Source: an uncultured Anaerolineaceae bacterium (GTDB taxonomy: Bacteria; Chloroflexota; Anaerolineae; Anaerolineales; UBA4823). From it: 64,000 nucleotides of DNA. A model generated the notes under the pieces. That model was not told the origin of the DNA and searched no databases. It worked only from the letters and a program-made list of their open reading frames with translations. The translations under genes were made by a program, and so were the position numbers. The stretch spans positions 51,801-115,800 of the forward strand of contig CAYMLG010000008.1 of assembly GCA_964391195.1 (NCBI GenBank), in the 5' to 3' direction. This document shows, piece after piece, positions 1 to 64,000 of this stretch. Numbering within the stretch: the first letter of the stretch is position 1; each line of letters begins with the position of its first letter.

Positions 1-1271
1 CATCTTTCGCCTCGCCGCCAAAGCTCGACCAGCGCCCAGGCTGCCAGCAGGCATAAAAAGGGGTAGATCGGCAGGAAATAGCGGATGGACTTCACCCAGC
101 GGGTGCCCATGAACAGGAAATAGCCTCCCACCCATACGACCGGGATCAGTTGCGCGCGCCAATCCGGGCGACCGCGCAGGGTGCGCCAGCCGGCCCAGGC
201 AAAGCCCAGCCAGGCGGTGAGTCCCAGCGGCAGGCCCATCCCCCACAACACCATATTCACCCAGGGGAAGATCAGCGCCGGGCGGTGGGCCCACTGCTCA
301 GAAGGCGGGCCGCCGCCGATCCCGTTCGACTCCTTCTGCGCCACTTCCATGCTGGCCAACCAGTCCGGATTAAAGTGCAAAGTGAACAATCCGGTGTCGC
401 CCGTCTCCGCCCGAAAGCTCATCGGCTGCGCCAGGCGGAAGGTGACCAGCGAAACCACCGCGGCCAGCGCCAGGTAGGACCCGGCAATGGCGAAGATCTG
501 CAGCAGGTCCCGTTGGCTCCTCAGCTTCAGATCGGCGATGGCGATCAGGGCCGCCAGGACGATTATCCCCGCCAGCGGCGCCAGGTTAATCCGAGAAGCG
601 ACCGCCATCCCCAAAGCGATCCCGAACAAGGCGCTCCAGGTTACGGCCCGCGGAGCGAACCGGTAGCCACCCGCCTCCACGCGCAAAGCCCCCGGCTCTT
701 TGGCTAGGCGCACCGCAGCGTAGAGCGCCAGCATGGTGAACAGCACCGCAAAGTTGTCCACGGTCATAAAGTGCGACTGCTGGATCTGCATCACCGCCAG
801 AGAGCTGAGTGCCGCCCCCAGCAGACCAATCCGCCAATTGTACAGGCGCTCGCCGGTCAGCAGCAGCAGGAGCAGCGACAGGCAGTCGGCGAAAGCCGAG
901 AGCGCCCTGCCCAGCATACGGATCTCATCATAGCCGGTGTTCCCGGTCAGCTCACCGGCGGTGCGTACAATGATGATTGGCCACTGCCCCCATCGCAGGC
1001 GGTTATCCGGGCCGGGGTCCGTCGGGTTGCCGGCCTGGTCGTATTTCTGGTAGGGGCTGAGCGGTGAGAGCCGGGTGTTGAAGTAGTCGCCCAGCGACTC
1101 GGGCAGGCTGAGCTGAGTGAGGGTATTGGTGAGGCCGTACTCGTCCGGGTGCAGGTTGGTGCCCTGGTGCCAATCGAGCCCGGTGAAGCGGAACAGGATT
1201 CCGGTGAGCAGCAAGAGCAGCAGGCACAGATCGCCCGCCGCGAGCAGGATGCGGGGTAAGGGTCGGGTCAT
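1..1271 (-). CDS. Polytopic GT-C-type glycosyltransferase-like membrane protein (GT39/PMT_2-like or DUF2298 'YYY'-like); C-terminus lies beyond the window
   Basis: Not in the ORF track because no stop lies in the window. My minus-strand translation from ATG 1271-1269 (MTRPLPRILLAAGDLCLLLLLLTGILFRFTGLDWHQGTNLHPDEYGL ... FLPIYPFLCLLAAWALVELW) stays open to base 1 and has many hydrophobic helices. ATGA start/stop overlap with the upstream gene. Confidence 0.6.
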   Translation of the reverse strand, partial: MTRPLPRILLAAGDLCLLLLLLTGILFRFTGLDWHQGTNLHPDEYGLTNTLTQLSLPESLGDYFNTRLSPLSPYQKYDQAGNPTDPGPDNRLRWGQWPIIIVRTAGELTGNTGYDEIRMLGRALSAFADCLSLLLLLLTGERLYNWRIGLLGAALSSLAVMQIQQSHFMTVDNFAVLFTMLALYAAVRLAKEPGALRVEAGGYRFAPRAVTWSALFGIALGMAVASRINLAPLAGIIVLAALIAIADLKLRSQRDLLQIFAIAGSYLALAAVVSLVTFRLAQPMSFRAETGDTGLFTLHFNPDWLASMEVAQKESNGIGGGPPSEQWAHRPALIFPWVNMVLWGMGLPLGLTAWLGFAWAGWRTLRGRPDWRAQLIPVVWVGGYFLFMGTRWVKSIRYFLPIYPFLCLLAAWALVELWRRGER

Positions 1272-2437
1272 GGGTCTTGGTTTGATGGATTGGGATGGGG
1301 CAGCCCCGGCTCTTCTCCGGGGGCATCGAACAAAGCGCAGGCCACGCGGCGGCAAAGCTCGACATCCTGGAGCACATCACTGGATGGGACCAGGAACTGG
1401 TTCACCGAGCCGGCATAGGGCGGCAGGCGGCGCAGACCATCATCCTGAATCGCCGCGCGGCAGGCCTCGGCGAAGACTTCGCTGTGCAGCACCAGGAAGG
1501 GCCGGTTATGAAACGGGCTTACTTCCGCCGGGATGGGCGGGGTGATGCACAGCGAGTTGTGAAGTTCGGCTGCCGCCTGGACGGCTTGCACAAACCAGTG
1601 CTCCCGCTCGCGCCACTCCCCGGCCGCCAGTGCCCGTTCCAACGGCGGCCCGATCTGCGGGTAGCATGCCAGGCGCCGGAAGGCTGTGCCAAACCACTTG
1701 CTATAAGGGGCGTAGCGCTTTTCGATCAGGAAGCACAGGCGCATCACCCGCTCGGCCAGGCGGGCGGTGACCAGGCGGGAGCCCAGATCGTCCCCCGCCT
1801 CTCCGGTCCGCCCGAGGAAAGGCTCTTCCTGGGAGATGAGCATCCACTGGGCCGAGAGCAGGTAGAGCCAGACATCCCGGGGGTAGTACCGGAAGCGGCG
1901 CCGCACAGGTTCCAGATCCAGGCCGTCGTGAAATACGGCCCCGCCGGTCAGGCTGAGCAGGCGGTGCTCTTGGAAAGAAAGCCAATCGACCGGGCGGATC
2001 GCCGCGTTTGGGTCGATGCCCAGCTCGCGGCGGAAGTAAGCGGGTATGGTGTCGATCTCGATCAGGTGGTCCACCGGACCGTGATCGACCCGTTGGGCCA
2101 GGCGCACGCCTTCCTGGTCCGGGCGGCTGAAATGGGTTGGGTAACCGCCATAGGCGACTGGCAATTCCTGGCGCAGGACCTGATCGACCTCCAGGCGCAG
2201 TCTTTCGAAATCCTCCAGCGGCAGGAATAGCTGCAAGCGCGGCCCCCACATGTGGTCGCGGGACATGGGCGTGTCGAAACCGAGGACATCAGAGCCGAAG
2301 CCGATCAGGGCGGCTGAATAGGCGAGGCCTGGAAAATGCCGCTCCAGGATCGGGCGGACGGCTTGCTCGTAGAACCCCCGGTTTAGCTCGAGACCGGGGA
2401 CGAACGCAGGCTGCGATGGATCGGAGTTACCTGTCAT
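1268..2437 (-). CDS. DUF4037-like protein (uncharacterised, nucleotidyltransferase-associated family)
   Basis: 389-aa ORF. The N-terminal segment AALIGFGSDVLGFDTPMSRDHMWGPR matches what I recall as the DUF4037 signature. 4-nt overlaps with both neighbours. Confidence 0.6.
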   Translation of the reverse strand: MTGNSDPSQPAFVPGLELNRGFYEQAVRPILERHFPGLAYSAALIGFGSDVLGFDTPMSRDHMWGPRLQLFLPLEDFERLRLEVDQVLRQELPVAYGGYPTHFSRPDQEGVRLAQRVDHGPVDHLIEIDTIPAYFRRELGIDPNAAIRPVDWLSFQEHRLLSLTGGAVFHDGLDLEPVRRRFRYYPRDVWLYLLSAQWMLISQEEPFLGRTGEAGDDLGSRLVTARLAERVMRLCFLIEKRYAPYSKWFGTAFRRLACYPQIGPPLERALAAGEWREREHWFVQAVQAAAELHNSLCITPPIPAEVSPFHNRPFLVLHSEVFAEACRAAIQDDGLRRLPPYAGSVNQFLVPSSDVLQDVELCRRVACALFDAPGEEPGLPHPNPSNQDP

Positions 2438-5223
2438 CCGGTGTTTCTCAACCCGGCAGCGATGCCGTTGATGGTAAAGACGATCACTTCGCGCAAGGGC
2501 GCTGCCTCCGGCCCGTCCGCATCGGGCAGACTCCGCAGGCGGCGCAGCATCTCTACCTGAATATAATTCAGCGGGTCCACGTAGGGGTTTCGCAGTTGCA
2601 CCGAGCGCTGGATGATGGGGTCCGAGTCCATCAATGCCTGCTGCCCAGAGATGGCCAGGATCGCCTCAGCCGTGCGCCGATATTCCGCCTGGATGCGGGT
2701 GAAGATCTCCCGGCGCAGTTGGAGGTCCGGCACCAGGTCGGCGTACAGCCCGGCGATCCCCAGGTCGGCCTTCAGCAGCGACATCTCGGCGTTTTCCAGC
2801 AAGGTGCGGAAGAAGGGCCAGCCGGCATACATCTCCTGGCACAACCCGCTCGCCAGGTAGGGGGCCAGGGCCGTCCCCAGTCCGTACCATCCCGGGAGGT
2901 TAAAGCGGCTCTGCATCCAGGAAAAAACCCAGGGGATGGCGCGGATATTCTGGACCTGCAGAGACCCGCTGCGGCGGGCGACCGGCCGGGAACCGATATA
3001 CAGGCGGCTGATTTCGTCGATGGGCGTGGCCGCCTGCCAGAATTCCAGAAAACCCGGCGTTTGATAAACCAGGTCGCGGTAGGCCTGCCGGGCGCGGTCT
3101 GCCATGGCGGTCATCGCCTGCCGCCATTCGGGCTGCGGGTCTGGGGTATCGGGGAAGGAGGCGAGCAGCACCGCGCTGACAATCTGCTCCAGGTTGCGAT
3201 GGGCGAGGTCCGTGTTCGCGTAGCGGACGGCGATGGTCTCGCCCTGCTCGGTAAGACGGAAGCGTCCATCGACCGTACCGGGCGGCTGGGCCAGGATGGC
3301 GCGGTTGGCCGGCCCCCCGCCCCGGGCCACCGTTCCGCCGCGACCGTGGAAGAGGGTCAGGCGCACGCCCGCCTCTCGACACACCCGGGCGATCTCTTCC
3401 TGCGCCTGGTACAGCGCCCAATTGGCAGCCAGGTACCCCCCGTCCTTGTTGCTGTCCGAATAGCCGATCATCACCATCTGCTCGCAGCCGCAGGCGTCCA
3501 GGTGCCGGCGGTAGCTCTCGTTCGAAAACAGCTCGCCCAAGATCTGCGGCGCGGCTTCTAAATCGTCCAGGGTCTCGAACAGGGGGACAATGCCGAAAGG
3601 CTCCACACAGCCGGACCAGCGGGCCATGAGCAGCACCCCGAGCACATCCGCGACCCCGCGGGTCATGGAGATGACGAACGGGCCGAGCAGTTCTCGCCCG
3701 TATACCGACTGCACCCGGCCGATGAGCTGGAACAGCTTCCAGGTCTCCGCCGTATCCCTGGTGATCCCTGGATGGGCGGAGAGTTGCTGCGGTGGTTCTT
3801 CCAGCAGCCGAGCCAGGGTCTGGGCGCGAGCGGCCTCCTCAGCCTGCTCGAATTCCAGGTTCAGGTTCAGCGCGCGCAGAGTTTCTCCCAACGCCGCCTT
3901 GATGCGAGACGAATCCTCCCGCAGGTCCAGGCGGGCGGCGTGCAGGCCGAAGATTTCCAACTGCCTGCGGGTGAGGTCCAGCCCCTGGCGAGAGATGGCC
4001 TCCGGCATCGCCTCGCGGATCATGTCGATGACGGTGATAAAGTCCTGCGGGTTTGATCTGGCCTGGTGAGGGGTTTGCTCGAGCAGGCGGGCGACCATGT
4101 CGTCCTGAGAGGCGCGCTCCAGGTCGTCGGCCAGCAGCGCCAATGCCAGGCGGTAGGGTTCGTTGGCGTAGCGCTGCTCCAGGTAGGCAGCGTGCTCCGG
4201 GAGGGGGTGGCGTTCCCTCAGCCAGTCTTGCAAGGCTTGAGTGGGCGGAATACGCTGCCGGCTGACGCTGTAGAAGCGGGCGTTCGCCTGCATCGCCCGG
4301 CGGAAGTGCTCCACCGCCAGGCCGCGGTGCAGGCGCAGGGTCTCCGCGGTGACCGCGGCGGTCACATAGGGGTTGCCGTCCCGGTCGCCGCCAATCCAGG
4401 AAGCCAGGGTCAGCCAGGCAGGCCGGGCGCTGACCTGGGGGTAATGGACGGCGAGGGCGGCTTCCAACTCGGCGGAGATGCGCGGCAGAACTTCCCAAAG
4501 GATCTCATCGATGAAGAACAACCCAATGCGTACCTCATCGGTGACGGTGGGGCGCGCTGTGCGGGCCCGGTCGGTGAGCCACAAGGCGGTGATTTCGGCC
4601 CGTAGGGAGTCGATGGCCCCCTGTTTCTCGCGTGGGAGCAGGCCCGGTGTTTGCAATTGGCGCAGGCTCCGGCTGATGCGGCGCAGCTTGGAGTGGATCG
4701 TCCGGCGGCGGGCTTCCGTGGGGTGGGCGGTGAGGACCAGCTCGATATGAAAGCCGTCCAACATCGCCTGCAACTGCTCGGGGGTGACGCCGCGGCGCTT
4801 CAACAAGGATACCGCTTCGGGGATGGATTCGCCGGGCGGGATCGGGTAGAGCTCCGCTTCCCGGCGGCGAAGCGCTTCGACGCGGTAGGTCTCCTCGGCC
4901 AGGTTCACCAGGTCGAAGTACAGGGTGAAGGCCGAAGCCACGGCGCGCGCGGCATCGGGGTCAAGGGCAGCCACTTCATTCGCCAGGTCTGCAGCAGCCT
5001 GCGCCTCACCGCTGCGCCGGGCCTTGGCCGACAGGCGGATGCGTTCCTCAACCTCGAACAGCCAGGTGGATTCTTGCTCGGTTATCACTCGCCCGAGCTG
5101 CTCGCCCAACATGTGGATGGTCGCCGAGAGGTCCATAATGGGAATTATATCCGTCTTTTTCGCGCAGGAGCTGCCACGAGCACTTTCGGCGACAGGGTTT
5201 CCGGTGGATAAAACTACAGCCAC
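2434..5223 (-). CDS. ppc: Phosphoenolpyruvate carboxylase
   Basis: 929-aa ORF with PEPC hallmarks VLTAHPTE, GYSDSNKDGG, FHGRGGTVARGGGP and C-terminal GLRNTG. The true start may be the internal MDLSATIHML (ATG 5136). Confidence 0.95.
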   Translation of the reverse strand: MAVVLSTGNPVAESARGSSCAKKTDIIPIMDLSATIHMLGEQLGRVITEQESTWLFEVEERIRLSAKARRSGEAQAAADLANEVAALDPDAARAVASAFTLYFDLVNLAEETYRVEALRRREAELYPIPPGESIPEAVSLLKRRGVTPEQLQAMLDGFHIELVLTAHPTEARRRTIHSKLRRISRSLRQLQTPGLLPREKQGAIDSLRAEITALWLTDRARTARPTVTDEVRIGLFFIDEILWEVLPRISAELEAALAVHYPQVSARPAWLTLASWIGGDRDGNPYVTAAVTAETLRLHRGLAVEHFRRAMQANARFYSVSRQRIPPTQALQDWLRERHPLPEHAAYLEQRYANEPYRLALALLADDLERASQDDMVARLLEQTPHQARSNPQDFITVIDMIREAMPEAISRQGLDLTRRQLEIFGLHAARLDLREDSSRIKAALGETLRALNLNLEFEQAEEAARAQTLARLLEEPPQQLSAHPGITRDTAETWKLFQLIGRVQSVYGRELLGPFVISMTRGVADVLGVLLMARWSGCVEPFGIVPLFETLDDLEAAPQILGELFSNESYRRHLDACGCEQMVMIGYSDSNKDGGYLAANWALYQAQEEIARVCREAGVRLTLFHGRGGTVARGGGPANRAILAQPPGTVDGRFRLTEQGETIAVRYANTDLAHRNLEQIVSAVLLASFPDTPDPQPEWRQAMTAMADRARQAYRDLVYQTPGFLEFWQAATPIDEISRLYIGSRPVARRSGSLQVQNIRAIPWVFSWMQSRFNLPGWYGLGTALAPYLASGLCQEMYAGWPFFRTLLENAEMSLLKADLGIAGLYADLVPDLQLRREIFTRIQAEYRRTAEAILAISGQQALMDSDPIIQRSVQLRNPYVDPLNYIQVEMLRRLRSLPDADGPEAAPLREVIVFTINGIAAGLRNTG

Positions 5224-5261
5224 CAGGCAAAAATGCCCTTATTGGCATAACCCCACCTGGG

Positions 5262-5307
5262 TGACAAAAGCGGGTGTACAAGGCGGCGGACCGCCTCGCA
5301 CACCCGC
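5262..5307 (-). terminator. Rho-independent terminator candidate after the ABC exporter operon
   Basis: Nested GC-rich hairpin: GCGGGTGT (5270-5277) pairs with ACACCCGC (5300-5307), with inner GGCGG/CCGCC. On the minus strand it is followed by TTTTGT. It lies 24 nt downstream of the permease stop. Confidence 0.5.
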
Positions 5308-5330
5308 CTGTAGCCGGGAAGAATGCCTCG

Positions 5331-6563
5331 TTAGCCGCGCAGGGCTTTTAGGATGCGCTCCTTTTTGACCGGGTCGTAAGACAGCAGGGTGTCGGCGCGG
5401 AAGAAGCGGGCCGCCAGGACGATCATCCCGTAGGTGACCAACGCCAAACCGGCCAGGCTTAGCAAGGTCTGCCACACCGGCACGCTGGTAGCAGCCATTC
5501 GGGTGAGCATGGTCAGGGGAGCGGTGAACGGGATCAGGCTAAAGATCTGCGCGGTCAGGCTATTAGGGTGCATCAACAGGGTCTGATTCAACCACAGAGG
5601 GATCATCAAGGGCAGCAAGACAATGAAGGTGAGCTGGCCTCCCTCCTGAGCGCTGGGCGCCAGCGCCCCCACCGCCCCCAGCAGCGAAGCGTATAGCAGA
5701 TACCCGAGCAGGAAGAAGAGCAGGGCCCACACCAGAAAACTCGCCGGCAAGTTGACCGAGGTCACGCTCTCCACGAAAGCGCCGATATTGCCGAGGCCGA
5801 GCATCCCGCCCCCCAACCACAGCGCCATCTGCAGCAGGGCCACCACGCTCAGGCCGAGGATCTTTCCAAACATCATCTGGCGGGGGTTGATGCTCAGCAG
5901 CAGCACTTCTACGGTGCGGTTTTCTTTCTCTCGCGAGACACTCTGCAGCATGTAACTGCCGCTCATGGTGATCATGATGAAGAGGATGAACAACACCGCA
6001 TAAGGCACGATGAAGGCCATGGGGCCGCTCCCGCCTGCGCCGCCAGACTCGGCCTCGACCGGCGCCAGGCGTCGGCTTTCCACCACGCTGACCGGATGGC
6101 TGAAGGTCTCAGCCACGGCCGGATCCCCGGCGATGTTGTAAGCCAGGAGCTGCTCGAAGTAGAAATCTGGGGTGGCGCCCATCGGGTCAAATTCAGCCTG
6201 CACAACGGTTAACTCACCGCTCTCGATGTAACCGGCGGGGATGAACACATAGGAGCCCACTTCGCCCCGCCTCAGGGCATCCTGGGCGGCAGCTTCCGTG
6301 GGATAAGCGATCAGAGAATCGGCCGGGAACTGCTCGGGGAACCTCGAGATCAGGCCGGCTTCATCCACGTAGCCCACCGGCTTCTGGTCCTGGAGCTGCT
6401 CCTGCCCCAACCGGGATCCTTCAACCCTGTCATGCACCATGATCTGGGTGCCAATATTGAGGCCGACCAAGAAGAGCGGGAACAAGACCGTCATCACCCA
6501 GAAAGAAGGCTTGCTGAGGATGGTGATCAGTTCATACTTCATCATTAAGCGAATATTGCGCAT
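5331..6563 (-). CDS. ABC-2 type (NatB-like) transporter permease
   Basis: 410 aa with one N-terminal TM helix, a long extracytoplasmic loop, then a C-terminal bundle of TM helices. Last gene of a three-gene operon behind an ABC ATPase. Confidence 0.8.
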   Translation of the reverse strand: MRNIRLMMKYELITILSKPSFWVMTVLFPLFLVGLNIGTQIMVHDRVEGSRLGQEQLQDQKPVGYVDEAGLISRFPEQFPADSLIAYPTEAAAQDALRRGEVGSYVFIPAGYIESGELTVVQAEFDPMGATPDFYFEQLLAYNIAGDPAVAETFSHPVSVVESRRLAPVEAESGGAGGSGPMAFIVPYAVLFILFIMITMSGSYMLQSVSREKENRTVEVLLLSINPRQMMFGKILGLSVVALLQMALWLGGGMLGLGNIGAFVESVTSVNLPASFLVWALLFFLLGYLLYASLLGAVGALAPSAQEGGQLTFIVLLPLMIPLWLNQTLLMHPNSLTAQIFSLIPFTAPLTMLTRMAATSVPVWQTLLSLAGLALVTYGMIVLAARFFRADTLLSYDPVKKERILKALRG

Positions 6564-6565
6564 GG

Positions 6566-7792
6566 TTACCCCTCCTCCCGTCGCAGGGCTGCGAACACGC
6601 CTGACAAGTCAAGGTGCTGCCCGTAGCGCAGCATGCCTGCTCTGAAGATGCGCGCCGAAGCCCAGATGCTGAACAATGCTGTTCCGGTCAGGATCAGCCA
6701 ACTGGCGACCACCTGCCACAGAGGAATCACCCCCATCCCCCAGCGCAGGCTGAATGTGACGAATGAGGTGGTCGGGAAAAAGGTCAGGAACAACACGAAC
6801 GGGTGGTTGGATTCGGACATCAACATGATCACAAAGATCGGTGCCAGGAAGAGAAAGTTTAACAGGCCGGCGACTTGTTGGGCCTGCTTCAACTCGGTAA
6901 CCGCGCCGCCGATGGCCGTCATCATCCCTGCGATCAGGGCGTAAGAGGAGATGAAAAACAGGGCGATACTCAGGATATATCCCCAGGGAAGGTTGAGCTG
7001 CAGCTTCCAGTCGAAGATCCGGGCTGCAACCAGGCCGCCGACTGCGATGGTGAACAGCCAGATCACCAGTTGTGTGAGAGCCACGCCCATCAATCCCAAC
7101 GCTTTCCCGCCGATGAGCTGCTCCGGACTGAGAGAAGTGAGCAGGATCTCGATTGTGCGGTTTTCCTTTTCAGCAGTCACCACTTGCAGCAGGTAGCCGG
7201 CTGAAGTCATCACTACAAACAGAAACACGATGCTGGCGGCCAGTGGGAGGAAAAAACCGAGGACATTACTATCGCCTATCTCCCGCTCTCCGTCCATCGA
7301 ACGGATGGTGACGTCTGCCCCTTCCAGCAATCGCCTCCGCACCCCGGAGTCGAGGTCTGCTGTCAGGTTATAGCGCAGCAGTCGATCGAACTCTGCCAGG
7401 ATATCATCATCAGGATATTCATCCCAATAATAGAGGCGGACCTGGCGGTCGGATGTGAATTCCGGGGGGAAGACATAGTAAGCCTGGATCTCCACCGGAG
7501 GTACGTCTGACCCTTGACCCGCAGCCAGGGGTTCCAGAGCGAGCCGGGCGGAGGCCTCGTCGGGAAACGGGATCCATTCGAACTCGGCCTCCGGCAGGTC
7601 GTAAGACTCGATCACGCCTGCCTGATCGACAATCCCGATCGGCCGGTCATCCATGCCGGCCAGGGTGACGAATATAGTAATTCCCATGATGGCGATCAGG
7701 AACAGCGGGATACCGAGGACCCCAACCAGGAAGCCCCGGCGGGCCACCATCTTGAGGTACTCATGCCGGGCGACCAACCAGAAGTTACGCAT
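6566..7792 (-). CDS. ABC-2 type (NatB-like) transporter permease, paralogue of 5331..6563
   Basis: 408 aa with the same topology as the neighbour, and a shared EKENRT[IV]E[IV]LL[TL]S motif. 8-nt overlap with the ATPase gene. Confidence 0.8.
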   Translation of the reverse strand: MRNFWLVARHEYLKMVARRGFLVGVLGIPLFLIAIMGITIFVTLAGMDDRPIGIVDQAGVIESYDLPEAEFEWIPFPDEASARLALEPLAAGQGSDVPPVEIQAYYVFPPEFTSDRQVRLYYWDEYPDDDILAEFDRLLRYNLTADLDSGVRRRLLEGADVTIRSMDGEREIGDSNVLGFFLPLAASIVFLFVVMTSAGYLLQVVTAEKENRTIEILLTSLSPEQLIGGKALGLMGVALTQLVIWLFTIAVGGLVAARIFDWKLQLNLPWGYILSIALFFISSYALIAGMMTAIGGAVTELKQAQQVAGLLNFLFLAPIFVIMLMSESNHPFVLFLTFFPTTSFVTFSLRWGMGVIPLWQVVASWLILTGTALFSIWASARIFRAGMLRYGQHLDLSGVFAALRREEG

Positions 7793-8711
7793 GGAGCGCC
7801 TCCTTCAGCGGTGACCCGGCCGCGCCCTGTACGGTGGAGACAAAGATATCCTCCAGGGAAGGCTCCTCGATCTGGAACCGTTCGAGGCAGAAACCTTCCT
7901 GCCCGGCGAGGGCGCGGAACACCAGCTGCGGATCGGCGCCGGGATCCAGGGACAGGTGGTAGGCGCCATTGGTCCGGCGGACGTCGATCACCCCCGGCAA
8001 ACTGCCCAACTCGCCCTGGCCCTCGACAACGATCGCATCCCCCGCAAAATTGCGCTTGATCCGGTCCACCTCGCCATAAAGCACCGATTCGCCCTGGTTG
8101 ATCAGCACGATCCGGTTGCACAGGGCTTCGACCTGATACATCTGGTGGGTAGACATAATAATGGTTTTTCCCGCCCGGCGCATCTCTTCGATGATCTCTT
8201 TGATCAGGCGGGTATTGACCGGATCCAGGCCAGAGAACGGTTCATCGATCACGATCAAATCGGGGTCATGCAGCAGCGTGGCGATAAGCTGCGCTTTCTG
8301 CTGCATGCCCTTGCTCAGTTCCTGGACTTTCTTATGGCGGTGTTCCCACAGATCCAGGCGCTTCAGCCAGTCCACCAGGGCTTTCCTGGCCTCTTTCTCC
8401 TCCATCCCTTTCAAGGCGGCAAAAAAGATCAGGTTCTGCTCCAGCTTCTGATCTTTGTACATACCGCGCTCTTCGGGGAGATAACCGATACGGCGCTTTT
8501 TCTCTTCGGTGAGCTCCCCACCCAGAACAGACACGGAGCCCCCATCGGCTTTGAAGATGTCCATCATGATGCGGATCGTGGTGGTCTTGCCGGCTCCATT
8601 GGGGCCCAGCAGGCCGAATACCTCTCCAGGAAACACCTCGAAGGACACATCTCTAACAGCCTGAACTTTGCCGAAGCGTTTACGGAGTGAAGTAACTTTC
8701 AATGTTTCCAT
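7785..8711 (-). CDS. ABC transporter ATP-binding protein (NatA-like)
   Basis: Walker A GPNGAGKTT, signature LSKGMQQK, Walker B LIVIDEPFSGLD, H-loop STHQ. Confidence 0.95.
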   Translation of the reverse strand: METLKVTSLRKRFGKVQAVRDVSFEVFPGEVFGLLGPNGAGKTTTIRIMMDIFKADGGSVSVLGGELTEEKKRRIGYLPEERGMYKDQKLEQNLIFFAALKGMEEKEARKALVDWLKRLDLWEHRHKKVQELSKGMQQKAQLIATLLHDPDLIVIDEPFSGLDPVNTRLIKEIIEEMRRAGKTIIMSTHQMYQVEALCNRIVLINQGESVLYGEVDRIKRNFAGDAIVVEGQGELGSLPGVIDVRRTNGAYHLSLDPGADPQLVFRALAGQEGFCLERFQIEEPSLEDIFVSTVQGAAGSPLKEALHA

Positions 8712-8949
8712 ATTTAGTCCTGTCTGAAGGGTTAACTTATGAATGAGAACGGATGCGCGTGATAAGCGTAATCATAGCCTAAAGTTTTCTGGACGATAGA
8801 CCAACCTTGTACCCAATTTTGTGCACCTTCTTCTGCATGCCGATCATACCACCCGGGAAAAATACTGCCCTCCCTCCACAGACCAGACTTGCTCCTGACC
8901 TGCAGAATAGACACTGACCTGGTCATCAGACCAGGCCGGCGAGAAAAAA

Positions 8950-9575
8950 GCCTCCCAACCCTCACGCGCATCCGTATGGGCACGGCGGACGGATTTGCAG
9001 CGACACCCCGCACCGGGGTCGTAGGGCATGTTGCCATGCGACCGTATTTTGGTCGCCCTTGCCCGTGCCGGTGGGCGTAGGGGCACGGCGGAAAAATTCA
9101 CGGTTTCGATTTATTTACGGTGCCGCCGTGCCCCCTCCAACCCCACCCTCACCCAATGCGTGGACCCCGGCGATAGACATGTTTTTCCCCATGGAGTGAG
9201 CAAGATCGGCATCTTACCCTACGCTTCTCCATCCACATCCGTATGCGCACGGCGGAACAATCCACGGTATCGATTGATCCATGACGATGCCGTGCCCCCT
9301 CCGTCCCAACCCTCACCCGATCCACCAACCACACACGCCCACGCCACGCCGAGGTCGTAGGGCACGTTGCCATGCGACCGTATTTTGGTCGCCCTTGCCC
9401 GTGCCGGTGGGCGTAGGGGCACGGCGAGAGGGTTTACGGTATTGGTTGATTTACAGAGCAGCCGTGCCCCCTCCGACCCAACCCTCACCCAATCCACGGG
9501 CTACGGACACCCACCTCACACCGGAGTCGTAGGGCACGTTGCCATGCGACCGTATTTTGGTCGCCCTTGCCCTAC
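8950..9575. repeat. Cluster of composite hairpin repeats (REP/MITE-like or structured RNA), 3-4 units at about 170-nt spacing
   Basis: A 73-nt unit occurs at 9018-9090 and 9354-9426 with 1 mismatch, and its first 47 nt recur at 9526-9572. Long hairpins sit at 9080-9134 (12-bp perfect stem), 9247-9295 (degenerate) and 9416-9470 (10-bp perfect stem). Each is followed by CTCCNNCCCAACCCTCACCC. A remnant lies at 8951-8995. Confidence 0.85.
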
Positions 9576-9754
9576 CACACCCGCCCACCCGGCAACCCCG
9601 ACCCGCTCCTCACCCGTGAACCATAACCTCCGCCTCCCACAAAAATGGCCCTTTACTCTGCTCTCTGCGCACTCTGTGAACTCTGTGGTAAACATCTTCC
9701 GAACACAAAACCCCACCCAACCAGACACCTCATAAGTGATATACAATTACAGAC

Positions 9755-10816
9755 ATGTCCGCAAAAGAATTGGAAAAGCTGCTAACCCGCGCCTGGGAAT
9801 ACAGGCAGGGACTGCCCGAGGCGGGCGATGATCGTACAGCCCTGCGCCTGTTCAACGGCTTCTGGGAAGGCTGGCCGGATCTGGCCGTGGATCTGTACGG
9901 TGGCACCCTCGTCATTCATGGCTATGCGCAAGACGCCGGACAAAACCAGCTCGCAGCACACACCGCTCTCGCCTATTATCGCTCCGCTCTCCCCGGCCGG
10001 GTGCGCTGTGCCCTCTTGAAAGACCGCGGGGCACAGACCCAAATGCAGCGCCAGGGACTGCTGCTTGCCGGAGAACAGCCGGATAATCAAGTGCTCGAAG
10101 GCAACCTCTGGTACGCCCTCGACCTGCGGTTGCACCAGGATGCTTCTCTCTATCTGGACACCCGAATGCTGCGCGGCTGGGCGAGCGAGCACATGGAAGG
10201 AAAGCGGGCGCTCAACCTGTTCGCCTATACCGGGAGCCTCGGCGCTGCCGCTCTGGCAGGCGGGGCCCGGCAGGTAATCCAGTCTGACCTCTCGTCCGAG
10301 TTCCTCTCTCTGGCCCAGCGGACCTACCGGCTGAATGGCTGGCCGGTCCGCCGAGGAGAGTTCATTGTTGGCGATTTCTTTTCCGTCGTCGCCCGCCTCA
10401 AGCGCCAGGGAGAGCTGTTCGACTGCGCATTCCTCGACCCGCCCATCTTCTCGGTGACGGAGAAGGGGCGGGTCGATCTCAACCAGGCGGCCGGCCGGCT
10501 GATCAACAAAGTTCGCCCGCTCATCGGCGATGGCGGCCGGCTGGTGGCGGTGAACAACGCCGTGTACGTATCCGGCCGCGCTTATCTAGAGACACTCGAA
10601 AAGTTGAGCGCCAGCGGCTACATCGAATTGGAAGAGATCCTCCCCGCTCCACCCGATTTCACCGGCTTCAACCAGGGGCCGCTCACACCCCTGCCCGCCG
10701 ATCCCCAGCCGTTCAATTACTCCACCAAGATCGCCGTCCTGCGTGTCCGGCGCAAGGACGGGCGCAGGGCAGTCGCTCCTCAAACACGGCCAGGAGAAAA
10801 ATCGCTGCGGGAATAG
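9755..10816 (+). CDS. Class I SAM-dependent methyltransferase (RlmI/RlmK-like)
   Basis: 353 aa with SAM-binding motif I NLFAYTGSLGAAALAGG and motif IV FLDPPIF. Confidence 0.75.
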   Translation: MSAKELEKLLTRAWEYRQGLPEAGDDRTALRLFNGFWEGWPDLAVDLYGGTLVIHGYAQDAGQNQLAAHTALAYYRSALPGRVRCALLKDRGAQTQMQRQGLLLAGEQPDNQVLEGNLWYALDLRLHQDASLYLDTRMLRGWASEHMEGKRALNLFAYTGSLGAAALAGGARQVIQSDLSSEFLSLAQRTYRLNGWPVRRGEFIVGDFFSVVARLKRQGELFDCAFLDPPIFSVTEKGRVDLNQAAGRLINKVRPLIGDGGRLVAVNNAVYVSGRAYLETLEKLSASGYIELEEILPAPPDFTGFNQGPLTPLPADPQPFNYSTKIAVLRVRRKDGRRAVAPQTRPGEKSLRE

Positions 10817-11063
10817 AAATGAAAATGTAATGGTTTTTCCTGACAGGGTTTCCGCTTTCGCCTACAGACAAATTATGCCCCAGCCTGTATACTTAGAAGA
10901 TAGACTTAGTAAGTAAAATTCTGGTAAAAAATGCTCTCATCTGCTTGTTTAAAACTTTGAGACATTTATCAACTCAATTTCGGTCCTATTAACGTAATCC
11001 GTCACCTACTAAGAACACGCAACCCTGATTTCATCGAACCATTCTATTTTCAGGAGCACCGGG

Positions 11064-11696
11064 ATGCACACCATACAGGTCATGCTCGTAGATGACCACC
11101 CCATATTCCGTTCTGGAATCCGTTATTTCCTGGAACAAGAACCCGACATCAGAGTCCTGGCCGAGGCGGGGAATGGTATCGAAGCCCTCGAAGTCCTGGC
11201 CACCCATTACCCAGATGTCCTGCTGGTCGATCTGCGCATGCCGAAGATGAACGGTGTGGCGCTGATAAAGGAGATCCGTCTCAGGCAAATCCAGACTCGG
11301 GTCATCATCCTCAGCGGATACTACCAGATGGAAGATATTCACGATCTATTCTCCGCCGGGATCCACGGCTACCTGCTCAAAGACGAACTGCCCGAGATGA
11401 TTATCGAAGCCATTCGGGGCGTGGCTCACGGCCAGAGTGGTTGGGTGAGCCGCAAGATTGCTTCCGCCATTTCGGCCACCTTCCGCACCAAACCCAAGAC
11501 GGCGCTGTCGCTCACGCGGCGGGAGGAACAGGTGCTGCGGGCTGTGACCGAAGGCAAAACCAACACTGAGATCGCCTATAACTTGAGCATCAGCGAGAAA
11601 ACTGTCGAAAAACACCTGCAGGGGATCTTGAGCAAGCTCGGCGTAGAAAACCGGGTCGAAGCAGCCGTGTTCGCCATTCGCCAAAACATCCTGTGA
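11064..11696 (+). CDS. NarL/LuxR-family response regulator (no adjacent kinase)
   Basis: REC domain (VMLVDDHP, DVLLVDLRMPKMNG) plus LuxR HTH (LTRREEQVLRAVTEGKTNTEIAYNLSISEKTVEKHL). Preceded by a 250-bp AT-rich intergenic region. Confidence 0.9.
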   Translation: MHTIQVMLVDDHPIFRSGIRYFLEQEPDIRVLAEAGNGIEALEVLATHYPDVLLVDLRMPKMNGVALIKEIRLRQIQTRVIILSGYYQMEDIHDLFSAGIHGYLLKDELPEMIIEAIRGVAHGQSGWVSRKIASAISATFRTKPKTALSLTRREEQVLRAVTEGKTNTEIAYNLSISEKTVEKHLQGILSKLGVENRVEAAVFAIRQNIL

Positions 11697-11710
11697 TTCC
11701 CACAGGGACA

Positions 11711-11764
11711 AATCCGGGGGTGGCGGAGAGGTCTGATCTCTCTCCCACCCCCGGATTTTATTTA
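11711..11764 (+). terminator. Rho-independent terminator
   Basis: AATCCGGGGGTGG (11711-11723) pairs with CCACCCCCGGATT (11745-11757) and is followed by TTTATTT. It starts 15 nt after the regulator stop. Confidence 0.7.
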
Positions 11765-11961
11765 ACCAAATATTCGACCACTTATCCGATAGACTATACC
11801 CTTCTTTGCAATCCAGGGTACAATACCTTCCATGGGGGAACGATTTTGAGGGTCACTGTAACCGGAAAGAAGCAAGTACGTTAGTTACTACAGGAAGCTT
11901 GCGTTGGTGCTTCGCCAGTTTCTTCCCTGGCGGCTACTTACCGGTTTTGAGATAGGGTGGA

Positions 11962-13425
11962 TTGATTGGAATGAGGCCGAAGGCTGTTTTCTTCTATGCC
12001 CTCCTTGGTATCGTCTTTTTGCTAACACTGACTGCAATAGGGATCATCACCGGGCAGATGCTCCCCCGTTCTGATTCCCTTCAAGTTTTGAGGAGCCAAT
12101 CCGAGGCCAGCCCCTCCTCCGGGACGGCGGGCGAAGCATCTCATGCCATAGACGAGGAGGCGACCCCCTCGGCGACGAGCACCGCCGTTCCGCTGTACCT
12201 GGCCGATACGGGGCTGGATGTCGACTGCACCTATACCTTTCTCTATTGGCGCGAACACCCCGAATCGTGGCTGGTGGACAACATCCTCGTTGGCGAAGCC
12301 GTGTACGATAAAGCGCAGATCCAGGCCTATTTTTCGGGTGAGAGCCAGGACCCCCAGGTGCTTCTCCACCAGCAGTTTTTCGCCGCCATCCTGAACACCA
12401 TCAAAGGGGCGGATGCCAGGCAGGTGGAAACAATCCTGCAAGCCGCATCCACCTACATTTTCGCCCACCACCGGGACCGGGAGATCACCGCTGAGGAGGA
12501 TCAGCAGGCCATCAAGCTGGCCCTGGCCCTCCAGGAGTACAACCTCGGCAACAGCGGCCCAGGGAGCTGCGCCGACCAGCCGGATAACCTGATCCTGGTG
12601 GCTGCCCCTACCGCGGGGGCGCCCACCGCTACCCAGTTGGTCACCAGCATCCTGGTCAACCTGGTCACGCCCACCCCTTCGGTCACCCCAATTCGGGTCA
12701 CCGCCACCCGCCAGGCTCCGCAATCTACGGCCGGGCCGACCGGAATCCCCCTTCAGCCAACGGACACGGCTCAGAACACCCCATCCCCGAGCGCCACCGC
12801 CTCTGGCACGAGCACGTTGTCTCCCGCGCCTCCCACCGCCTCCCAAACCCTGACCCCGGCCCCCAGTTCTTCACCCACCTCCACGACCAACCCCACGCCG
12901 CCAAACACCGCCACGATCCAGCCGACCAACGTTCCCAGCCCGACCAGCTCCGCCACCAGCCAGCCAACCGCGACGCCCCAGCCGACGAGCACCAGCACGA
13001 AACGACCGACGAATACCCCCCGGCCCAGCAATACGCCGCATCCAACAAAGACCTCGCCTCCCACCGACAGCCCGGAGCCCACCAACACCAGACGACCGAC
13101 AAACACCCCTCGGCCGAGCAACACGCCCCTTCCCACGAATACCCCGGTCCCACCCACGACCATTCCGCCAAGCAGTACGCCCTTGCCGCCCACCGATACG
13201 CCTCTCCCGCCCACCGATACCCCCATGCCCACCAGCACGCCCGAACCGCCCACTACAACGTCGGAGCCACCCACTTCAACACCAGAACCTCCCACGAGTA
13301 CGCCGGAGCCGCCCACCAGCACCCCCGAACCACCCACCAGTACCCCCGAACCGCCCACAGCCACACCCATCATCATCATAATCATCACAGTGGTCGTGCC
13401 CATCTTACCGCCGATGCTGCCTTGA
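11962..13425 (+). CDS. Membrane-anchored protein with a globular N-terminal domain and a long Pro/Thr/Ser-rich repeat region
   Basis: 487 aa. N-terminal TM helix, then a 200-aa domain (DVDCTYTFLYWREHPESW ... FFAAILNTIKGAD), then a 240-aa P/T/S low-complexity region ending in six PEPPTST heptads and a hydrophobic tail (IIIIITVVVPILPPMLP). Confidence 0.7.
   Translation: MIGMRPKAVFFYALLGIVFLLTLTAIGIITGQMLPRSDSLQVLRSQSEASPSSGTAGEASHAIDEEATPSATSTAVPLYLADTGLDVDCTYTFLYWREHPESWLVDNILVGEAVYDKAQIQAYFSGESQDPQVLLHQQFFAAILNTIKGADARQVETILQAASTYIFAHHRDREITAEEDQQAIKLALALQEYNLGNSGPGSCADQPDNLILVAAPTAGAPTATQLVTSILVNLVTPTPSVTPIRVTATRQAPQSTAGPTGIPLQPTDTAQNTPSPSATASGTSTLSPAPPTASQTLTPAPSSSPTSTTNPTPPNTATIQPTNVPSPTSSATSQPTATPQPTSTSTKRPTNTPRPSNTPHPTKTSPPTDSPEPTNTRRPTNTPRPSNTPLPTNTPVPPTTIPPSSTPLPPTDTPLPPTDTPMPTSTPEPPTTTSEPPTSTPEPPTSTPEPPTSTPEPPTSTPEPPTATPIIIIIITVVVPILPPMLP
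13243..13368 (+). repeat. Six tandem 21-nt (PEPPTST heptad) coding repeats
   Basis: gaaccgcccactacaacgtcg / gagccacccacttcaacacca / gaacctcccacgagtacgccg / gagccgcccaccagcaccccc / gaaccacccaccagtaccccc / gaaccgcccacagccacaccc. The copies differ mainly at synonymous positions. Confidence 0.85.
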
Positions 13426-13446
13426 GAGGAGTGGCTAGCGTAAGAC

Positions 13447-13476
13447 ACGGGTCCTGGCAGCGCTGCCAGGACCCGT
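13447..13476. terminator. Bidirectional terminator hairpin between convergent genes
   Basis: ACGGGTCCTGGCAG-cg-CTGCCAGGACCCGT is a perfect 14-bp stem, followed by TATTATTTGATTT on the plus strand. Confidence 0.7.
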
Positions 13477-13501
13477 TATTATTTGATTTAGCCGCTTGGC
13501 T

Positions 13502-15706
13502 TCAGTTCGGGATTGGGAGGACCTTGAGGGGGTTCAGGTAGCCGCCGGGCACGCGCACTTCGAAGTGCAGGTGTGGGCCGCCGGAGTTGCCGGTGTTGCC
13601 CGACAGGCCGATCAGATCACCGGCCTGCACTTTCGCCCCGCAGTGTTTGCTCACCTGGCTGAGATGGGCGTACAGGGTGATAAATCCGTTGCCGTGATCG
13701 ATGACAATGGCGTTGCCGTAGCCAATCGCGCCCGACCAGCCGGCGAACACCACCTGGCCGGTGTCCGCAGCATAGACCGCGGTCCCTTGGGGGGCGGAGA
13801 GGTCGAGTCCGGGGTGCCCTTCGCGGAAATCTCCGCCGGACAAAGCCTGGTAGACGCTGGGCCAGACGAACTGGCCGGTCCCCACCGGGCCATCCTTGAT
13901 CCCAGGGCAGCTCTGCCGGGCCACTTCGGTGAAGTCGACTTTCCCCGGATCGTAGGGGATATCTGGGAGGGGGACCCCACCTTCCTCCGCGGGAGGCGGT
14001 TCCTGTTCGTCCGGGCTTGGCGCCGGGGTGGGCGTTGGTTCCAGCACAGCGGTGGGAGTTGGGCCAGGCGGCGAGTCTTCGGGCCTTTCCTCCGGGGCCG
14101 CCTGCGCTGGCTGGAGCAGGGCAGCCTGTGCGAGTTGGGCGAAAATGGGGGCAGCCACCTGCGAGCCTTCTCCGGAATGTTCAACCAGCACCGCGATCAC
14201 CACACTGCGACCATCCGCCTCGGCGAAGCCGGTGAACCACGCGTGGGGGAGCCGGTCCCCACCGACCTGAGCTGTGCCGGTCTTCCCTCCCACGACCAAC
14301 CCAGGGACCTGGGCCTTGCGGCCGCTGCCCTGCTCGACCACGGCAATCATCATCTCGCGGACCAGGCTGGCCGTCTCCGGTTTCATCACCCCCGGCACAA
14401 CCTGCTCGACCAACGGCCCGGGCGAGACCTCCCCGGAAGGGTGGCGAATTTCTGCTACCAGGTGAGGGGTGGGCATATCACCCCGGTTGAGGACGGCCAA
14501 CACCAGGCGGGCCATATCCAGCGGGGTGACCAGCAGTTCTCCCTGCCCAATGCCGGTTGCCGCGCGCAGCAGCCGGCTCTCATACAGGCGATCCACCTCG
14601 GCCGCCACCTGGGAGGATAGAGCCGGGAGCTCGACCGGAAAACGCTCCCGGTCCGGGGCGTGCAGGCCCAGGCGGGTGGCATACTCGATCAGCACCTCGG
14701 GCGGCAGTTCATCCGCAATGCGGGCGAAGGCTGCGTTGGCCGACTTGGCATAAGACAGTTCCAGGGAAAGTTGCGCCTCGCGGTGGTTCGGGTCGGGGAT
14801 CACCCCACCCTCCACCTCGTAGACGTAGTATGGGCCGTCCGGTCCCTGGCGCGGCTCGCCGAAATCGAAGACCCGCTCCGGAGCCAGGCGGCCGGAATCC
14901 AGGCCGGCGATCAGGGTGACGGTCTTCCAGGTGGACCCGGGGGTGTATAGGGCCTGTACCGCCCGGTTCAGGAAGGGTGCCGCGCAGGCAGCTTCGTCAC
15001 ACTCAGAGGTGAGCTCTTCTACGTAACCCGGCTCGAGGATACGGTTTGGATCGAAACGCGGCAGGCTGGCCATGGCCAGCACTGCCCCGGACTCTCCATC
15101 GAGGATGACCACCGTCCCCGAGTGGCCGGCGAGGGCCTCCTCGGCTGCCTGCTGCAGACCGCTGTCGAGGGTGAGCACCAGGTCGGACCCGGTGACCGGC
15201 TCTTTAACCATGCGGCTGATTTGGGCGTCCAGGCGGTTGAGGCCGAGCAGCGTCTCGTTATAGGTGTATTCCAGCCCGGCGATACCGGTGCGGAGCCCGG
15301 AGACATAACCGATCACCGGGGCGAGAGAAGGCTCGTTGTAGAAACGGGTGCGGTTCCCATCCTCTTCGATGCGGTCGAAAGCGAGCAGCCGGCCGGCCCG
15401 GTCGTAGATGCTCCCCCGGGTGATCGTCCCGAGCAGGTCCACCGTGCGCTGGATCACCGGCTGGGGCAGGTCCTGCAAGCTGGTGAGGGCCGGGTCTGCG
15501 GAGATCAGCTTGATCGTTTCACCCGGGTCCTGCCGGACGCTCTTCAAGCCTCCGGCGTAACGCCCGGCAGCGACGACCGGGTCGAACAGCACCGGTGAGA
15601 GCAAATCGCCTCGCGCCATCTGCCAGTAGACCAGGCGCAGCGAGAGCAAAACCACCAGCAAGGTGAAGACGTTCCCCAGGGCCCACAGGCGCTTTTCGAA
15701 CCTCAT
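13502..15706 (-). CDS. Class B penicillin-binding protein (PBP2/PbpA-type transpeptidase) fused to a C-terminal M23/LytM peptidase domain
   Basis: Start set at MRFEKRLWAL (ATG 15706, ATGA overlap with the SEDS gene). TM anchor, then SxxK (STWK), SxN (SAN) and KTG (KTGTA) motifs. A Pro/Glu linker leads to the M23 motifs HPGLD and HLHFE with GNTGNSGGPH. Confidence 0.85.
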   Translation of the reverse strand: MRFEKRLWALGNVFTLLVVLLSLRLVYWQMARGDLLSPVLFDPVVAAGRYAGGLKSVRQDPGETIKLISADPALTSLQDLPQPVIQRTVDLLGTITRGSIYDRAGRLLAFDRIEEDGNRTRFYNEPSLAPVIGYVSGLRTGIAGLEYTYNETLLGLNRLDAQISRMVKEPVTGSDLVLTLDSGLQQAAEEALAGHSGTVVILDGESGAVLAMASLPRFDPNRILEPGYVEELTSECDEAACAAPFLNRAVQALYTPGSTWKTVTLIAGLDSGRLAPERVFDFGEPRQGPDGPYYVYEVEGGVIPDPNHREAQLSLELSYAKSANAAFARIADELPPEVLIEYATRLGLHAPDRERFPVELPALSSQVAAEVDRLYESRLLRAATGIGQGELLVTPLDMARLVLAVLNRGDMPTPHLVAEIRHPSGEVSPGPLVEQVVPGVMKPETASLVREMMIAVVEQGSGRKAQVPGLVVGGKTGTAQVGGDRLPHAWFTGFAEADGRSVVIAVLVEHSGEGSQVAAPIFAQLAQAALLQPAQAAPEERPEDSPPGPTPTAVLEPTPTPAPSPDEQEPPPAEEGGVPLPDIPYDPGKVDFTEVARQSCPGIKDGPVGTGQFVWPSVYQALSGGDFREGHPGLDLSAPQGTAVYAADTGQVVFAGWSGAIGYGNAIVIDHGNGFITLYAHLSQVSKHCGAKVQAGDLIGLSGNTGNSGGPHLHFEVRVPGGYLNPLKVLPIPN

Positions 15707-17112
15707 TCCGGCTGCCCCTCCAGGCGTTGGGCGATCGCCAGCACCAATCCGGTTTCGGCCAGGTTGACCAGCAGAGAGGTGCCGCCCAGACTGAGGAATG
15801 GGATGGTGATCCCGGTGAGAGGCAGCAGGTTGAGCGTGCCGCCGGCCATAATGAACACCTGGGTAAAAAAGTGAATGGCGATACCGGTCACCAGCAGGCG
15901 CTCGAACACCTGGGAGGCCGGCAGGAGGATCGCCACCCGGAGAATGCGCAGGAACAGCATGGCGAAAACGATCAGCACGGCGATACCGATCGCGGCCCCC
16001 ATCTCTTCTATGATCGCCGCGTAGATAAAATCCGAATGGGCCAGGGGCACATACTCCGGCGAACCAAGGCCCAGGCCGGTGCCGCTCAGCCCGCCGGCTG
16101 TGATGGCGTAGATGGCCTGTTGGATCTGGTAGCCGGGGCCTTCGGAGACGGTAATCCCCGCCGGCTGGCCGTCGATCAGGATGGGTTCCGTGCTCCACGG
16201 GTCTTGAAAAGCCAGGAAGCGGTAGCGGATAACGGTTGGGATCTCCCAGGTGAAGGCCAGCGCCAGCCCGGCGAGCAGGGCCAGCACCAGGCCGATGCTG
16301 GCGATGGTTGCGAACACCCGGGTATCGAACCCGGCGTAAAGCATGCCAACGAACAGGCAGGCCATAATCAGCACCGCGCCGAAATCTGACATCGCCACCA
16401 GGGCCAGGATGGACAGGGCGACGAAGAGCGCCCCGGGGAGGAAATAGTGCAGGCCAGGCAGCCGCAGCCAGCCGAAGAGCGGGCGCGCCCGACCTTCGGC
16501 CCGGCGGCCTTCCCGGTCAATGAACCAGGCGAGGAAGACGATCAGGGATACTTTGACGAACTCGGTGGTTTGAATGGCTGGCAAGGGGCCTAATTTCAGG
16601 GCCAGGCGAGCGCCGGTTTCGTCCACCACTCCGAACAGCGCGGTAGCAAACGGCAGCGCGAGCCCTACCAGGCTGATGGGTACCGCCCAGCGGCGCAGGG
16701 TCTCCACCAGCGGGGGGCGCTGGACCAGGACCCATATCAGGGCCATCCCGGGGAGCAAGCCGCGCAGCAATTGCTGCCAGGCGCCGCCGGCCCCCTGCAG
16801 GCGGAAGATCATCACCAGGCCGGTGGAAAAGAGCAGGGCAACCAGGGGGACCATGATCTGCTCTCCACGCATCCGGCGGAAGGACAACAGCAGGTGCAGG
16901 AGGGAGAACAGCGCGCAGACGAACAGGGGGGCAGGGAGGGCGCGCAGGGTGGCTTGCAGCGGGGCAGGGCCAGGCGATCCGCTGCCGGGGCTGCTGGCGC
17001 TCAGTTCCAGGCCGGCGGCCACCAGGGCGAAACCCATCACCGCCACGGCGAACACGATGGCCAGCAAGATGGCTTCAGAAAAACGGGGGGACAACCGGCC
17101 GGGCTTGAGCAT
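15703..17112 (-). CDS. SEDS-family peptidoglycan polymerase (FtsW/RodA)
   Basis: 469 aa and about 10 TM helices. SEDS motifs PLAHSDFIYAAIIEEMG and NLLPLTGITIPFLSLGGTSL. Confidence 0.9.
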   Translation of the reverse strand: MLKPGRLSPRFSEAILLAIVFAVAVMGFALVAAGLELSASSPGSGSPGPAPLQATLRALPAPLFVCALFSLLHLLLSFRRMRGEQIMVPLVALLFSTGLVMIFRLQGAGGAWQQLLRGLLPGMALIWVLVQRPPLVETLRRWAVPISLVGLALPFATALFGVVDETGARLALKLGPLPAIQTTEFVKVSLIVFLAWFIDREGRRAEGRARPLFGWLRLPGLHYFLPGALFVALSILALVAMSDFGAVLIMACLFVGMLYAGFDTRVFATIASIGLVLALLAGLALAFTWEIPTVIRYRFLAFQDPWSTEPILIDGQPAGITVSEGPGYQIQQAIYAITAGGLSGTGLGLGSPEYVPLAHSDFIYAAIIEEMGAAIGIAVLIVFAMLFLRILRVAILLPASQVFERLLVTGIAIHFFTQVFIMAGGTLNLLPLTGITIPFLSLGGTSLLVNLAETGLVLAIAQRLEGQPE

Positions 17113-17126
17113 TGAAAGGATCCGGT

Positions 17127-17594
17127 TCAGGCCAGGAACTCGAAGCTGGTGCCGCCAATTTCAATCACCGCTGTGGGTCGGAGAGGCGCCGCCTGGTGGG
17201 GGCGGCAAGGCGCGCCATCGACGACCGTCCCGTTGCGGCTGCCCAGATCCTCGATCCACCAGGTGAACCCATCCCACCGGATACGGGCGTGGCGGGCTGA
17301 GACGTATGGGTCCGGCAATACGATATCGTTCTCCTCACTCGCGCCCAGGCGCGTTTCCGGCTGCAGGGTCATGACCGCACCCGGGTGGAATGGCGATGAG
17401 CCGGCCGTCTTGAGTACCTTCAAGCGCCCGTGGGTCGGGGCGGCGTTGGAGCGAGCAGGCGCCGGCCCGTTCACGCGCACCGACAGTTCCCGGCGCACGG
17501 CGATGAGCACCACGAACAGCGCCAGGTAGATCAGCCCGATGAAGACCCATTTGGCTGCAAATAGAAGCGTGTTCCAGTCGAGAAAATCGATCAT
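17127..17594 (-). CDS. FHA-domain protein with N-terminal TM helix (FhaB-like)
   Basis: 155 aa. FHA core TRLGASEENDIVLPDPYVSARHARI ... SRNGTVVDG. Confidence 0.85.
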   Translation of the reverse strand: MIDFLDWNTLLFAAKWVFIGLIYLALFVVLIAVRRELSVRVNGPAPARSNAAPTHGRLKVLKTAGSSPFHPGAVMTLQPETRLGASEENDIVLPDPYVSARHARIRWDGFTWWIEDLGSRNGTVVDGAPCRPHQAAPLRPTAVIEIGGTSFEFLA

Positions 17595-18385
17595 CGGCAG
17601 TCTTGAACGAAATGGAGCAGGACGGCCCCCGGAGTGTACGGGTCAGGCGCGGTGGGATGAAGGGAGGCGAGGATAATCTGATCCCCCTCCTGCAGCGCGA
17701 TCCCCTCCGGTGGGACCCTACGGCGGTTGACGAAGGTGCCGTTCGTAGAGGACTTGCCCTCCGGCGTACCGTCGAACAGGCGGTAGTTGTCCCTCTCACA
17801 GCGCAAATAAGCGTGTCGGCCGCTTACCAGGCGCTTCTCCTGCACCAGCGGGTCCCGAAAAGAGATCTCGCAGTCTGGATCACGGCCGAGGACGAGGACT
17901 CCCGGATAGAGCCGCCAGCGCTGACCGGTGGATTCCATCTCCAGGCAGGCGGGGAGGGCGTCCGGGCGGGGAGATCCGCTTTCCTCTGCCGGCGCAAAGC
18001 GGCATAGGATGCGGGCCTGGTGGTCCTGCAAACCGGCCGCGGGCCGGACTTCCAGCTCCAGGCTTCCGGCCAGGCTGTATTCTTTGCGCCCCTGGCGGCT
18101 GTTGGCGGTGGCCAGGTGTTCGAGCATCATCTCCAACCATTGTTCGACGATGCGCCCGAGCAGCGGGGCGTAATGGGCGTGGAAGTTCTCCTGCCCCAAC
18201 TCGACCACGAACTGATTGGGGACGATCTTGCGGAAATGGACGTCCTCCAGCAGGAACTTCCGGTCGAGCAAACAGTCGCACAGCGCTTCGCCCACCTCGG
18301 CCGGGCGCAGCGGGGTCTTAAGCCAGGGGAGGCGCGGCCCCACCAGCCTGCTCTTCCAGCCCATCTCGGCCTGCAGCTCGCTCAC
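17591..18385 (-). CDS. FhaA-like protein (DUF3662-like N-terminus + C-terminal FHA domain)
   Basis: 264 aa. C-terminal FHA LVLGRDPDCEISF ... SGRHAYL ... STNGTFVN. 4-nt overlaps with both neighbours. Confidence 0.8.
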   Translation of the reverse strand: MSELQAEMGWKSRLVGPRLPWLKTPLRPAEVGEALCDCLLDRKFLLEDVHFRKIVPNQFVVELGQENFHAHYAPLLGRIVEQWLEMMLEHLATANSRQGRKEYSLAGSLELEVRPAAGLQDHQARILCRFAPAEESGSPRPDALPACLEMESTGQRWRLYPGVLVLGRDPDCEISFRDPLVQEKRLVSGRHAYLRCERDNYRLFDGTPEGKSSTNGTFVNRRRVPPEGIALQEGDQIILASLHPTAPDPYTPGAVLLHFVQDCR

Positions 18386-19071
18386 CGCTCACCTTCCCGC
18401 AAGCGCAGCAGGAGCAGCGTTTCGCCGACCTGGATGCGGTCGCCTGGATCGAGCCCCTTGTCGCTGATTTCGAAATCGTTCACCCGCGTCCCGTGGGTGC
18501 TGTTTAGATCGCGCAGGCGGAGCACCAGGGCTTGCTCGTAAATTTCGGCGTGCCGGCGTGAGACGGCCAGGTCGCCGTCCAGGCGGATATCCACCCCGCT
18601 GCCGCGGCCAATGGTGAGCGGCAGTCGCTGCAAGGGATACACCCGCCCGGAGTCCGGCCCCTCGAGGACAACCAGCTCGACCCGCCGCTGTGGCGCTTCC
18701 GCCTGGCGCCCGGCGCCTGTAGCGTGGACCGGCTCGGCGATTGTTGGGTGCAGCAGGTCGGCGGCGGGGATGGTTGCCATGCGCCTGGGTTCCGGGTCAG
18801 GGGGTTTGAGCAGCGTCACCCGCCGCACCTCCCCCGGCGCTTGGGAGACGGCTGGCTCCAGCAGGTGCAGCAAGATACGGATGAACAGGTAAGCCAGGAA
18901 GCCGAGACCAGGCAGCAGGGCGACCAGGGCGAGCCAGGCAATTTGCGCCGAGGCCGGCTGCTGGCGGCGGCTGAGATCCACGTAGGTGATCGCGATCGAG
19001 GCAACCCACAACAGCAAGCCCAGGCAGCCGAGCCCGGCGATGATCAGCACTCGGGAAAATAAATCTTCCAT
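18382..19071 (-). CDS. Membrane-anchored FHA-domain protein (PLDc_N-like two-helix N-terminus + FHA)
   Basis: 229 aa. The N-terminus YVDLSRRQQPASAQIAWLALVALLPGLGFLAYLF resembles the PLD-nuclease N-terminal membrane domain. C-terminal FHA LTIGRGSGVDIRL ... SRRHAEI ... STHGTRVN. Confidence 0.75.
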   Translation of the reverse strand: MEDLFSRVLIIAGLGCLGLLLWVASIAITYVDLSRRQQPASAQIAWLALVALLPGLGFLAYLFIRILLHLLEPAVSQAPGEVRRVTLLKPPDPEPRRMATIPAADLLHPTIAEPVHATGAGRQAEAPQRRVELVVLEGPDSGRVYPLQRLPLTIGRGSGVDIRLDGDLAVSRRHAEIYEQALVLRLRDLNSTHGTRVNDFEISDKGLDPGDRIQVGETLLLLRLREGER

Positions 19072-19247
19072 ACCCTTCAGTTCGATTGGAGAACCGTTTT
19101 CACTACCGGTGTAGATTTTACCTCAGAGGAGGATAACCAAATTCTATCATCTCTTGTTCAGTTTCATCTGAGGAATCAGGGATGAGGGGCGGCAAGGAGG
19201 AAAAGGTGAAGGCCCAGGCCACGAAATGGCGGGCAGGGGTTACTGCT

Positions 19248-20366
19248 TTAGAACAGCCGGATGAAACCCAAACGCGCGAGCAGGAAGATGAACACCAACG
19301 CCGCGCTTAACCAACCCAGGAGGATGCCCAGCAGCAGGCGGCCAGCTGTCCTACGGGTCCGCTCCGGGGTGCCAGCGCCTGGCTTAGGTTCAGGAGGCGG
19401 CGGGGAAACAGCCTGGGAGGCCGGAGCGAAGGCTTCAGGACGTCGTCCCAGCGTCGGCCCGGCGGTCGCCGCCGGTGGGGTGAGCAGGGTCGGCACCCCG
19501 GTCTTGAGCGCCTGAGGGTCCTGCGGGGCGTCCGCCGCAGAATCAGCTCCCGCCTCCGGACGCGGCAAACAGCGGGCGACGATTGCAGTGCAGTTGTCGC
19601 TCCCATCCCGCGCGACGGCCTCCTCCACCAGCGCCCGTGCGGCCTCTGCCGCGTCGAGTCCAAGCGTGATCTCGGACACTTCCGAGGCGTCCAGGCTCGA
19701 CAGGCCATCGGTGCACAGGATCAGCGCATCCCCTTCCGACCAGGTGTAGTGGTACAGATCGACCTGGCAGGAGTCTGAGAGCCCCACCGCCCGGGTGATC
19801 AATCCGTTGGCCCTGGGGTCGAGGTCACCGCCCCCCGCCAGTCCGGCTTTCGCCGCTCGCACCTGCCCGCTGTGATCCTCGGTGAGCTGGCGCCGTTGGC
19901 GGTTTGCAGCCTGCACCAGGTAGGCGCGGCTGTCGCCCACGTTGGCGACCCACAGATGTTCCCCGGCCAGCACCGCCGCGACCAGGGTCGTCAGCCGCCA
20001 GGCGCCAGGATTGGGATGGCGGGCGGACTCGAGCCGGTTGAGGGCGTTCACCGCTTCGACACATTCGCGCAGCCGGTCCCCCAAATGCTCAGTCCCCATC
20101 TGGGCATAATAGAGAGCCTGCAGATAGGCCACAGCCTCACGGCTGGCTTCCCCTCCCCCCTCCAGGCCGCCGACTCCGTCGGCCACGACGATCAGGGTGC
20201 CGAAATTCGCCTCGTCTGCTCCCGAAGCCGGGAGTGACCAGGCGTCTTCGTTGCGCGACCGCAGGCGCCCGGCGGAAGTGGCTGCCGCGCACCAGGGAGG
20301 GGCGAAGGGCGGGAGCGGGCCAGGACCGGGCTGGTCGTCCCAATCTCGTAGGTTCTTGGCGGTCAT
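19248..20366 (-). CDS. PP2C-family Ser/Thr phosphatase with C-terminal TM anchor (PstP-like)
   Basis: Motifs VVADGVGG, LCTDGLS, GSDNCTAIV. Pro-rich linker and terminal hydrophobic helix LLLGILLGWLSAALVFIFLLA. Confidence 0.9.
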   Translation of the reverse strand: MTAKNLRDWDDQPGPGPLPPFAPPWCAAATSAGRLRSRNEDAWSLPASGADEANFGTLIVVADGVGGLEGGGEASREAVAYLQALYYAQMGTEHLGDRLRECVEAVNALNRLESARHPNPGAWRLTTLVAAVLAGEHLWVANVGDSRAYLVQAANRQRRQLTEDHSGQVRAAKAGLAGGGDLDPRANGLITRAVGLSDSCQVDLYHYTWSEGDALILCTDGLSSLDASEVSEITLGLDAAEAARALVEEAVARDGSDNCTAIVARCLPRPEAGADSAADAPQDPQALKTGVPTLLTPPAATAGPTLGRRPEAFAPASQAVSPPPPEPKPGAGTPERTRRTAGRLLLGILLGWLSAALVFIFLLARLGFIRLF

Positions 20367-20492
20367 CCCACCGATTATAACCTCGCTTCTGCGTATGGCT
20401 CAGCATTTTGTAGACAGCTTACAGAGATGCAATTTACTCGCTTGCCTCAGGGGGGAGGTTATGGGATAATGCCGGTGAAGCCTGGACATACC

Positions 20493-22250
20493 ATGTCGAT
20501 GAACGATCCCTTCACCGGAAAACAAGTGGAACACTTCCGCATCGAGCGGCTGCTCGGGCGCGGGGGGATGGGCAGCGTGTATTACGGGTGGGACCTGCGC
20601 CTCGATCGCCCGGTCGCAATCAAAATCCTCGACCCGCGCTACCAGGAAGACCCGGCATTTGCGGCCCGTTTCCTGCAAGAGGCGCGGGCGGTGGCCGCCT
20701 GGAAGCACCCCAACATCATCCAGGTGTACTATGCCGGTGAGGACCTGGGAGTCCATTATTTCGCCATGGAGTACGTTCCCGGGCAGGACCTGGAAGCCAG
20801 GCTGAAGAGCTACTCCGAGCGTGGAGAGCTGATCCCCCAGGGAGAAGCGCTGCGGATCGGGCGGGCGGTCGCCTCGGCCTTGGATTACGCCCATCGCCAG
20901 GGGGTGATCCACCGTGACGTCAAGCCATCCAACATCCTGTTGGCCGATGACGGGCGGGTGGTGATCACCGATTTTGGTCTGGCGATGCGGGTGACCGAGA
21001 AGTCGCTCGGAGAAGTGTTCGGCAGCCCATTCTACATCGCCCCCGAGCAGGCGCGCAGTTCAGCCAGCGCTACCCCGCTCTCAGACCTGTATTCGCTCGG
21101 AGTGATCCTCTACGAGATGCTGACCGGATCTCCGCCGTTCAGCGATCCTTCACCCACAGCCCTGGCCATCCAGCACCTCACCCTGCCCCCACCGCCCGCA
21201 CGGGAGAGAAACCCGGACCTGAACGCCGCGGTGGAACAGGTGCTTGCCAGGGCGCTGAGCAAGCAGCCGGAAGCCCGCTATCCATCCGGCCAGGCGCTGA
21301 TCGATGCCCTGGAAGCGGCGCTGGCCCAGGCGGATGAGGGAGCCGAACCGCCCACCCAACCTCTGCTGGTCTCCGAGCAGTTGGCTCCGGATGATGAAGT
21401 TCCCCACCGCGGGCAGCCGGAGCTCGGACCCGCTTCGCCCCACGGCGGCGCCAGCCAGGCGCCTCGACTGATGTGGTATTCCGCCGGCTGCGGGCTGACC
21501 ACGGTGCTCGCGGTGCTGGTCTTGCTCATCGCCTCCTTTGCGCTCTCGCAGGCTCAGGCCCAACGCAGCAAGGCCACAGAACCCGGCCAGCAGGCGCAGA
21601 CCGCGGTAGCCGGATTGGATCCCGCCAACATCGCCACCCGCACCGCCCCTCCAACTACCTCGGCCGTCACCAGGACCGCCACCTTTGAGCCAACCCCCAC
21701 CAGCCGGCCGAGCGATACCCCACTCCCGCCCAGCCCGACCCCCGAACCGCTCACGCCCACCCCGCTCCCGCCTACCATCACCCCGTCTGCGACGCCCGAG
21801 CCACCCACCGCCGCCCCGCCCCAGCCGGCTGAGGGGCAAGTAGAGGACGAGGAGGATGGGGATTTCGTGCTCTATTACGACGATTCCAGCTTTTATATCG
21901 AGAACCGCTCTGGTAAAGACCGTTCGATCTATCCCCTCTCGTTCGAGTTGCTCAACAAAGATGAGAAGCCGGTCAGGCGGTTCGACGGTTGGATCTGGGG
22001 CGAGATCTACCCAAACTTCCGGACGGGTTACTGCATGTCGCTGGAGATCATCAACATCGAGCGCCACCTGGACCCGCCGGAATGCCGGGACAAGATCCTC
22101 GTCTACCGCACACCACGCTCGGACGCCAATTACATCTTCTGGATCCGCGATAGCGACAGTAGAGAGTTCCGGGTGCTGTGGCGCGATGCCGAAGTCAAAC
22201 GGTGTAAAATAGCCCAGAAGACCTGTGCGTTCAACTTACCAGACCCATGA
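20493..22250 (+). CDS. Hanks-type Ser/Thr protein kinase with TM helix and Cys-containing C-terminal ectodomain
   Basis: The ORF opens at 20427; I prefer ATG 20493 (MSMNDPF). Kinase motifs GRGGMGSVYYG, VAIK, HRDVKPSNILL, DFGLA, APEQ. TM GLTTVLAVLVLLIASFAL, then a P/T linker and a 129-aa ectodomain. Confidence 0.9.
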   Translation: MSMNDPFTGKQVEHFRIERLLGRGGMGSVYYGWDLRLDRPVAIKILDPRYQEDPAFAARFLQEARAVAAWKHPNIIQVYYAGEDLGVHYFAMEYVPGQDLEARLKSYSERGELIPQGEALRIGRAVASALDYAHRQGVIHRDVKPSNILLADDGRVVITDFGLAMRVTEKSLGEVFGSPFYIAPEQARSSASATPLSDLYSLGVILYEMLTGSPPFSDPSPTALAIQHLTLPPPPARERNPDLNAAVEQVLARALSKQPEARYPSGQALIDALEAALAQADEGAEPPTQPLLVSEQLAPDDEVPHRGQPELGPASPHGGASQAPRLMWYSAGCGLTTVLAVLVLLIASFALSQAQAQRSKATEPGQQAQTAVAGLDPANIATRTAPPTTSAVTRTATFEPTPTSRPSDTPLPPSPTPEPLTPTPLPPTITPSATPEPPTAAPPQPAEGQVEDEEDGDFVLYYDDSSFYIENRSGKDRSIYPLSFELLNKDEKPVRRFDGWIWGEIYPNFRTGYCMSLEIINIERHLDPPECRDKILVYRTPRSDANYIFWIRDSDSREFRVLWRDAEVKRCKIAQKTCAFNLPDP

Positions 22251-24025
22251 TCCCTGAAGACTCGTTACTCAGCCGCCAACTGGACGAATACCAGATCGAA
22301 GCCCTCCTCGGCCGGGGAGGAATGGCCCGCGTCTACCGGGCGTTCGATATCCGCCTTAAGCGCCGGGTCGCGATCAAAGTGATCGACACCCCCTATCGGG
22401 CCGAGGCCGGCTATGTCACCCGCTTCGAGCGCGAGGCCCAGGTCATCGCGCAGCTGTCTCACCCCCAGGTGGTCCAACTCTACCGCTATGGGGAAGCGGA
22501 CGGCTTTTTGTATATGGTAATGCAGTACATCGACGGCGCCGACCTGCACAGCATCCTCCACAGCTACCGCCAGGACGGGGAGTTCATGCAGCCGGACGAA
22601 ATCCTGCCGGTGGTCAGAGATATCTGCGAGGCCCTGGACTATATCCACAACCACGGGGTCGTTCACCGGGATATCAAGCCGTCGAACATCATGCTCACTC
22701 GCCAGGGACGGGCTGTGCTGACGGATTTTGGCCTGGCCTTGCTGACCGATGTAGGCACCCTGGGGCACGTATTCGGCTCCCCGCAGTACATCGCCCCCGA
22801 GCAAGCCGTGTCGTCGGCCAACGCCAGCCCGGCCAGCGACCTGTATTCCCTGGGGGTGATCCTGTACGAAATCTACACCGGGCGCCTGCCATTCCTGGCC
22901 GATGACGCCGTGGAACTGGCGATGCAGCACATCACCGCCGCGCCGCCCTCCCCCCGGCAGATCCGCCCCGAGATCAGCCCCGAGGTGGAAGGGGTGATCC
23001 TGAGGCTGCTGGCGAAAGACCCGCAGGCGCGTTACAGCAGCGGATCCGCGGTGGTCCGGGCCCTGGAGCAAGCCCTGGGCGGGAGGCCGGGAGCCACTGA
23101 ACCTCTGCCCACGATCGGCCGGTTAACCATGCCCGAGCGGGTAGACCTTCACACCCCGGCCTTGTCTGAGGCAAAAGTACAGCCTGAGGCTATAGAACAG
23201 CCTGAGGCGAAAGTACAGCCTGAGGCTAATGTACAGCCTGAGGCTTCAGAACAGCCCGAGGCGAAAGCACAGGCTGGAGTGCAGCCCGAGGTCCATAACC
23301 GGCCGGCCCCGCCAACCGTGGGTGAGGGGGACGCCCCAGGCGCCCGGCCCTCCGGACCGCATACCGCCTCATCCCCTAATCTGCGTCGCAGCCTGCCCTG
23401 GATCGGGGCAGGGGCCGGGTGCCTGGCGCTGCTGGTGCTCGCCTGCCTGGTGGTGTTTTCAACTGCCCGCCTGCTCGGCATCTTCCTGCCAGACCAGCGC
23501 CTCACCGCCCCCACGGCCCAGCCGCGGGAAGAACAGGTCATCCCGAGTCCTACAGATTTGCCGCGGCCGGCCGTCGAAACCCCGCCGCCAACCAACACTC
23601 CCCAAAACACCCCCGAGGTGGCGACCCCAACCGCCACGCCCCCCGCCGGCCTCGGCCTGCTGCTGGCAAAACTGGGTAAGGACGCCCCTACCCTTGTACT
23701 GGTCAACCAGGGCCGGGAGAGCTTCCTCCTGGGCGGCTTACAACTGGGTAATACCCCCAGCAAAGTGTTCGGCCAGGACTGGGAGGTGGAGCGCCTGGAG
23801 GTTGGGCAGTGCGTGGTGGTGCAGCGCAAAGGCAAGAAAAAACCGCGGCTGGACGACATCGACTGCGAGCCGGTAGGCAAAACTCTGGAACGCGAAGGCA
23901 AGGCCACCTTCTGGATGTCCCCATTCAATGTCTACTATAACGGCCAGTACATTGGCAGTTGCGAGCAGGATGAGAACGAGTGCCGGGTGGAGATTCCCAG
24001 CGAGCTGATCCAGGGTTCCAAATAA
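22247..24025 (+). CDS. Hanks-type Ser/Thr protein kinase, paralogous architecture
   Basis: Kinase motifs GRGGMARVYRA, VAIKV, HRDIKPSNIML, DFGLA, APEQ. QPEAxV hexapeptide repeats, TM CLALLVLACLVVF, and a 125-aa Cys-containing ectodomain. 4-nt overlap with the upstream kinase. Confidence 0.9.
   Translation: MIPEDSLLSRQLDEYQIEALLGRGGMARVYRAFDIRLKRRVAIKVIDTPYRAEAGYVTRFEREAQVIAQLSHPQVVQLYRYGEADGFLYMVMQYIDGADLHSILHSYRQDGEFMQPDEILPVVRDICEALDYIHNHGVVHRDIKPSNIMLTRQGRAVLTDFGLALLTDVGTLGHVFGSPQYIAPEQAVSSANASPASDLYSLGVILYEIYTGRLPFLADDAVELAMQHITAAPPSPRQIRPEISPEVEGVILRLLAKDPQARYSSGSAVVRALEQALGGRPGATEPLPTIGRLTMPERVDLHTPALSEAKVQPEAIEQPEAKVQPEANVQPEASEQPEAKAQAGVQPEVHNRPAPPTVGEGDAPGARPSGPHTASSPNLRRSLPWIGAGAGCLALLVLACLVVFSTARLLGIFLPDQRLTAPTAQPREEQVIPSPTDLPRPAVETPPPTNTPQNTPEVATPTATPPAGLGLLLAKLGKDAPTLVLVNQGRESFLLGGLQLGNTPSKVFGQDWEVERLEVGQCVVVQRKGKKKPRLDDIDCEPVGKTLEREGKATFWMSPFNVYYNGQYIGSCEQDENECRVEIPSELIQGSK
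23168..23293 (+). repeat. About seven tandem 18-nt coding repeats (E-A-x-x-Q-P)
   Basis: gaggcaaaagtacagcct / gaggctatagaacagcct / gaggcgaaagtacagcct / gaggctaatgtacagcct / gaggcttcagaacagccc / gaggcgaaagcacaggct, plus a degenerate copy. Confidence 0.85.
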
Positions 24026-24055
24026 ACGCCGCTCAGGCCGTTGGCAATTGTTCAA

Positions 24056-24088
24056 CCGGGCAGCTAACAAGATTGTTAGCTGCCCGGC
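24056..24088 (+). terminator. Rho-independent terminator after the kinase pair
   Basis: CCGGGCAGCTAACAA-gat-TTGTTAGCTGCCCGG is a perfect 15-bp stem. It is followed by a T-rich stretch (CTCTTTCTGTCCCTTTTTGC). Confidence 0.75.
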
Positions 24089-24184
24089 GACTCTTTCTGT
24101 CCCTTTTTGCTGTTCTTATGGATAGAGGCGCTGTTTCTGCCGCTTGGTGCGCGCAGAGTTATTCTTCGTTAAACAGGAGGCAGG

Positions 24185-26308
24185 ATGGAAATGCAACCCC
24201 AACAGGCAAAAGTACCCTGGAAGATCATCCTCCCCGGGATCGCGGCCATGGTCGTGCTCTCCCTGTGCGTCGTGGCGGTCATCCTCACCGCCGGAAGCCG
24301 GATGATCTTCTCTGGAGAGGGAGAGCCCCGGGCAGAAACTGCGAACCAGGCCAGGACAGAGGGGGTGGTGAAACCGGAAGCGGAGGGGGGCGATAGTTCC
24401 AGGCCCGAAGACGCAGAGGGCGGACGCCTCCAGCTCGCGACGGAGGCGGCACAGCTCGCGGTTGAGGCGGCGCAGCTCGCGACCTACACCGGTTGGGTCG
24501 AGGTGCAGCGGGACGACGGGACCTGGGCTGCTGCGGAAGCAGGGCAGGCTCTACAGGCCGGGCAGCGCCTGCGAACGGGGGAGCTATCCTCGGCTGAAGT
24601 GATCTTCTTCGACGGCAGCCGGGCGCGCCTGCTGGCGAACAGCGAACTCTCCATCGATGAACTGCAGTGGCGGGAGAAAAGCGACCAGCGCACGATCCTG
24701 CTGACCCAGTGGGCCGGGGAGAGCGAACATGAAGTGGCGGAGAACAAAAAGGCAGGTTCGCGTTACGAAGTCCGCACCCCGGCGGGCAGCGCCGAAGCCA
24801 GGGGGACCATCTTCCTCGTCGCCGTCTCACCCGAGCAGACGGCGCGCTACGTAGTGATCGAAGGTGTGGTAGCTGTCACCCACCTGGAAGTGACTGTGCT
24901 GGTCAACGGCGGAGAAGCGACAATCGTCTACCTGGACCAGCCGCCAATGCAGCCGTTCGCCAGGGTGACCGTGGAGGGGCTGGTCTCCCAGGTGGGAGAT
25001 ACCTGGATCGCCGGCGGACAGTCCTTCATCGTTGATGGGCGGACGGCCGTGGTGGGCGACCCGCAGCTTGGCGACTGGGTGCGAATCGAGGGGCGCATCG
25101 GCCAGGACCAGGCCCGGATCGCCGATTGGATCATCCTGCTGCGCCGTTCTCCGGCCGACCGCTTCCAACTGCGAGGGGTGGTCGAGGCGATTGGCGAGGT
25201 CGAGTGGCTGGTGAACGGCCAAACCGTATTGATCTCCGCCGGCACGGTGATCGACGATGGGATTCAGACAGGGGACGCGGTCCAGGTAGCCGGGGAACTG
25301 CTCCCCGGAGGCTCGCTGCAGGCGGAAGAAATCCGTAAAATCCCGCCTGATCTGGGGCTGCCGCTGGAATTCACCGGCGTCCTGCAGGAGATGGGGACGG
25401 AGATCTGGCGGGTCTCGGGGTTGGATATCCGTATCACAGAGGACACCCTCCTGGCGCAAAACCTGGAGACCGGCGCCTCCGTCCGGGTGCGAGGATGGAT
25501 TCAAGATACGGGTGCGATCACTGCGGCGAGCATCCTGCTCGCCGGGGAGGAAGAACAGTCCTTCGAGATCACCGGCGTACTTGAGAGCCGGGAGCCGTGG
25601 CAGGTGGCCGGGGTGGGCTTCGAGGCCACCGATTGGACCGAGATGGACGGCGACCTGGCCGTTGGAGAGCTGGTGCGCGTGGAGGGGCAGATCACCGGCG
25701 ATGGGCGCTGGATCGCATCTGAAATACGGCGTGTGGCAGAACGGTCTACCCGCCTGGTGCTGGTGGGGACGGTGATGGCGATCGATCCCTGGATCGTGAG
25801 CAGTATCCCGCTCACGGTCACCGCAGAGACGGTGATCGAGGGTGAGATCACGCCGGGGATGCTGGTGCGGGTGGAGATACTGCTGCTGCCCGGGGGCGAA
25901 TGGCAGGTCTTACGCATCCAGGGCCTCGAATCGGCCGTTACCCTGCCTGTGTGCCAGGAGATTCTGGCGACCGTGGTTAGGGTGAAGAAAGAGGATATCG
26001 AGCTGTTCGGGTGGCCGGCGCTGGATCTGGGTGAAGGCATCCAGGTGGACGGCTTCCTGAGGCCAGACAGCGTGGTGCGTGTCCAGTTGTGCTTCACCGT
26101 GGAGGGGACGATTGAGGTTACCTATATCATCGTGATCGACCAGTTGGAGTTCGAGCCCGACCCGGATGACGAACCCGGGATGGGCGGGCACAAGGTGGAT
26201 ATTTGCCATAAGCCCGATAAGAAGAAAGGCGGGCACACCATCAATATCGATCAGGCGGCCATCCCTGCCCATCTGGGGCACGGAGACTACCTGGGACCCT
26301 GCCGCTGA
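24185..26308 (+). CDS. Membrane-anchored FecR-domain protein with about six DUF5666-like repeats and a Cys/His C-terminal motif
   Basis: 707 aa. N-terminal TM, then a FecR-like segment (GWVEVQRDDGTWAAAEAGQALQAGQRLRTGELSSAEVIFFDGSRARLLANSEL). About six 60-aa repeats of the type hxhxGxV ... G..V.V.G follow. The C-terminus reads KVDICHKPDKKKGGHTINIDQAAIPAHLGHGDYLGPC. Confidence 0.7.
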   Translation: MEMQPQQAKVPWKIILPGIAAMVVLSLCVVAVILTAGSRMIFSGEGEPRAETANQARTEGVVKPEAEGGDSSRPEDAEGGRLQLATEAAQLAVEAAQLATYTGWVEVQRDDGTWAAAEAGQALQAGQRLRTGELSSAEVIFFDGSRARLLANSELSIDELQWREKSDQRTILLTQWAGESEHEVAENKKAGSRYEVRTPAGSAEARGTIFLVAVSPEQTARYVVIEGVVAVTHLEVTVLVNGGEATIVYLDQPPMQPFARVTVEGLVSQVGDTWIAGGQSFIVDGRTAVVGDPQLGDWVRIEGRIGQDQARIADWIILLRRSPADRFQLRGVVEAIGEVEWLVNGQTVLISAGTVIDDGIQTGDAVQVAGELLPGGSLQAEEIRKIPPDLGLPLEFTGVLQEMGTEIWRVSGLDIRITEDTLLAQNLETGASVRVRGWIQDTGAITAASILLAGEEEQSFEITGVLESREPWQVAGVGFEATDWTEMDGDLAVGELVRVEGQITGDGRWIASEIRRVAERSTRLVLVGTVMAIDPWIVSSIPLTVTAETVIEGEITPGMLVRVEILLLPGGEWQVLRIQGLESAVTLPVCQEILATVVRVKKEDIELFGWPALDLGEGIQVDGFLRPDSVVRVQLCFTVEGTIEVTYIIVIDQLEFEPDPDDEPGMGGHKVDICHKPDKKKGGHTINIDQAAIPAHLGHGDYLGPCR

Positions 26309-26328
26309 GCGGGGTTCCGCTGCCGAAC

Positions 26329-26353
26329 GGCCGGGCTGAGGCGCAGCCCGGCC
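26329..26353 (+). terminator. Terminator-like hairpin
   Basis: GGCCGGGCTG-aggcg-CAGCCCGGCC lies 21 nt after the stop. The T-run (26374-26379) is about 20 nt away, so the intrinsic-terminator call is weak. Confidence 0.4.
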
Positions 26354-26472
26354 GGATCGATTTAAACCTGCCCTTTTTTCGTAACAAGAGGATTAGAGAA
26401 AGGAGGTGTGACTGGACAAGCCTTTAGATATATGTAACAATTCTCTTAACGATTATTCTGAAATGAGAGACT

Positions 26473-28056
26473 GTGGTGGATGCTCATTCGCGTGATATCC
26501 AAAAACTGAAGGCCCGCCTGAGGTCCCTTTCGGCCTCCCTACAGCGCTCCGAAAAAAGCCGCCGCCGCTACCAGGCCTTGTTCGAACACGCCCCCAACGG
26601 CTATCTGCTCACCGACCTGTCCGGGACGATCTACGAAGTAAACCAGGCCGCAGCCCATCTGCTGAACACCTCTGCGACCGCAATCCGGGGGAAATCTCTC
26701 CTGCAGTTCCACCCACCCCAAGAGCGGATGGATTTGCTGCGCCGGCTCGCCCACCTCCAAAACGACCTGAAAAAAGCCATGTCCGATTCCGGCCTGGGCG
26801 CCGGCCCTGGCCAGGCGCCGGACTGCCGGCGCTGCTTCCAGGAATGGGAGACGATGATCCAACCTGCGGAGAAAGAGGCCTTCTACGCCGCCCTCGCCAC
26901 TTCGCCGGTGTGGATCGAAGATCGTTTGGGGTTGATGTGGTCGATCCGCAGCATCCACACCTACAAGCTGGAAGTGAAAGCGGCGCAGGACAGCGAGAAG
27001 CACTTCCGCACCCTGGCCGAGACCAGCTCGGTAGCCATCTTCCTGGTGCAAGGAGATCAGATCGAGTACGCCAACCAGGCGGCCATCCAGATGCTCGGCT
27101 ACTCGCAGGCGGAGATCCTCCACCGCCCCTTCTCCGATTTCATCCGCCCTCCCGACGACGCCCGCATCGCCCGCCTGCTGCAGGTGACCAACCGCAAGGA
27201 GATGAGCGAGCGCACCACCCCGCTCAACGCCCTGCGCTCCGAGGTCTCCCTGATCCCCAAAAACGAAGACGAGTGCTGGGTGGACCTGACCCTCGGCGTT
27301 ACAGAGATCGGGGAAAGGATCATGTGGGTCGTCACCGCCTACGATACCACCCAGCGCGTACAGGGAGAGCGGCGGCAGAAAGAACTGCTCCAGGCCATTG
27401 TGTCGTTCCTGGAGGCGGAACGCGGGCGCATCGCCAGGGAGATGCACGACCAGATGGGGCAGACCGTTACCGCGCTGATCCTGGGGCTGAAAGGGCTGGA
27501 GCCCTATCTGCGGGCCGGGGTGGCGGTGAGGCGGCGGTTGGAGCAATTGCAGGCGATGGTTGACGAGCTCAGCCAGGATATGCACCGGGTGGCCTTCGAG
27601 CTGCGACCCACTTCGCTGGATGATCTTGGACTGAAATCGGCGCTTGCCAACCTGATCGACGACTGGGGCGAGCGCCATCAAATCACGACAGAATTCGAGG
27701 TGGTCGCCTACCCCGATGAACCTCTGTCGGGTGAAGTGACTTCGGCCATCTATCGTATCGTACAGGAGGCGCTGAACAATATCTTGAAGCACGCCGGCGC
27801 CTCCCAGGTCAGCGTAATTCTCGACTGCCGGAATGGGATGGCTAAGGCGGTGATCGAGGATAACGGAGCAGGATTCGATTTCAAAGAGGGCATGCACTGG
27901 CAGGGGGGGCCGCATCGATTGGGTTTATATGGAATGATGGAACGCGCGGCTCTATTGGGGGGTAAAGTAAATATAGAAACTGCACCCGGCCAGGGAACCA
28001 CGATTTACGCCAGTATTCCTTACCAGACCGTAGGACGAGATAGCGCAAATGGATAA
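26473..28056 (+). CDS. Cytoplasmic PAS-domain sensor histidine kinase (HisKA_3/NarX-class)
   Basis: 527 aa, GTG start, no TM helix seen. Coiled-coil plus two PAS-like regions. H-box RIAREMHDQMGQ, N-box EALNNILKHA, G1 DNGAGF, G2 GLYGMMERA. Confidence 0.9.
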   Translation: MVDAHSRDIQKLKARLRSLSASLQRSEKSRRRYQALFEHAPNGYLLTDLSGTIYEVNQAAAHLLNTSATAIRGKSLLQFHPPQERMDLLRRLAHLQNDLKKAMSDSGLGAGPGQAPDCRRCFQEWETMIQPAEKEAFYAALATSPVWIEDRLGLMWSIRSIHTYKLEVKAAQDSEKHFRTLAETSSVAIFLVQGDQIEYANQAAIQMLGYSQAEILHRPFSDFIRPPDDARIARLLQVTNRKEMSERTTPLNALRSEVSLIPKNEDECWVDLTLGVTEIGERIMWVVTAYDTTQRVQGERRQKELLQAIVSFLEAERGRIAREMHDQMGQTVTALILGLKGLEPYLRAGVAVRRRLEQLQAMVDELSQDMHRVAFELRPTSLDDLGLKSALANLIDDWGERHQITTEFEVVAYPDEPLSGEVTSAIYRIVQEALNNILKHAGASQVSVILDCRNGMAKAVIEDNGAGFDFKEGMHWQGGPHRLGLYGMMERAALLGGKVNIETAPGQGTTIYASIPYQTVGRDSANG

Positions 28057-28708
28057 GATCAAAATCTTCCTGGCCGAAGATCACTCCGTCGTGCGTGAAG
28101 GCGTAAAAATGCTGATCAACGCCCAACCCGATATGATCGTGATCGGTGAAGCGAGCGATGGAAGAGAAGCGGTGACGAAAGTGCTCGAGCTAAATCCGGA
28201 CGTGGTGATTCTGGATGTGACCATGCCGGTGCTCACCGGCACGAGCGCGGCCATCGAGCTGAGACAGAAGAGACCAGACATCCTGATCCTGGCTCTCAGC
28301 GTGCACGAAGACAAAAGCTACTTTCGCGAGCTGTTCCAGGCGGGCATTTCCGGTTATGTGCTCAAACGCTCGGCGGCCAACGAACTGATCAACGCCATCC
28401 GCATCGTCTCCAGCGGTGGGATCTACCTCGACCCTTCGATCGCCGGCAAGGTGGTCAGCGAATTTGTCGACCCAAGCGAGCCGGTGACTTTCTTGGCCGA
28501 GGGGCAGCTTCTCAGCCAGCGTGAACGTGAAGTGCTGCGCCTGATCGCTCATGGCTATACGAATAAAGAGATCGCTTCCGAACTCAACATCAGCATTAAA
28601 ACCGTCGAAACTTACCGCTCCCGTGCCATGCAGAAAATCGGTCTCAACAGCCGGGCGGATATCGTCCGTTTTGCCGTCCAGGCCGGCTGGTTAACCGACG
28701 AATTGTGA
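28049..28708 (+). CDS. NarL/LuxR-family response regulator
   Basis: REC (IFLAEDHSVVREG, DVVILDVTMPVLTG) plus LuxR HTH (LSQREREVLRLIAHGYTNKEIASELNISIKTVETYR). 8-nt overlap with the kinase gene. Confidence 0.9.
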   Translation: MDKIKIFLAEDHSVVREGVKMLINAQPDMIVIGEASDGREAVTKVLELNPDVVILDVTMPVLTGTSAAIELRQKRPDILILALSVHEDKSYFRELFQAGISGYVLKRSAANELINAIRIVSSGGIYLDPSIAGKVVSEFVDPSEPVTFLAEGQLLSQREREVLRLIAHGYTNKEIASELNISIKTVETYRSRAMQKIGLNSRADIVRFAVQAGWLTDEL

Positions 28709-28841
28709 ACCAAATCGCCTCTTTTGACGTCTACTATTTATAGCGATTTGCGTTCACCGATCGGCTCTTTTCTCGATTCGGACCGGCTGCGAGTAAACCG
28801 GTAGCGGCCGGGTTATTTCTTCAATCAAGGAGGGCAACCAT

Positions 28842-31580
28842 ATGCCTGGTAAAGGCTCACGCGGTTTCCAGATCGTATCTGTCCTGTTAGCGGTCATCCT
28901 GTTGTTCAACATCACCGCTTGTACGTCAAGGACTCCCCAACCCGGCTCCGATGGCCCCAAGGCGACTTCGGCCAACGCCCCCGCCGGCGAACTTGACGAC
29001 GGTCCGGCTTCGATCACCTTCGCCATGAACGAATATGAGGCCCGGATGTACGAGCCCCTCATTGAACAGTTCATGGCCGAAAACCCCGACATCACCGTGC
29101 AAATTGTGGAACCGCCTCAGTTCGGTCCGGACGACCAGCCGGAGAACATCAACTGGTGGCGGCTCATGGCCTCGGCCTCCGACACGACCATCATCTGGGG
29201 CGGATCGATGGATCCCAACCAGTCCCACTACTTCCGCGACCTGGGGCCGCTGATGGATGTGGACCCCACCTTCGATGCGGATGACTTTTGGCCCGGGGCC
29301 CTGGACGCCTGCACCGACGCCGAAGGGCGGGTGCTGGGGATTCCGTTGAACTTCACAGTCAACGGCGTTTTCTTCGATGAAGAAGCTTTCGATGCCGCCG
29401 GACTCCCACACCCCGGCCCCGGCTGGACCTTCGAGGACCTCCAGAAGGCCGCCCGGACTCTGACCGAACAGCGGGGCGACCAGACCCGCTATGGCCTGGC
29501 CGAGCGCGAGTCGCTTTACAGTTCGATCGTCGCGCCTCTCGTCGTCACCCACCTGTTAGAACAGGGCGATGACCCAGACGGGGAAGGACTGGAAGCCGAG
29601 TTGGGTTGGTATCTATCTCTGGCGAAGGAAGATGTAATTTATGCCATCCGCCAGGTGGAAGATTGGAGCAAGAGTTGGGAAGAGTGGATGGCCTTGTTCT
29701 CAGGCGACGCGCGCCCGGCGATGTGGGCCGGATCGATCTCCGAAAGCCTGCCCGTAAATGGACCCATGGGTATCAATGCGAGTGACCCGTTCTCCTACAT
29801 GGCGTTCAGGACCTATGGTTTTGCCCCCTATCCGATCGACTCGGAGCGCCCGGAGCTCGGCACCACGCCGGTATACCCCATGTGCATCGCCATCAGCTCC
29901 GGTTCCCTACACCCTCGCGCCGCCTGGGCCTGGGTGAATTTCCTGACCAGGCAGGTGCTGACGCTCGACGAGTACAACGTGTACGAGCGGCTGAGGGTGC
30001 CGTCGCGCATCTCCGTCGCAGAGGCGAGCGGCTACTGGGATATGCTCCCCAAGGAGATCGGCGATGCGGTTCGCTACGGGATCGAGCACGCCTGGATCAG
30101 CACCTTCTTCCCGGAGAGCTTCAGCGCGGTTGAGAAAGCGATCGTGGAAGCGATCTATCAGGGCGCCGACCTTTCCACGGCTTTAGATAGCGCCATGGCC
30201 GAGATCGTCAAAATGCCGACGCCCACCCCAGACACGGTAGAAGTCGTGGTCGCTACGCCGCCGGCGCCTCCGCCCGAAGATGCTACCGTGATCAAGTTCA
30301 TGATGCAGAATTACTCGCCGGATAGCAACCAGTTGATCAAAGAGACGATCGCCGCCTTCCAGCAGGCTCACCCCGACATTTACATCGATCTCTCGACCGA
30401 CCCCGGAATCACCGGGCCGGATGCCATCGACGACTGGTACGACTTCCTGGGTGGAAAATTCGACTGCTATTCCTGGTGGCCGTCCTTCAGCCCTGAATTT
30501 CCGCCGAACTCCGCACTCAGCCTGAACGCCCTGATCGAAGCCGAGGGCCCGGAGTTCATCCAGGATTTCCCCGCCGACCAGTTGGATGTCTACCGGGTGG
30601 GTGGTGAGCTGTACGGCCTGCCGGCTTTCTCTCAGCCACGGATCGTATCCTACAACATCGATCTTCTCGAAAAACGCGGAGTCGAACCCCCCAGCCCGGA
30701 TTGGACCATGGACGATTTCATCGAGCTGATCTCCAAAGTCGCCTCCACTTCGGCCTCCGACCCCAGCTACGGCCTGCTCTACAGCACCTGGGAAGATGTC
30801 CTGCTGTCGGGCCGGGGGGTGAAATGGCTGGACGCGACGAAGGACCCGCCCGAACCTCTGTTCGACTCGCCCGATATGGTCAGCGCTTTGGCCTGGCTGT
30901 CGGATTTGGTGCAGTCCAACGGAGTGATCTTACAGGATGGCACCAACTGGGAGAAGGTCGACGAGGCGCTCCGCACGGGCAAGGTGGGTTTCTGGTTCTC
31001 ACAGGCCGGGATGACCGATTGGTTCTTGATGGGTCCAAGCGGCCAACCGTCCTTCAAGGTCGGTGTCGTTCCGCTGCCGGTCATGCAAGAAGGGACCGAT
31101 TATGCGAATATCTACGCCTCAACGAATTCACAGGGGCTGTTCATCTCTGCCACTACCGAACACGTCCAGGCATGTTGGGATTGGATCAAATTCCTATCCG
31201 AACAGCCAAACGCTTTCTCCGGGGTCCCTTCCCGGATCTCGGTAGTCGAATCGCCTGCCTACAAGGCGCTGGTTGGCGAGCAGGTGGCCGAAGCTTACAT
31301 CGCTGCTGTGAAACAGTCCGTTCAGCCCGACCCAAACCAACCGACCTACGGCCCATTGACCTGGCCTATGTACGAGTGGCGCAACCAGGCGATAACCGCT
31401 GTGCTGGGCGGTGAAGACGCCGAAGAGGTGCTCACCGACACGCAGCAAAAAGCTGAGGACTTCCTTTCCTGTGCGGTGCTCATCGACCTGGAGGGCAAGG
31501 ATGATATGGAGCTGTCCAAAGAAGTGTACGGCTGCGCCCGGCAGGTGGACCCCCAAGGAAACTGGCCCGTGTACGAATAG
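28842..31580 (+). CDS. Lipoprotein made of two tandem family-1-type extracellular solute-binding domains
   Basis: 912 aa with lipobox LFNITAC. Two SBP-like modules each begin with a typical strand-helix (ITFAMNEYEARMYEPLIEQFMAENPDITVQIV and VIKFMMQNYSPDSNQLIKETIAAFQQAHPDIYIDL). Confidence 0.75.
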   Translation: MPGKGSRGFQIVSVLLAVILLFNITACTSRTPQPGSDGPKATSANAPAGELDDGPASITFAMNEYEARMYEPLIEQFMAENPDITVQIVEPPQFGPDDQPENINWWRLMASASDTTIIWGGSMDPNQSHYFRDLGPLMDVDPTFDADDFWPGALDACTDAEGRVLGIPLNFTVNGVFFDEEAFDAAGLPHPGPGWTFEDLQKAARTLTEQRGDQTRYGLAERESLYSSIVAPLVVTHLLEQGDDPDGEGLEAELGWYLSLAKEDVIYAIRQVEDWSKSWEEWMALFSGDARPAMWAGSISESLPVNGPMGINASDPFSYMAFRTYGFAPYPIDSERPELGTTPVYPMCIAISSGSLHPRAAWAWVNFLTRQVLTLDEYNVYERLRVPSRISVAEASGYWDMLPKEIGDAVRYGIEHAWISTFFPESFSAVEKAIVEAIYQGADLSTALDSAMAEIVKMPTPTPDTVEVVVATPPAPPPEDATVIKFMMQNYSPDSNQLIKETIAAFQQAHPDIYIDLSTDPGITGPDAIDDWYDFLGGKFDCYSWWPSFSPEFPPNSALSLNALIEAEGPEFIQDFPADQLDVYRVGGELYGLPAFSQPRIVSYNIDLLEKRGVEPPSPDWTMDDFIELISKVASTSASDPSYGLLYSTWEDVLLSGRGVKWLDATKDPPEPLFDSPDMVSALAWLSDLVQSNGVILQDGTNWEKVDEALRTGKVGFWFSQAGMTDWFLMGPSGQPSFKVGVVPLPVMQEGTDYANIYASTNSQGLFISATTEHVQACWDWIKFLSEQPNAFSGVPSRISVVESPAYKALVGEQVAEAYIAAVKQSVQPDPNQPTYGPLTWPMYEWRNQAITAVLGGEDAEEVLTDTQQKAEDFLSCAVLIDLEGKDDMELSKEVYGCARQVDPQGNWPVYE

Positions 31581-31615
31581 CCAGCCTTGAACCAACCTTT
31601 ACCAGGGAGCGAACT

Positions 31616-34519
31616 TTGGCATTGATCAACAGCTTTTCATTTGCTCTCAAACGGCTCTGGTCCCACCGCTGGCTGGTGCTGTGCCTGGCAGTGGGGCTGA
31701 CGGTGGCGGTAGCCCTGGCGGTCGCTGTACCGCTGTACGCCGACTCGATCCACTACGCGCTGCTGAGCGAAAGCCTGGAGCGCTCGGCTGCCGCCACCCG
31801 CCGCTCGCCGTTCACCTTCATCTTTCACTACGTCGGCGCCTGGTACGACCCGGTCACCCTGGAGCAGTACCAGCCGGTGGACGCCTATCTGAGCGAGCAA
31901 ATGGCGGGGGTGATCGGTCTGCCCCTGGATGAAACCGCGGGCGGGGTAACGCGTTACGTTGCCACCGACAACATCCAGCTCTACCCGAATGGGCCCACCA
32001 TCCGCCGCAGCGAGCGCATCGACCTGGTGCGGCTGACCTATGTCGAGGGCATCTTCGAGAACATCCAACTGGTGGAAGGTGAGCTCCCCAGGCCGGCCGG
32101 GGAAAACGGGATCGAGGGCGAGGACGGTGTGATCGAAGTCCTGGTCTCGCTGGCCATGGCTAACGAGCTTGGCTTGCAGGCCGGCGATGTATACCGCCTG
32201 CAGCGCCCCGGCGAGCCGGGCGAGGAATCCTTCCAGATGCGCATGCGCATCTCCGGCATCTGGGCCCCTCTGGATGAGAGCAGCAGCTTCTGGTTTTACC
32301 CGCCGGGCTCTTTCGACAAAAAGCCGTTGGTGCCGGAGGAGACCTTTTTCGAGGCTGTCGCGCCCAGGATCGCGCGGCCGGTCTACGAAGCTGTATGGAG
32401 CCTGTCTTTCGATGGGAGCGGCGTGCACAGCGAGGATGTCCCCGGCCTGCTGAGGCGGGTGAGCCGGGCGCAGACCGAGGCCAACGCCCTGCTGCCCCAC
32501 ACCGACCTGGAGGCCTCCCCGGTCACGGCGCTGCGCGGCTACCGCCAGCAGGCCCTGGGCCTGACCAACCTGCTGTTCGTGGTGGCCGCGCCGGTGCTGG
32601 GCCTGGCGCTGTACTTCCTGGGCCTGGTGGCAGCGATGCTGGTGCGCCGCCAGCGGAATGAGATCGCCGTGCTGCGCAGCCGGGGCGCTTCGCAGCGCTG
32701 GGTGGCCGGGGTGTACTTGCTGGAATGGTCGCTGCTCGGGGTCGTTGGCCTGGCGGCAGGGCCCTGGTTCGGGATGGCGGTCGCCCGCCTGGTGGGGCAG
32801 ACCGAATCTTTCCTGGTCTTCTCCACCCGCACTAATCTGGCCCTGCGCCTGACCCCGGGCACGGTGACCTTCGGCCTGCTGTCCGTGGGGTTGGCGCTGG
32901 TGTTCAGCCTGGTGCCGGCCTGGCAGGCCGGGAAGTTCACCATCATCTCGTATAAACAAGAACGGGCGCGGGCCAGCCGGCGCCCGCTGTGGCAGCGGGC
33001 CTACCTGGACCTGATCGTCCTGGCCCCAGCCCTGTACGGCCTGTATACACTGCGGGCCCAAGGCAAGCTCCAACTGCTGGGACGGACGCTGGGCAGCAGT
33101 GACCCCTTCGAGAACCCGCTGCTGTTCCTGCTGCCCACCCTGTTCATCGTCGCCCTCAGCCTGCTGGTGCTGCGGATCCTGCCTTACCTCCTCTTGGGGC
33201 TCGCCTGGCTGGCGGCCCAGTTCCCGGGCACCGTCCCGGTGCTGGCCCTGCGCCAGTTGGCGCGCTCCTCCGGGGCGCACACCGCCCCGCTGATGCTGCT
33301 GATCATCACCCTGAGCCTGGCAGGGTTCGTCGCCTCCATGGCTCACACCCTCGACCGGTCGCTGGCCGACAGCGTCTACTATGCCGTCGGAGCCGACCTG
33401 AACCTGGTGGAAGGTGGAGAATACACCGGGGAAGAGGAGGACGGAGTCCGGCCCCAGGACATTTTTACCCAGGGTGGCCCGCAGCCTCCCACCCGCCAGA
33501 TCAGCGAGGCGGCGGTGTGGAACTTCCTCCCCGCCTCGGACCACTTGAATCTGCCCGGGGTAGAGGCGGTCGCGCGGGTGGGACGCTACAGCTCCCGCCT
33601 GCATGCCGGCGGACGCTCGGCCAGTGGGCGGCTGCTGGGGATTGACCGCGTCGATTTCCCCAACGTCGCTTTCTTCCGCCCCGACTTCGGCAGCGAGCAC
33701 CTGGTGGCCCTGATGAACCGCCTGGCCTCCGAACCTTCTGCCCTGCTGGTGGACCGGCGGACCTGGGAGCAGTACAACTTGAGCACCGGCGATACCGTGG
33801 AAATGACGGTGGACCTCAGCCAACGGCAGCGGCTGCCCTTCAAGGTGGCCGGGTTTGTGGAGTATTTCCCCACCATGTACCCGGAAGACGGCCCGTTTTT
33901 CATCGCCAACCTGGACTACATCTTCGAATCAGCCGGCGGGCTGCAGCCCTACGACGTCTGGCTGCGGACCGCGCCGGACGCCGACAGCCGGGCGATCGTC
34001 TCCGGCATCCAGGCCCTGGGGGTGGCGGTGCTGCGGGCGCAGGACGCCCGGCAGATTTTGGACGATACGCTCAACGCCCCCAACCGCCAGGGGATGCTCG
34101 GCCTGCTCTCTGTGGGCTTCCTGGCGGCTTCGGTGCTGACGGTGATCGGCTTCCTGCTGTACGCCGTCCTTTCCTTCCGCGAGCGCTTTGTGCAGCTTGG
34201 GGTGCTGCGCGCCCTGGGCCTCTCCATGCGCCAGATGGCGGCCGCCCTGGCCCTGGAGCAGTTCATCCTGATCCTGGCCGGGATCGCCGCCGGCACAATG
34301 ATCGCCGTGCTGGCCGCTTCTCTGTTCATCCCCCACCTGCCGGTCACCTTCGGCAGCCATCCGGGCACGCCGCCCAACTCGATCCAGATCGGCTGGATTG
34401 AGATCGCTCGGGTTTACCTGATCTTCGCCGCGGTGCTGGTGCTCGGGGTGAGCGCCACCCTGTGGTCCCTGCGCCGCATGAAAGTCTTCCAGGCAGTAAA
34501 AATGGGCGAAAACGTCTAA
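31616..34519 (+). CDS. MacB/FtsX-type ABC permease with two FtsX modules (about 10 TM)
   Basis: 967 aa, TTG start. N-terminus ALKRLWSHRWLVLCLAVGL, a large extracytoplasmic domain, a 3-TM FtsX bundle (EIAVLRSRGAS), a second extracytoplasmic domain, and a second FtsX bundle (RFVQLGVLRALGLS). Confidence 0.85.
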   Translation: MALINSFSFALKRLWSHRWLVLCLAVGLTVAVALAVAVPLYADSIHYALLSESLERSAAATRRSPFTFIFHYVGAWYDPVTLEQYQPVDAYLSEQMAGVIGLPLDETAGGVTRYVATDNIQLYPNGPTIRRSERIDLVRLTYVEGIFENIQLVEGELPRPAGENGIEGEDGVIEVLVSLAMANELGLQAGDVYRLQRPGEPGEESFQMRMRISGIWAPLDESSSFWFYPPGSFDKKPLVPEETFFEAVAPRIARPVYEAVWSLSFDGSGVHSEDVPGLLRRVSRAQTEANALLPHTDLEASPVTALRGYRQQALGLTNLLFVVAAPVLGLALYFLGLVAAMLVRRQRNEIAVLRSRGASQRWVAGVYLLEWSLLGVVGLAAGPWFGMAVARLVGQTESFLVFSTRTNLALRLTPGTVTFGLLSVGLALVFSLVPAWQAGKFTIISYKQERARASRRPLWQRAYLDLIVLAPALYGLYTLRAQGKLQLLGRTLGSSDPFENPLLFLLPTLFIVALSLLVLRILPYLLLGLAWLAAQFPGTVPVLALRQLARSSGAHTAPLMLLIITLSLAGFVASMAHTLDRSLADSVYYAVGADLNLVEGGEYTGEEEDGVRPQDIFTQGGPQPPTRQISEAAVWNFLPASDHLNLPGVEAVARVGRYSSRLHAGGRSASGRLLGIDRVDFPNVAFFRPDFGSEHLVALMNRLASEPSALLVDRRTWEQYNLSTGDTVEMTVDLSQRQRLPFKVAGFVEYFPTMYPEDGPFFIANLDYIFESAGGLQPYDVWLRTAPDADSRAIVSGIQALGVAVLRAQDARQILDDTLNAPNRQGMLGLLSVGFLAASVLTVIGFLLYAVLSFRERFVQLGVLRALGLSMRQMAAALALEQFILILAGIAAGTMIAVLAASLFIPHLPVTFGSHPGTPPNSIQIGWIEIARVYLIFAAVLVLGVSATLWSLRRMKVFQAVKMGENV

Positions 34520-34530
34520 GGAGCCAATCG

Positions 34531-35937
34531 ATGATAAAACAAGCGCGAATTTTACTGCTGATCTTTGCGTTCATCTTATCCGCCTGCGGCGTCTCGGGGG
34601 CGGCGGAACCCACTCCGACCCCGGCCCCCACCCCCATCGTTGCCCAAAAGCCGACTTACACCGTCGCCCGGGGTGAAGTGACCCGCACCCTGCGCCTGAC
34701 CGGTCGGGTGACCCCGGTGCAGCAGCAGGACCTGTTCTTCCGGGCGGACGGCTTCGTGCGCGAGGTGTACGTCAAGCGGGGGGATACCGTGAACGAGGGC
34801 GATGTGCTCGCCCGGCTGGACGACCCGGAGAAATTCCTGGCCGATCTGTCGGCGGCGGAGCTCGCCCTGGAGCAAGCGCGGGTAGACCTGGAAAAGTTGA
34901 TCCTGGAGGCGCCGGTGAAGGCAGCCGAAGCCCAACAGGCCCTGGTGGAGGCCGAGCTGGAGTTGAAAAAGGCCCAAAACCGCCGTACGTACATGAACTA
35001 CGACAAAGTGGCCGACGACCTCATCATCCAAAAAGCGGAAGCCGAGTACCTGACCGCCAAGCAGCGGGTGAAGGAAGCCCAGAAGGCGTTCGACGCGGTG
35101 GCGCATAAGAAGCTCACCAACCCGGAACGCATGGCCGCTGTGGAAGCCCTGCTAGCTGCTAAACAGGAGATGGACCGCGCGTTGTCTCTTTATAACTGGT
35201 ATCTTCTCCCGCACTCCCCTGCCGATGTGGCCCAGGCGGACGCCGACCTGGCCCTGGCCGAGGCCGAATACACGACTGCCCTGGCCGAGTGGGAGCGGCT
35301 GAAAGACGGGCCGGACGAACACGACCTGCGGCTGGCGGAGGCCAAAGTGGCCGACGCCGAAGCCCGCCTGGCCATCGCCCAGAAAGCGCTGGAGAACATC
35401 GAACTGCGCGCCCCCTTCTCCGGGCAGGTGCTTTCCATCGCCCTCACACCCGGCAGCCAGGTTACCGCCTTCCGCCCGGTGCTCACCGTGGCAGACCCCT
35501 CCCAGCTCAATATCACCGCCTTCCCCACCCAGGAGGAGCTGCGCGACCTGGGCGTTGGCCAGCCCGCCGTGATCCAGCTCAGCAGCCGCCAGGGCCAGAA
35601 CCTGACGGGCCGCATCACCCAGACGCCGATCGCCGAGACCACCGGGGGCCAGGAGCAGGGCCAGCAGCAAGACCAGGCCCTCCATATCGCCCTCGATGAC
35701 CCCGACATCCCCCTCACCCTGGGCGAAGTTGCCAGCATCACCATCCAGGTAGAGAGCCGGGAGGATGTGCTCTGGCTGCCCGTGGCCGCCCTGCGCACCT
35801 TCCAGGGGAGGGACTTCGTCTTCGTTGAAGAGAACGGCATCCAGCGCCGGGTGGACGTGGTCCTGGGCCTGCGCAGCAACGAGCGTGTGGAAATCGTCGA
35901 GGGCCTGCAAGAGGGCCAGACCGTGATTGGACAGTAG
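34531..35937 (+). CDS. HlyD/MacA-type periplasmic adaptor (membrane-fusion protein), lipoprotein
   Basis: Start set at ATG 34531 (AAGGAG RBS at 34518-34523) rather than the ORF-track start 34462. Lipobox ILSACG, lipoyl-like GDTVNEGDVLARLD, a long coiled-coil, and a beta-barrel C-terminus. Confidence 0.85.
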   Translation: MIKQARILLLIFAFILSACGVSGAAEPTPTPAPTPIVAQKPTYTVARGEVTRTLRLTGRVTPVQQQDLFFRADGFVREVYVKRGDTVNEGDVLARLDDPEKFLADLSAAELALEQARVDLEKLILEAPVKAAEAQQALVEAELELKKAQNRRTYMNYDKVADDLIIQKAEAEYLTAKQRVKEAQKAFDAVAHKKLTNPERMAAVEALLAAKQEMDRALSLYNWYLLPHSPADVAQADADLALAEAEYTTALAEWERLKDGPDEHDLRLAEAKVADAEARLAIAQKALENIELRAPFSGQVLSIALTPGSQVTAFRPVLTVADPSQLNITAFPTQEELRDLGVGQPAVIQLSSRQGQNLTGRITQTPIAETTGGQEQGQQQDQALHIALDDPDIPLTLGEVASITIQVESREDVLWLPVAALRTFQGRDFVFVEENGIQRRVDVVLGLRSNERVEIVEGLQEGQTVIGQ

Positions 35938-35940
35938 CCG

Positions 35941-37101
35941 ATGGCTGAACCGCTCATCGTTTGTGAAGGCCTGGTAAAGATCTATTCTCTGCAGGGGGTC
36001 GAGGTTCTCGCCCTGCAGGGGCTGGACCTGACGGTGGAAGCAGGCGAGCTGCTGGGGATGGTGGGCGCTTCCGGCTCGGGGAAATCCACCCTGCTCAACG
36101 TGCTCGGCGGGCTGGACCGCCCCTCGGCGGGCAAGGTGACGGTGGGTGGGCGCGACCTGCTCAAGCTCTCGGACGCAGAGTTGGATGAGTACCGCCGCAC
36201 TCAGGTGGGGTTCGTCTGGCAGCAGACCACTCGTAACCTGATCCCCTACCTGACCGCCCGGGAGAACGTCGAACTGCCGCTGCGGCTGACCAACATGGGG
36301 CGGGCGCAGCGCCGCCAGCGGGCCGAAGAGTTGCTGCAGGCGGTGGGGCTTAGCCACCGTATGGAACACCTGCCCGCCCACCTGTCCGGCGGCGAACAGC
36401 AGCGGGTAGCGATCGCAGTTGCCCTGGCTAACCGGCCGTTGATCTTGCTGGCGGACGAACCGACGGGTGAAGTGGATACAGCCACCGCCCAGGAGATCTA
36501 CGCCGTCTTGCGTAAGATTAATCAGGAATACGGGATGACGACCATCATCGTCTCCCACGACCAGGACCTGAGCCGCCACACCGATCGTGTAGTGGCGATT
36601 CGTGACGGGAAAACCAGCACAGAAACCGTGCGCTACGTCCGCCGGGCGGCCATCCACAGTGGCGCAGCCCTCGGCCTGGACAGAGCGGACCACCCGGCCG
36701 GTGATGATCAACCGGGCGGTGAAGAGCACCCCGCCGGAGGTGACCATGCGGAGGAAACGGCGCACAGGCCGCCGGAGTTCGAAGAATTGGTGGTGCTGGA
36801 CAGCGCCGGTCGCTTGCAGTTGCCGCGCGAATATTTGGAAGCGCTCAATATCGGCGACCGGGTGCGGGTGGAGTTGAAAGACGGTGGGATACAGATCCGC
36901 CCGGTCGAGGGCCGCGGCCGCAACCAGAACCAGACCCCGGCCGAGGAGCTTTCCAGCCCGGTAGACCTGTACGAACCCGAGCCTGACGGTGCGCCGCCCA
37001 GAGAAAGCCAGCCCGGAGCGTTCGTAAAGCGGGTGCGCGACCTCATCACCCAGGTGCGCCTGCCCCTCCCCCGGCAGGCGAAGCGCGAGAAGAAGGAGTA
37101 A
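35941..37101 (+). CDS. ABC ATP-binding protein (MacB/LolD class) with a 150-aa C-terminal extension containing an AbrB/SpoVT-like segment
   Basis: Walker [25 protein letters not shown], Walker [13 protein letters not shown]-loop VSHD. The extension includes [38 protein letters not shown]. Confidence 0.9.
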
Positions 37102-37110
37102 CCCGGCGAA

Positions 37111-37815
37111 ATGGAGACACAGCACAACGGGAACCAATCAGACGGGACCCTCGTCAGCGTACGCCAGGCGACCCGCACCTACCATGTGGACGGGCGAGAA
37201 GTGCACGCACTGCGCGGGGTGAATCTGGACCTGCAGCGCGGGGTCCTGGCAGCGCTGAAAGGCCGCTCCGGCTCGGGGAAGACCACCCTGCTCAACCTGA
37301 TCGGCGGGCTGGACCGCCCCACCAGCGGCAGCGTGTACTTCGAAGGCCAGCCGCTGGGCGAGTTGAGCGACAATGAATTGACCCGCCTGCGCCGCAGCCG
37401 GATGGGCTTTGTGTTCCAATCATTCGCCCTGCTGCCCACCTACTCGGCCTACGAGAACGTCGAACTCATGCTGCGCCTGGCGGGGATGAACCGGCAAGAG
37501 CGCACCGAGCGGGTGCGCCGCTCTCTGCGCGTGGTAGGGCTGGAAGGGCGGATGCAGCATCGCCCGGACGAAATGTCGGGCGGGCAGCAGCAGCGGGTAG
37601 CGATCGCCCGCGCCCTGGCCACCAAACCGGTGCTCATCCTGGCCGATGAGCCCACCGGCGAATTGGATACGACCACCACCCGCCAGATCCTGTCCCTGTT
37701 CCGTTATCTGGTGGAGCGCGAGGGGGTCACCATCCTGACCACTACCCACGACCCGATCGTGGATGAATACGCCGACGTGATCTACACCCTGCATGACGGC
37801 CAGTTGGTTGAATAA
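37111..37815 (+). CDS. ABC ATP-binding protein (MacB/LolD class), second ATPase of the locus
   Basis: Walker [25 protein letters not shown], Walker [13 protein letters not shown]-loop TTHD. Confidence 0.9.
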
Positions 37816-37828
37816 CGCCTACACGAAA

Positions 37829-37863
37829 AAGAGAGGGTTTCCCCGGAAGGACAACCCTCTCTT
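37829..37863. terminator. Bidirectional terminator hairpin between convergent operons
   Basis: AAGAGAGGGTT (37829-37839) pairs with AACCCTCTCTT (37853-37863), with A-run/T-run flanks. Confidence 0.6.
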
Positions 37864-37892
37864 GTTACCCATTTCGAAATTCGATATCCTCC

Positions 37893-39230
37893 CTACCTCG
37901 CCATCCCCACTTCTTCCCTGGCGATCTGAGCGAAGACGCACTCGAAGACATCAATCGCCAGATCGATCTCTTCCGGCTGGATCACCAGGGGCGGGGCGAT
38001 CCGGATAATATTGCCGAACTGCCCCACCTTTCCGAGTAGCACCCCGCGTTCGGCCGCGCCAAAGATAATGCGGCGGGTGAGCTCAGGCGAAGGCTTCTTC
38101 CCCCCGGAAGGCTCGACGATCTCCAGCCCGAACACCAGCCCCCGGCCGCGCACGTCGCCCAGGAAGGCATACTTCTTCTGCAGGGCCTCCAGCCGGGGTT
38201 TGAGATATTCACCCATCCGGAGCGCCCGCTGCGGCAGGTTCTCTTCTTCCATCGCATCCAGCACGGCGAGCACCGCCGCGCTGGCCAGGGGGTTGCCGCC
38301 CCAGGTGGAGGATAACTCGCCGGGCGACATGCATTCGAAGATGCGGCTCTCGGCAGCCACCGCAGAAGCGGGGATGCCGCTGCCCATGCCCTTGCCCAGG
38401 CAGAGCATATTGGGCTCGACCCCTTCCCATTCGATGGCGTACATCTTCCCCGTGCGTCCAAAGCTGGCCTGCACCTCATCGACGATCAGCACCAGGTCGC
38501 GCTCGCGCGCCCAGTTCGCCAGAGCTGCCAGCCAACCGTCCGGGGGGAAGATGAATCCGGCCGCGCCCTGGTAGGGCTCGACGATCACCGTGCCCAGATC
38601 GCCCGACGAAGAGCAAGCGATCAACTGGTCCAGGGCCTTCAGGCAGTACATCTCACAGTCGGGGTAGGTCTTCCCGTAGAAGCAGCGGTAGCAGTAACCG
38701 TAGGGAGCCATGATCCCACCCGGGACGGGGACGCCAAAGCCGCGGCGAGTGCCCCGGCTGCCGGCGACCCCCATCGCCCCATAAGTGCGGCCATGGAACC
38801 CGCCGTAGAACGCCAGCACTTCCTGCTTGCCGGTGAAACGGCGCGAAACCCGCAGAGCAGCCTCCGTCGCTTCGGCGCCGGTGCTCAGCATGAACACACG
38901 GTCCAGGTTTTTCGGGAACGTTTTCACCAGCCGGCTGGAAGCGGTGATCCGCTCCGGGGTGGGGAAAGAATAGGTGTTCATCAAGCGTGGAGCCTGGTTC
39001 TGGATGGCGCTTACCAGGCCGGGGTGATTGTGGCCCAGGTTGGTGACCAGCACCCCGGAAGTGAAGTCAATATATGGGTTGCCATCCACATCCCATATCC
39101 ATACCCCCTGTCCGTGATCCCAGACAATCGGCGTCTGGTCGGCCGCGCAGGGCGGTTCACAAGTCCCCCCGATCTGCAAATACTCCCGGGATTTTGGCCC
39201 CGGCACCTCTCGCAAAGGGAGCGATTTCAT
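37893..39230 (-). CDS. Class III (acetylornithine/GABA-type) PLP-dependent aminotransferase
   Basis: 445 aa with motifs STGAEATEAALR, DEVQASFGRTGKMYA and LCLGKGMGSG (PLP lysine). Confidence 0.85.
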   Translation of the reverse strand: MKSLPLREVPGPKSREYLQIGGTCEPPCAADQTPIVWDHGQGVWIWDVDGNPYIDFTSGVLVTNLGHNHPGLVSAIQNQAPRLMNTYSFPTPERITASSRLVKTFPKNLDRVFMLSTGAEATEAALRVSRRFTGKQEVLAFYGGFHGRTYGAMGVAGSRGTRRGFGVPVPGGIMAPYGYCYRCFYGKTYPDCEMYCLKALDQLIACSSSGDLGTVIVEPYQGAAGFIFPPDGWLAALANWARERDLVLIVDEVQASFGRTGKMYAIEWEGVEPNMLCLGKGMGSGIPASAVAAESRIFECMSPGELSSTWGGNPLASAAVLAVLDAMEEENLPQRALRMGEYLKPRLEALQKKYAFLGDVRGRGLVFGLEIVEPSGGKKPSPELTRRIIFGAAERGVLLGKVGQFGNIIRIAPPLVIQPEEIDLAIDVFECVFAQIAREEVGMAR

Positions 39231-39281
39231 CTCATTACCTCCAAAATCATGGATTGCCTCGAACGGGCTCGGTGCAAGCCC

Positions 39282-40331
39282 TCAGCGCTGGACCCGCCCG
39301 GAGGCATCCCCTTTCATCAGTTTTTCCACCTCAGCCGCGCTCACCCGGTTGAAATCACCCGGGATCGAATGTTTGAGGCAGGAGGCCGCCACCGCGAACT
39401 CGAGCGCGGTCCGGTCGTCCATATCGTTCACCAGGCCGTGGATCAGGCCCGCTGCAAAGGCGTCGCCCCCGCCCACTCGATCGACGATATCGGTGATGTC
39501 GTAACGCCGGCTGACAAAGAACTCCCGGCCATTGTGCAGGCAAGCCGACCAGCCGTTGTGATTGGCGCTCAAACTCTGGCGCAGGGTGATAGCCTGCTTT
39601 TTCAAGTTCGGGAAGGTTTCCAGCATCTTCTCGGCCAGGCAGCGGTAATGATCCAGGTCCAGCTCGCCGGAGAGGATGGCCTCATCCATCTTCCCCGCCG
39701 TTTCCACCTGCACGCCCAGCGATTTCTGGCAGTCTTCCTCATTGGCGATACCGATATCCACACAGCGGACGATTTCGCGCATCACTTCTGGGGCTTTCTT
39801 CCCGTACTTCCACAGATTCTTCCGGAAGTTGTAGTCACAAGACACGGTCAGGCCCATGGATTTCGCGGCATGCACTGCGGCCAGGGTCAGGCGGGCGGCG
39901 CTTTCGCTGATCGCCGGGGTAATCCCGGTGACATGGAACCAGGCTGCGCCGGTGAAGATTTCTTCCCAGTCCAGGCAGTCTTCACCCGCTTCAGCGATGG
40001 CAGAGTGCGCCCGGTCATAAACCACCACCGAGGGGCGCTGGTTGCCGCCGGCTTCCAGATAATAAGTGCCCAGGCGTTCGCCGCCATAGGCGATCCAGCG
40101 CGTATCGACCCCGAAGCGACGCAGTTCGGCGACACAGGCCTCTCCCACCAGGTTCCGGGGGACCACGGTCACATAGGCGGCTTCATCACCAAAGTTCGCC
40201 AGAGAGACGGCAACATTCGCCTCGCCTCCACCGAAAGTCGCTTCCAACGTCGGAGATTGAAACAGGCGCTCGTATCCCGGCGATTTCAAGCGCAGCATAA
40301 TCTCGCCGAAAGTCACAATTCGCTTGACCAT
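39282..40331 (-). CDS. kdgK: PfkB-family sugar kinase, 2-dehydro-3-deoxygluconokinase-like
   Basis: 349 aa. N-terminus [10 protein letters not shown] ... GGGEANVAV and PfkB signature [16 protein letters not shown]. Adjacent to the KDPG aldolase gene. Confidence 0.75.
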
Positions 40332-40335
40332 GGGA

Positions 40336-41016
40336 TCAAACCTCCTCCCCCCGCGCCATGCGGATCCAGCGAATCACTTCCTGGGTCTTCTGTTGAATGT
40401 GGTCGAAGTCACGGTTTTTGACCCAATCCTTGCGGACCAGGTCGGAGCCGATGCCCACCGCGGCCACTCCGGCTTTGAACCAGGCTTCGATGCTCTCCTG
40501 AGTCGCCTGGACGCCGCCGGTGGGCATGATGCGCGTCCAGGGCATCGGGCCGAGTATCGATTTGACAAACTTCGGCCCCCCCACAGCATCGCCGGGGAAG
40601 ACCTTGACGATCTCCACCCCCAGCTCTTCGGCCTGCATGATCTCCGTGGCGGAACCGCAGCCCGGGCTGTAGGCGATCTTCCGGCGGTTGCAGGTGCGGG
40701 CCACCTCTGCGTTCAACACCGGCCCAACCACGAAATTCGCCCCGCTCTCGATATAAATCGCCGCGGTGCCGGGATCAAGCACCGACCCGACCCCCAGGAT
40801 CACGTCCGGGTTGGCCTTGGAAAAGTGGAGCACCAGGTCGGAGAAGATGCGGTAAGCGTTATCCCCGCGGTTGGTAAATTCGATCGTCCGCACCCCTCCG
40901 GCGCAGAGCGCTTCGATGGTGTTGATCGCCACCTCCAGGTCGCCCTGGTAGAACACCGGAACCAGTCCCGTGTGGATGATTTCATTTAATACTTCCAGTC
41001 GTTTGAATCGCGCCAT
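40336..41016 (-). CDS. eda: KDPG / 4-hydroxy-2-oxoglutarate aldolase
   Basis: 226 aa. Family-typical N-terminus [34 protein letters not shown], and VKVFPG. Confidence 0.8.
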
Positions 41017-41033
41017 ATAAGCCTCCTTCCTTT

Positions 41034-42251
41034 TCAGGCGAAATTCTGGCAGAAATCGAAGAGGATTTCCGCGCCTTTCAGGATCTCATCCAGGCGAATA
41101 TGCTCTTCTTTGGAGTGGGCTACAGAGAGCGAGCCGGGACCGAAGACTACAGTGGGGATATTGGCCTGGTTCTGGTAGCGCCAGGCATCGCAAGCTGCCG
41201 TCATGGCCCGGGTTGTGGCCGGAAGGCCGTTTTTATCCACAGCCTCCAGCAGACCCTTCACCAGGGGATGATCTTCGGGGAGCATATTCCCATCGTTGTT
41301 CAGCATGGGGAAGGTGAGCTCGAAATTCTGTCTGAGCCATTCATCTCCCTGGGTGAGCAGCGCCTGGCGCAGGCCTTCCTGCACCTGGAAGCGGTTTTTA
41401 TTGGGCAGAAAACCGATCAACCCTTTGATCACCGCTTCGGCCGGTACGCTGGCCGGCCACTTGCCTGCCGTGCATTGGCCGATGGTGAGCGGCATCGGGT
41501 CCGGGTGGACGTCGAACAGGGGCATCCCCCGCGATTCGGACAGCAGTTGGTCGTGATATTCCCTGAGGATCTGGATAGCCTGAAAAGCCTTATCCAGGGC
41601 GCTGATCCGGCCGAGGGTGTTCCCGCTGTGCGTGGCGCGGCCAAAGACCTTCAGCTCGAACCAGACTGCGCCGCGTACCGCGGGGATTACCACCAGTTCA
41701 GACGGCTCCAGGACAACCGCCGCCTCCGCCTCGACCCCTCTGCGAACCATTGCCAGGCTGCCGTTGCCGCCGTTTTCTTCTTCGATGACGAAGTGGATGA
41801 GCAGGTCAACCGGCGGGCGCACTCGCCGCGCCTGGTACAACAAGGCCAGAGCATACAGAGTCGCGGCCTGTCCCTTGGCGTCGCAAGCCCCGCGCCCGTA
41901 AACCACCCCATCTCTCACTTCCGGGACGAAGGCTTTGTCTTGCCCTTCACTGGCCGGGACGACATCCAGGTGGGTGTTGAACACGACCCGCCGCCCGGTC
42001 CCGCCTCCTTTCAACTCACATTCGACATTCGGAGTGTCAGTGTAGCAGAATCCAGGCAGACGGAAGGCATAGTCTGGATCATCGACGATGGAGTCCGGGA
42101 CAGGCACCAGTTCCGAACGGTCCACCAGGTTTTGCATGGCCTGGTGGACGTAGTGGCTGGCCGGCCCTTCATTCCCTCGCGTCGAAGGGATGGCGATTAG
42201 ATCGAGGAGGAATTTCTGGGTTTGAATGCGTACAGATTCCGGGATGCTCAT
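41034..42251 (-). CDS. M20-family metallopeptidase / deacylase (ArgE/DapE-like)
   Basis: 405 aa with motifs NTHLDVVPA, GRGACDAKG, EEENGGNGS. Confidence 0.8.
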   Translation of the reverse strand: MSIPESVRIQTQKFLLDLIAIPSTRGNEGPASHYVHQAMQNLVDRSELVPVPDSIVDDPDYAFRLPGFCYTDTPNVECELKGGGTGRRVVFNTHLDVVPASEGQDKAFVPEVRDGVVYGRGACDAKGQAATLYALALLYQARRVRPPVDLLIHFVIEEENGGNGSLAMVRRGVEAEAAVVLEPSELVVIPAVRGAVWFELKVFGRATHSGNTLGRISALDKAFQAIQILREYHDQLLSESRGMPLFDVHPDPMPLTIGQCTAGKWPASVPAEAVIKGLIGFLPNKNRFQVQEGLRQALLTQGDEWLRQNFELTFPMLNNDGNMLPEDHPLVKGLLEAVDKNGLPATTRAMTAACDAWRYQNQANIPTVVFGPGSLSVAHSKEEHIRLDEILKGAEILFDFCQNFA

Positions 42252-42263
42252 AGATACCGCTCC

Positions 42264-43307
42264 TTAAGGGATCAGAAGTGCTTTGAGCCCGCAGGCATTC
42301 TCCAGGTCATCGAACACCGCCTCCCAATTCGCCAGGGGTTCGCGGTGGGAGATGATCTTTGAAACGTCGATTTTCTTGGAAGCGACCAGGCCGATCGCCC
42401 GGTCCCAGCAGGTGTAGCCGGTGCTCAGGTTGAAAATGATCGAGCACACTTTCCAGGAGGCAGCATCCCAGGGGAAGCTGACCGACTCCCGCCCGGTGAG
42501 CCCGATCTGGGTGATGCGGCCCATGCGCCGGACCATATGGACTGTCGAAGCGATCGCGTGTGGCGAGCCGGATGCTTCCACCACCAGGTCAGCCCCTCGG
42601 CCGCCGGTGATGCGCTTCACGGCTTCCACCGGATCTTCTTCTTCCACCTGGATCACTTCGTCAGCCCCCAGTTCCTTTGCTTTGGGGAGGCGCATGGGAG
42701 CATCCCCCCTGGCGCCGACAACGATCACTTTGCCGGCTCCCGCCGCCCGGGCGGCCATCACCGATAACAGTCCGATCGTGCCCGGCCCCAGGATGACCAC
42801 CGTATCGTTGGGCTCCACCCGGCCGCGTTCGAGGACGTCCTGCACGACGTTGGCAGTGGGTTCCACCACCGCAGCTTCTTCGTAACTCATCGAATCGGGG
42901 ATGCGGTGCAGCAGATGGGTGGGCATTGCCAGGTATCTGGCGAACGCGCCGTTGATGCCCCATCCTGGCGACCGCTTCTGCGCGCAGAGCTGGATGTTCC
43001 CGGTGCGGCACAGCTCGCACCGTCCGCAGGCTTTGGTGTGCGGTTCCCCCACCACCCGGTCGCCGATCTGGTAATCCTTCACCTGGCTTCCTACAGCGAC
43101 AATCACGCCGGAGAATTCGTGGCCCATGATCACCGGCGGCCAGTACGGGTACTGGTCATGCCGGATGTGGATGTCTGTCCCGCAGATGCCGGCTGCTTTC
43201 ACTTCCAGGAGGACTTCGTCCGGCCGGGGTTCCGGCACCGGCGTCTCGCGCAGTTCCATATTCCCCGGGCCTTTCGCCGTCTTGAACAGGCCCTGCATTG
43301 TTTCCAT
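42264..43307 (-). CDS. Zinc-dependent medium-chain alcohol/polyol dehydrogenase
   Basis: Start set at METMQGLF (ATG 43307, AGGAAG RBS). The track ORF extends to 43436 across the upstream gene end. Motifs GICGTDIH, GHEFSG, CGRCELCRTGNIQLC, GPGTIGLL. Confidence 0.85.
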   Translation of the reverse strand: METMQGLFKTAKGPGNMELRETPVPEPRPDEVLLEVKAAGICGTDIHIRHDQYPYWPPVIMGHEFSGVIVAVGSQVKDYQIGDRVVGEPHTKACGRCELCRTGNIQLCAQKRSPGWGINGAFARYLAMPTHLLHRIPDSMSYEEAAVVEPTANVVQDVLERGRVEPNDTVVILGPGTIGLLSVMAARAAGAGKVIVVGARGDAPMRLPKAKELGADEVIQVEEEDPVEAVKRITGGRGADLVVEASGSPHAIASTVHMVRRMGRITQIGLTGRESVSFPWDAASWKVCSIIFNLSTGYTCWDRAIGLVASKKIDVSKIISHREPLANWEAVFDDLENACGLKALLIP

Positions 43308-43321
43308 CGTGTGCTTCCTTT

Positions 43322-44335
43322 CTAATCCTGTGACCCTGGTTCCGGGCTCAGCACAGAAGGGTTGAGGACATTCTGCAGCGGCTGGCCATCGATCATGCGG
43401 CGCACCTGGTCGAGGATTTTCTGGCGGATCGTCCATCCCGATTCTTCCGACAACCAGGAGAGGTGCGGGGTGCAGATTGCCCGCTCGTTCTTCAACAAAG
43501 GCAGGTCGGCAGGAGGCGGCTCCGTTTCATACACATCGATGCCTGCCTGGGCGATCTCGCCGGCGCGCAGCGCCTGGTCCAGGGCCTCCAGGTTGACGAC
43601 CCCCCCGCGAGCGGTGTTCACCAGAATGGCCGTTTCTTTCATCATCTGGAATTGGGGGGTGTCGAACATGTGGTAGGTCTCATCCCATTTCAGCGGGCAG
43701 TGGATGGTGATCACATCCGCCTCTTTCAACACTTCTTCGAAAGAGGTGGTCTCTACCCCATATTCCTGTTTGCGCTTCTCGGAAAGGTAGGGATCGCAGA
43801 TCAGGAAATTGACCCCGAAGCCCTGGAGCATGCGGTAGACCGTCCCGCCGATGCGCCCCAGGCCGATAATACCCACCGTCTTCCCCCGCAGTTGATATAC
43901 GGGATACACAGGCTCGAACACCCACTTTCCAGAGGCGGTCGAGGCGTCCAACGAGCGGAGTTGGGTGACCAGTTTGCGCTGGCAGGCCATGATGAGCATG
44001 ACAGCCTGTTCTGCGACCTCATGCACACAGTAATCGGGGATATTGACCACGATGATTCCCTTGCGCGTGGCGGCTTCCACATCCACATTGTCGTAGCCGA
44101 TCCCGTGACGAATGATCAGGCGACAGCGTTCCAGCCCGGAGATCAGGGCTTCATCGAACAAGGCCATGTTGACGATGATGATATCCGCATCCCGTACCGC
44201 GGCCAGGAGTTCCTGGCGAGGAGCGAATTTCAATTGGTAGTGGGCAAAATCAACACCCCACTCTTTCAGGATACCGGCTTCCCATTCCAAATCCGGCTCG
44301 ATGTAATCGGTGACGACCACCTTTAAGCGTTCCAT
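43322..44335 (-). CDS. D-isomer-specific 2-hydroxyacid dehydrogenase family protein
   Basis: 337 aa. NAD motif GIIGLGRIGGTV, NTARGGVV, and catalytic His context TPHLSW. Confidence 0.85.
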   Translation of the reverse strand: MERLKVVVTDYIEPDLEWEAGILKEWGVDFAHYQLKFAPRQELLAAVRDADIIIVNMALFDEALISGLERCRLIIRHGIGYDNVDVEAATRKGIIVVNIPDYCVHEVAEQAVMLIMACQRKLVTQLRSLDASTASGKWVFEPVYPVYQLRGKTVGIIGLGRIGGTVYRMLQGFGVNFLICDPYLSEKRKQEYGVETTSFEEVLKEADVITIHCPLKWDETYHMFDTPQFQMMKETAILVNTARGGVVNLEALDQALRAGEIAQAGIDVYETEPPPADLPLLKNERAICTPHLSWLSEESGWTIRQKILDQVRRMIDGQPLQNVLNPSVLSPEPGSQD

Positions 44336-44435
44336 TTGACCTCCTACGGTTCCTGAGCACTCAACAATGCAGTCGAGGTTGGTATCAATATCCGGACCCT
44401 AAGTGAACAAACTCGTTCGCGCCAACCGCCCGCGC

Positions 44436-45278
44436 TCACCGCCCCGGGAAGTACGTGCGGGCCACGGTTAGCGCCAGATTGGTGCATACGATCCGCACCT
44501 GCTGCAGACGGCGATAATCATCCGCCTCGAAAGCCACGGTGCGCCCATCGACGCGTTCCACGGTCGGGATGAACTCGCACAGGTCGGCCGCCTGAGGCAG
44601 AACGAACTCGATTTCCATGCGGAAGCGGTCTGGGAGAGCGAGCGGTTGGATCTCCGGGCAGCGGGCGACTGCCCGAGCGGCTGCAGCTTGCACCAGCTCA
44701 TGGGCCTCTCCGAGCGGCAGGTGATGGGCAGTGTATGCGGCTATCCCATGTTTGACCACCGCGGTCTCAATCCCGGGCACCGTCCGCCGGGCTTCTTCAC
44801 AGTACCGGTCGTCGCCCACGGCCAGGACGACCGGCACTTGATGATAGCCTGCCCATAAAGCCGACATCCCAAATTCGCCGACCGGCTGGCCGTTGATGCG
44901 GATCTCAACCAGGTCGCGCATCACGTAGGTGTGAGCCAGGACTCCCCGCTGTGTGCCCGCCTGCGCATGGCCCATGATGATCGCCCCGGCGAAAGAGGAA
45001 TCCAGGCCGTGCATCTGGTTATCCGCTTTCAGGTAGCCGGAGATCAGGCTGGCTTTGGGGTGTAACCGTTCCAGGTCCAGGTAGTTCATCTCGGCGTGAG
45101 CCTCGTTGACCACCACTGTCTGAGCTCCCCCCGCCAGGGCGCCTGCGACGATGGCATTGATCTCTGCCGTCCACAGCCGCCGCCCGGTTTCGAACGATGG
45201 ATGACCCGCAAAGCACTGGCGGGGGTCGACAATCCCTACCGCGCCTTCGAAATCTGCGGAGACGTAAATCTTGCTCAT
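44436..45278 (-). CDS. Peptidase M55 (DppA-type D-aminopeptidase) family protein
   Basis: 280 aa. Family-typical N-terminus MSKIYVSADFEGAVGIV and NEAHAEMNYL. Confidence 0.75.
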   Translation of the reverse strand: MSKIYVSADFEGAVGIVDPRQCFAGHPSFETGRRLWTAEINAIVAGALAGGAQTVVVNEAHAEMNYLDLERLHPKASLISGYLKADNQMHGLDSSFAGAIIMGHAQAGTQRGVLAHTYVMRDLVEIRINGQPVGEFGMSALWAGYHQVPVVLAVGDDRYCEEARRTVPGIETAVVKHGIAAYTAHHLPLGEAHELVQAAAARAVARCPEIQPLALPDRFRMEIEFVLPQAADLCEFIPTVERVDGRTVAFEADDYRRLQQVRIVCTNLALTVARTYFPGR

Positions 45279-46405
45279 AGCAGGCAGTTCTCTCCGGTCT
45301 CTTTATTGAAGTAGTGGATGCAGTCGGGGGAAAAGGTAACGCCCACGACCTCGCCCTCGTGGAGCTGCATTTCAGGGTTCACCAGGCAGGTGACGTCCAC
45401 TCGATTCTCAGACCGCAGGCGCACGAAATTCGTTTGCCCAAAAGGCTCGATCGTCAGGACTTCAAAAGGCAGTGCCGCCGGGTCCGACCGGCTGCCAATG
45501 CAAACGGACTCCGGCCGGATACCCAGGACAACTTCTGCATATTCCTGTCCCAGGCGCTTCAGCGATTCTGCCCCCCGGGCGCCTGCGGGAACTTTCATCC
45601 CCTGGAATTCGAATGTGGTCGAACCGTTGCTGCCCTGAAGGCTCCCCTCGACCAGGTTCATCTCCGGGCTGCCGACGAAGGTCGCCACGAACAGGTTCTG
45701 GGGCGTCTTGTACAGTTCCTTGGGGGGAGAGAACTGGACCACCTTACCCTTATAGATCACCGCCACACGGGTGCCCAGCGTCATCGCCTCGATCTGATCG
45801 TGGGTGACGTAGATGAAAGTCCCCAAGCTGCCTTCCTGCTCGTTCAGACTGCGGTGGAGCAGTTTGAACTCCGAACGCATCCCGGCTCGGAGCTTGGCAT
45901 CCAGCGCGGCCAGAGGCTCGTCCAGGAGGAAGACTTTCGGGCTGCGGACCAGCGCCCGGGCCAGGGCCACCCGCTGCCGCTGCCCGCCGCTCAACTGGTT
46001 CGGCCGGCGATCGAGCAGCTCTTCGATCTCCACCCGCCGGGCGGCCTGGCGGACCCGCCGGTCGATCTCGTCCTTCGGGGTGCGCATGTTCTGCAGGTAA
46101 AAAGCGATGTTCTGGTACACGCTCATATGTGGATACAGGGCCAGGTTTTGGAACACCATGGCCATATCCCGCCTCTCCGGCGGCGTGTCCGACACATCCT
46201 TTCCGTCCAGGATCACCTTACCGGATGACTGGATCTCCAACCCGGCGATGATCCGCAGTGTGGTTGTTTTGCCGCAGCCGGAAGGGCCGAGCAGGACGAT
46301 GAACTCTCCCTGATCGACTTCAAGATCCAGTTCATCCACCGCTTTACAGCCCGGGAAATTCTTGGTTATTTTTTCGAGACTGAGATAAGACATCGTTTCC
46401 TCCAC
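45275..46405 (-). CDS. Sugar-type ABC importer ATP-binding protein (MalK/UgpC-like)
   Basis: Walker A GPSGCGKTT, LSGGQRQRVALARAL, Walker B FLLDEPLAALD, plus a C-terminal regulatory domain. Confidence 0.9.
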   Translation of the reverse strand: MEETMSYLSLEKITKNFPGCKAVDELDLEVDQGEFIVLLGPSGCGKTTTLRIIAGLEIQSSGKVILDGKDVSDTPPERRDMAMVFQNLALYPHMSVYQNIAFYLQNMRTPKDEIDRRVRQAARRVEIEELLDRRPNQLSGGQRQRVALARALVRSPKVFLLDEPLAALDAKLRAGMRSEFKLLHRSLNEQEGSLGTFIYVTHDQIEAMTLGTRVAVIYKGKVVQFSPPKELYKTPQNLFVATFVGSPEMNLVEGSLQGSNGSTTFEFQGMKVPAGARGAESLKRLGQEYAEVVLGIRPESVCIGSRSDPAALPFEVLTIEPFGQTNFVRLRSENRVDVTCLVNPEMQLHEGEVVGVTFSPDCIHYFNKETGENCLL

Positions 46406-46412
46406 AGGGCCA

Positions 46413-47324
46413 TTAGCTGGTGCCCAGTTTTGAAGTCAGACCATCAATGATTTGTTTGCGGAAAAGAATGGCGATGATGATCGGGGGGATGATCGCCAGC
46501 ACAGAGGCGGCCGAGACCATGCCCTTGCTCACGCTGATCCCCGAGGCCAGGCTGGCCAGCACTGCTGTCTGGGTCCGTGAAGCGATTGTGCGGGTCAGGA
46601 TCGTAGCAAAGATGAACTCGCCGTACGCAGTCATGAATGCGAAGATACCGGCGGCGACGATCCCCGGTTTCGCGATCGGCAGCACCACTTTGATGAGGGA
46701 GCGAATGTAGCTGCAGCCATCCATCCGGGCTGCCTCTTCGTATTCCACCGGCAGGTTTTTAAAGTAGGAGCGTAAGATCCAGATTGTAAAGGGGATGGTT
46801 GTCGCCGAATACAGGCCGATCAGCCCGGTTTTGCTGTCGATCAGATCGAACTTTTGCATCAATATGTACACCGGCACTACGATGGAAATCGACGGGAGCA
46901 GCCGGGTAGCGACGAGGACGCCGAACAGCTTTCCATCTCCCCAGAAGCGGTAGCGAGAAAATACGTGCCCGGCGGGGAAGCCGATGATGATATTGATCAC
47001 CGTCACCGATAGGGCGATGATCAAACTGTTAATCACCGAAGGCCAGACCAGGGTGCCGCTCATCGTGTATTGAGCCTGGATCATGATTGTGGAACCCTCC
47101 GGCACCACGCCGGTGAAGAGGAAAGAGTAATGATCCAGGGTGAAGATATCACTGGTGGGGAAGAAATGCGGAGGCCGGTCGTTGAGCGCCGATTCTTTCT
47201 GGAAGCTGGATACGCACACCCAGTAGATCGGAGAGAGCACATAGAACAGCACCGCCAGGCTGGCCAGGAGAATGACCAGTTTTTTTAGGCGAAGCCGTCC
47301 TGAAATGGTGTTCATGAACATCAT
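46413..47324 (-). CDS. Carbohydrate ABC transporter permease (MalG-like)
   Basis: 303 aa, 6 TM, EAA loop YEEAARMDGCSYIRSLIKVVLP. Confidence 0.9.
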   Translation of the reverse strand: MMFMNTISGRLRLKKLVILLASLAVLFYVLSPIYWVCVSSFQKESALNDRPPHFFPTSDIFTLDHYSFLFTGVVPEGSTIMIQAQYTMSGTLVWPSVINSLIIALSVTVINIIIGFPAGHVFSRYRFWGDGKLFGVLVATRLLPSISIVVPVYILMQKFDLIDSKTGLIGLYSATTIPFTIWILRSYFKNLPVEYEEAARMDGCSYIRSLIKVVLPIAKPGIVAAGIFAFMTAYGEFIFATILTRTIASRTQTAVLASLASGISVSKGMVSAASVLAIIPPIIIAILFRKQIIDGLTSKLGTS

Positions 47325-47349
47325 GGTTTTCCTTTCCGCCAGGCTTCGC

Positions 47350-48309
47350 TCAGGCCTGTGATTTCTTCCGCTCTGGATTGAGTAGTACCAGGTAGATGTA
47401 GATGAAGATGATCATAATCAACGACAAGATGATCGCCATCGCCGATCCACGGCCGAAGCGGGTGTAGGTGAAGGATTCCTGGTAGATCAACCAGGGCAAG
47501 GTGCGGGTGGCGTCGCCCGGCCCGCCGCCGGTCATGACGAAGATCAGGCCGAAGTGCAGCAGTAAGGCGAAGATGGTTTGCACCACCAGGGTGAGCTGCA
47601 GCACAGGCATCAGCAGCGGCAGTGTAACCTTGAAGAAAGTGCCTACCATCCCACTGCGGTCCATGCGCGCAGCTTCGTACACCGAGCTGGGGATGGTCGA
47701 TAGGCCGGCGGACAACAGAAAAGAACTGTAAGGGACCATCTTCCAGACATAGGCGAACCAGATCGCCCACAGCGCCAGCCTCTCATCAGCGATGATAGTG
47801 AGGTAAGAATCGATCAGGCCCAGGGAGTAGAGCAGCCCATTCAAGACCCCGAAATTGGCATCGTAGATCCAGTTCCAGATCACCGCGCTGGCGATTCCTG
47901 GGATGGCATACGGAAGCAGCAGCGAGACTTTGATCAGGCTGCTGCCCCGAAAATTTTCGTTGATCAGGAAGGCGACCGCCATCGAGATGACGATCACTGC
48001 GGCCACGGCAGCCACTGTGAACAGCATTGTCAGCCACAGGGATTTGTAAAACCCCGGAGCCACAGTGGATTTCGTGAAAATATCGATAAAATTCTGGAAA
48101 CCGACAAACTCACCGGTAGGGACGCCATACTTAAACCCCTGGAAGGCCAGGGAAATCGAGTAAAACAGGGGGAAGGCGATGAATACGACGATGAACAGCA
48201 AGGACGGCAGCAGCATCTTGTACGCAAACACAGATGTCTGCCGAAATCTTTTCGCCTCGTAATCAGGCTGACCAGCCCGCAATCGGTCTTTTAGAACTGC
48301 CGTCTGCAT
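47350..48309 (-). CDS. Carbohydrate ABC transporter permease (MalF-like)
   Basis: 319 aa, 6 TM, EAA loop YEAARMDRSGMVGTFFKVTLP. Confidence 0.9.
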   Translation of the reverse strand: MQTAVLKDRLRAGQPDYEAKRFRQTSVFAYKMLLPSLLFIVVFIAFPLFYSISLAFQGFKYGVPTGEFVGFQNFIDIFTKSTVAPGFYKSLWLTMLFTVAAVAAVIVISMAVAFLINENFRGSSLIKVSLLLPYAIPGIASAVIWNWIYDANFGVLNGLLYSLGLIDSYLTIIADERLALWAIWFAYVWKMVPYSSFLLSAGLSTIPSSVYEAARMDRSGMVGTFFKVTLPLLMPVLQLTLVVQTIFALLLHFGLIFVMTGGGPGDATRTLPWLIYQESFTYTRFGRGSAMAIILSLIMIIFIYIYLVLLNPERKKSQA

Positions 48310-48392
48310 AGGGTTTGTCCTTCAGTTGAAGAATATGGATTACAGGAGCGGGGTGGGGGGAACACCCCCCCACCCCTAGGGCAGATAGCGGT

Positions 48393-49787
48393 TTATTCCG
48401 AGCTCAGATCCAACCACTGCTGCTTCAGGTTCTCAAGTACACCGGCAGTGGTGGCGTCACGCAGTAGAGCCTTCTGCACATCGGTGCGGACGAAGCTGAT
48501 CCACTCTGCGAACCACGGAGCCTGCATCCCATCCTTCGAGCGGGCCAGTCCCTTCTGCTTGGCGAGGATTGTAGGATCGGCCATGCTGGAGAAGACCTTT
48601 TCCACCTCGGCATCATTCCACAGAGGCTCGGCCGAGAAGCCCAGGCTGTTTTCCACCGCCCAGCGCTTGGCGATATGGTATGTGGTCACCCCGTCAACGG
48701 TCGTAGAACCGCCCAGGTGCTCAAGGAGAACCAGCGAGGCAGCCAGGGTGGCGTCATCTTCCACCGCGCCGCTGCCCAGCAGGTACATGCGGGTGAAGCC
48801 ATTGGTCTCGTGAGTCGTGCCAGGCATCATCGAGATTTTGGCACTGCCCGCGATCTTCGACAGGCCGGGGGTGTTGAACTCGGCCATCATATAGCCAGGG
48901 ACGATCACGAAAGCGGCATCGCCGTTCTTGAAGGCTTCCTGAACGTCGGGGGCAGCCATTTCCATAACTTTCTTGGGGATAATCTGGGTATCGTGGATGG
49001 AGGCGGCCAACCACTCCAGCATCTCAAAGATCGGGCCACTGTTGGTCTCGAACACCGGGTTCATGTCGTCATCGAAGAAGTCCCCGCCCCTCGAGTAGGC
49101 CAGAGCGAAGAAGGCTTCATCGAACCAGGAACCGGCCTGCAGACCGACCAGGAACGGAGTATCGGTGATGCCCTTTTCCTTCAAGATCAGCGACTGTTCC
49201 GTGACTTCTTCCCAGGTGGTGGGAGGCGCAGCGATCCCGGCGTCTTCCAGCATCTTGGCGTTGTAGACAAAGTACATCACATCCGAATAATAGGGCAGCC
49301 CATAGACCTTGCCCTTATAGGTGAGGGCGCTGACCGAGAAGGCAGAGATCTCCTTCATATAGTCCTTTGCCTCGGGGAAGTAGTCTTCCAGAGGCAGCAC
49401 CCAACCTGCTTCCGCCCACTTCGCCAGCCAGTGATCGGAGCTGTAGAGCACATCGAACTTGCTGCCACCGGCGTAGTTGGTGGTGATGAAGGTGTCGTAT
49501 TCACCGTACCCGGAATCCGACATCGTCACCTCGACCGTCATCGCCGGGTCGTGCTGGGTGGCAACCCATTGTTCGAACTTATCGAGGATATCGTGGGCTT
49601 TCTCGCTGTCATAATTCCAGCCGGCGAAATCCAGGGCGATCGGGCCCGAGGGCGCGGGCGCTTCGCCTTGTGTTTCGCCTGCGGGTTGTTCAGCGCTCGG
49701 CGCCGGGGCGGCCGGGGCGCAGCCTGACAGGGCGGCTGACAGTACGAGGGTGGTCAGTAAGACCAAATTGAGCAAACGCTTTTTCAT
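48393..49787 (-). CDS. Extracellular solute-binding lipoprotein (family 1, sugar-type)
   Basis: 464 aa, lipobox LSGCAP. Heads the permease/ATPase genes. Confidence 0.9.
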   Translation of the reverse strand: MKKRLLNLVLLTTLVLSAALSGCAPAAPAPSAEQPAGETQGEAPAPSGPIALDFAGWNYDSEKAHDILDKFEQWVATQHDPAMTVEVTMSDSGYGEYDTFITTNYAGGSKFDVLYSSDHWLAKWAEAGWVLPLEDYFPEAKDYMKEISAFSVSALTYKGKVYGLPYYSDVMYFVYNAKMLEDAGIAAPPTTWEEVTEQSLILKEKGITDTPFLVGLQAGSWFDEAFFALAYSRGGDFFDDDMNPVFETNSGPIFEMLEWLAASIHDTQIIPKKVMEMAAPDVQEAFKNGDAAFVIVPGYMMAEFNTPGLSKIAGSAKISMMPGTTHETNGFTRMYLLGSGAVEDDATLAASLVLLEHLGGSTTVDGVTTYHIAKRWAVENSLGFSAEPLWNDAEVEKVFSSMADPTILAKQKGLARSKDGMQAPWFAEWISFVRTDVQKALLRDATTAGVLENLKQQWLDLSSE

Positions 49788-49861
49788 GGTTCCTCCGCAT
49801 TCAATATGTGCTTATGTTTCTCTTCTACACGGGGCCTAACGGCTCCCGTACCACACTGAGG

Positions 49862-50554
49862 CTAGAGATCCTTTCGACCCGTTTTTTCCGAGGCCTCTAC
49901 TGCCGAGACACCATCCTTGAGCATCCCCCGCGTTAAGGTCTCCAGCTCGCCAATGCGCTCGGCTTCGAGCAGCACTTCTTCGGCGATCTCTTGAGGAATA
50001 ACCAACACACCATCACTGTCACCGACCAAAAAGTCACCCGGATTGATCCGAACGCCGTTGAACCAGATTGGAACCTGCCAGGCATGCAGGCGTGAGCGGT
50101 AGAAACCGTCCACCGGGCTGCTAAACCTGCAGAAGATCGGGAAGCCCATCTTCTTCACAAAACCGGTATCCTTTGCTCCGCCATTGATCACGGCCCCTCG
50201 TACTCCATTGCGGATACAAACGGTTGTCGCCAGTTCGCCCCAAAATCCTGAAACCTGATCCGCCCCGGTATCCACCACGATCAGGGAGTAGGCTGGGTAG
50301 GATTCGACCATCTTGGCCGCCGGCTTATCCCGCTCATCGGGGAGGGGATCGTGGATCCACTGCACCGTGAACGCGAACCCGGCAACGACATCTCTTCCAA
50401 GTTCTTTCGTGATGCATTTAATATCGGGACCGAGCCATTGGTTGTGCATCCCGCGGGACTGGAAGATATCGTTGATCGCGGCCGTATAGATCTTCTCGTA
50501 ACGCTCAACCATTTCATTGATCGGAATTTTGTAGGGGTATAACTTACCGTCCAC
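49862..50554 (-). CDS. RraA-family protein (class II aldolase / oxaloacetate decarboxylase-like)
   Basis: 230 aa with motifs GELATTVCIRNGVRGAVINGGAKD and GDFLVGDSDGVLVIP. Confidence 0.75.
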   Translation of the reverse strand: MDGKLYPYKIPINEMVERYEKIYTAAINDIFQSRGMHNQWLGPDIKCITKELGRDVVAGFAFTVQWIHDPLPDERDKPAAKMVESYPAYSLIVVDTGADQVSGFWGELATTVCIRNGVRGAVINGGAKDTGFVKKMGFPIFCRFSSPVDGFYRSRLHAWQVPIWFNGVRINPGDFLVGDSDGVLVIPQEIAEEVLLEAERIGELETLTRGMLKDGVSAVEASEKTGRKDL

Positions 50555-50692
50555 GCTGTACTCCTTTCGATGGTCATGAGGATTGATTTGCCATAAAGGC
50601 TTGAGACCGGCCGAAAATTCGGGTGCTTAGCCCTGAGCCGCTTCCGGCATCAATGGAGAGCGCCCACCGGTTTTCGGGCGGATACAAAACAA

Positions 50693-51781
50693 TTAGATCT
50701 CTGAGAGTTCAACCGGACGTCCTTCGAGAATACTCTTCTGCACCGCTTCGGCGGTGTGGGTGGCCCACAGGCCGTCCACGCCGGACGGATAACGGCCGGA
50801 GAGCTGCTCGAGCGTCCCGCCATGCTTCAAAAACCAGATGTTGAGGTAGAAATCTTTGATCGGGTCGACGTAGTAGCCGGACACAGCCTGATAGCCGAGC
50901 AGACTCGCCTGGCTGACGAGCGCTCCCAGGTTGGGGGTGACCGTGCCGCCGGCGGTGGTGCTGTATCGCAGACCCCGGTCCTGCCCATCGATCTCGACGA
51001 TGCCTTCGCTCCCCACCAGGCGCAGGCCTTGATTCACCAGGGCTTCGAACCCCTCGGGGACGATCCAGTTCACGTCGATCGTGCAGGTGAAGCCGTCCTC
51101 GAAAGTGATCCAGGCGCTGACGGAGTCGTAGGTGTCGATCCCCTCGCTCAGCAGCTTACCCTTGCGCCCGTGGGCGCTGACGCTGACCGGGTTGAGCCCG
51201 GTGACCCAACGCAGCAGATCGAGTTTATGCACACCAATGAACCAGAAGGGCGATGAGTGGCCCGCCCAATTGCGGAGCATCTTCAGCGGGACGGTGATCT
51301 TATCCTCCATGTAGGCATAAGCGTGATAGGGGGTCCCGATCTGCCCGGATCGCACCTTGAACATAATGTCCTGGTTATAAGTATCGTAACGCTTATGGAA
51401 ATCGACCATCAGAAGGAGCTGTTGGCTCTCGGCGCAGGCGACCATCTCCCGGCAGCCGGCTGTGGTCAGGTCCAGCGGTTTCTCGATCAGGACATGCTTT
51501 CCCTGCTGCATGGCATACATGGCTACCGCGCGGTGAAGGTGGTCAGGGGTGGCAATGGTAACTGCGTCCAGGTCTTCATCCTGGATCATTTGGCGGTAAT
51601 CCGTATATTTTTTGATTCCAAACGCCTGGGCTTGCTTTTCCGCTGTGGGTTCGTACTCGTCGGCGATGGCCACCAGGCTGACCTTCCCCTCGGCCTCCAA
51701 CTGCCTGGCCGCCAACAGATGATAATTTCCCCAGGTGCCCCCTCCGATGACACCAACGCGTACACGCTTCTCTTCCATCAT
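50693..51781 (-). CDS. Gfo/Idh/MocA-family NAD(P)-dependent oxidoreductase
   Basis: Start set at MMEEKRVRVGVIGGGTWG (ATG 51781/51778 behind GGAGGA) rather than track start 51877. Rossmann motif and EKPL motif (VLIEKPL). Confidence 0.85.
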   Translation of the reverse strand: MMEEKRVRVGVIGGGTWGNYHLLAARQLEAEGKVSLVAIADEYEPTAEKQAQAFGIKKYTDYRQMIQDEDLDAVTIATPDHLHRAVAMYAMQQGKHVLIEKPLDLTTAGCREMVACAESQQLLLMVDFHKRYDTYNQDIMFKVRSGQIGTPYHAYAYMEDKITVPLKMLRNWAGHSSPFWFIGVHKLDLLRWVTGLNPVSVSAHGRKGKLLSEGIDTYDSVSAWITFEDGFTCTIDVNWIVPEGFEALVNQGLRLVGSEGIVEIDGQDRGLRYSTTAGGTVTPNLGALVSQASLLGYQAVSGYYVDPIKDFYLNIWFLKHGGTLEQLSGRYPSGVDGLWATHTAEAVQKSILEGRPVELSEI

Positions 51782-51900
51782 ATTCCTCCGGTTTGTGTTT
51801 TCGATAAACTGGGATGCCAGTATTGTGGGCTGGTGGGTCAGATGGGCGGTGGTGGGTGTGCCCACCCCAGAAAGCAAAAGGAGGACGGTTGAACGTCCTC

Positions 51901-52671
51901 CTAGCTAATAAACCGCTGGCTGATCTTCTTAGCCGTCATCACCACGTGATCACGCAGGAAGGAATCCATCCCTTTGCTGCGGATGCGGGTCGCCGGGCCG
52001 GATACGGATATTGCAGCAATCACCTCTCCATCCAGCCCGATCAGCGGAGCGGAAACACAGCAGATCCCTTCCTCCGCCTCTTCATTATCGGTGGCATAAC
52101 CACACTGGCGGATTTTCTCCAATTCAAGGCGCAGCGCTTCTGCGGTGGTGATCGTATTCTCCGTTACTTTCGGGTACGTCCCCCGGCTGAGATAAATATT
52201 CAGGCTGCGGGGAGAGAGGTTGGCGAGCAGCGTTTTGCCCAACGAAGTGCAGTGAGCGTATTGGCGACGGCCGATCTGGGGTGTAATCCTCAGGGTATGG
52301 TCGAGCGAGTCTACATGATCGATGTACACCAGCTCGTAGTCGTCCAAAATGCCCATGAACGCGGTTTCGCCTACGGCCTTGGAGAGTTCTCCCAGATAAG
52401 GGTGCGCGATGCTGACAAAGTCAAACTGGTCCACAACGGCCTTGCCATAGAGCAGCATCGTAGGGGCCAGCCCATACTGGCGGGTGCGGGGATTCTGGCG
52501 GACTGCTTTCACGCAAACCAGGGTTTTCAGGATGCGATGGACGGTGGTGACGTTCAAGCTCAGATGTCCGGCGATCTCATGGACACCCAGCTCCTGGCGT
52601 TCATCCCGAAGAAGCTCGAGAATCTGGAAAGCACGCTCGATCGATTGGACTGAGTTCTGCTCTTTGGCCAT
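51901..52671 (-). CDS. IclR-family transcriptional regulator
   Basis: 256 aa. N-terminal wHTH (SIERAFQILELL ... IAGHLSLNVTTVHRILKTL) plus an IclR effector domain. Confidence 0.9.
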   Translation of the reverse strand: MAKEQNSVQSIERAFQILELLRDERQELGVHEIAGHLSLNVTTVHRILKTLVCVKAVRQNPRTRQYGLAPTMLLYGKAVVDQFDFVSIAHPYLGELSKAVGETAFMGILDDYELVYIDHVDSLDHTLRITPQIGRRQYAHCTSLGKTLLANLSPRSLNIYLSRGTYPKVTENTITTAEALRLELEKIRQCGYATDNEEAEEGICCVSAPLIGLDGEVIAAISVSGPATRIRSKGMDSFLRDHVVMTAKKISQRFIS

Positions 52672-52742
52672 AAGCTATTTCGCATTGTGAAATATTGTTT
52701 CGGATAGTGATATTATATAATAATTTGAAGGACAATTCTAGC

Positions 52743-52775
52743 GACAAATGTCATGCCTGCAATATGACATTTGTC
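52743..52775. promoter_or_regulatory. Perfect 12-bp inverted repeat (candidate IclR operator or esterase terminator)
   Basis: GACAAATGTCAT-n9-ATGACATTTGTC lies 72-104 nt upstream of the IclR start, in an AT-rich stretch. Confidence 0.3.
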
Positions 52776-52982
52776 ATATGGGCTTTTTTCCGTTCTTTGG
52801 GTGACCGTAGAAATGGGAGTCTCACCGCTGGTACGCCCGGGGACGCGCAGTTCTCGCCCACCTGCCTCGCTTTCTACCCCTGGAAACACGCCGCCTCCCT
52901 GATTCTCAAGAAAACTGTGAGAACCAGGGAGGCGGTCGTTAGGCGCTCCCTCAGCAGGCACGGGTCTGGTGCGCCTGCGGGG

Positions 52983-53957
52983 TCAGACTCCCCAATGCCC
53001 TTTAATAAAGCGGATCTTTTCCAGGTCGTGGTCGCTGCCCCCGCCTTCGTGGTGGTTGAAGCGGTAAACCCGGATCTGCTTGGGGCCGCAGTAATGGTTG
53101 TAGGCCGCGAACACGGTGGATGGCGGGCACACTTCGTCCATCAGCCCCACCGAGAACAGCGCCGGGGCGTTGGCCCGCTTCACGAAATTCAGCCCGTCGA
53201 AGTACGACAGCGTGTGGAAGACCTCCTCCACCCGGTTGCGGTGCACCTGGCAGTAGACCGCGATCTCCCGGTAAGGCATCGCGTCGGTGATCTCAGTCGC
53301 CCGGCGGAAGTGGCACAGGAAGGGCACATCCGCCATCACCGCCCACACGTCCGGCGCCAGCCCGCTCACCGCCAGAGATAGCCCTCCTCCCTGGCTACCC
53401 CCCGTCACCGCCACTCTCCCGGCATCGATTCTCGGGTGCAGCCGGGCCGTCTCCACCGCCCGCACCGCGTCGACGTACAGGCGGCGGTAATAGTAGCGCT
53501 CGGGCGATTCGATACCATGAGTCAGAAAGCCCGGGAAGTGCGGCCCGGCGCCATGCGGGTTGAGATCCACCGTATCTCCCCGCCGCGAGGCGCTGCCCTG
53601 GCCGCGAGTGTCCATCACCAGGTGGGCGAACCCGGCCGCCGACCAGGTCAGCCAATCGAAGGGATTGCTCCGCCCGCCGCCGTAACCGATATACTGCACG
53701 ATGCAGGGGAGCGGACCTGGACGCCCGTCCGGCAGCAGCAGCCAGGCTTTCACCGGCTGGCCCAGGTATCCCTGGAAGGTTACATCGTAAACCTGGACCG
53801 TCACCAGCCCGAAATCGACCGGCTCGAAACTCGGCTCGAGTGGAACGCGGCGGGATTCGGCCAGGGTCTCCTGCCAGAAGCGGTCGAAATCTTCCGGCTC
53901 CTGGCGCTCGGGCAAATAGGCCTCTAATTGGGGAAGGGGGAAATCGAATAAAGCCAT
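52983..53957 (-). CDS. CE7 acetyl xylan esterase / cephalosporin-C deacetylase family
   Basis: Start set at MALFDFPLPQLEAY (ATG 53957). CE7 motifs DTRGQG, nucleophile elbow GGSQGG, and C-terminal HE (NHHEGG). Confidence 0.85.
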   Translation of the reverse strand: MALFDFPLPQLEAYLPERQEPEDFDRFWQETLAESRRVPLEPSFEPVDFGLVTVQVYDVTFQGYLGQPVKAWLLLPDGRPGPLPCIVQYIGYGGGRSNPFDWLTWSAAGFAHLVMDTRGQGSASRRGDTVDLNPHGAGPHFPGFLTHGIESPERYYYRRLYVDAVRAVETARLHPRIDAGRVAVTGGSQGGGLSLAVSGLAPDVWAVMADVPFLCHFRRATEITDAMPYREIAVYCQVHRNRVEEVFHTLSYFDGLNFVKRANAPALFSVGLMDEVCPPSTVFAAYNHYCGPKQIRVYRFNHHEGGGSDHDLEKIRFIKGHWGV

Positions 53958-54081
53958 GTATTTTGATACTCCTGAGAACGGCGTAATTGGCGAATATTGT
54001 AATCGGAAATCGTTAAAAATAGGACGAGCCCGTCTGTGCCGGGCCCGCCCTGGTATCACTCGCAGCTTGCGACCGGTCCTT

Positions 54082-55263
54082 TTACATGGACCTGGCCGTC
54101 ACCTGTTTCCGGGCTGCTGTCTTTTGGAACTTGCGCTCAAAAGGGATCGAACGGGCCGGCAAGGTCGAAACCAGCGCCTCGGCGATGGCCTGTTTCATCC
54201 ACGCCCAGGCCTGGTCCCAGGCGTAAGTGGGCAGCCCGGCATCGATCTTCTCCAGCCAGCGATCTCCCAGGCGACGCTGGGCCAGCGCGTTTTCGAGCCC
54301 CTGGCAGAACTGCTCCGGAGTCTCCCCGAACCAGACCATATCCCGCCCGGTGTACACATTTTGCAGCACCGGGATGGGGGACGAAACCACCGGCAGGCCG
54401 GCAGCCAGGTACTGGGGGACTTGAATGGCGGCCGCCCGCTTAAGGCCGGAATCCCGGCGCAGGGGAAGGATGGCGGCATCCCAGCCAGACAGATACGCCG
54501 GGTGGTCGGAAAAGGCCCGGTCGCCCACGTAGTGCACGTTCCTACGGGCCAGCGCCCGGCTGATGTCGATGTTAACCGGCCCGACCAGGACGAATTGCCA
54601 CTCCGGGCGCAGGCTGGCAACCGCTTCCAGCAGCTCGAAATCAAAAGTGTGGTTGAGCACGCCGAGGAAGCCGATTCGCGGGGAGGGGATTTTTGCCTGA
54701 TCGGCCGGATCGGCAGCCTGCTCACGCGCCCGGTAATAATGATCGATCTCCATGCTGCCGGGAACAAACACCGGTCCCGATCCCTGCGCGGGCAGCACCC
54801 GGCACTCCCTGGCCCCATCGTTCAAAACCAGTTCGGCGCTGCGGAGTAACTGTCGCTCCAGGTCCACCAACTCCCTGTCGTCCTGATCCACCGGTCCGAT
54901 GGAGTCGTAGATCACCAGTTGCGGGCACAACTGCCGGGTGTATTCGAGAAACCGGGGGGTAAAGTGCCAGAGGATGAAATTCTGGATTTGGAAGGTGTTA
55001 ACCAGTTGATTGATCAGAGAAACCAGGAAATACCGTTTTTCCAGATCGCTGATATGTTCCGGCAGCCGGGGCGTAAAGACCCGTACCGAACTGTCCCCGC
55101 TTTCCTCCCCCTCTAGCCTGGCGGTCGGGCTGCCGGATACCGGTTCCTGGATGTAGAACACCCGCCGCTCACGAGCAAAGCGACGAAGCAGTTGGTGTGG
55201 GCGCTGCCATTCTACATCCCAACCTACCGGCGAAAAACAAACGATGTCGTAATCTCCACCCAA
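54082..55263 (-). CDS. GT-B fold glycosyltransferase (family 1/4-like)
   Basis: 393 aa, TTG start. N-terminus DIVCFSPVGWDVEWQRPHQLLRRFA, and a C-terminal nucleotide-sugar binding half. Confidence 0.65.
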   Translation of the reverse strand: MGGDYDIVCFSPVGWDVEWQRPHQLLRRFARERRVFYIQEPVSGSPTARLEGEESGDSSVRVFTPRLPEHISDLEKRYFLVSLINQLVNTFQIQNFILWHFTPRFLEYTRQLCPQLVIYDSIGPVDQDDRELVDLERQLLRSAELVLNDGARECRVLPAQGSGPVFVPGSMEIDHYYRAREQAADPADQAKIPSPRIGFLGVLNHTFDFELLEAVASLRPEWQFVLVGPVNIDISRALARRNVHYVGDRAFSDHPAYLSGWDAAILPLRRDSGLKRAAAIQVPQYLAAGLPVVSSPIPVLQNVYTGRDMVWFGETPEQFCQGLENALAQRRLGDRWLEKIDAGLPTYAWDQAWAWMKQAIAEALVSTLPARSIPFERKFQKTAARKQVTARSM

Positions 55264-55444
55264 GATACAACTCCTATTCGATCGATTTTGGGCGCTCCCG
55301 TCACCCGCCTCGGGCGGGGGTTGGCCGGAGCAGAACTGTTCTTTGTTTGTACGAACTGTCCGCTGCGTGCTTGAACGAACTTAGTGAGCGAACATCCAGT
55401 ATACTCACCCCGTACGCATCCCACAATAAGGAGATCTACTACCC

Positions 55445-55485
55445 AATTGAAAGGTAAGGCCTGTCAGGGGAAACCCCTACAGGCC
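55445..55485 (-). terminator. Rho-independent terminator candidate for rpsD
   Basis: GGCCTGTCAGGGG-aaa-CCCCTACAGGCC (55458-55485) lies 32 nt after the rpsD stop. On the minus strand it is followed by TTACCTTTCAATT. Confidence 0.5.
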
Positions 55486-55516
55486 TGATCCTGAGGTCAA
55501 AGGCTTCCTCACCGCT

Positions 55517-56119
55517 TCAGCGGGAATAGAACTCCACAATCCGCTGCTCCTGGATATCCGGATCGATCTCTTCTCGCGCGGGTTCGCGCAGGACGCGCCC
55601 CCCCAATGTCTCCCGGGCCAGCCACCCGGGGATGGGCGGCGGATTCTCCATAAGCTCCTGCACGTCTGGGATCTGGCGCAGGTCGTCACTGAGGGTAATT
55701 TCCTGCCCGGGTTTGACCAGGTAAGAAGGAATGTCCACGCGCTCGCCATCCACCCGCACATGCCCGTGGTTGACAAACTGGCGCGCCTGCGGGCGCGAGC
55801 GGGCAAAGCCCAACCGGTAGACAACGTTGTCCAGGCGGCGCTCCAGCAGCTTGAGCAGGGCCGTCCCGGTGATCTCCTTGGACCGCAGAGCCTGCGCGTA
55901 GAAGCGGCGGAACTGGCTTTCGCGCAGCCCGTACATCCGCTTCACCTTTTGTTTTTCACGCAGTTGGAGGGCGTACTCGCTCTCCCGCCGGCGGGGCCGC
56001 GCGCCGTGCACCCCCGGCGGCCTGCCCAGGCGCCGCCGCAGACTCTCCCCGCCGGTGCCGAAGATGTCCACCCCTTCCCGGCGCGACTGTTTGTGTTTTG
56101 GTTTCCGATCACGTCCCAT
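55517..56119 (-). CDS. rpsD: 30S ribosomal protein S4
   Basis: Start set at MGRDRKPKHKQSRREGVDIF (ATG 56119). Motifs YALQLREKQKVKRMYGL and S4 RNA-binding domain LERRLDNVVYRLGFARSRPQARQFVNHGHVRVDGERV. Confidence 0.9.
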   Translation of the reverse strand: MGRDRKPKHKQSRREGVDIFGTGGESLRRRLGRPPGVHGARPRRRESEYALQLREKQKVKRMYGLRESQFRRFYAQALRSKEITGTALLKLLERRLDNVVYRLGFARSRPQARQFVNHGHVRVDGERVDIPSYLVKPGQEITLSDDLRQIPDVQELMENPPPIPGWLARETLGGRVLREPAREEIDPDIQEQRIVEFYSR

Positions 56120-56433
56120 ACCTGATAACCTCTCTTGATCCCCCACTGCTATTCCAGCTACCCCTTCCCAACCATGTATTTCTACCCCCAAGTATAGTGA
56201 CTTGCGGACATAAAATCAATGGTGGAAACTCCTGCCCGCCGGAAAATCATTATTTCCAAACAATCATCCTTTTCTCCTGACAAGTTGTGCGTGCAAACCT
56301 TCCGCCTGATCAGTGGCTATCTACATAATGGGGTTAGGACATGGGCGGGCTGGATCGCCCGCCCATATCCCAACCCCCTCTCCTCATAAAACCTGGCCTA
56401 CGACTTTAGGAAAGCCGAGCTGCCTGATCGATT

Positions 56434-56463
56434 TTGATCTAGAATCATTGAATTAGGTATAAT
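56434..56463 (+). promoter_or_regulatory. Sigma-70-like promoter candidate for the P-type ATPase
   Basis: TTGATC (56434-56439), an 18-nt spacer, then TATAAT (56458-56463). It lies 59 nt upstream of the GTG start, which has an AAAGGAG RBS. Confidence 0.35.
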
Positions 56464-56521
56464 CATCGTGGTAGCAAAGCTGCGAATTTCTGTTCCCAGG
56501 GGGCAAAAGGAGTAATCATCA

Positions 56522-59368
56522 GTGCCCGAAGTTTACCAGCAGTCATCCGAAGAAGCAGTTCGCGAGTTGGGGAGCGACCTCCAGAACGGCCTATCCGATG
56601 AAGAGGCCGCCAGCCGGCTCGAACGCTATGGGCCGAACGAATTGGTCGAACGCGAGCAAATCCGGCCGTGGCAGATCCTGTTGGCCCAATTCACCGAGAC
56701 GATGGTCGTGGTGCTGATCATCGCTGCGGTGATCTCCCTCTTCCTGGGCGAGTACATCGACGCCATCGCCATCGCCGCCATCGTCGTGCTCAATGCGTTG
56801 TTGGGCTTCCGCCAGGAGTACCAGGCGGAACAGGCGATGGCGGCCTTAAAAAAGCTGGCCGTGCCCACCGTGCGCGTCCGGCGCAGCGGGCATATCCGCG
56901 AGGTGTCGGCCAGGGAGATCGTCCCGGGCGATATCGTCATCCTCGAGGCGGGCAACACAGTCCCCGCCGACATGCGCCTGGTCGAGGCGGCCAATATGCG
57001 CACACAGGAAGCTGCCCTGACCGGGGAAAGTGAGCCGGTGTCGAAGACCAGCGAGCCCATCCGGGGGGAAGTGCCCCTGGCCGAACGCACCAACATGGCC
57101 TTCATGGGCACCACGGTCACCTTCGGGCGAGGGGTGGGGGTTGTTTCGGGCACAGGGATGAACACCCAATTGGGGGCAATCGCCGAGCTGATCCAGACCG
57201 CCGGTTTCGAACCTACCCCCCTGCAGCGGCGGCTTGCCCAGCTCGGCAAGTCGCTGGCGGTGGTCGCCTTCATCCTCGTGCTGATTGTTGCCGGGATCGG
57301 GGTGGTCCAGGGGCAAGAGCTGTTGCAGACCTTCGAGGCGGCAATCGCCCTGGCGGTGGCTGCCGTGCCCGAGGGGCTGCCGGCGGTGGTAACCATTGCC
57401 CTGGCGTTGGGAGCGCGGCGCATGTTGAACCGCCGGGCGCTCATCCGTAAACTCCCGGCGGTGGAAACGCTGGGCAGCGTGACCGTGATCTGCAGTGACA
57501 AGACCGGCACCCTGACCGAGAACCGAATGACGGTAACGGTGATCGACGTCGCCGATCACCGCGTTGACCTGACCGAGACCAGGCCGCGGCTGGGATTTCG
57601 CGCCTCCACCGCCCCCTGCGAGGACAAAACCCCTACCGATGAGGAGCAGCAGGCGATGGCAAGCTTCCCCGCGCTGACCTTGCTGCTCACCGGGGGAGCC
57701 CTGGCGAACGATTCGACTCTCGAGTGCGAAGAGGGCCGGCCGGATGTCTTCCACGTGGTCGGCGACCCGACGGAGGGGGCCCTGGTCGTCGCCGCTGCAC
57801 GCATCGGCCTGCTCAAGGAGATCCTGGAAGAGCTATTCCCGCGCGAGGCGGAGGTGCCGTTCGAGAGTGAGCGCAAACGGATGAGCACCATTCACCACCT
57901 CCCGCGCATCGATCAGATCCCACCCGCCCTACGGCGAGCCTGGGACTGGGAAAAATGGTCGGACCGGGAACATGTGATCTTTACCAAGGGCGCCATGGAC
58001 AGCCTGCTGCAGGTCTCCGACCGGGTGTGGGTCGAGGATCACATGGAGCCGCTCAATGAACACTGGGTCGGCCGCATCGAGGAGAGCAACCGCAAGCTGG
58101 CGGCCTCCGGAATGCGCGTGCTCGGGGTCGCCGTGCGGGCCATCGACGCCATCCCGGCCGATGTCTCTGTGGAGACCATCGAACATAACCTGATCTTCGT
58201 AGGGCTGGTGGGCATGATCGATCCGGCCCGGGCGGAAGTAAAGGACGCGGTGGCCACATGCAAGACAGCCGGCATCCGGCCGATCATGATCACCGGCGAC
58301 CATCCGCTCACCGCCCGGTTCATCGCCGAAGAGTTGGGGATCGCTAGTGACTCGATGGGCGGATCGGAGCCTTCCACCCGGGACGGGAGCACCCGCGTGG
58401 TGACCGGGCAGGAGCTGGAAGGGATGCCGCCCGAAGAACTCGAACGCTTGGTGGCGAACACCAACGTCTTCGCTCGGGTTTCGCCGGAGCACAAGCTGCT
58501 CATCGTGCAGGCGCTGCAGAAGCAAGGCCATATCGTGGCCATGACCGGCGACGGCGTGAACGATGCGCCGGCACTTAAGAAGGCGGATATCGGCGTGGCG
58601 ATGGGGATCACCGGGACGGATGTATCCAAGGAAGCCGCCGATATGGTGCTCCTGGACGATAACTTCGCCACCATCGTCGCCGCGGTGGAAGAAGGGCGCA
58701 CGATCTACGATAACATCCGCAAGTTTATCCGCTACATGCTCAGCGCCAACGCGGCCGAGGTGTGGCTGATGCTGGTAGCGCCCTTCCTCGGGATGCCTCT
58801 GCCCCTCACCCCGCTGCAAATCCTGTGGATCAATCTGGTGACCGACGGTCTGCCTGGGCTGGCCCTCGGGGTGGAGAAGTCCGAGCCAGACACCATGCAG
58901 CGTCCCCCGCACCCCACCGGCGAGGGCATCTTCGCCCGCGGTTTGGGCTGGAGTATCATCTGGGTGGGGATCCTGATGGGCTCGATATCGATTGGCCTGG
59001 GCTGGTGGTACTGGAGTCAGGGCGCCCCGATCGACCTGGTGCGCACGATTGTGTTCACCACGATCGTGTTCAGCGAGATGGGGTATGTGCTCTCCATCCG
59101 CTCTTCGACCTATTCGATCTTCCAGATCGGGCTCTTCACCAATCGCTTCCTGCTCGGCGCGGTGGCCCTGACGGTGGTGCTCCAGCTCCTGGTGGTGTAC
59201 GTGCCCTTCTTGCAGGTCATCTTCGAAACCCAGGCCCTGTCCGGACTAGACTTGCTGCTCTGCGCCGTCGCCGGTTCAGCCCTGTTCTTCTTCGTGGAGT
59301 TGGAAAAATGGATCCGCAGGCTGAGCAGGCCGGCGGCGAGTTTGAAACGCACGCCCACCAGCGCCTGA
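56522..59368 (+). CDS. P2-type cation-transporting ATPase (Ca2+-ATPase-like)
   Basis: 948 aa with motifs LTGESEPV, DKTGTLT, TGDHPLTA, MTGDGVNDAPALKKADIGVAMG and 10 TM helices. Confidence 0.95.
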   Translation: MPEVYQQSSEEAVRELGSDLQNGLSDEEAASRLERYGPNELVEREQIRPWQILLAQFTETMVVVLIIAAVISLFLGEYIDAIAIAAIVVLNALLGFRQEYQAEQAMAALKKLAVPTVRVRRSGHIREVSAREIVPGDIVILEAGNTVPADMRLVEAANMRTQEAALTGESEPVSKTSEPIRGEVPLAERTNMAFMGTTVTFGRGVGVVSGTGMNTQLGAIAELIQTAGFEPTPLQRRLAQLGKSLAVVAFILVLIVAGIGVVQGQELLQTFEAAIALAVAAVPEGLPAVVTIALALGARRMLNRRALIRKLPAVETLGSVTVICSDKTGTLTENRMTVTVIDVADHRVDLTETRPRLGFRASTAPCEDKTPTDEEQQAMASFPALTLLLTGGALANDSTLECEEGRPDVFHVVGDPTEGALVVAAARIGLLKEILEELFPREAEVPFESERKRMSTIHHLPRIDQIPPALRRAWDWEKWSDREHVIFTKGAMDSLLQVSDRVWVEDHMEPLNEHWVGRIEESNRKLAASGMRVLGVAVRAIDAIPADVSVETIEHNLIFVGLVGMIDPARAEVKDAVATCKTAGIRPIMITGDHPLTARFIAEELGIASDSMGGSEPSTRDGSTRVVTGQELEGMPPEELERLVANTNVFARVSPEHKLLIVQALQKQGHIVAMTGDGVNDAPALKKADIGVAMGITGTDVSKEAADMVLLDDNFATIVAAVEEGRTIYDNIRKFIRYMLSANAAEVWLMLVAPFLGMPLPLTPLQILWINLVTDGLPGLALGVEKSEPDTMQRPPHPTGEGIFARGLGWSIIWVGILMGSISIGLGWWYWSQGAPIDLVRTIVFTTIVFSEMGYVLSIRSSTYSIFQIGLFTNRFLLGAVALTVVLQLLVVYVPFLQVIFETQALSGLDLLLCAVAGSALFFFVELEKWIRRLSRPAASLKRTPTSA

Positions 59369-59488
59369 ACCCCGGCGCAGCGATGTAATAGATGCCAGGA
59401 ATGAACGGCCTCACCCCTATCGATCACAGGGTGAGGCCGGCAATTTTTACCATGCTGCCGGGCAAACGCTTCCAACCGGGGCGGCCCC

Positions 59489-59728
59489 TCATCGGCGATC
59501 TCCCCGCCGGGCCCACAGCCGGGGTTTTCCGCCGGAACAGGCTGAAGGAGAAGCACAGCCGTGGCACCCCCCCTCGCTGCAGCCATCCACTTCTTTCAGA
59601 TACCCCAGCCGCCTCAAGTGGTCCAGGGCCTGCTCCACCAGCTCTGGGCTGGCATCCAGCTTCCTCGCCAGGCTGGCGGGCCGCACCGCCCCCTCCCTTT
59701 CGATGAGCTCCAACATCCGCTTCAGCAT
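59489..59728 (-). CDS. feoC: FeoC-like protein (winged helix + Cys cluster)
   Basis: 79 aa, the in-frame tail of track ORF 59489..61060: MLKRMLELIEREGAVRPASLARKLDASPELVEQALDHLRRLGYL, then GCSEGGCHGCASPSAC. This parallels the Cys cluster of E. coli FeoC as I remember it. Confidence 0.7.
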   Translation of the reverse strand: MLKRMLELIEREGAVRPASLARKLDASPELVEQALDHLRRLGYLKEVDGCSEGGCHGCASPSACSGGKPRLWARRGDRR

Positions 59729-59890
59729 CTCACACCCCCCAGCCAATGAAATGCGCCACCTGATCGATGAGCACCCCGGATGCCATCGAAATGATAAACA
59801 GCCATTTGCTGTGCATCTCACACCCCCCAGCCAATGAGGCGCGCCACCTGATAGATGAGCACCCCGGATGCCATCGAAATCCCAAACAGC
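59725..59890. repeat. Direct 78-nt duplication (88-nt period) of the feoB 3' end and the feoB/feoC junction
   Basis: Copy A at 59725-59802 and copy B at 59813-59890 are about 71/78 identical. Both start with GCATCTCACACCCCCCAGCCAATGA. Confidence 0.9.
59730..59816 (-). other. 28-codon mini-ORF created by the duplication (relic of the FeoB C-terminus)
   Basis: MHSKWLFIISMASGVLIDQVAHFIGWGV, compared with the FeoB end ISMASGVLIYQVARLIGWGV. Its ATG lies 1 nt after the feoB stop, and its stop lies 1 nt before the feoC ATG. Confidence 0.5.
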
Positions 59891-61842
59891 AACAGGACAC
59901 TGACCAACGTCCAGCGCCACGAACCGGTCTCCTGGCGCATGGTGGCCACCGTGGCCACGCAGGGGATGAAAAGCACCTGTACCGCCAGGAAAGCCAGGGC
60001 CGAGGCCGGCAGCAGCCGGGCGCCAAGCACCCCGGCCAGGCCAAGGCTGCTCTGCCCGGCATCGTATAACACCGCCAGGGTGGAGATGGTGTTTTCCTTG
60101 CGCACGAAGCTGGTCAGCAGGGCGACCATCATCTCCCACTCCAGGCCCATCAACTCGCCCAGCGGAGTCAGCCAACGCCCTACCTCGGCCAGATAGCTGG
60201 ACTCGATCTCGCCGCCTGGATAAGTGGACAGCCCCCACAGCACCACCGAGACGACCAGGATGATAGTGGCCGCGCCTTTGAGAAAATCGATCACCCGCTG
60301 CCAGATGCCCTGCCCGATGGTGTGCAGGTTTGGCCGGTGGTAAAGCGGCAGCTCCATAATGAACGAATTTTGCTCCCCGCGGAACAGCAGCTTGTGGAAC
60401 GCTATCCCCAGCGCGGTGAAGACGACCAGCGCCAGCCCGATCAGGCCCAAGCTGACCCAAATCGCTCGAGGCCCGAAAAAGATCGGAGCAAGGATTGCCA
60501 ACACCGACAGCCGCGCAGTGCAAGGGATGAGCGGGGCGACCAGGATGGTGATCAGCTTCGCCCTGGGCGATTCGATGATCCGTGTGCCCATGATGGCGGG
60601 CACATTGCAGCCGAAGCCGAGGAAGACCGGCAGGAAGCTCTTGCCGTGCAGCCCCATCAGGTGCATGAAACGGTCCATCACGAACGCCGCCCTGGCCATA
60701 TAGCCCACATCTTCCAGCAGCCCGAGACCGGTGAAGAAGATCACCAGGATCGGCAGCAGGGTGAGCACAGTGCCAACCCCAGACACGATCCCATCCGCCA
60801 GCAAGCCGCTGGCCCAATCCGGCGCCCCCACCAGGCTCGCCCGGAGCCAGGCCGCCCCTGCCTGGACGACGTGCGTCTCCAGCCAGCCCTGGAGTGGGGT
60901 GCCCACCGCATAAGTTAACCAGAAAAGGATCCCCAGCAAGCCGATCAGGATCAGCATCCCGGCGACCGGGTGAGTGGCGAACCGGTCCAGCCGGTCGGTG
61001 ATGGTGACCTGCCCGGCTTTCGGCCGGACGATGGCCGCCCTGACCATGCGCCCAATCCATTCATAGCGACCGCTGGCCACTGCCAGGAAAGCATCATCGT
61101 GCTGCAACAGGATCTCGTGGATCTGCTCCCAATCCGGCCCCAGGCGTTCCCGCACCAGGCAGGTGATCTCCTCATCCCCTTCGAGCAGCTTCAACGCCAC
61201 CCAGCCGGGCGGATAGGCAACCGGGCCGGGCAGCCGCCCGGCGATCAGCGCTTCGATCTCGTCCAGCACTGCCCGGTGATCCTCGTGAATATCCGGGCGC
61301 GCCGGGTTCCAAGCTTGCGGGTTATGAGCGACCCGCAGCGCCGTCTCCACCAAAGTCCGCACCCCCTTGCCCTGGCTGGCGACCAGCGGCACCACCGGCA
61401 GCCCCAAGGCCGCTTCAAGCACGTGCGGCTCAACCCGTATTCCCTGCTGTTCGGCCACATCCAGCATATTCAGGCCGATGACCAGGGGCACCGGCAGCGA
61501 AAGCAGCTCGGCCACCAGATAAAGGTTCCGCTCCAGCGAAACCACATCGACGATGACTACGACCACATCCGGAGGGCAGCTCAGCAGATAATCGCGCGCG
61601 ATCAATTCATCGGCTGAGTTGGAAGAGAGGCTGTACGTTCCGGGCAGGTCCACAATCGCCACCGGTTCCTGGCTGCCGTGGTGGTCGCTCAGATGGCACA
61701 ACCCCGTCTTTACCTCGCAGGTTTTCCCCGGCCAATTGCTCACATATTGGGCCTGCCCTGTCAGTTCGTTGTATACCGTTGATTTTCCGACGTTCGGCTG
61801 CCCGGCGAGGGCGATGGTGATGGTGGGCTCGCGGCGATTCAT
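59818..61842 (-). CDS. feoB: Ferrous iron transporter FeoB
   Basis: 674 aa. N-terminal G-domain (GQPNVGKST, DLPGTYS, NMLD) plus a polytopic permease domain. Confidence 0.95.
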   Translation of the reverse strand: MNRREPTITIALAGQPNVGKSTVYNELTGQAQYVSNWPGKTCEVKTGLCHLSDHHGSQEPVAIVDLPGTYSLSSNSADELIARDYLLSCPPDVVVVIVDVVSLERNLYLVAELLSLPVPLVIGLNMLDVAEQQGIRVEPHVLEAALGLPVVPLVASQGKGVRTLVETALRVAHNPQAWNPARPDIHEDHRAVLDEIEALIAGRLPGPVAYPPGWVALKLLEGDEEITCLVRERLGPDWEQIHEILLQHDDAFLAVASGRYEWIGRMVRAAIVRPKAGQVTITDRLDRFATHPVAGMLILIGLLGILFWLTYAVGTPLQGWLETHVVQAGAAWLRASLVGAPDWASGLLADGIVSGVGTVLTLLPILVIFFTGLGLLEDVGYMARAAFVMDRFMHLMGLHGKSFLPVFLGFGCNVPAIMGTRIIESPRAKLITILVAPLIPCTARLSVLAILAPIFFGPRAIWVSLGLIGLALVVFTALGIAFHKLLFRGEQNSFIMELPLYHRPNLHTIGQGIWQRVIDFLKGAATIILVVSVVLWGLSTYPGGEIESSYLAEVGRWLTPLGELMGLEWEMMVALLTSFVRKENTISTLAVLYDAGQSSLGLAGVLGARLLPASALAFLAVQVLFIPCVATVATMRQETGSWRWTLVSVLLLFGISMASGVLIYQVARLIGWGV

Positions 61843-62084
61843 GCTCCCACCCGGACGAATATCTTTTCCGCTTCCCCCTGGCCCAACGCGATCCGCGTCC
61901 CGCGTACACCCACTAACAGCGGACCGTGATGGTGATTCTGGATAACGGTAATTTCAACCCCTGGGGTCAAACCCATAGCGGCGACGCGGGTTGTGAAGTG
62001 CAGCCCCCCCTGCAGCCGGTCAACCACACCCACGGTGCCCGCCCGAAGTTCGCAAAGCGGCGGCATATCAGCTCCTAGAAACAA
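61839..62084 (-). CDS. feoA: FeoA-family protein
   Basis: 81 aa, SH3-like FeoA pattern (LCELRAGTVGVVDRL ... GLTPGVEITVI ... GPLLVGVRGTRIALGQGEAEKIFV). 4-nt overlap with feoB. Confidence 0.9.
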   Translation of the reverse strand: MFLGADMPPLCELRAGTVGVVDRLQGGLHFTTRVAAMGLTPGVEITVIQNHHHGPLLVGVRGTRIALGQGEAEKIFVRVGA

Positions 62085-62516
62085 TCAGGATGATGCAGCG
62101 CGGCAGTCCCCGCACAGGCCGCGCAGATGCAGGTCCACCGAACTGACTTCGAATTGTTCACGCTCGCACAGCGATTGGATCATCGCCTCGATTCCCGGAA
62201 CGCTGAACTCCACCACCCTCCCGCAGCACAGGCAGGTGAAGTGGTAGTGTGGATCGTTCTGGATGGTTTCAAAATGGCCGTGGTTTTCACCCAGGCTGTG
62301 CTCTTCCACCAGGCCGAGGTCTTTCAACAATGCCAGCGAGCGATATACGGTCGCCAGGCTGATATTGGGATCGCGCTCTTTGGCCCGCGCGTAGACGCAT
62401 TCGGCATCCAGATGTTCCTGGCTCTTTTCGAGGATTTCCAAGACCAGGCGGCGTTGAGGCGTTACGCGATGGCCGCGCCCGCGCAGCTTTTTTACGAGCG
62501 CATCGGTTTGAACCAT
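62085..62516 (-). CDS. fur: Fur-family metalloregulator
   Basis: Start set at MVQTDALVKKL (ATG 62516) rather than 62615. Motifs VTPQRRLVLEIL, HHFTCLCCGRVVEF, LCGDC. The stop abuts the feoA start. Confidence 0.9.
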   Translation of the reverse strand: MVQTDALVKKLRGRGHRVTPQRRLVLEILEKSQEHLDAECVYARAKERDPNISLATVYRSLALLKDLGLVEEHSLGENHGHFETIQNDPHYHFTCLCCGRVVEFSVPGIEAMIQSLCEREQFEVSSVDLHLRGLCGDCRAASS

Positions 62517-62593
62517 AAGTCCACTCGTTCGAATCCAGGCTGTCCCCTGGTCTACAGGAGGCAGCGAGAGATGTAATTGATTGTGGAATTTAT

Positions 62594-62620
62594 TGAGAAT
62601 ATATCTCATTATCAATTATA
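62594..62620 (-). promoter_or_regulatory. Fur box overlapping a TATAAT -10 element upstream of fur-feoABC
   Basis: The minus strand reads TATAAT-T-GATAATGAGATATATTCTC. The 19-mer matches the classical GATAATGATAATCATTATC at 14/19 and contains the palindrome TGAGA-ATATA-TCTCA (62594-62608). Confidence 0.55.
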
Positions 62621-62951
62621 GGCAGAATGGAGCCTAAAGCAAGGTGACAAATGTCAGGGATGTGCAGGCCATTTTGCGGTCTGAGAGGGCGATGAACAGC
62701 CGCCCGGAAGATCGCCGGCCTGTTGGGCGAGACCAACGCCAAGACGAAAGTGAGACTGCTCAACTGCTCACCCCTGTGAAGGATGAGCTCGCGTGATCTG
62801 ATCTGTCTTACTTTCTGTCCTACCCTTTGTCCACTATTTTGTAAGCTCAAGGGACACCTAGTCCCCACCGGTGGATGCTTTAATCGGCACAGCTAAGCAG
62901 AACAATGATCATCGGCTTAGTCCAAGTAATATCGCAAAAGGAGTTGAACGT

Positions 62952-64000
62952 ATGTATTCCTGGAACCTCCGCTCACTACGGAACAAAATCCATGCCCCCA
63001 GGGCCAAAGCGCTAATCGGCGCGCTGCTGGGCCTGATGGTCCTCATCGGCGGCGCCTTCTCAGCATACGCACAGGGCCCGGGAGGGGGGAACACGATCTA
63101 CATGCCCCTGCTGTCCAAAGGCCAACAGACCACCCAGGCTCCTCCGACGCAGGCGCCGCCTACCCAACCGCCGCCCACTCAGCCGCCTCCCACCCAGCCG
63201 CCGCCTGGCGACAGTGGTTCGTTCTGGGTTTTCCCTGAAAGCAAGACACAAAGCGGGGCCATCCAGGTAGATGCGGATGGCGGGATGCACCTCGGCTTCG
63301 CGGTCTCGGCCCCTGCCGCTGATAACCCGCCGGCGATCTACATGTACTGCCCGGGCAAGGGCGTGGAATGTGCCGACCCGACGAACTGGAACGGCGTGTC
63401 GATGGCTATGCAGGTCGATGAAGTGCAGCTTCAATTGAGCAGCGATGGACAGCCGCATATGCTGATCCGGGCCGTCTCCCAGGTGATGAACGGCGGCAAG
63501 GATTACCTGTACGCCACCTGCCCGGTTGATTGCACCGACCCGGCGAACTGGGCGGTCTCCCTGGTGTGGACGAGTTGGGGGACCGACATCTTCGACGTCA
63601 GCGACCGCTCCTCCCCCAACCGCAGCTTTGCCCTGGACCCGCAAGGTCGACCGCGCTTCATCTTCTTCGATCGCAATTACCTGGCCGAGCCCGACCACAC
63701 TGGTGTGTACTATGCCCAATGTGATGCTGACTGCGCCACCGACCCCGGGGCCTGGAGCATCACCCTGATGACCCCGGCAGACGAACTCGGATACGATTAC
63801 GAATACCTGGCGCACCCGTCGCTCACCTTCACCAGCAGCGGCGCGCCGCGGGTTGTGGGCCAACTGGACCCACTAAATTCGCTGAACCTCGAAATGGGGG
63901 TTTACTACCTCGAATGTGATACCGGATGCGAGTCCTCCGACAATTGGAGCCGTGTGTGGCTGTACGACCGGGGCTCGACCCCGGAAGTGGCCTGGGATAT
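62952..64000 (+). CDS. Secreted repeat protein (beta-propeller-like, Cys-pair blades), 3' end beyond window
   Basis: Not in the ORF track (no stop in the window). ATG 62952 lies 8 nt after AAGGAG. My translation is open to 64000: signal anchor LIGALLGLMVLIGGAFSAYA, a (Q/T)PPPT linker, then four 57-67-aa repeats each with Y-x(1-3)-C-x(3-6)-C-x(2-4)-[NA]-W. Confidence 0.7.
   Translation, partial: MYSWNLRSLRNKIHAPRAKALIGALLGLMVLIGGAFSAYAQGPGGGNTIYMPLLSKGQQTTQAPPTQAPPTQPPPTQPPPTQPPPGDSGSFWVFPESKTQSGAIQVDADGGMHLGFAVSAPAADNPPAIYMYCPGKGVECADPTNWNGVSMAMQVDEVQLQLSSDGQPHMLIRAVSQVMNGGKDYLYATCPVDCTDPANWAVSLVWTSWGTDIFDVSDRSSPNRSFALDPQGRPRFIFFDRNYLAEPDHTGVYYAQCDADCATDPGAWSITLMTPADELGYDYEYLAHPSLTFTSSGAPRVVGQLDPLNSLNLEMGVYYLECDTGCESSDNWSRVWLYDRGSTPEVAWD

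Follow-up and report, generated by a model that had tools for sequence, protein, structure and literature searches.

What might a solute-binding protein (SBP) do beside a type VII ABC pump? The question is raised by an operon in the 64,000-nt stretch of DNA analysed here (the window), in which a lipoprotein of two sugar-type SBP modules is encoded directly upstream of a fused FtsX-type permease. An ORF check returned seven ORFs, all on the + strand, at 26473-37815, with intergenic gaps, in gene order, of -8, 133, 35, 11, 3 and 9 nt, so that the co-directional, tightly spaced arrangement given in the preliminary description stands in both coordinates and gaps. Pfam and NCBIfam also agree with all the domain assignments made there, from the kinase and NarL regulator through the double SBP and FtsX permease to the HlyD/MacA adaptor and the MacB-class ATPases:

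26473-28056, + strand: soluble sensor histidine kinase with two PAS domains, HisKA_3 and HATPase_c (Pfam, NCBIfam)
28049-28708, + strand: NarL/LuxR-type response regulator, Response_reg and GerE (Pfam)
28842-31580, + strand: double SBP, a 912-aa lipoprotein with two tandem family-1 (sugar-type) modules, SBP_bac_1 in two stretches (Pfam)
31616-34519, + strand: 967-aa fused type VII ABC permease, FtsX in two stretches (Pfam)
34531-35937, + strand: 468-aa membrane-fusion (periplasmic adaptor) lipoprotein, YknX/MacA-like, lipobox LSAC; HlyD_3, HlyD_D23, Biotin_lipoyl_2 and RND_mfp
35941-37101, + strand: ATPase 1, 386 aa, LolD/MacB-class nucleotide-binding domain; ABC_tran, best NCBIfam matches LolD and MacB
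37111-37815, + strand: ATPase 2, 234 aa, LolD/FtsE/MacB-class nucleotide-binding domain without extension; ABC_tran
37830-37862, no strand assigned: perfect 10-bp hairpin AGAGAGGGTT ... AACCCTCTCT, from direct reading of the sequence

The hairpin begins 15 nt past the stop codon of ATPase 2, in the gap between two convergent genes, and is the probable transcript end; a consensus scan did not pick it up because its loop is 13 nt long.

The double SBP gene has an AGGAGG 8 nt upstream of its ATG, and its product has a signal peptide and an ITAC lipobox, the cysteine of which (Cys27) is nearly invariant among 58 homologs. The mature protein is laid out as follows:

aa ~56-457 (nt 29007-30212), + strand: SBP module 1
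aa 458-481, + strand: proline-rich linker
aa ~482-905 (nt 30285-31556), + strand: SBP module 2

The two halves are mutually homologous (21% identity over 374 aa, E 8e-10), and each separately matches solved sugar-binding proteins. The AlphaFold2 (AF2) model (pLDDT 87, pTM 0.82) contains two SBP folds joined by the linker, with Lmo0181, MalE3, TMBP, UgpB and GacH as the best Foldseek matches, and the 912-aa protein is thus the tandem SBP that it had been taken to be.

The AF2 model of the permease (pLDDT 90.9, pTM 0.84) has 10 transmembrane helices (4+2+4), with MacB/Lol-type ectodomains between TM1-2 and TM7-8:

aa 62-300 (nt 31799-32515), + strand: ectodomain 1
aa 592-820 (nt 33389-34075), + strand: ectodomain 2
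aa 347-355 and 858-866: coupling helices

Its best full-length fold match in the PDB is E. coli YbbP (9ge6/9ge7; Foldseek, E 2.5e-19), followed by BceB, LolE/C and MacB; by sequence, LolF and LolC are the closest among solved structures. The topology is that described for YbbP (PMC12646458). The YbbAP-TesA complex (PDB 9GE6-9GE8; PMC12646458) likewise has a single fused 10-helix permease, Porter/Sabre-type ectodomains in the same two positions, a TM5-6 linker, and a soluble or anchored partner protein on the ectodomains. YbbP, however, works with two copies of one ATPase (YbbA), has no adaptor, and is partnered by a lipid hydrolase, whereas here the two ATPases differ from each other (one has an AbrB-like domain) and the operon adds a membrane-fusion adaptor and a tandem SBP; the sequences are only 14-15% identical. 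The fused two-ectodomain permease is an architecture already known, from YbbP and the ADOP family.

For the adaptor, the mechanical ORF extends from a GTG at 34462, inside the permease gene, to 35937; the true start is likely the ATG at 34531, just upstream of the predicted signal peptide (aa 1-27) and the lipobox. Its TIGR01730 score is 135 bits against a cut-off of 94.9, and adaptor orthologs match YknX_C and BSH_YknX. The two ATPases, described from the outset as different MacB-class proteins, are 45% identical. Both have fully canonical motifs and are predicted to be catalytically competent, the catalytic motifs being complete in the orthologs of ATPase 1 (n=76) and ATPase 2 (n=69). ATPase 1 additionally carries a conserved AbrB/MazE/MraZ-type swapped-hairpin domain at its C terminus (aa 279-322, nt 36775-36906), followed by a basic tail; among 19 ortholog C-termini, PF04014 was matched in 13 and PF02381 in 9.

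How regularly does the SBP accompany this pump? The permease is encoded in at least 576 species-level genomes, and the 80 titled permease loci among the matches listed are all from Chloroflexota or unassigned, save one labelled Aquimonas. A four-gene core of permease, adaptor, long ATPase and short ATPase is complete in every locus with sufficient flank among 80 retrieved genome loci. Co-conservation of the SBP with these genes, which the preliminary description had made a test of its reading, was found with a qualification: 24 of the 25 loci of two permease clades have the double SBP, and a third, large clade is without it. The SBP thus belongs to some clades as an accessory and is not found throughout the permease family. 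With the SBP as the starting point, 25 contigs were informative, having 6 kb or more of flank outside the SBP, and 17 of these carry the core genes. On three further contigs the neighbour is a different fused double-FtsX permease, checked with Pfam in L097 and L123; L156 has the same gene layout as L123. The distance matrices of SBP and permease are correlated (r 0.67, Mantel p <= 0.0005), a correlation confounded by species phylogeny, and the SBP is the fastest evolving in this comparison.

Adjacency of this kind could be only regulatory, the double SBP docking as an orphan receptor on a canonical MalFG-type importer elsewhere, such as the CUT1 system of the window, or acting alone as a sequestering immunity lipoprotein, with no contact with the type VII pump. 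The initial statement that a MalFG-type permease is missing holds for the immediate neighbourhood, since no BPD_transp_1 (MalFG-type) permease gene adjoins the double SBP in any Pfam-annotated context, but not for the window, where a complete canonical MalFGK-type (CUT1) sugar importer lies at 45275-49787, 7.5 kb from the operon. That importer is on the - strand, has its own SBP, and is not part of the seven-gene operon. The SBP modules do share fold and family (SBP_bac_1) with the receptors of CUT1 systems (MalEFGK2, UgpBAEC), and are lipid-anchored as in single-membrane bacteria; in the operon, however, the partner permease is of the FtsX and not the BPD_transp_1 type, the ATPases are LolD/MacB-class proteins without TOBE domains, and the SBP is a tandem in one chain. 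A purely regulatory link would fit the nearness of this importer, the distant double SBPs, which are orphans with no transporter nearby, the SBP genes of L002 and L084, which lie 3-20 kb from the pump operon, and the sugar-catabolic neighbours of SBP genes in L107. It would also fit the permease itself: comparison of SBP-containing and SBP-lacking permease clades found no clade-specific insertion or discriminating residue marking a docking site. In 18 loci, by contrast, the SBP gene is placed between the genes for the two ATPases of the pump, overlapping or mostly with less than 60 nt of spacing, and the association is repeated with a second, unrelated family of fused FtsX permeases, which relatives of the double SBP also adjoin. 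We consider a regulatory link without contact unlikely.

The regulators are less constant than the pump. The kinase and regulator genes overlap by 8 nt, and the kinase is without a hydrophobic segment (maximum KD19 1.12); a soluble PAS kinase and a NarL regulator are present as first described, but the pair is not conserved with the operon. The regulators of related loci vary between two-component systems and ECF sigma/anti-sigma pairs, kinases near homologous operons vary in their sensor domains, and NarL-type regulators adjoin double-SBP genes in some loci (e.g. L002, L003, L079, L097, L123, L163 and L170). The PAS kinase is likely a local regulator outside the conserved module, and the adjacent pair presumably controls expression of the operon. 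One further reading is a sensing device, in which SBP and pump would signal ligand load to the regulators, much as BceAB-BceS senses flux, and would transport little on balance. The permease has BceB as its second-best fold match, and many loci adjoin two-component or ECF regulators. However, the window kinase, being soluble, cannot touch the permease within the membrane, the regulators vary in type and position, and the adaptor would be left without a role; this is the least probable of the readings considered.

True SBP-dependent import would require that the 10-helix permease, unlike MacB, open a transmembrane path through which the SBP delivers a nutrient such as a glycan. The C-terminal domain of ATPase 1 would then act like the trans-inhibition modules of MetN, ModC and MalK; a regulatory domain at the C terminus of the ATPase is typical of importers. 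SBPs, many diverged paralogs and ligand-sensing anti-sigma factors (an SBP_bac_5 fusion in L084) mark nutrient uptake loci, and the SBP relative in L107 lies beside genes for GH4 glycosidases and an acetyl-xylan esterase, a context that suggests carbohydrate use. Catabolic genes are nevertheless missing from most neighbourhoods, a membrane-fusion adaptor is a feature of outward conduits, and a transmembrane route for substrate is seen in no type VII structure (PMC5985334). Import appears highly improbable.

The sister loci offer a different view of the ligand. In more than 14 loci, among them L058, which has the window's permease family, members of a secreted peptide family with 6-12 Cys are encoded directly upstream of double-SBP and fused FtsX permease genes. 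The peptides are small, with predicted N-terminal signal sequences, and recurrent neighbours are thiol-disulfide oxidoreductases, signal peptidase and ECF sigma/anti-sigma pairs. No such peptide gene was found in the window or its clade. Judged from these cassettes, the sister-locus ligands are likely small cysteine-rich peptides, which could act as signals or as bacteriocin-like toxins; the pump of the window could handle an exogenous peptide or a compound that carries a glycan. In L099, up to six diverged SBP copies (25-35% identity) lie 5' of one pump, the usual receptor pattern.

Such cassettes and paralogs also bear on whether the double SBP is instead an acceptor or chaperone, to which the pump would pass a glycolipid, lipo-oligosaccharide or other envelope building block taken from the outer leaflet, as in LolCDE to LolA, YbbAP to TesA or DevBCA glycolipid export, in assembly of the multilayered Chloroflexota envelope. 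The SBP fold is of the sugar, glycerophosphodiester or glycolipid-headgroup type (UgpB and MalE-like matches), the permease is, among solved structures, nearest in sequence to Lol proteins, the constancy of the four-gene core suggests a housekeeping role, and every characterised type VII system hands work to a periplasmic partner (PMC12646458). Yet a single acceptor would be enough, where loci hold one to six strongly diverged SBP paralogs; a large permease clade has no double SBP at all; housekeeping biogenesis would hardly call for regulators that are inducible and vary between loci (ECF sigma factors, two-component systems); and the cysteine-rich cassettes indicate peptides. An acceptor role is improbable, to much the same degree as a regulatory link.

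We tentatively favor, at slightly less than an even chance, an inducible, Chloroflexota-specific type VII envelope pump with a recruited lipid-anchored tandem SBP that captures an extracytoplasmic ligand for expulsion through the adaptor. One fused YbbP-like permease would be driven by a heterodimer of the two ATPases, one per coupling helix. These bacteria are more and more considered to have no outer membrane, and by analogy the YknX/MacA-like adaptor would form a hexameric tube across the wall layers. The double SBP, tethered at the outer face of the membrane, would bind ligand and present it to the paired ectodomains; ATP binding would close the ATPase dimer and zip the stalk helices, and the resulting ectodomain motion would strip the ligand from the SBP and drive it away from the membrane, into the adaptor conduit. 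In this cycle nothing would cross the cytoplasmic membrane. Against this pump model count the SBP modules, which are of the sugar type (MalE/UgpB-like) and not of the peptide-binding type, and the carbohydrate context of L107; moreover, an export pump dependent on high-affinity receptors is unusual. The permease comparison with its lack of a docking mark, the missing cysteine-rich peptide gene in the window and its clade, and the orphan state of distant double SBPs weigh on the same side.

Elements of the proposed pump have parallels. In lantibiotic immunity, the lipoprotein LanI captures a peptide toxin on the membrane surface and cooperates with the LanFEG ABC transporter that expels it, under two-component regulation. 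The proposed model would share this combination of ligand-binding lipoprotein, ABC transporter and two-component control, although LanFEG is an ABC-2-type transporter and LanI does not have an SBP fold. MacAB-TolC takes the enterotoxin STII, a small disulfide-bonded peptide exported by Sec, out of the periplasm and expels it through an adaptor tube by mechanotransmission (PMC5985334), in agreement with the cysteine-rich peptide cassettes of the sister loci; MacB differs in its fused N-terminal ATPase domain, homodimeric state, need for the TolC outer-membrane duct and lack of an SBP. Gram-positive bacteria without an outer membrane also have adaptors (PMC5985334). B. subtilis YknWXYZ, S. pneumoniae Spr0693-0695 and E. 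faecalis AS-48EFGH combine, as here, a type VII permease with a MacA/YknX-type adaptor; such MacAB-like pumps handle disulfide-containing or cyclic peptide toxins at the outer face of the membrane, with expression linked to stress regulators, YknXYZ protecting against the disulfide peptide SDP and AS-48EFGH conferring bacteriocin immunity (PMC5985334). These pumps, in contrast, have homodimeric 4-helix permeases, one ATPase type and no SBP, and the operon has no YknW/AS-48E-like protein. YbbAP-TesA further shows that the ectodomains of a fused type VII permease can carry a partner protein of the periplasm (PMC12646458).

Literature searches found no described type VII system with an SBP, and pumps of this class are not known to use SBPs, in line with the original view that the combination is uncharacterised. 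Since the SBP-pump pairing recurs in many related genomes, the operon is probably an undescribed variant of the MacB/YbbP-type class of "mechanical" ABC pumps.

Solute-binding proteins (SBPs) are seen as the signature of ABC importers, and SBP dependence is so far a hallmark of importer types I to III. Type VII (MacB/FtsX) systems are seen as mechanotransducers whose partners are adaptors, LolA, EnvC or TesA. The operon analyzed here carries genes of both kinds. Its seven co-directional genes occupy exactly the coordinates assigned to them in the preliminary description:

26473-28056, + strand, kinase ORF
28049-28708, + strand, regulator ORF
28842-31580, + strand, ORF of the 912-aa double SBP
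31616-34519, + strand, ORF of the 967-aa permease
34462-35937, + strand, adaptor (mechanical ORF; likeliest start ATG 34531)
35941-37101, + strand, ORF of the 386-aa ATPase 1
37111-37815, + strand, ORF of the 234-aa ATPase 2

The likeliest start of the adaptor is ATG 34531, where a signal peptide with the lipobox LSAC begins; taking this start, the intergenic gaps are -8, 133, 35, 11, 3 and 9 nt. An AGGAGG motif lies 8 nt ahead of the SBP start codon, and a perfect 10-bp hairpin (37830-37862, read by eye) follows the last stop codon, ahead of a convergent aminotransferase gene. The upstream FecR/DUF5666 gene is followed by a hairpin and a T-run. A consensus promoter and terminator scan of 26200-38000 was uninformative, returning counts not above those of shuffled sequence. 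The neighboring region, 13502-26308, is a cell-wall signaling cluster that resembles the actinobacterial Fha-PstP-PbpA-PknAB arrangement. Its products are an unusual-looking 898-aa penicillin-binding transpeptidase-M23 peptidase fusion, three proteins with FHA domains, a pair of paralogous Ser/Thr kinases (49% identical), a PP2C phosphatase and a FecR/DUF5666 protein. Elsewhere in the window, G+C falls to 0.56-0.57 at 8001-12000 and 46001-52000, versus 0.60-0.66 in the rest.

The 912-aa protein is, as first described, a lipoprotein built of two tandem family-1 SBP modules. Its signal carries the lipobox ITAC, with Cys27 nearly invariant among 58 homologs, and Pfam finds SBP_bac_1 in two stretches, the homologous modules being 21% identical to each other (E 8e-10). 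Both match solved sugar and oligosaccharide binding proteins in sequence searches. The AF2 model (pLDDT 87, pTM 0.82) contains two complete SBP folds with a proline-rich linker between them, and its fold matches include Lmo0181, MalE3, TMBP, UgpB and GacH.

The modules are CUT1-like. True SBP-dependent import is a rival, less likely reading of the operon. The operon has neither the BPD_transp_1 permeases nor the MalK-type ATPase of a CUT1 unit, and no BPD_transp_1 permease adjoins a double SBP in any Pfam-annotated context. The claim that no MalFG-type permease is present therefore holds for the operon and fails for the window, in which a separate, complete canonical CUT1 importer occupies 45275-49787 on the minus strand (464-aa SBP, two BPD_transp_1 permeases, MalK-type ATPase with OB/TOBE). 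These are the window's sole genes of the BPD_transp_1 and MalK types. They are flanked by sugar and amino-acid catabolism genes: PfkB kinase, KDPG aldolase, GFO/IDH/MocA, and M20 and M55 peptidases.

Pfam and the AF2 model (pLDDT 90.9, pTM 0.84) agree on a permease with two FtsX bundles and two large ectodomains. Indeed, FtsX is found in two stretches, and the model contains two of the units that define type VII (MacB/FtsX, ABC3) permeases: an FtsX four-helix bundle, a TM1-TM2 ectodomain and a coupling helix after TM2. The ten transmembrane helices of the single polypeptide place the ectodomains between TM1-2 and TM7-8 and the coupling helices after TM2 and TM8, with TM5-6 as a linker. E. coli YbbP has been described with the same topology (PMC12646458). 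Foldseek matches to YbbP, BceB, LolC/E, MacB, HrtB and YtrF range from E 1e-19 to 1e-7; the best full-length fold match is YbbP (E 2.5e-19), followed by BceB, LolE/C and MacB. The YbbP system has a single ATPase gene, encoding the YbbA homodimer, and TesA as partner. In contrast, two paralogous ATPase genes, 45% identical, are kept in all loci here, and the operon has no TesA-like gene. The SBP and the adaptor are the candidate periplasmic partners of the permease.

The permease is thus YbbP-like, the adaptor YknX/MacA-like and the ATPases of the LolD/MacB class. The adaptor passes TIGR01730 (RND_mfp) at 135 bits against a cut-off of 94.9, contains HlyD_3 and HlyD_D23, and has orthologs with YknX-type domains, in keeping with the HlyD/MacA-type lipoprotein first proposed. 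As in MacAB-TolC and YknXYZ, it is encoded with the permease, to which it is adjacent in every locus with flanking sequence. However, those systems use a homodimeric four-helix permease, and the present one is a pseudo-dimer fused into one chain, its ATPases being separate proteins; in MacB the ATPase domain is fused. Gram-negative MacAB also uses a TolC-type duct, and no outer-membrane factor gene occurs among the annotated genes of the window. Against the MacA model NF008606 the adaptor scores 60.8, with a cut-off of 342. An ABC-2-type exporter (two ABC2_membrane_3 permeases and a DrrA-like ATPase) adjoins PEP carboxylase at 5331-8711 on the minus strand.

Both ATPases, proposed at the outset to be two different proteins of the MacB class, have their best NCBIfam matches in LolD, MacB, FtsE, DevA and DarD, all below equivalog cut-offs; they belong to the MacB/LolD/FtsE class with no named ortholog. 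Walker A, Q-loop, signature, Walker B with catalytic Glu, and H-loop are retained in both across orthologs (76 and 69, respectively); neither ATP site is degenerate. Only ATPase 1 has a conserved C-terminal motif of about 45 aa, which matches AbrB/MazE in 13 of 19 orthologs and MraZ in 9 of 19:

36775-36906, + strand (ATPase 1 aa 279-322), AbrB/MazE/MraZ-type swapped-hairpin domain, followed by a basic tail

The swapped-hairpin fold normally needs a second copy to complete its barrel, and ATPase 1 would bring one copy per complex.

Scores also fall short for LolCDE (lolCE 23.5 bits versus 362; LolD TIGR02211 229 and 212 versus 307.75) and DevBCA (DevB 61 bits versus 129; DevA 178 and 193 versus 295.8). 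Lol systems have no adaptor, unlike this operon. We considered the SBP as a Lol-like cargo of the pump and rejected this, both for the lack of an adaptor in Lol systems and because a folded 100-kDa lipoprotein is too big for the adaptor tube. BceAB-type modules combine a 10-helix permease having a single ectodomain (TM7-8) with the intramembrane-sensing kinase BceS and an OmpR-type regulator. Here, the permease has two ectodomains, the regulator is NarL-type and the kinase, with two PAS domains, HisKA_3 and HATPase_c (Pfam/NCBIfam), has no hydrophobic segment; being soluble, it is ruled out as a BceS-like partner. The soluble PAS kinase/NarL pair stands as described in its domains and its adjacency in the window; it is not conserved with the operon. 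A second NarL-type response regulator, 33% identical to that of the operon and with no adjacent kinase, lies at 11064-11696 on the plus strand.

All named-family thresholds tested (LolCDE, MacA, DevBCA, lactococcin-972-type ABC and ADOP) failed, with the generic adaptor family as the sole exception. We found no paper on an SBP-associated type VII system (SBP with FtsX, MacB, HlyD or type VII). The system is set apart by an operon-integrated tandem SBP, a fused permease with an obligatory pair of distinct ATPases, and an AbrB-like domain on one ATPase. The failed thresholds, these three features and the literature result together point to what is probably a variant of the type VII class, a view that broad comparative genomics supports. 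The claim that the combination resembles no characterized ABC system is thus borne out at the level of named families, and has to be narrowed for the fused permease, an architecture already known.

Hundreds of full-length permease relatives were found at 45-70% identity. Separately, a scan with one genome per species placed relatives in at least 576 genomes. Among the 80 loci listed, all are titled Chloroflexota or unassigned, bar one MAG labeled Aquimonas, and the lineages include Anaerolineae, Caldilineaceae, Roseiflexaceae, Ardenticatenaceae and the cultured Anaerolinea thermolimosa. Permease, adaptor, long ATPase (ATPase 1) and short ATPase (ATPase 2) co-occur in every one of these loci with enough flank. 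The permease and ATPase 1 genes of some Caldilineaceae are separated by about 1.8 kb of additional sequence (L051, with similar gaps in L057 and L078); that of L051 holds a 319-aa ORF of atypical codon composition (12870-13829) and may be an insertion.

Mapping a double-SBP profile on the permease tree resolved three clades. In the window's clade, one to three double SBPs precede permease-adaptor-ATPase 1-ATPase 2; in the second, the SBP lies upstream or between the two ATPase genes. The SBP is present in 24 of the 25 loci of these two clades, the lone exception being without flank. The third, large clade (Caldilineaceae, Roseiflexus, A. thermolimosa) has no double SBP, and four of its loci have single-module SBPs. 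Co-conservation of the SBP with the FtsX, adaptor and ATPase genes, the test set by the preliminary description, is thus upheld within two clades and is clade-specific. No clade-specific insertion or discriminating residue that could serve as a docking signature separates the permeases of SBP-containing and SBP-lacking clades.

In a rival reading, the adjacency of SBP and pump is regulatory only. In 18 loci, counted over genomes and metagenomes, the two ATPase genes flank the SBP gene, with spacing mostly below 60 nt or overlapping, and as many as six diverged SBP copies precede one pump (L099). From the SBP side, a metagenome scan built on an alignment of 27 closer SBP sequences placed the core genes on 17 of the 25 SBP contigs whose non-SBP flank measured 6 kb or more. 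Another kind of fused double-FtsX permease, about 880 aa long and accompanied by one ATPase, is found on three further SBP contigs (checked with Pfam in L097 and L123; L156 has the same layout as L123). SBP and permease distance matrices correlate with r 0.67 (Mantel p <= 0.0005), compared with 0.88-0.93 for permease and ATPases, and shared species history contributes. The SBP diverges fastest (mean distance 0.68, versus 0.50 for the permease and 0.33-0.39 for the ATPases). There are counter-examples: distant double SBPs (<= 25% identity) are orphans, a relative in L107 adjoins GH4 glycosidases and an acetyl-xylan esterase, and one genome has 3-20 kb between its SBP genes and the pump. On balance, we consider it quite likely that SBP and pump function together.

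In more than 14 loci, double-SBP genes are directly preceded by small ORFs of 80-125 aa, and in several so is the fused FtsX permease gene. These ORFs combine a conserved signal-like leader with a hypervariable core containing 6-12 Cys and many Trp and Tyr. The listed ORFs are always just upstream of one of these two kinds of gene:

L123 387-650, 3477-3734 and 7875-8186, peptide ORFs
L097 5231-5596, peptide ORF
L120 9316-9600, peptide ORF
L058 700-1056, peptide ORF, at a pump from the window's permease family
L125, L145, L147, L152, L153, L155, L156, L158, L160, L169, L170 and L171, further peptide ORFs
L097 5684-8377, L123 8239-10875, L169 641-3283 and 5045-7708, and L170 8480-10843, second fused double-FtsX permease family (about 860-900 aa)

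Members of this second family likewise occur with double SBPs and the cysteine-rich peptides. Downstream of the permease gene, L097, L123 and L156 have one MacB-class ATPase, and no adaptor was detected in these three loci. The arrangement recurs in three independent contexts: peptide followed by fused FtsX permease, twice in succession; peptide-SBP, peptide-SBP, regulator, permease; and regulator, SBP, thioredoxin, peptide, SBP. Recurrent neighbors are membrane thioredoxin/AhpC-type proteins, a signal peptidase with an ABC ATPase, and ECF sigma/anti-sigma pairs. The peptide profile retrieved 20 database proteins, none named, and neither the peptides nor the anti-sigma-like proteins of 271-282 aa matched a Pfam or NCBIfam family. 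No cysteine-rich peptide gene was found in the window. The peptides may act as toxins of a bacteriocin-like kind or as signals.

L003 (1324-9997), L084 (4246-12799) and L086 (5490-14074) contain repeats of a cassette encoding an ECF sigma factor, an anti-sigma-like protein and a double SBP; the zf-HC2 anti-sigma factor of L084 carries an SBP_bac_5 domain as a fusion. Such an arrangement suggests a dedicated ligand-responsive regulator for every SBP paralog. A sensing device is a further rival reading of the operon.

Type VII transporters pass no substrate across the cytoplasmic membrane; ATP drives movement of their ectodomains (PMC5985334). MacAB-TolC clears the disulfide-bonded peptide STII from the periplasm after its Sec export, and YknXYZ and AS-48EFGH guard Gram-positive cells, which have no outer membrane, against peptide toxins (PMC5985334). 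One source describes Chloroflexota as increasingly seen to be without a true outer membrane, with multilayered envelopes (10.1101/2025.08.19.671072). In our model, the membrane-tethered tandem SBP would capture a ligand and present it to the paired permease ectodomains, and closure of an ATPase 1/ATPase 2 heterodimer would drive it into the adaptor conduit, away from the membrane. From the genomic support, we infer that the SBP may directly contact the permease ectodomains or the adaptor; YbbAP holds TesA on its ectodomains (PMC12646458). In another rival reading the SBP is an acceptor. SBP capture, pumping and outward direction taken together make a tentative model, which falls a little short of an even chance. 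For the sister loci, the probable ligand is the neighboring cysteine-rich peptide, with secretion or immunity as the function. More speculative still is that this is the first SBP-dependent type VII machine, with one SBP module docked per permease ectodomain and opened by ATP-driven mechanotransmission, serving across Chloroflexota in the secretion of, or resistance to, hypervariable cysteine-rich peptides.

A conserved, operon-integrated pairing of SBP and pump would give the mechanotransmission family a partner of a new kind, and would offer a testable case of a Venus-flytrap receptor coupled to a transporter without a transmembrane pore. If true, SBP dependence would extend to the non-translocating MacB class. 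The four-gene pump core is present in hundreds of species of Chloroflexota, a phylum whose envelope is poorly understood, and the finding also points to an unannotated family of secreted cysteine-rich peptides that may have antimicrobial or signaling roles in environmentally abundant filamentous bacteria.
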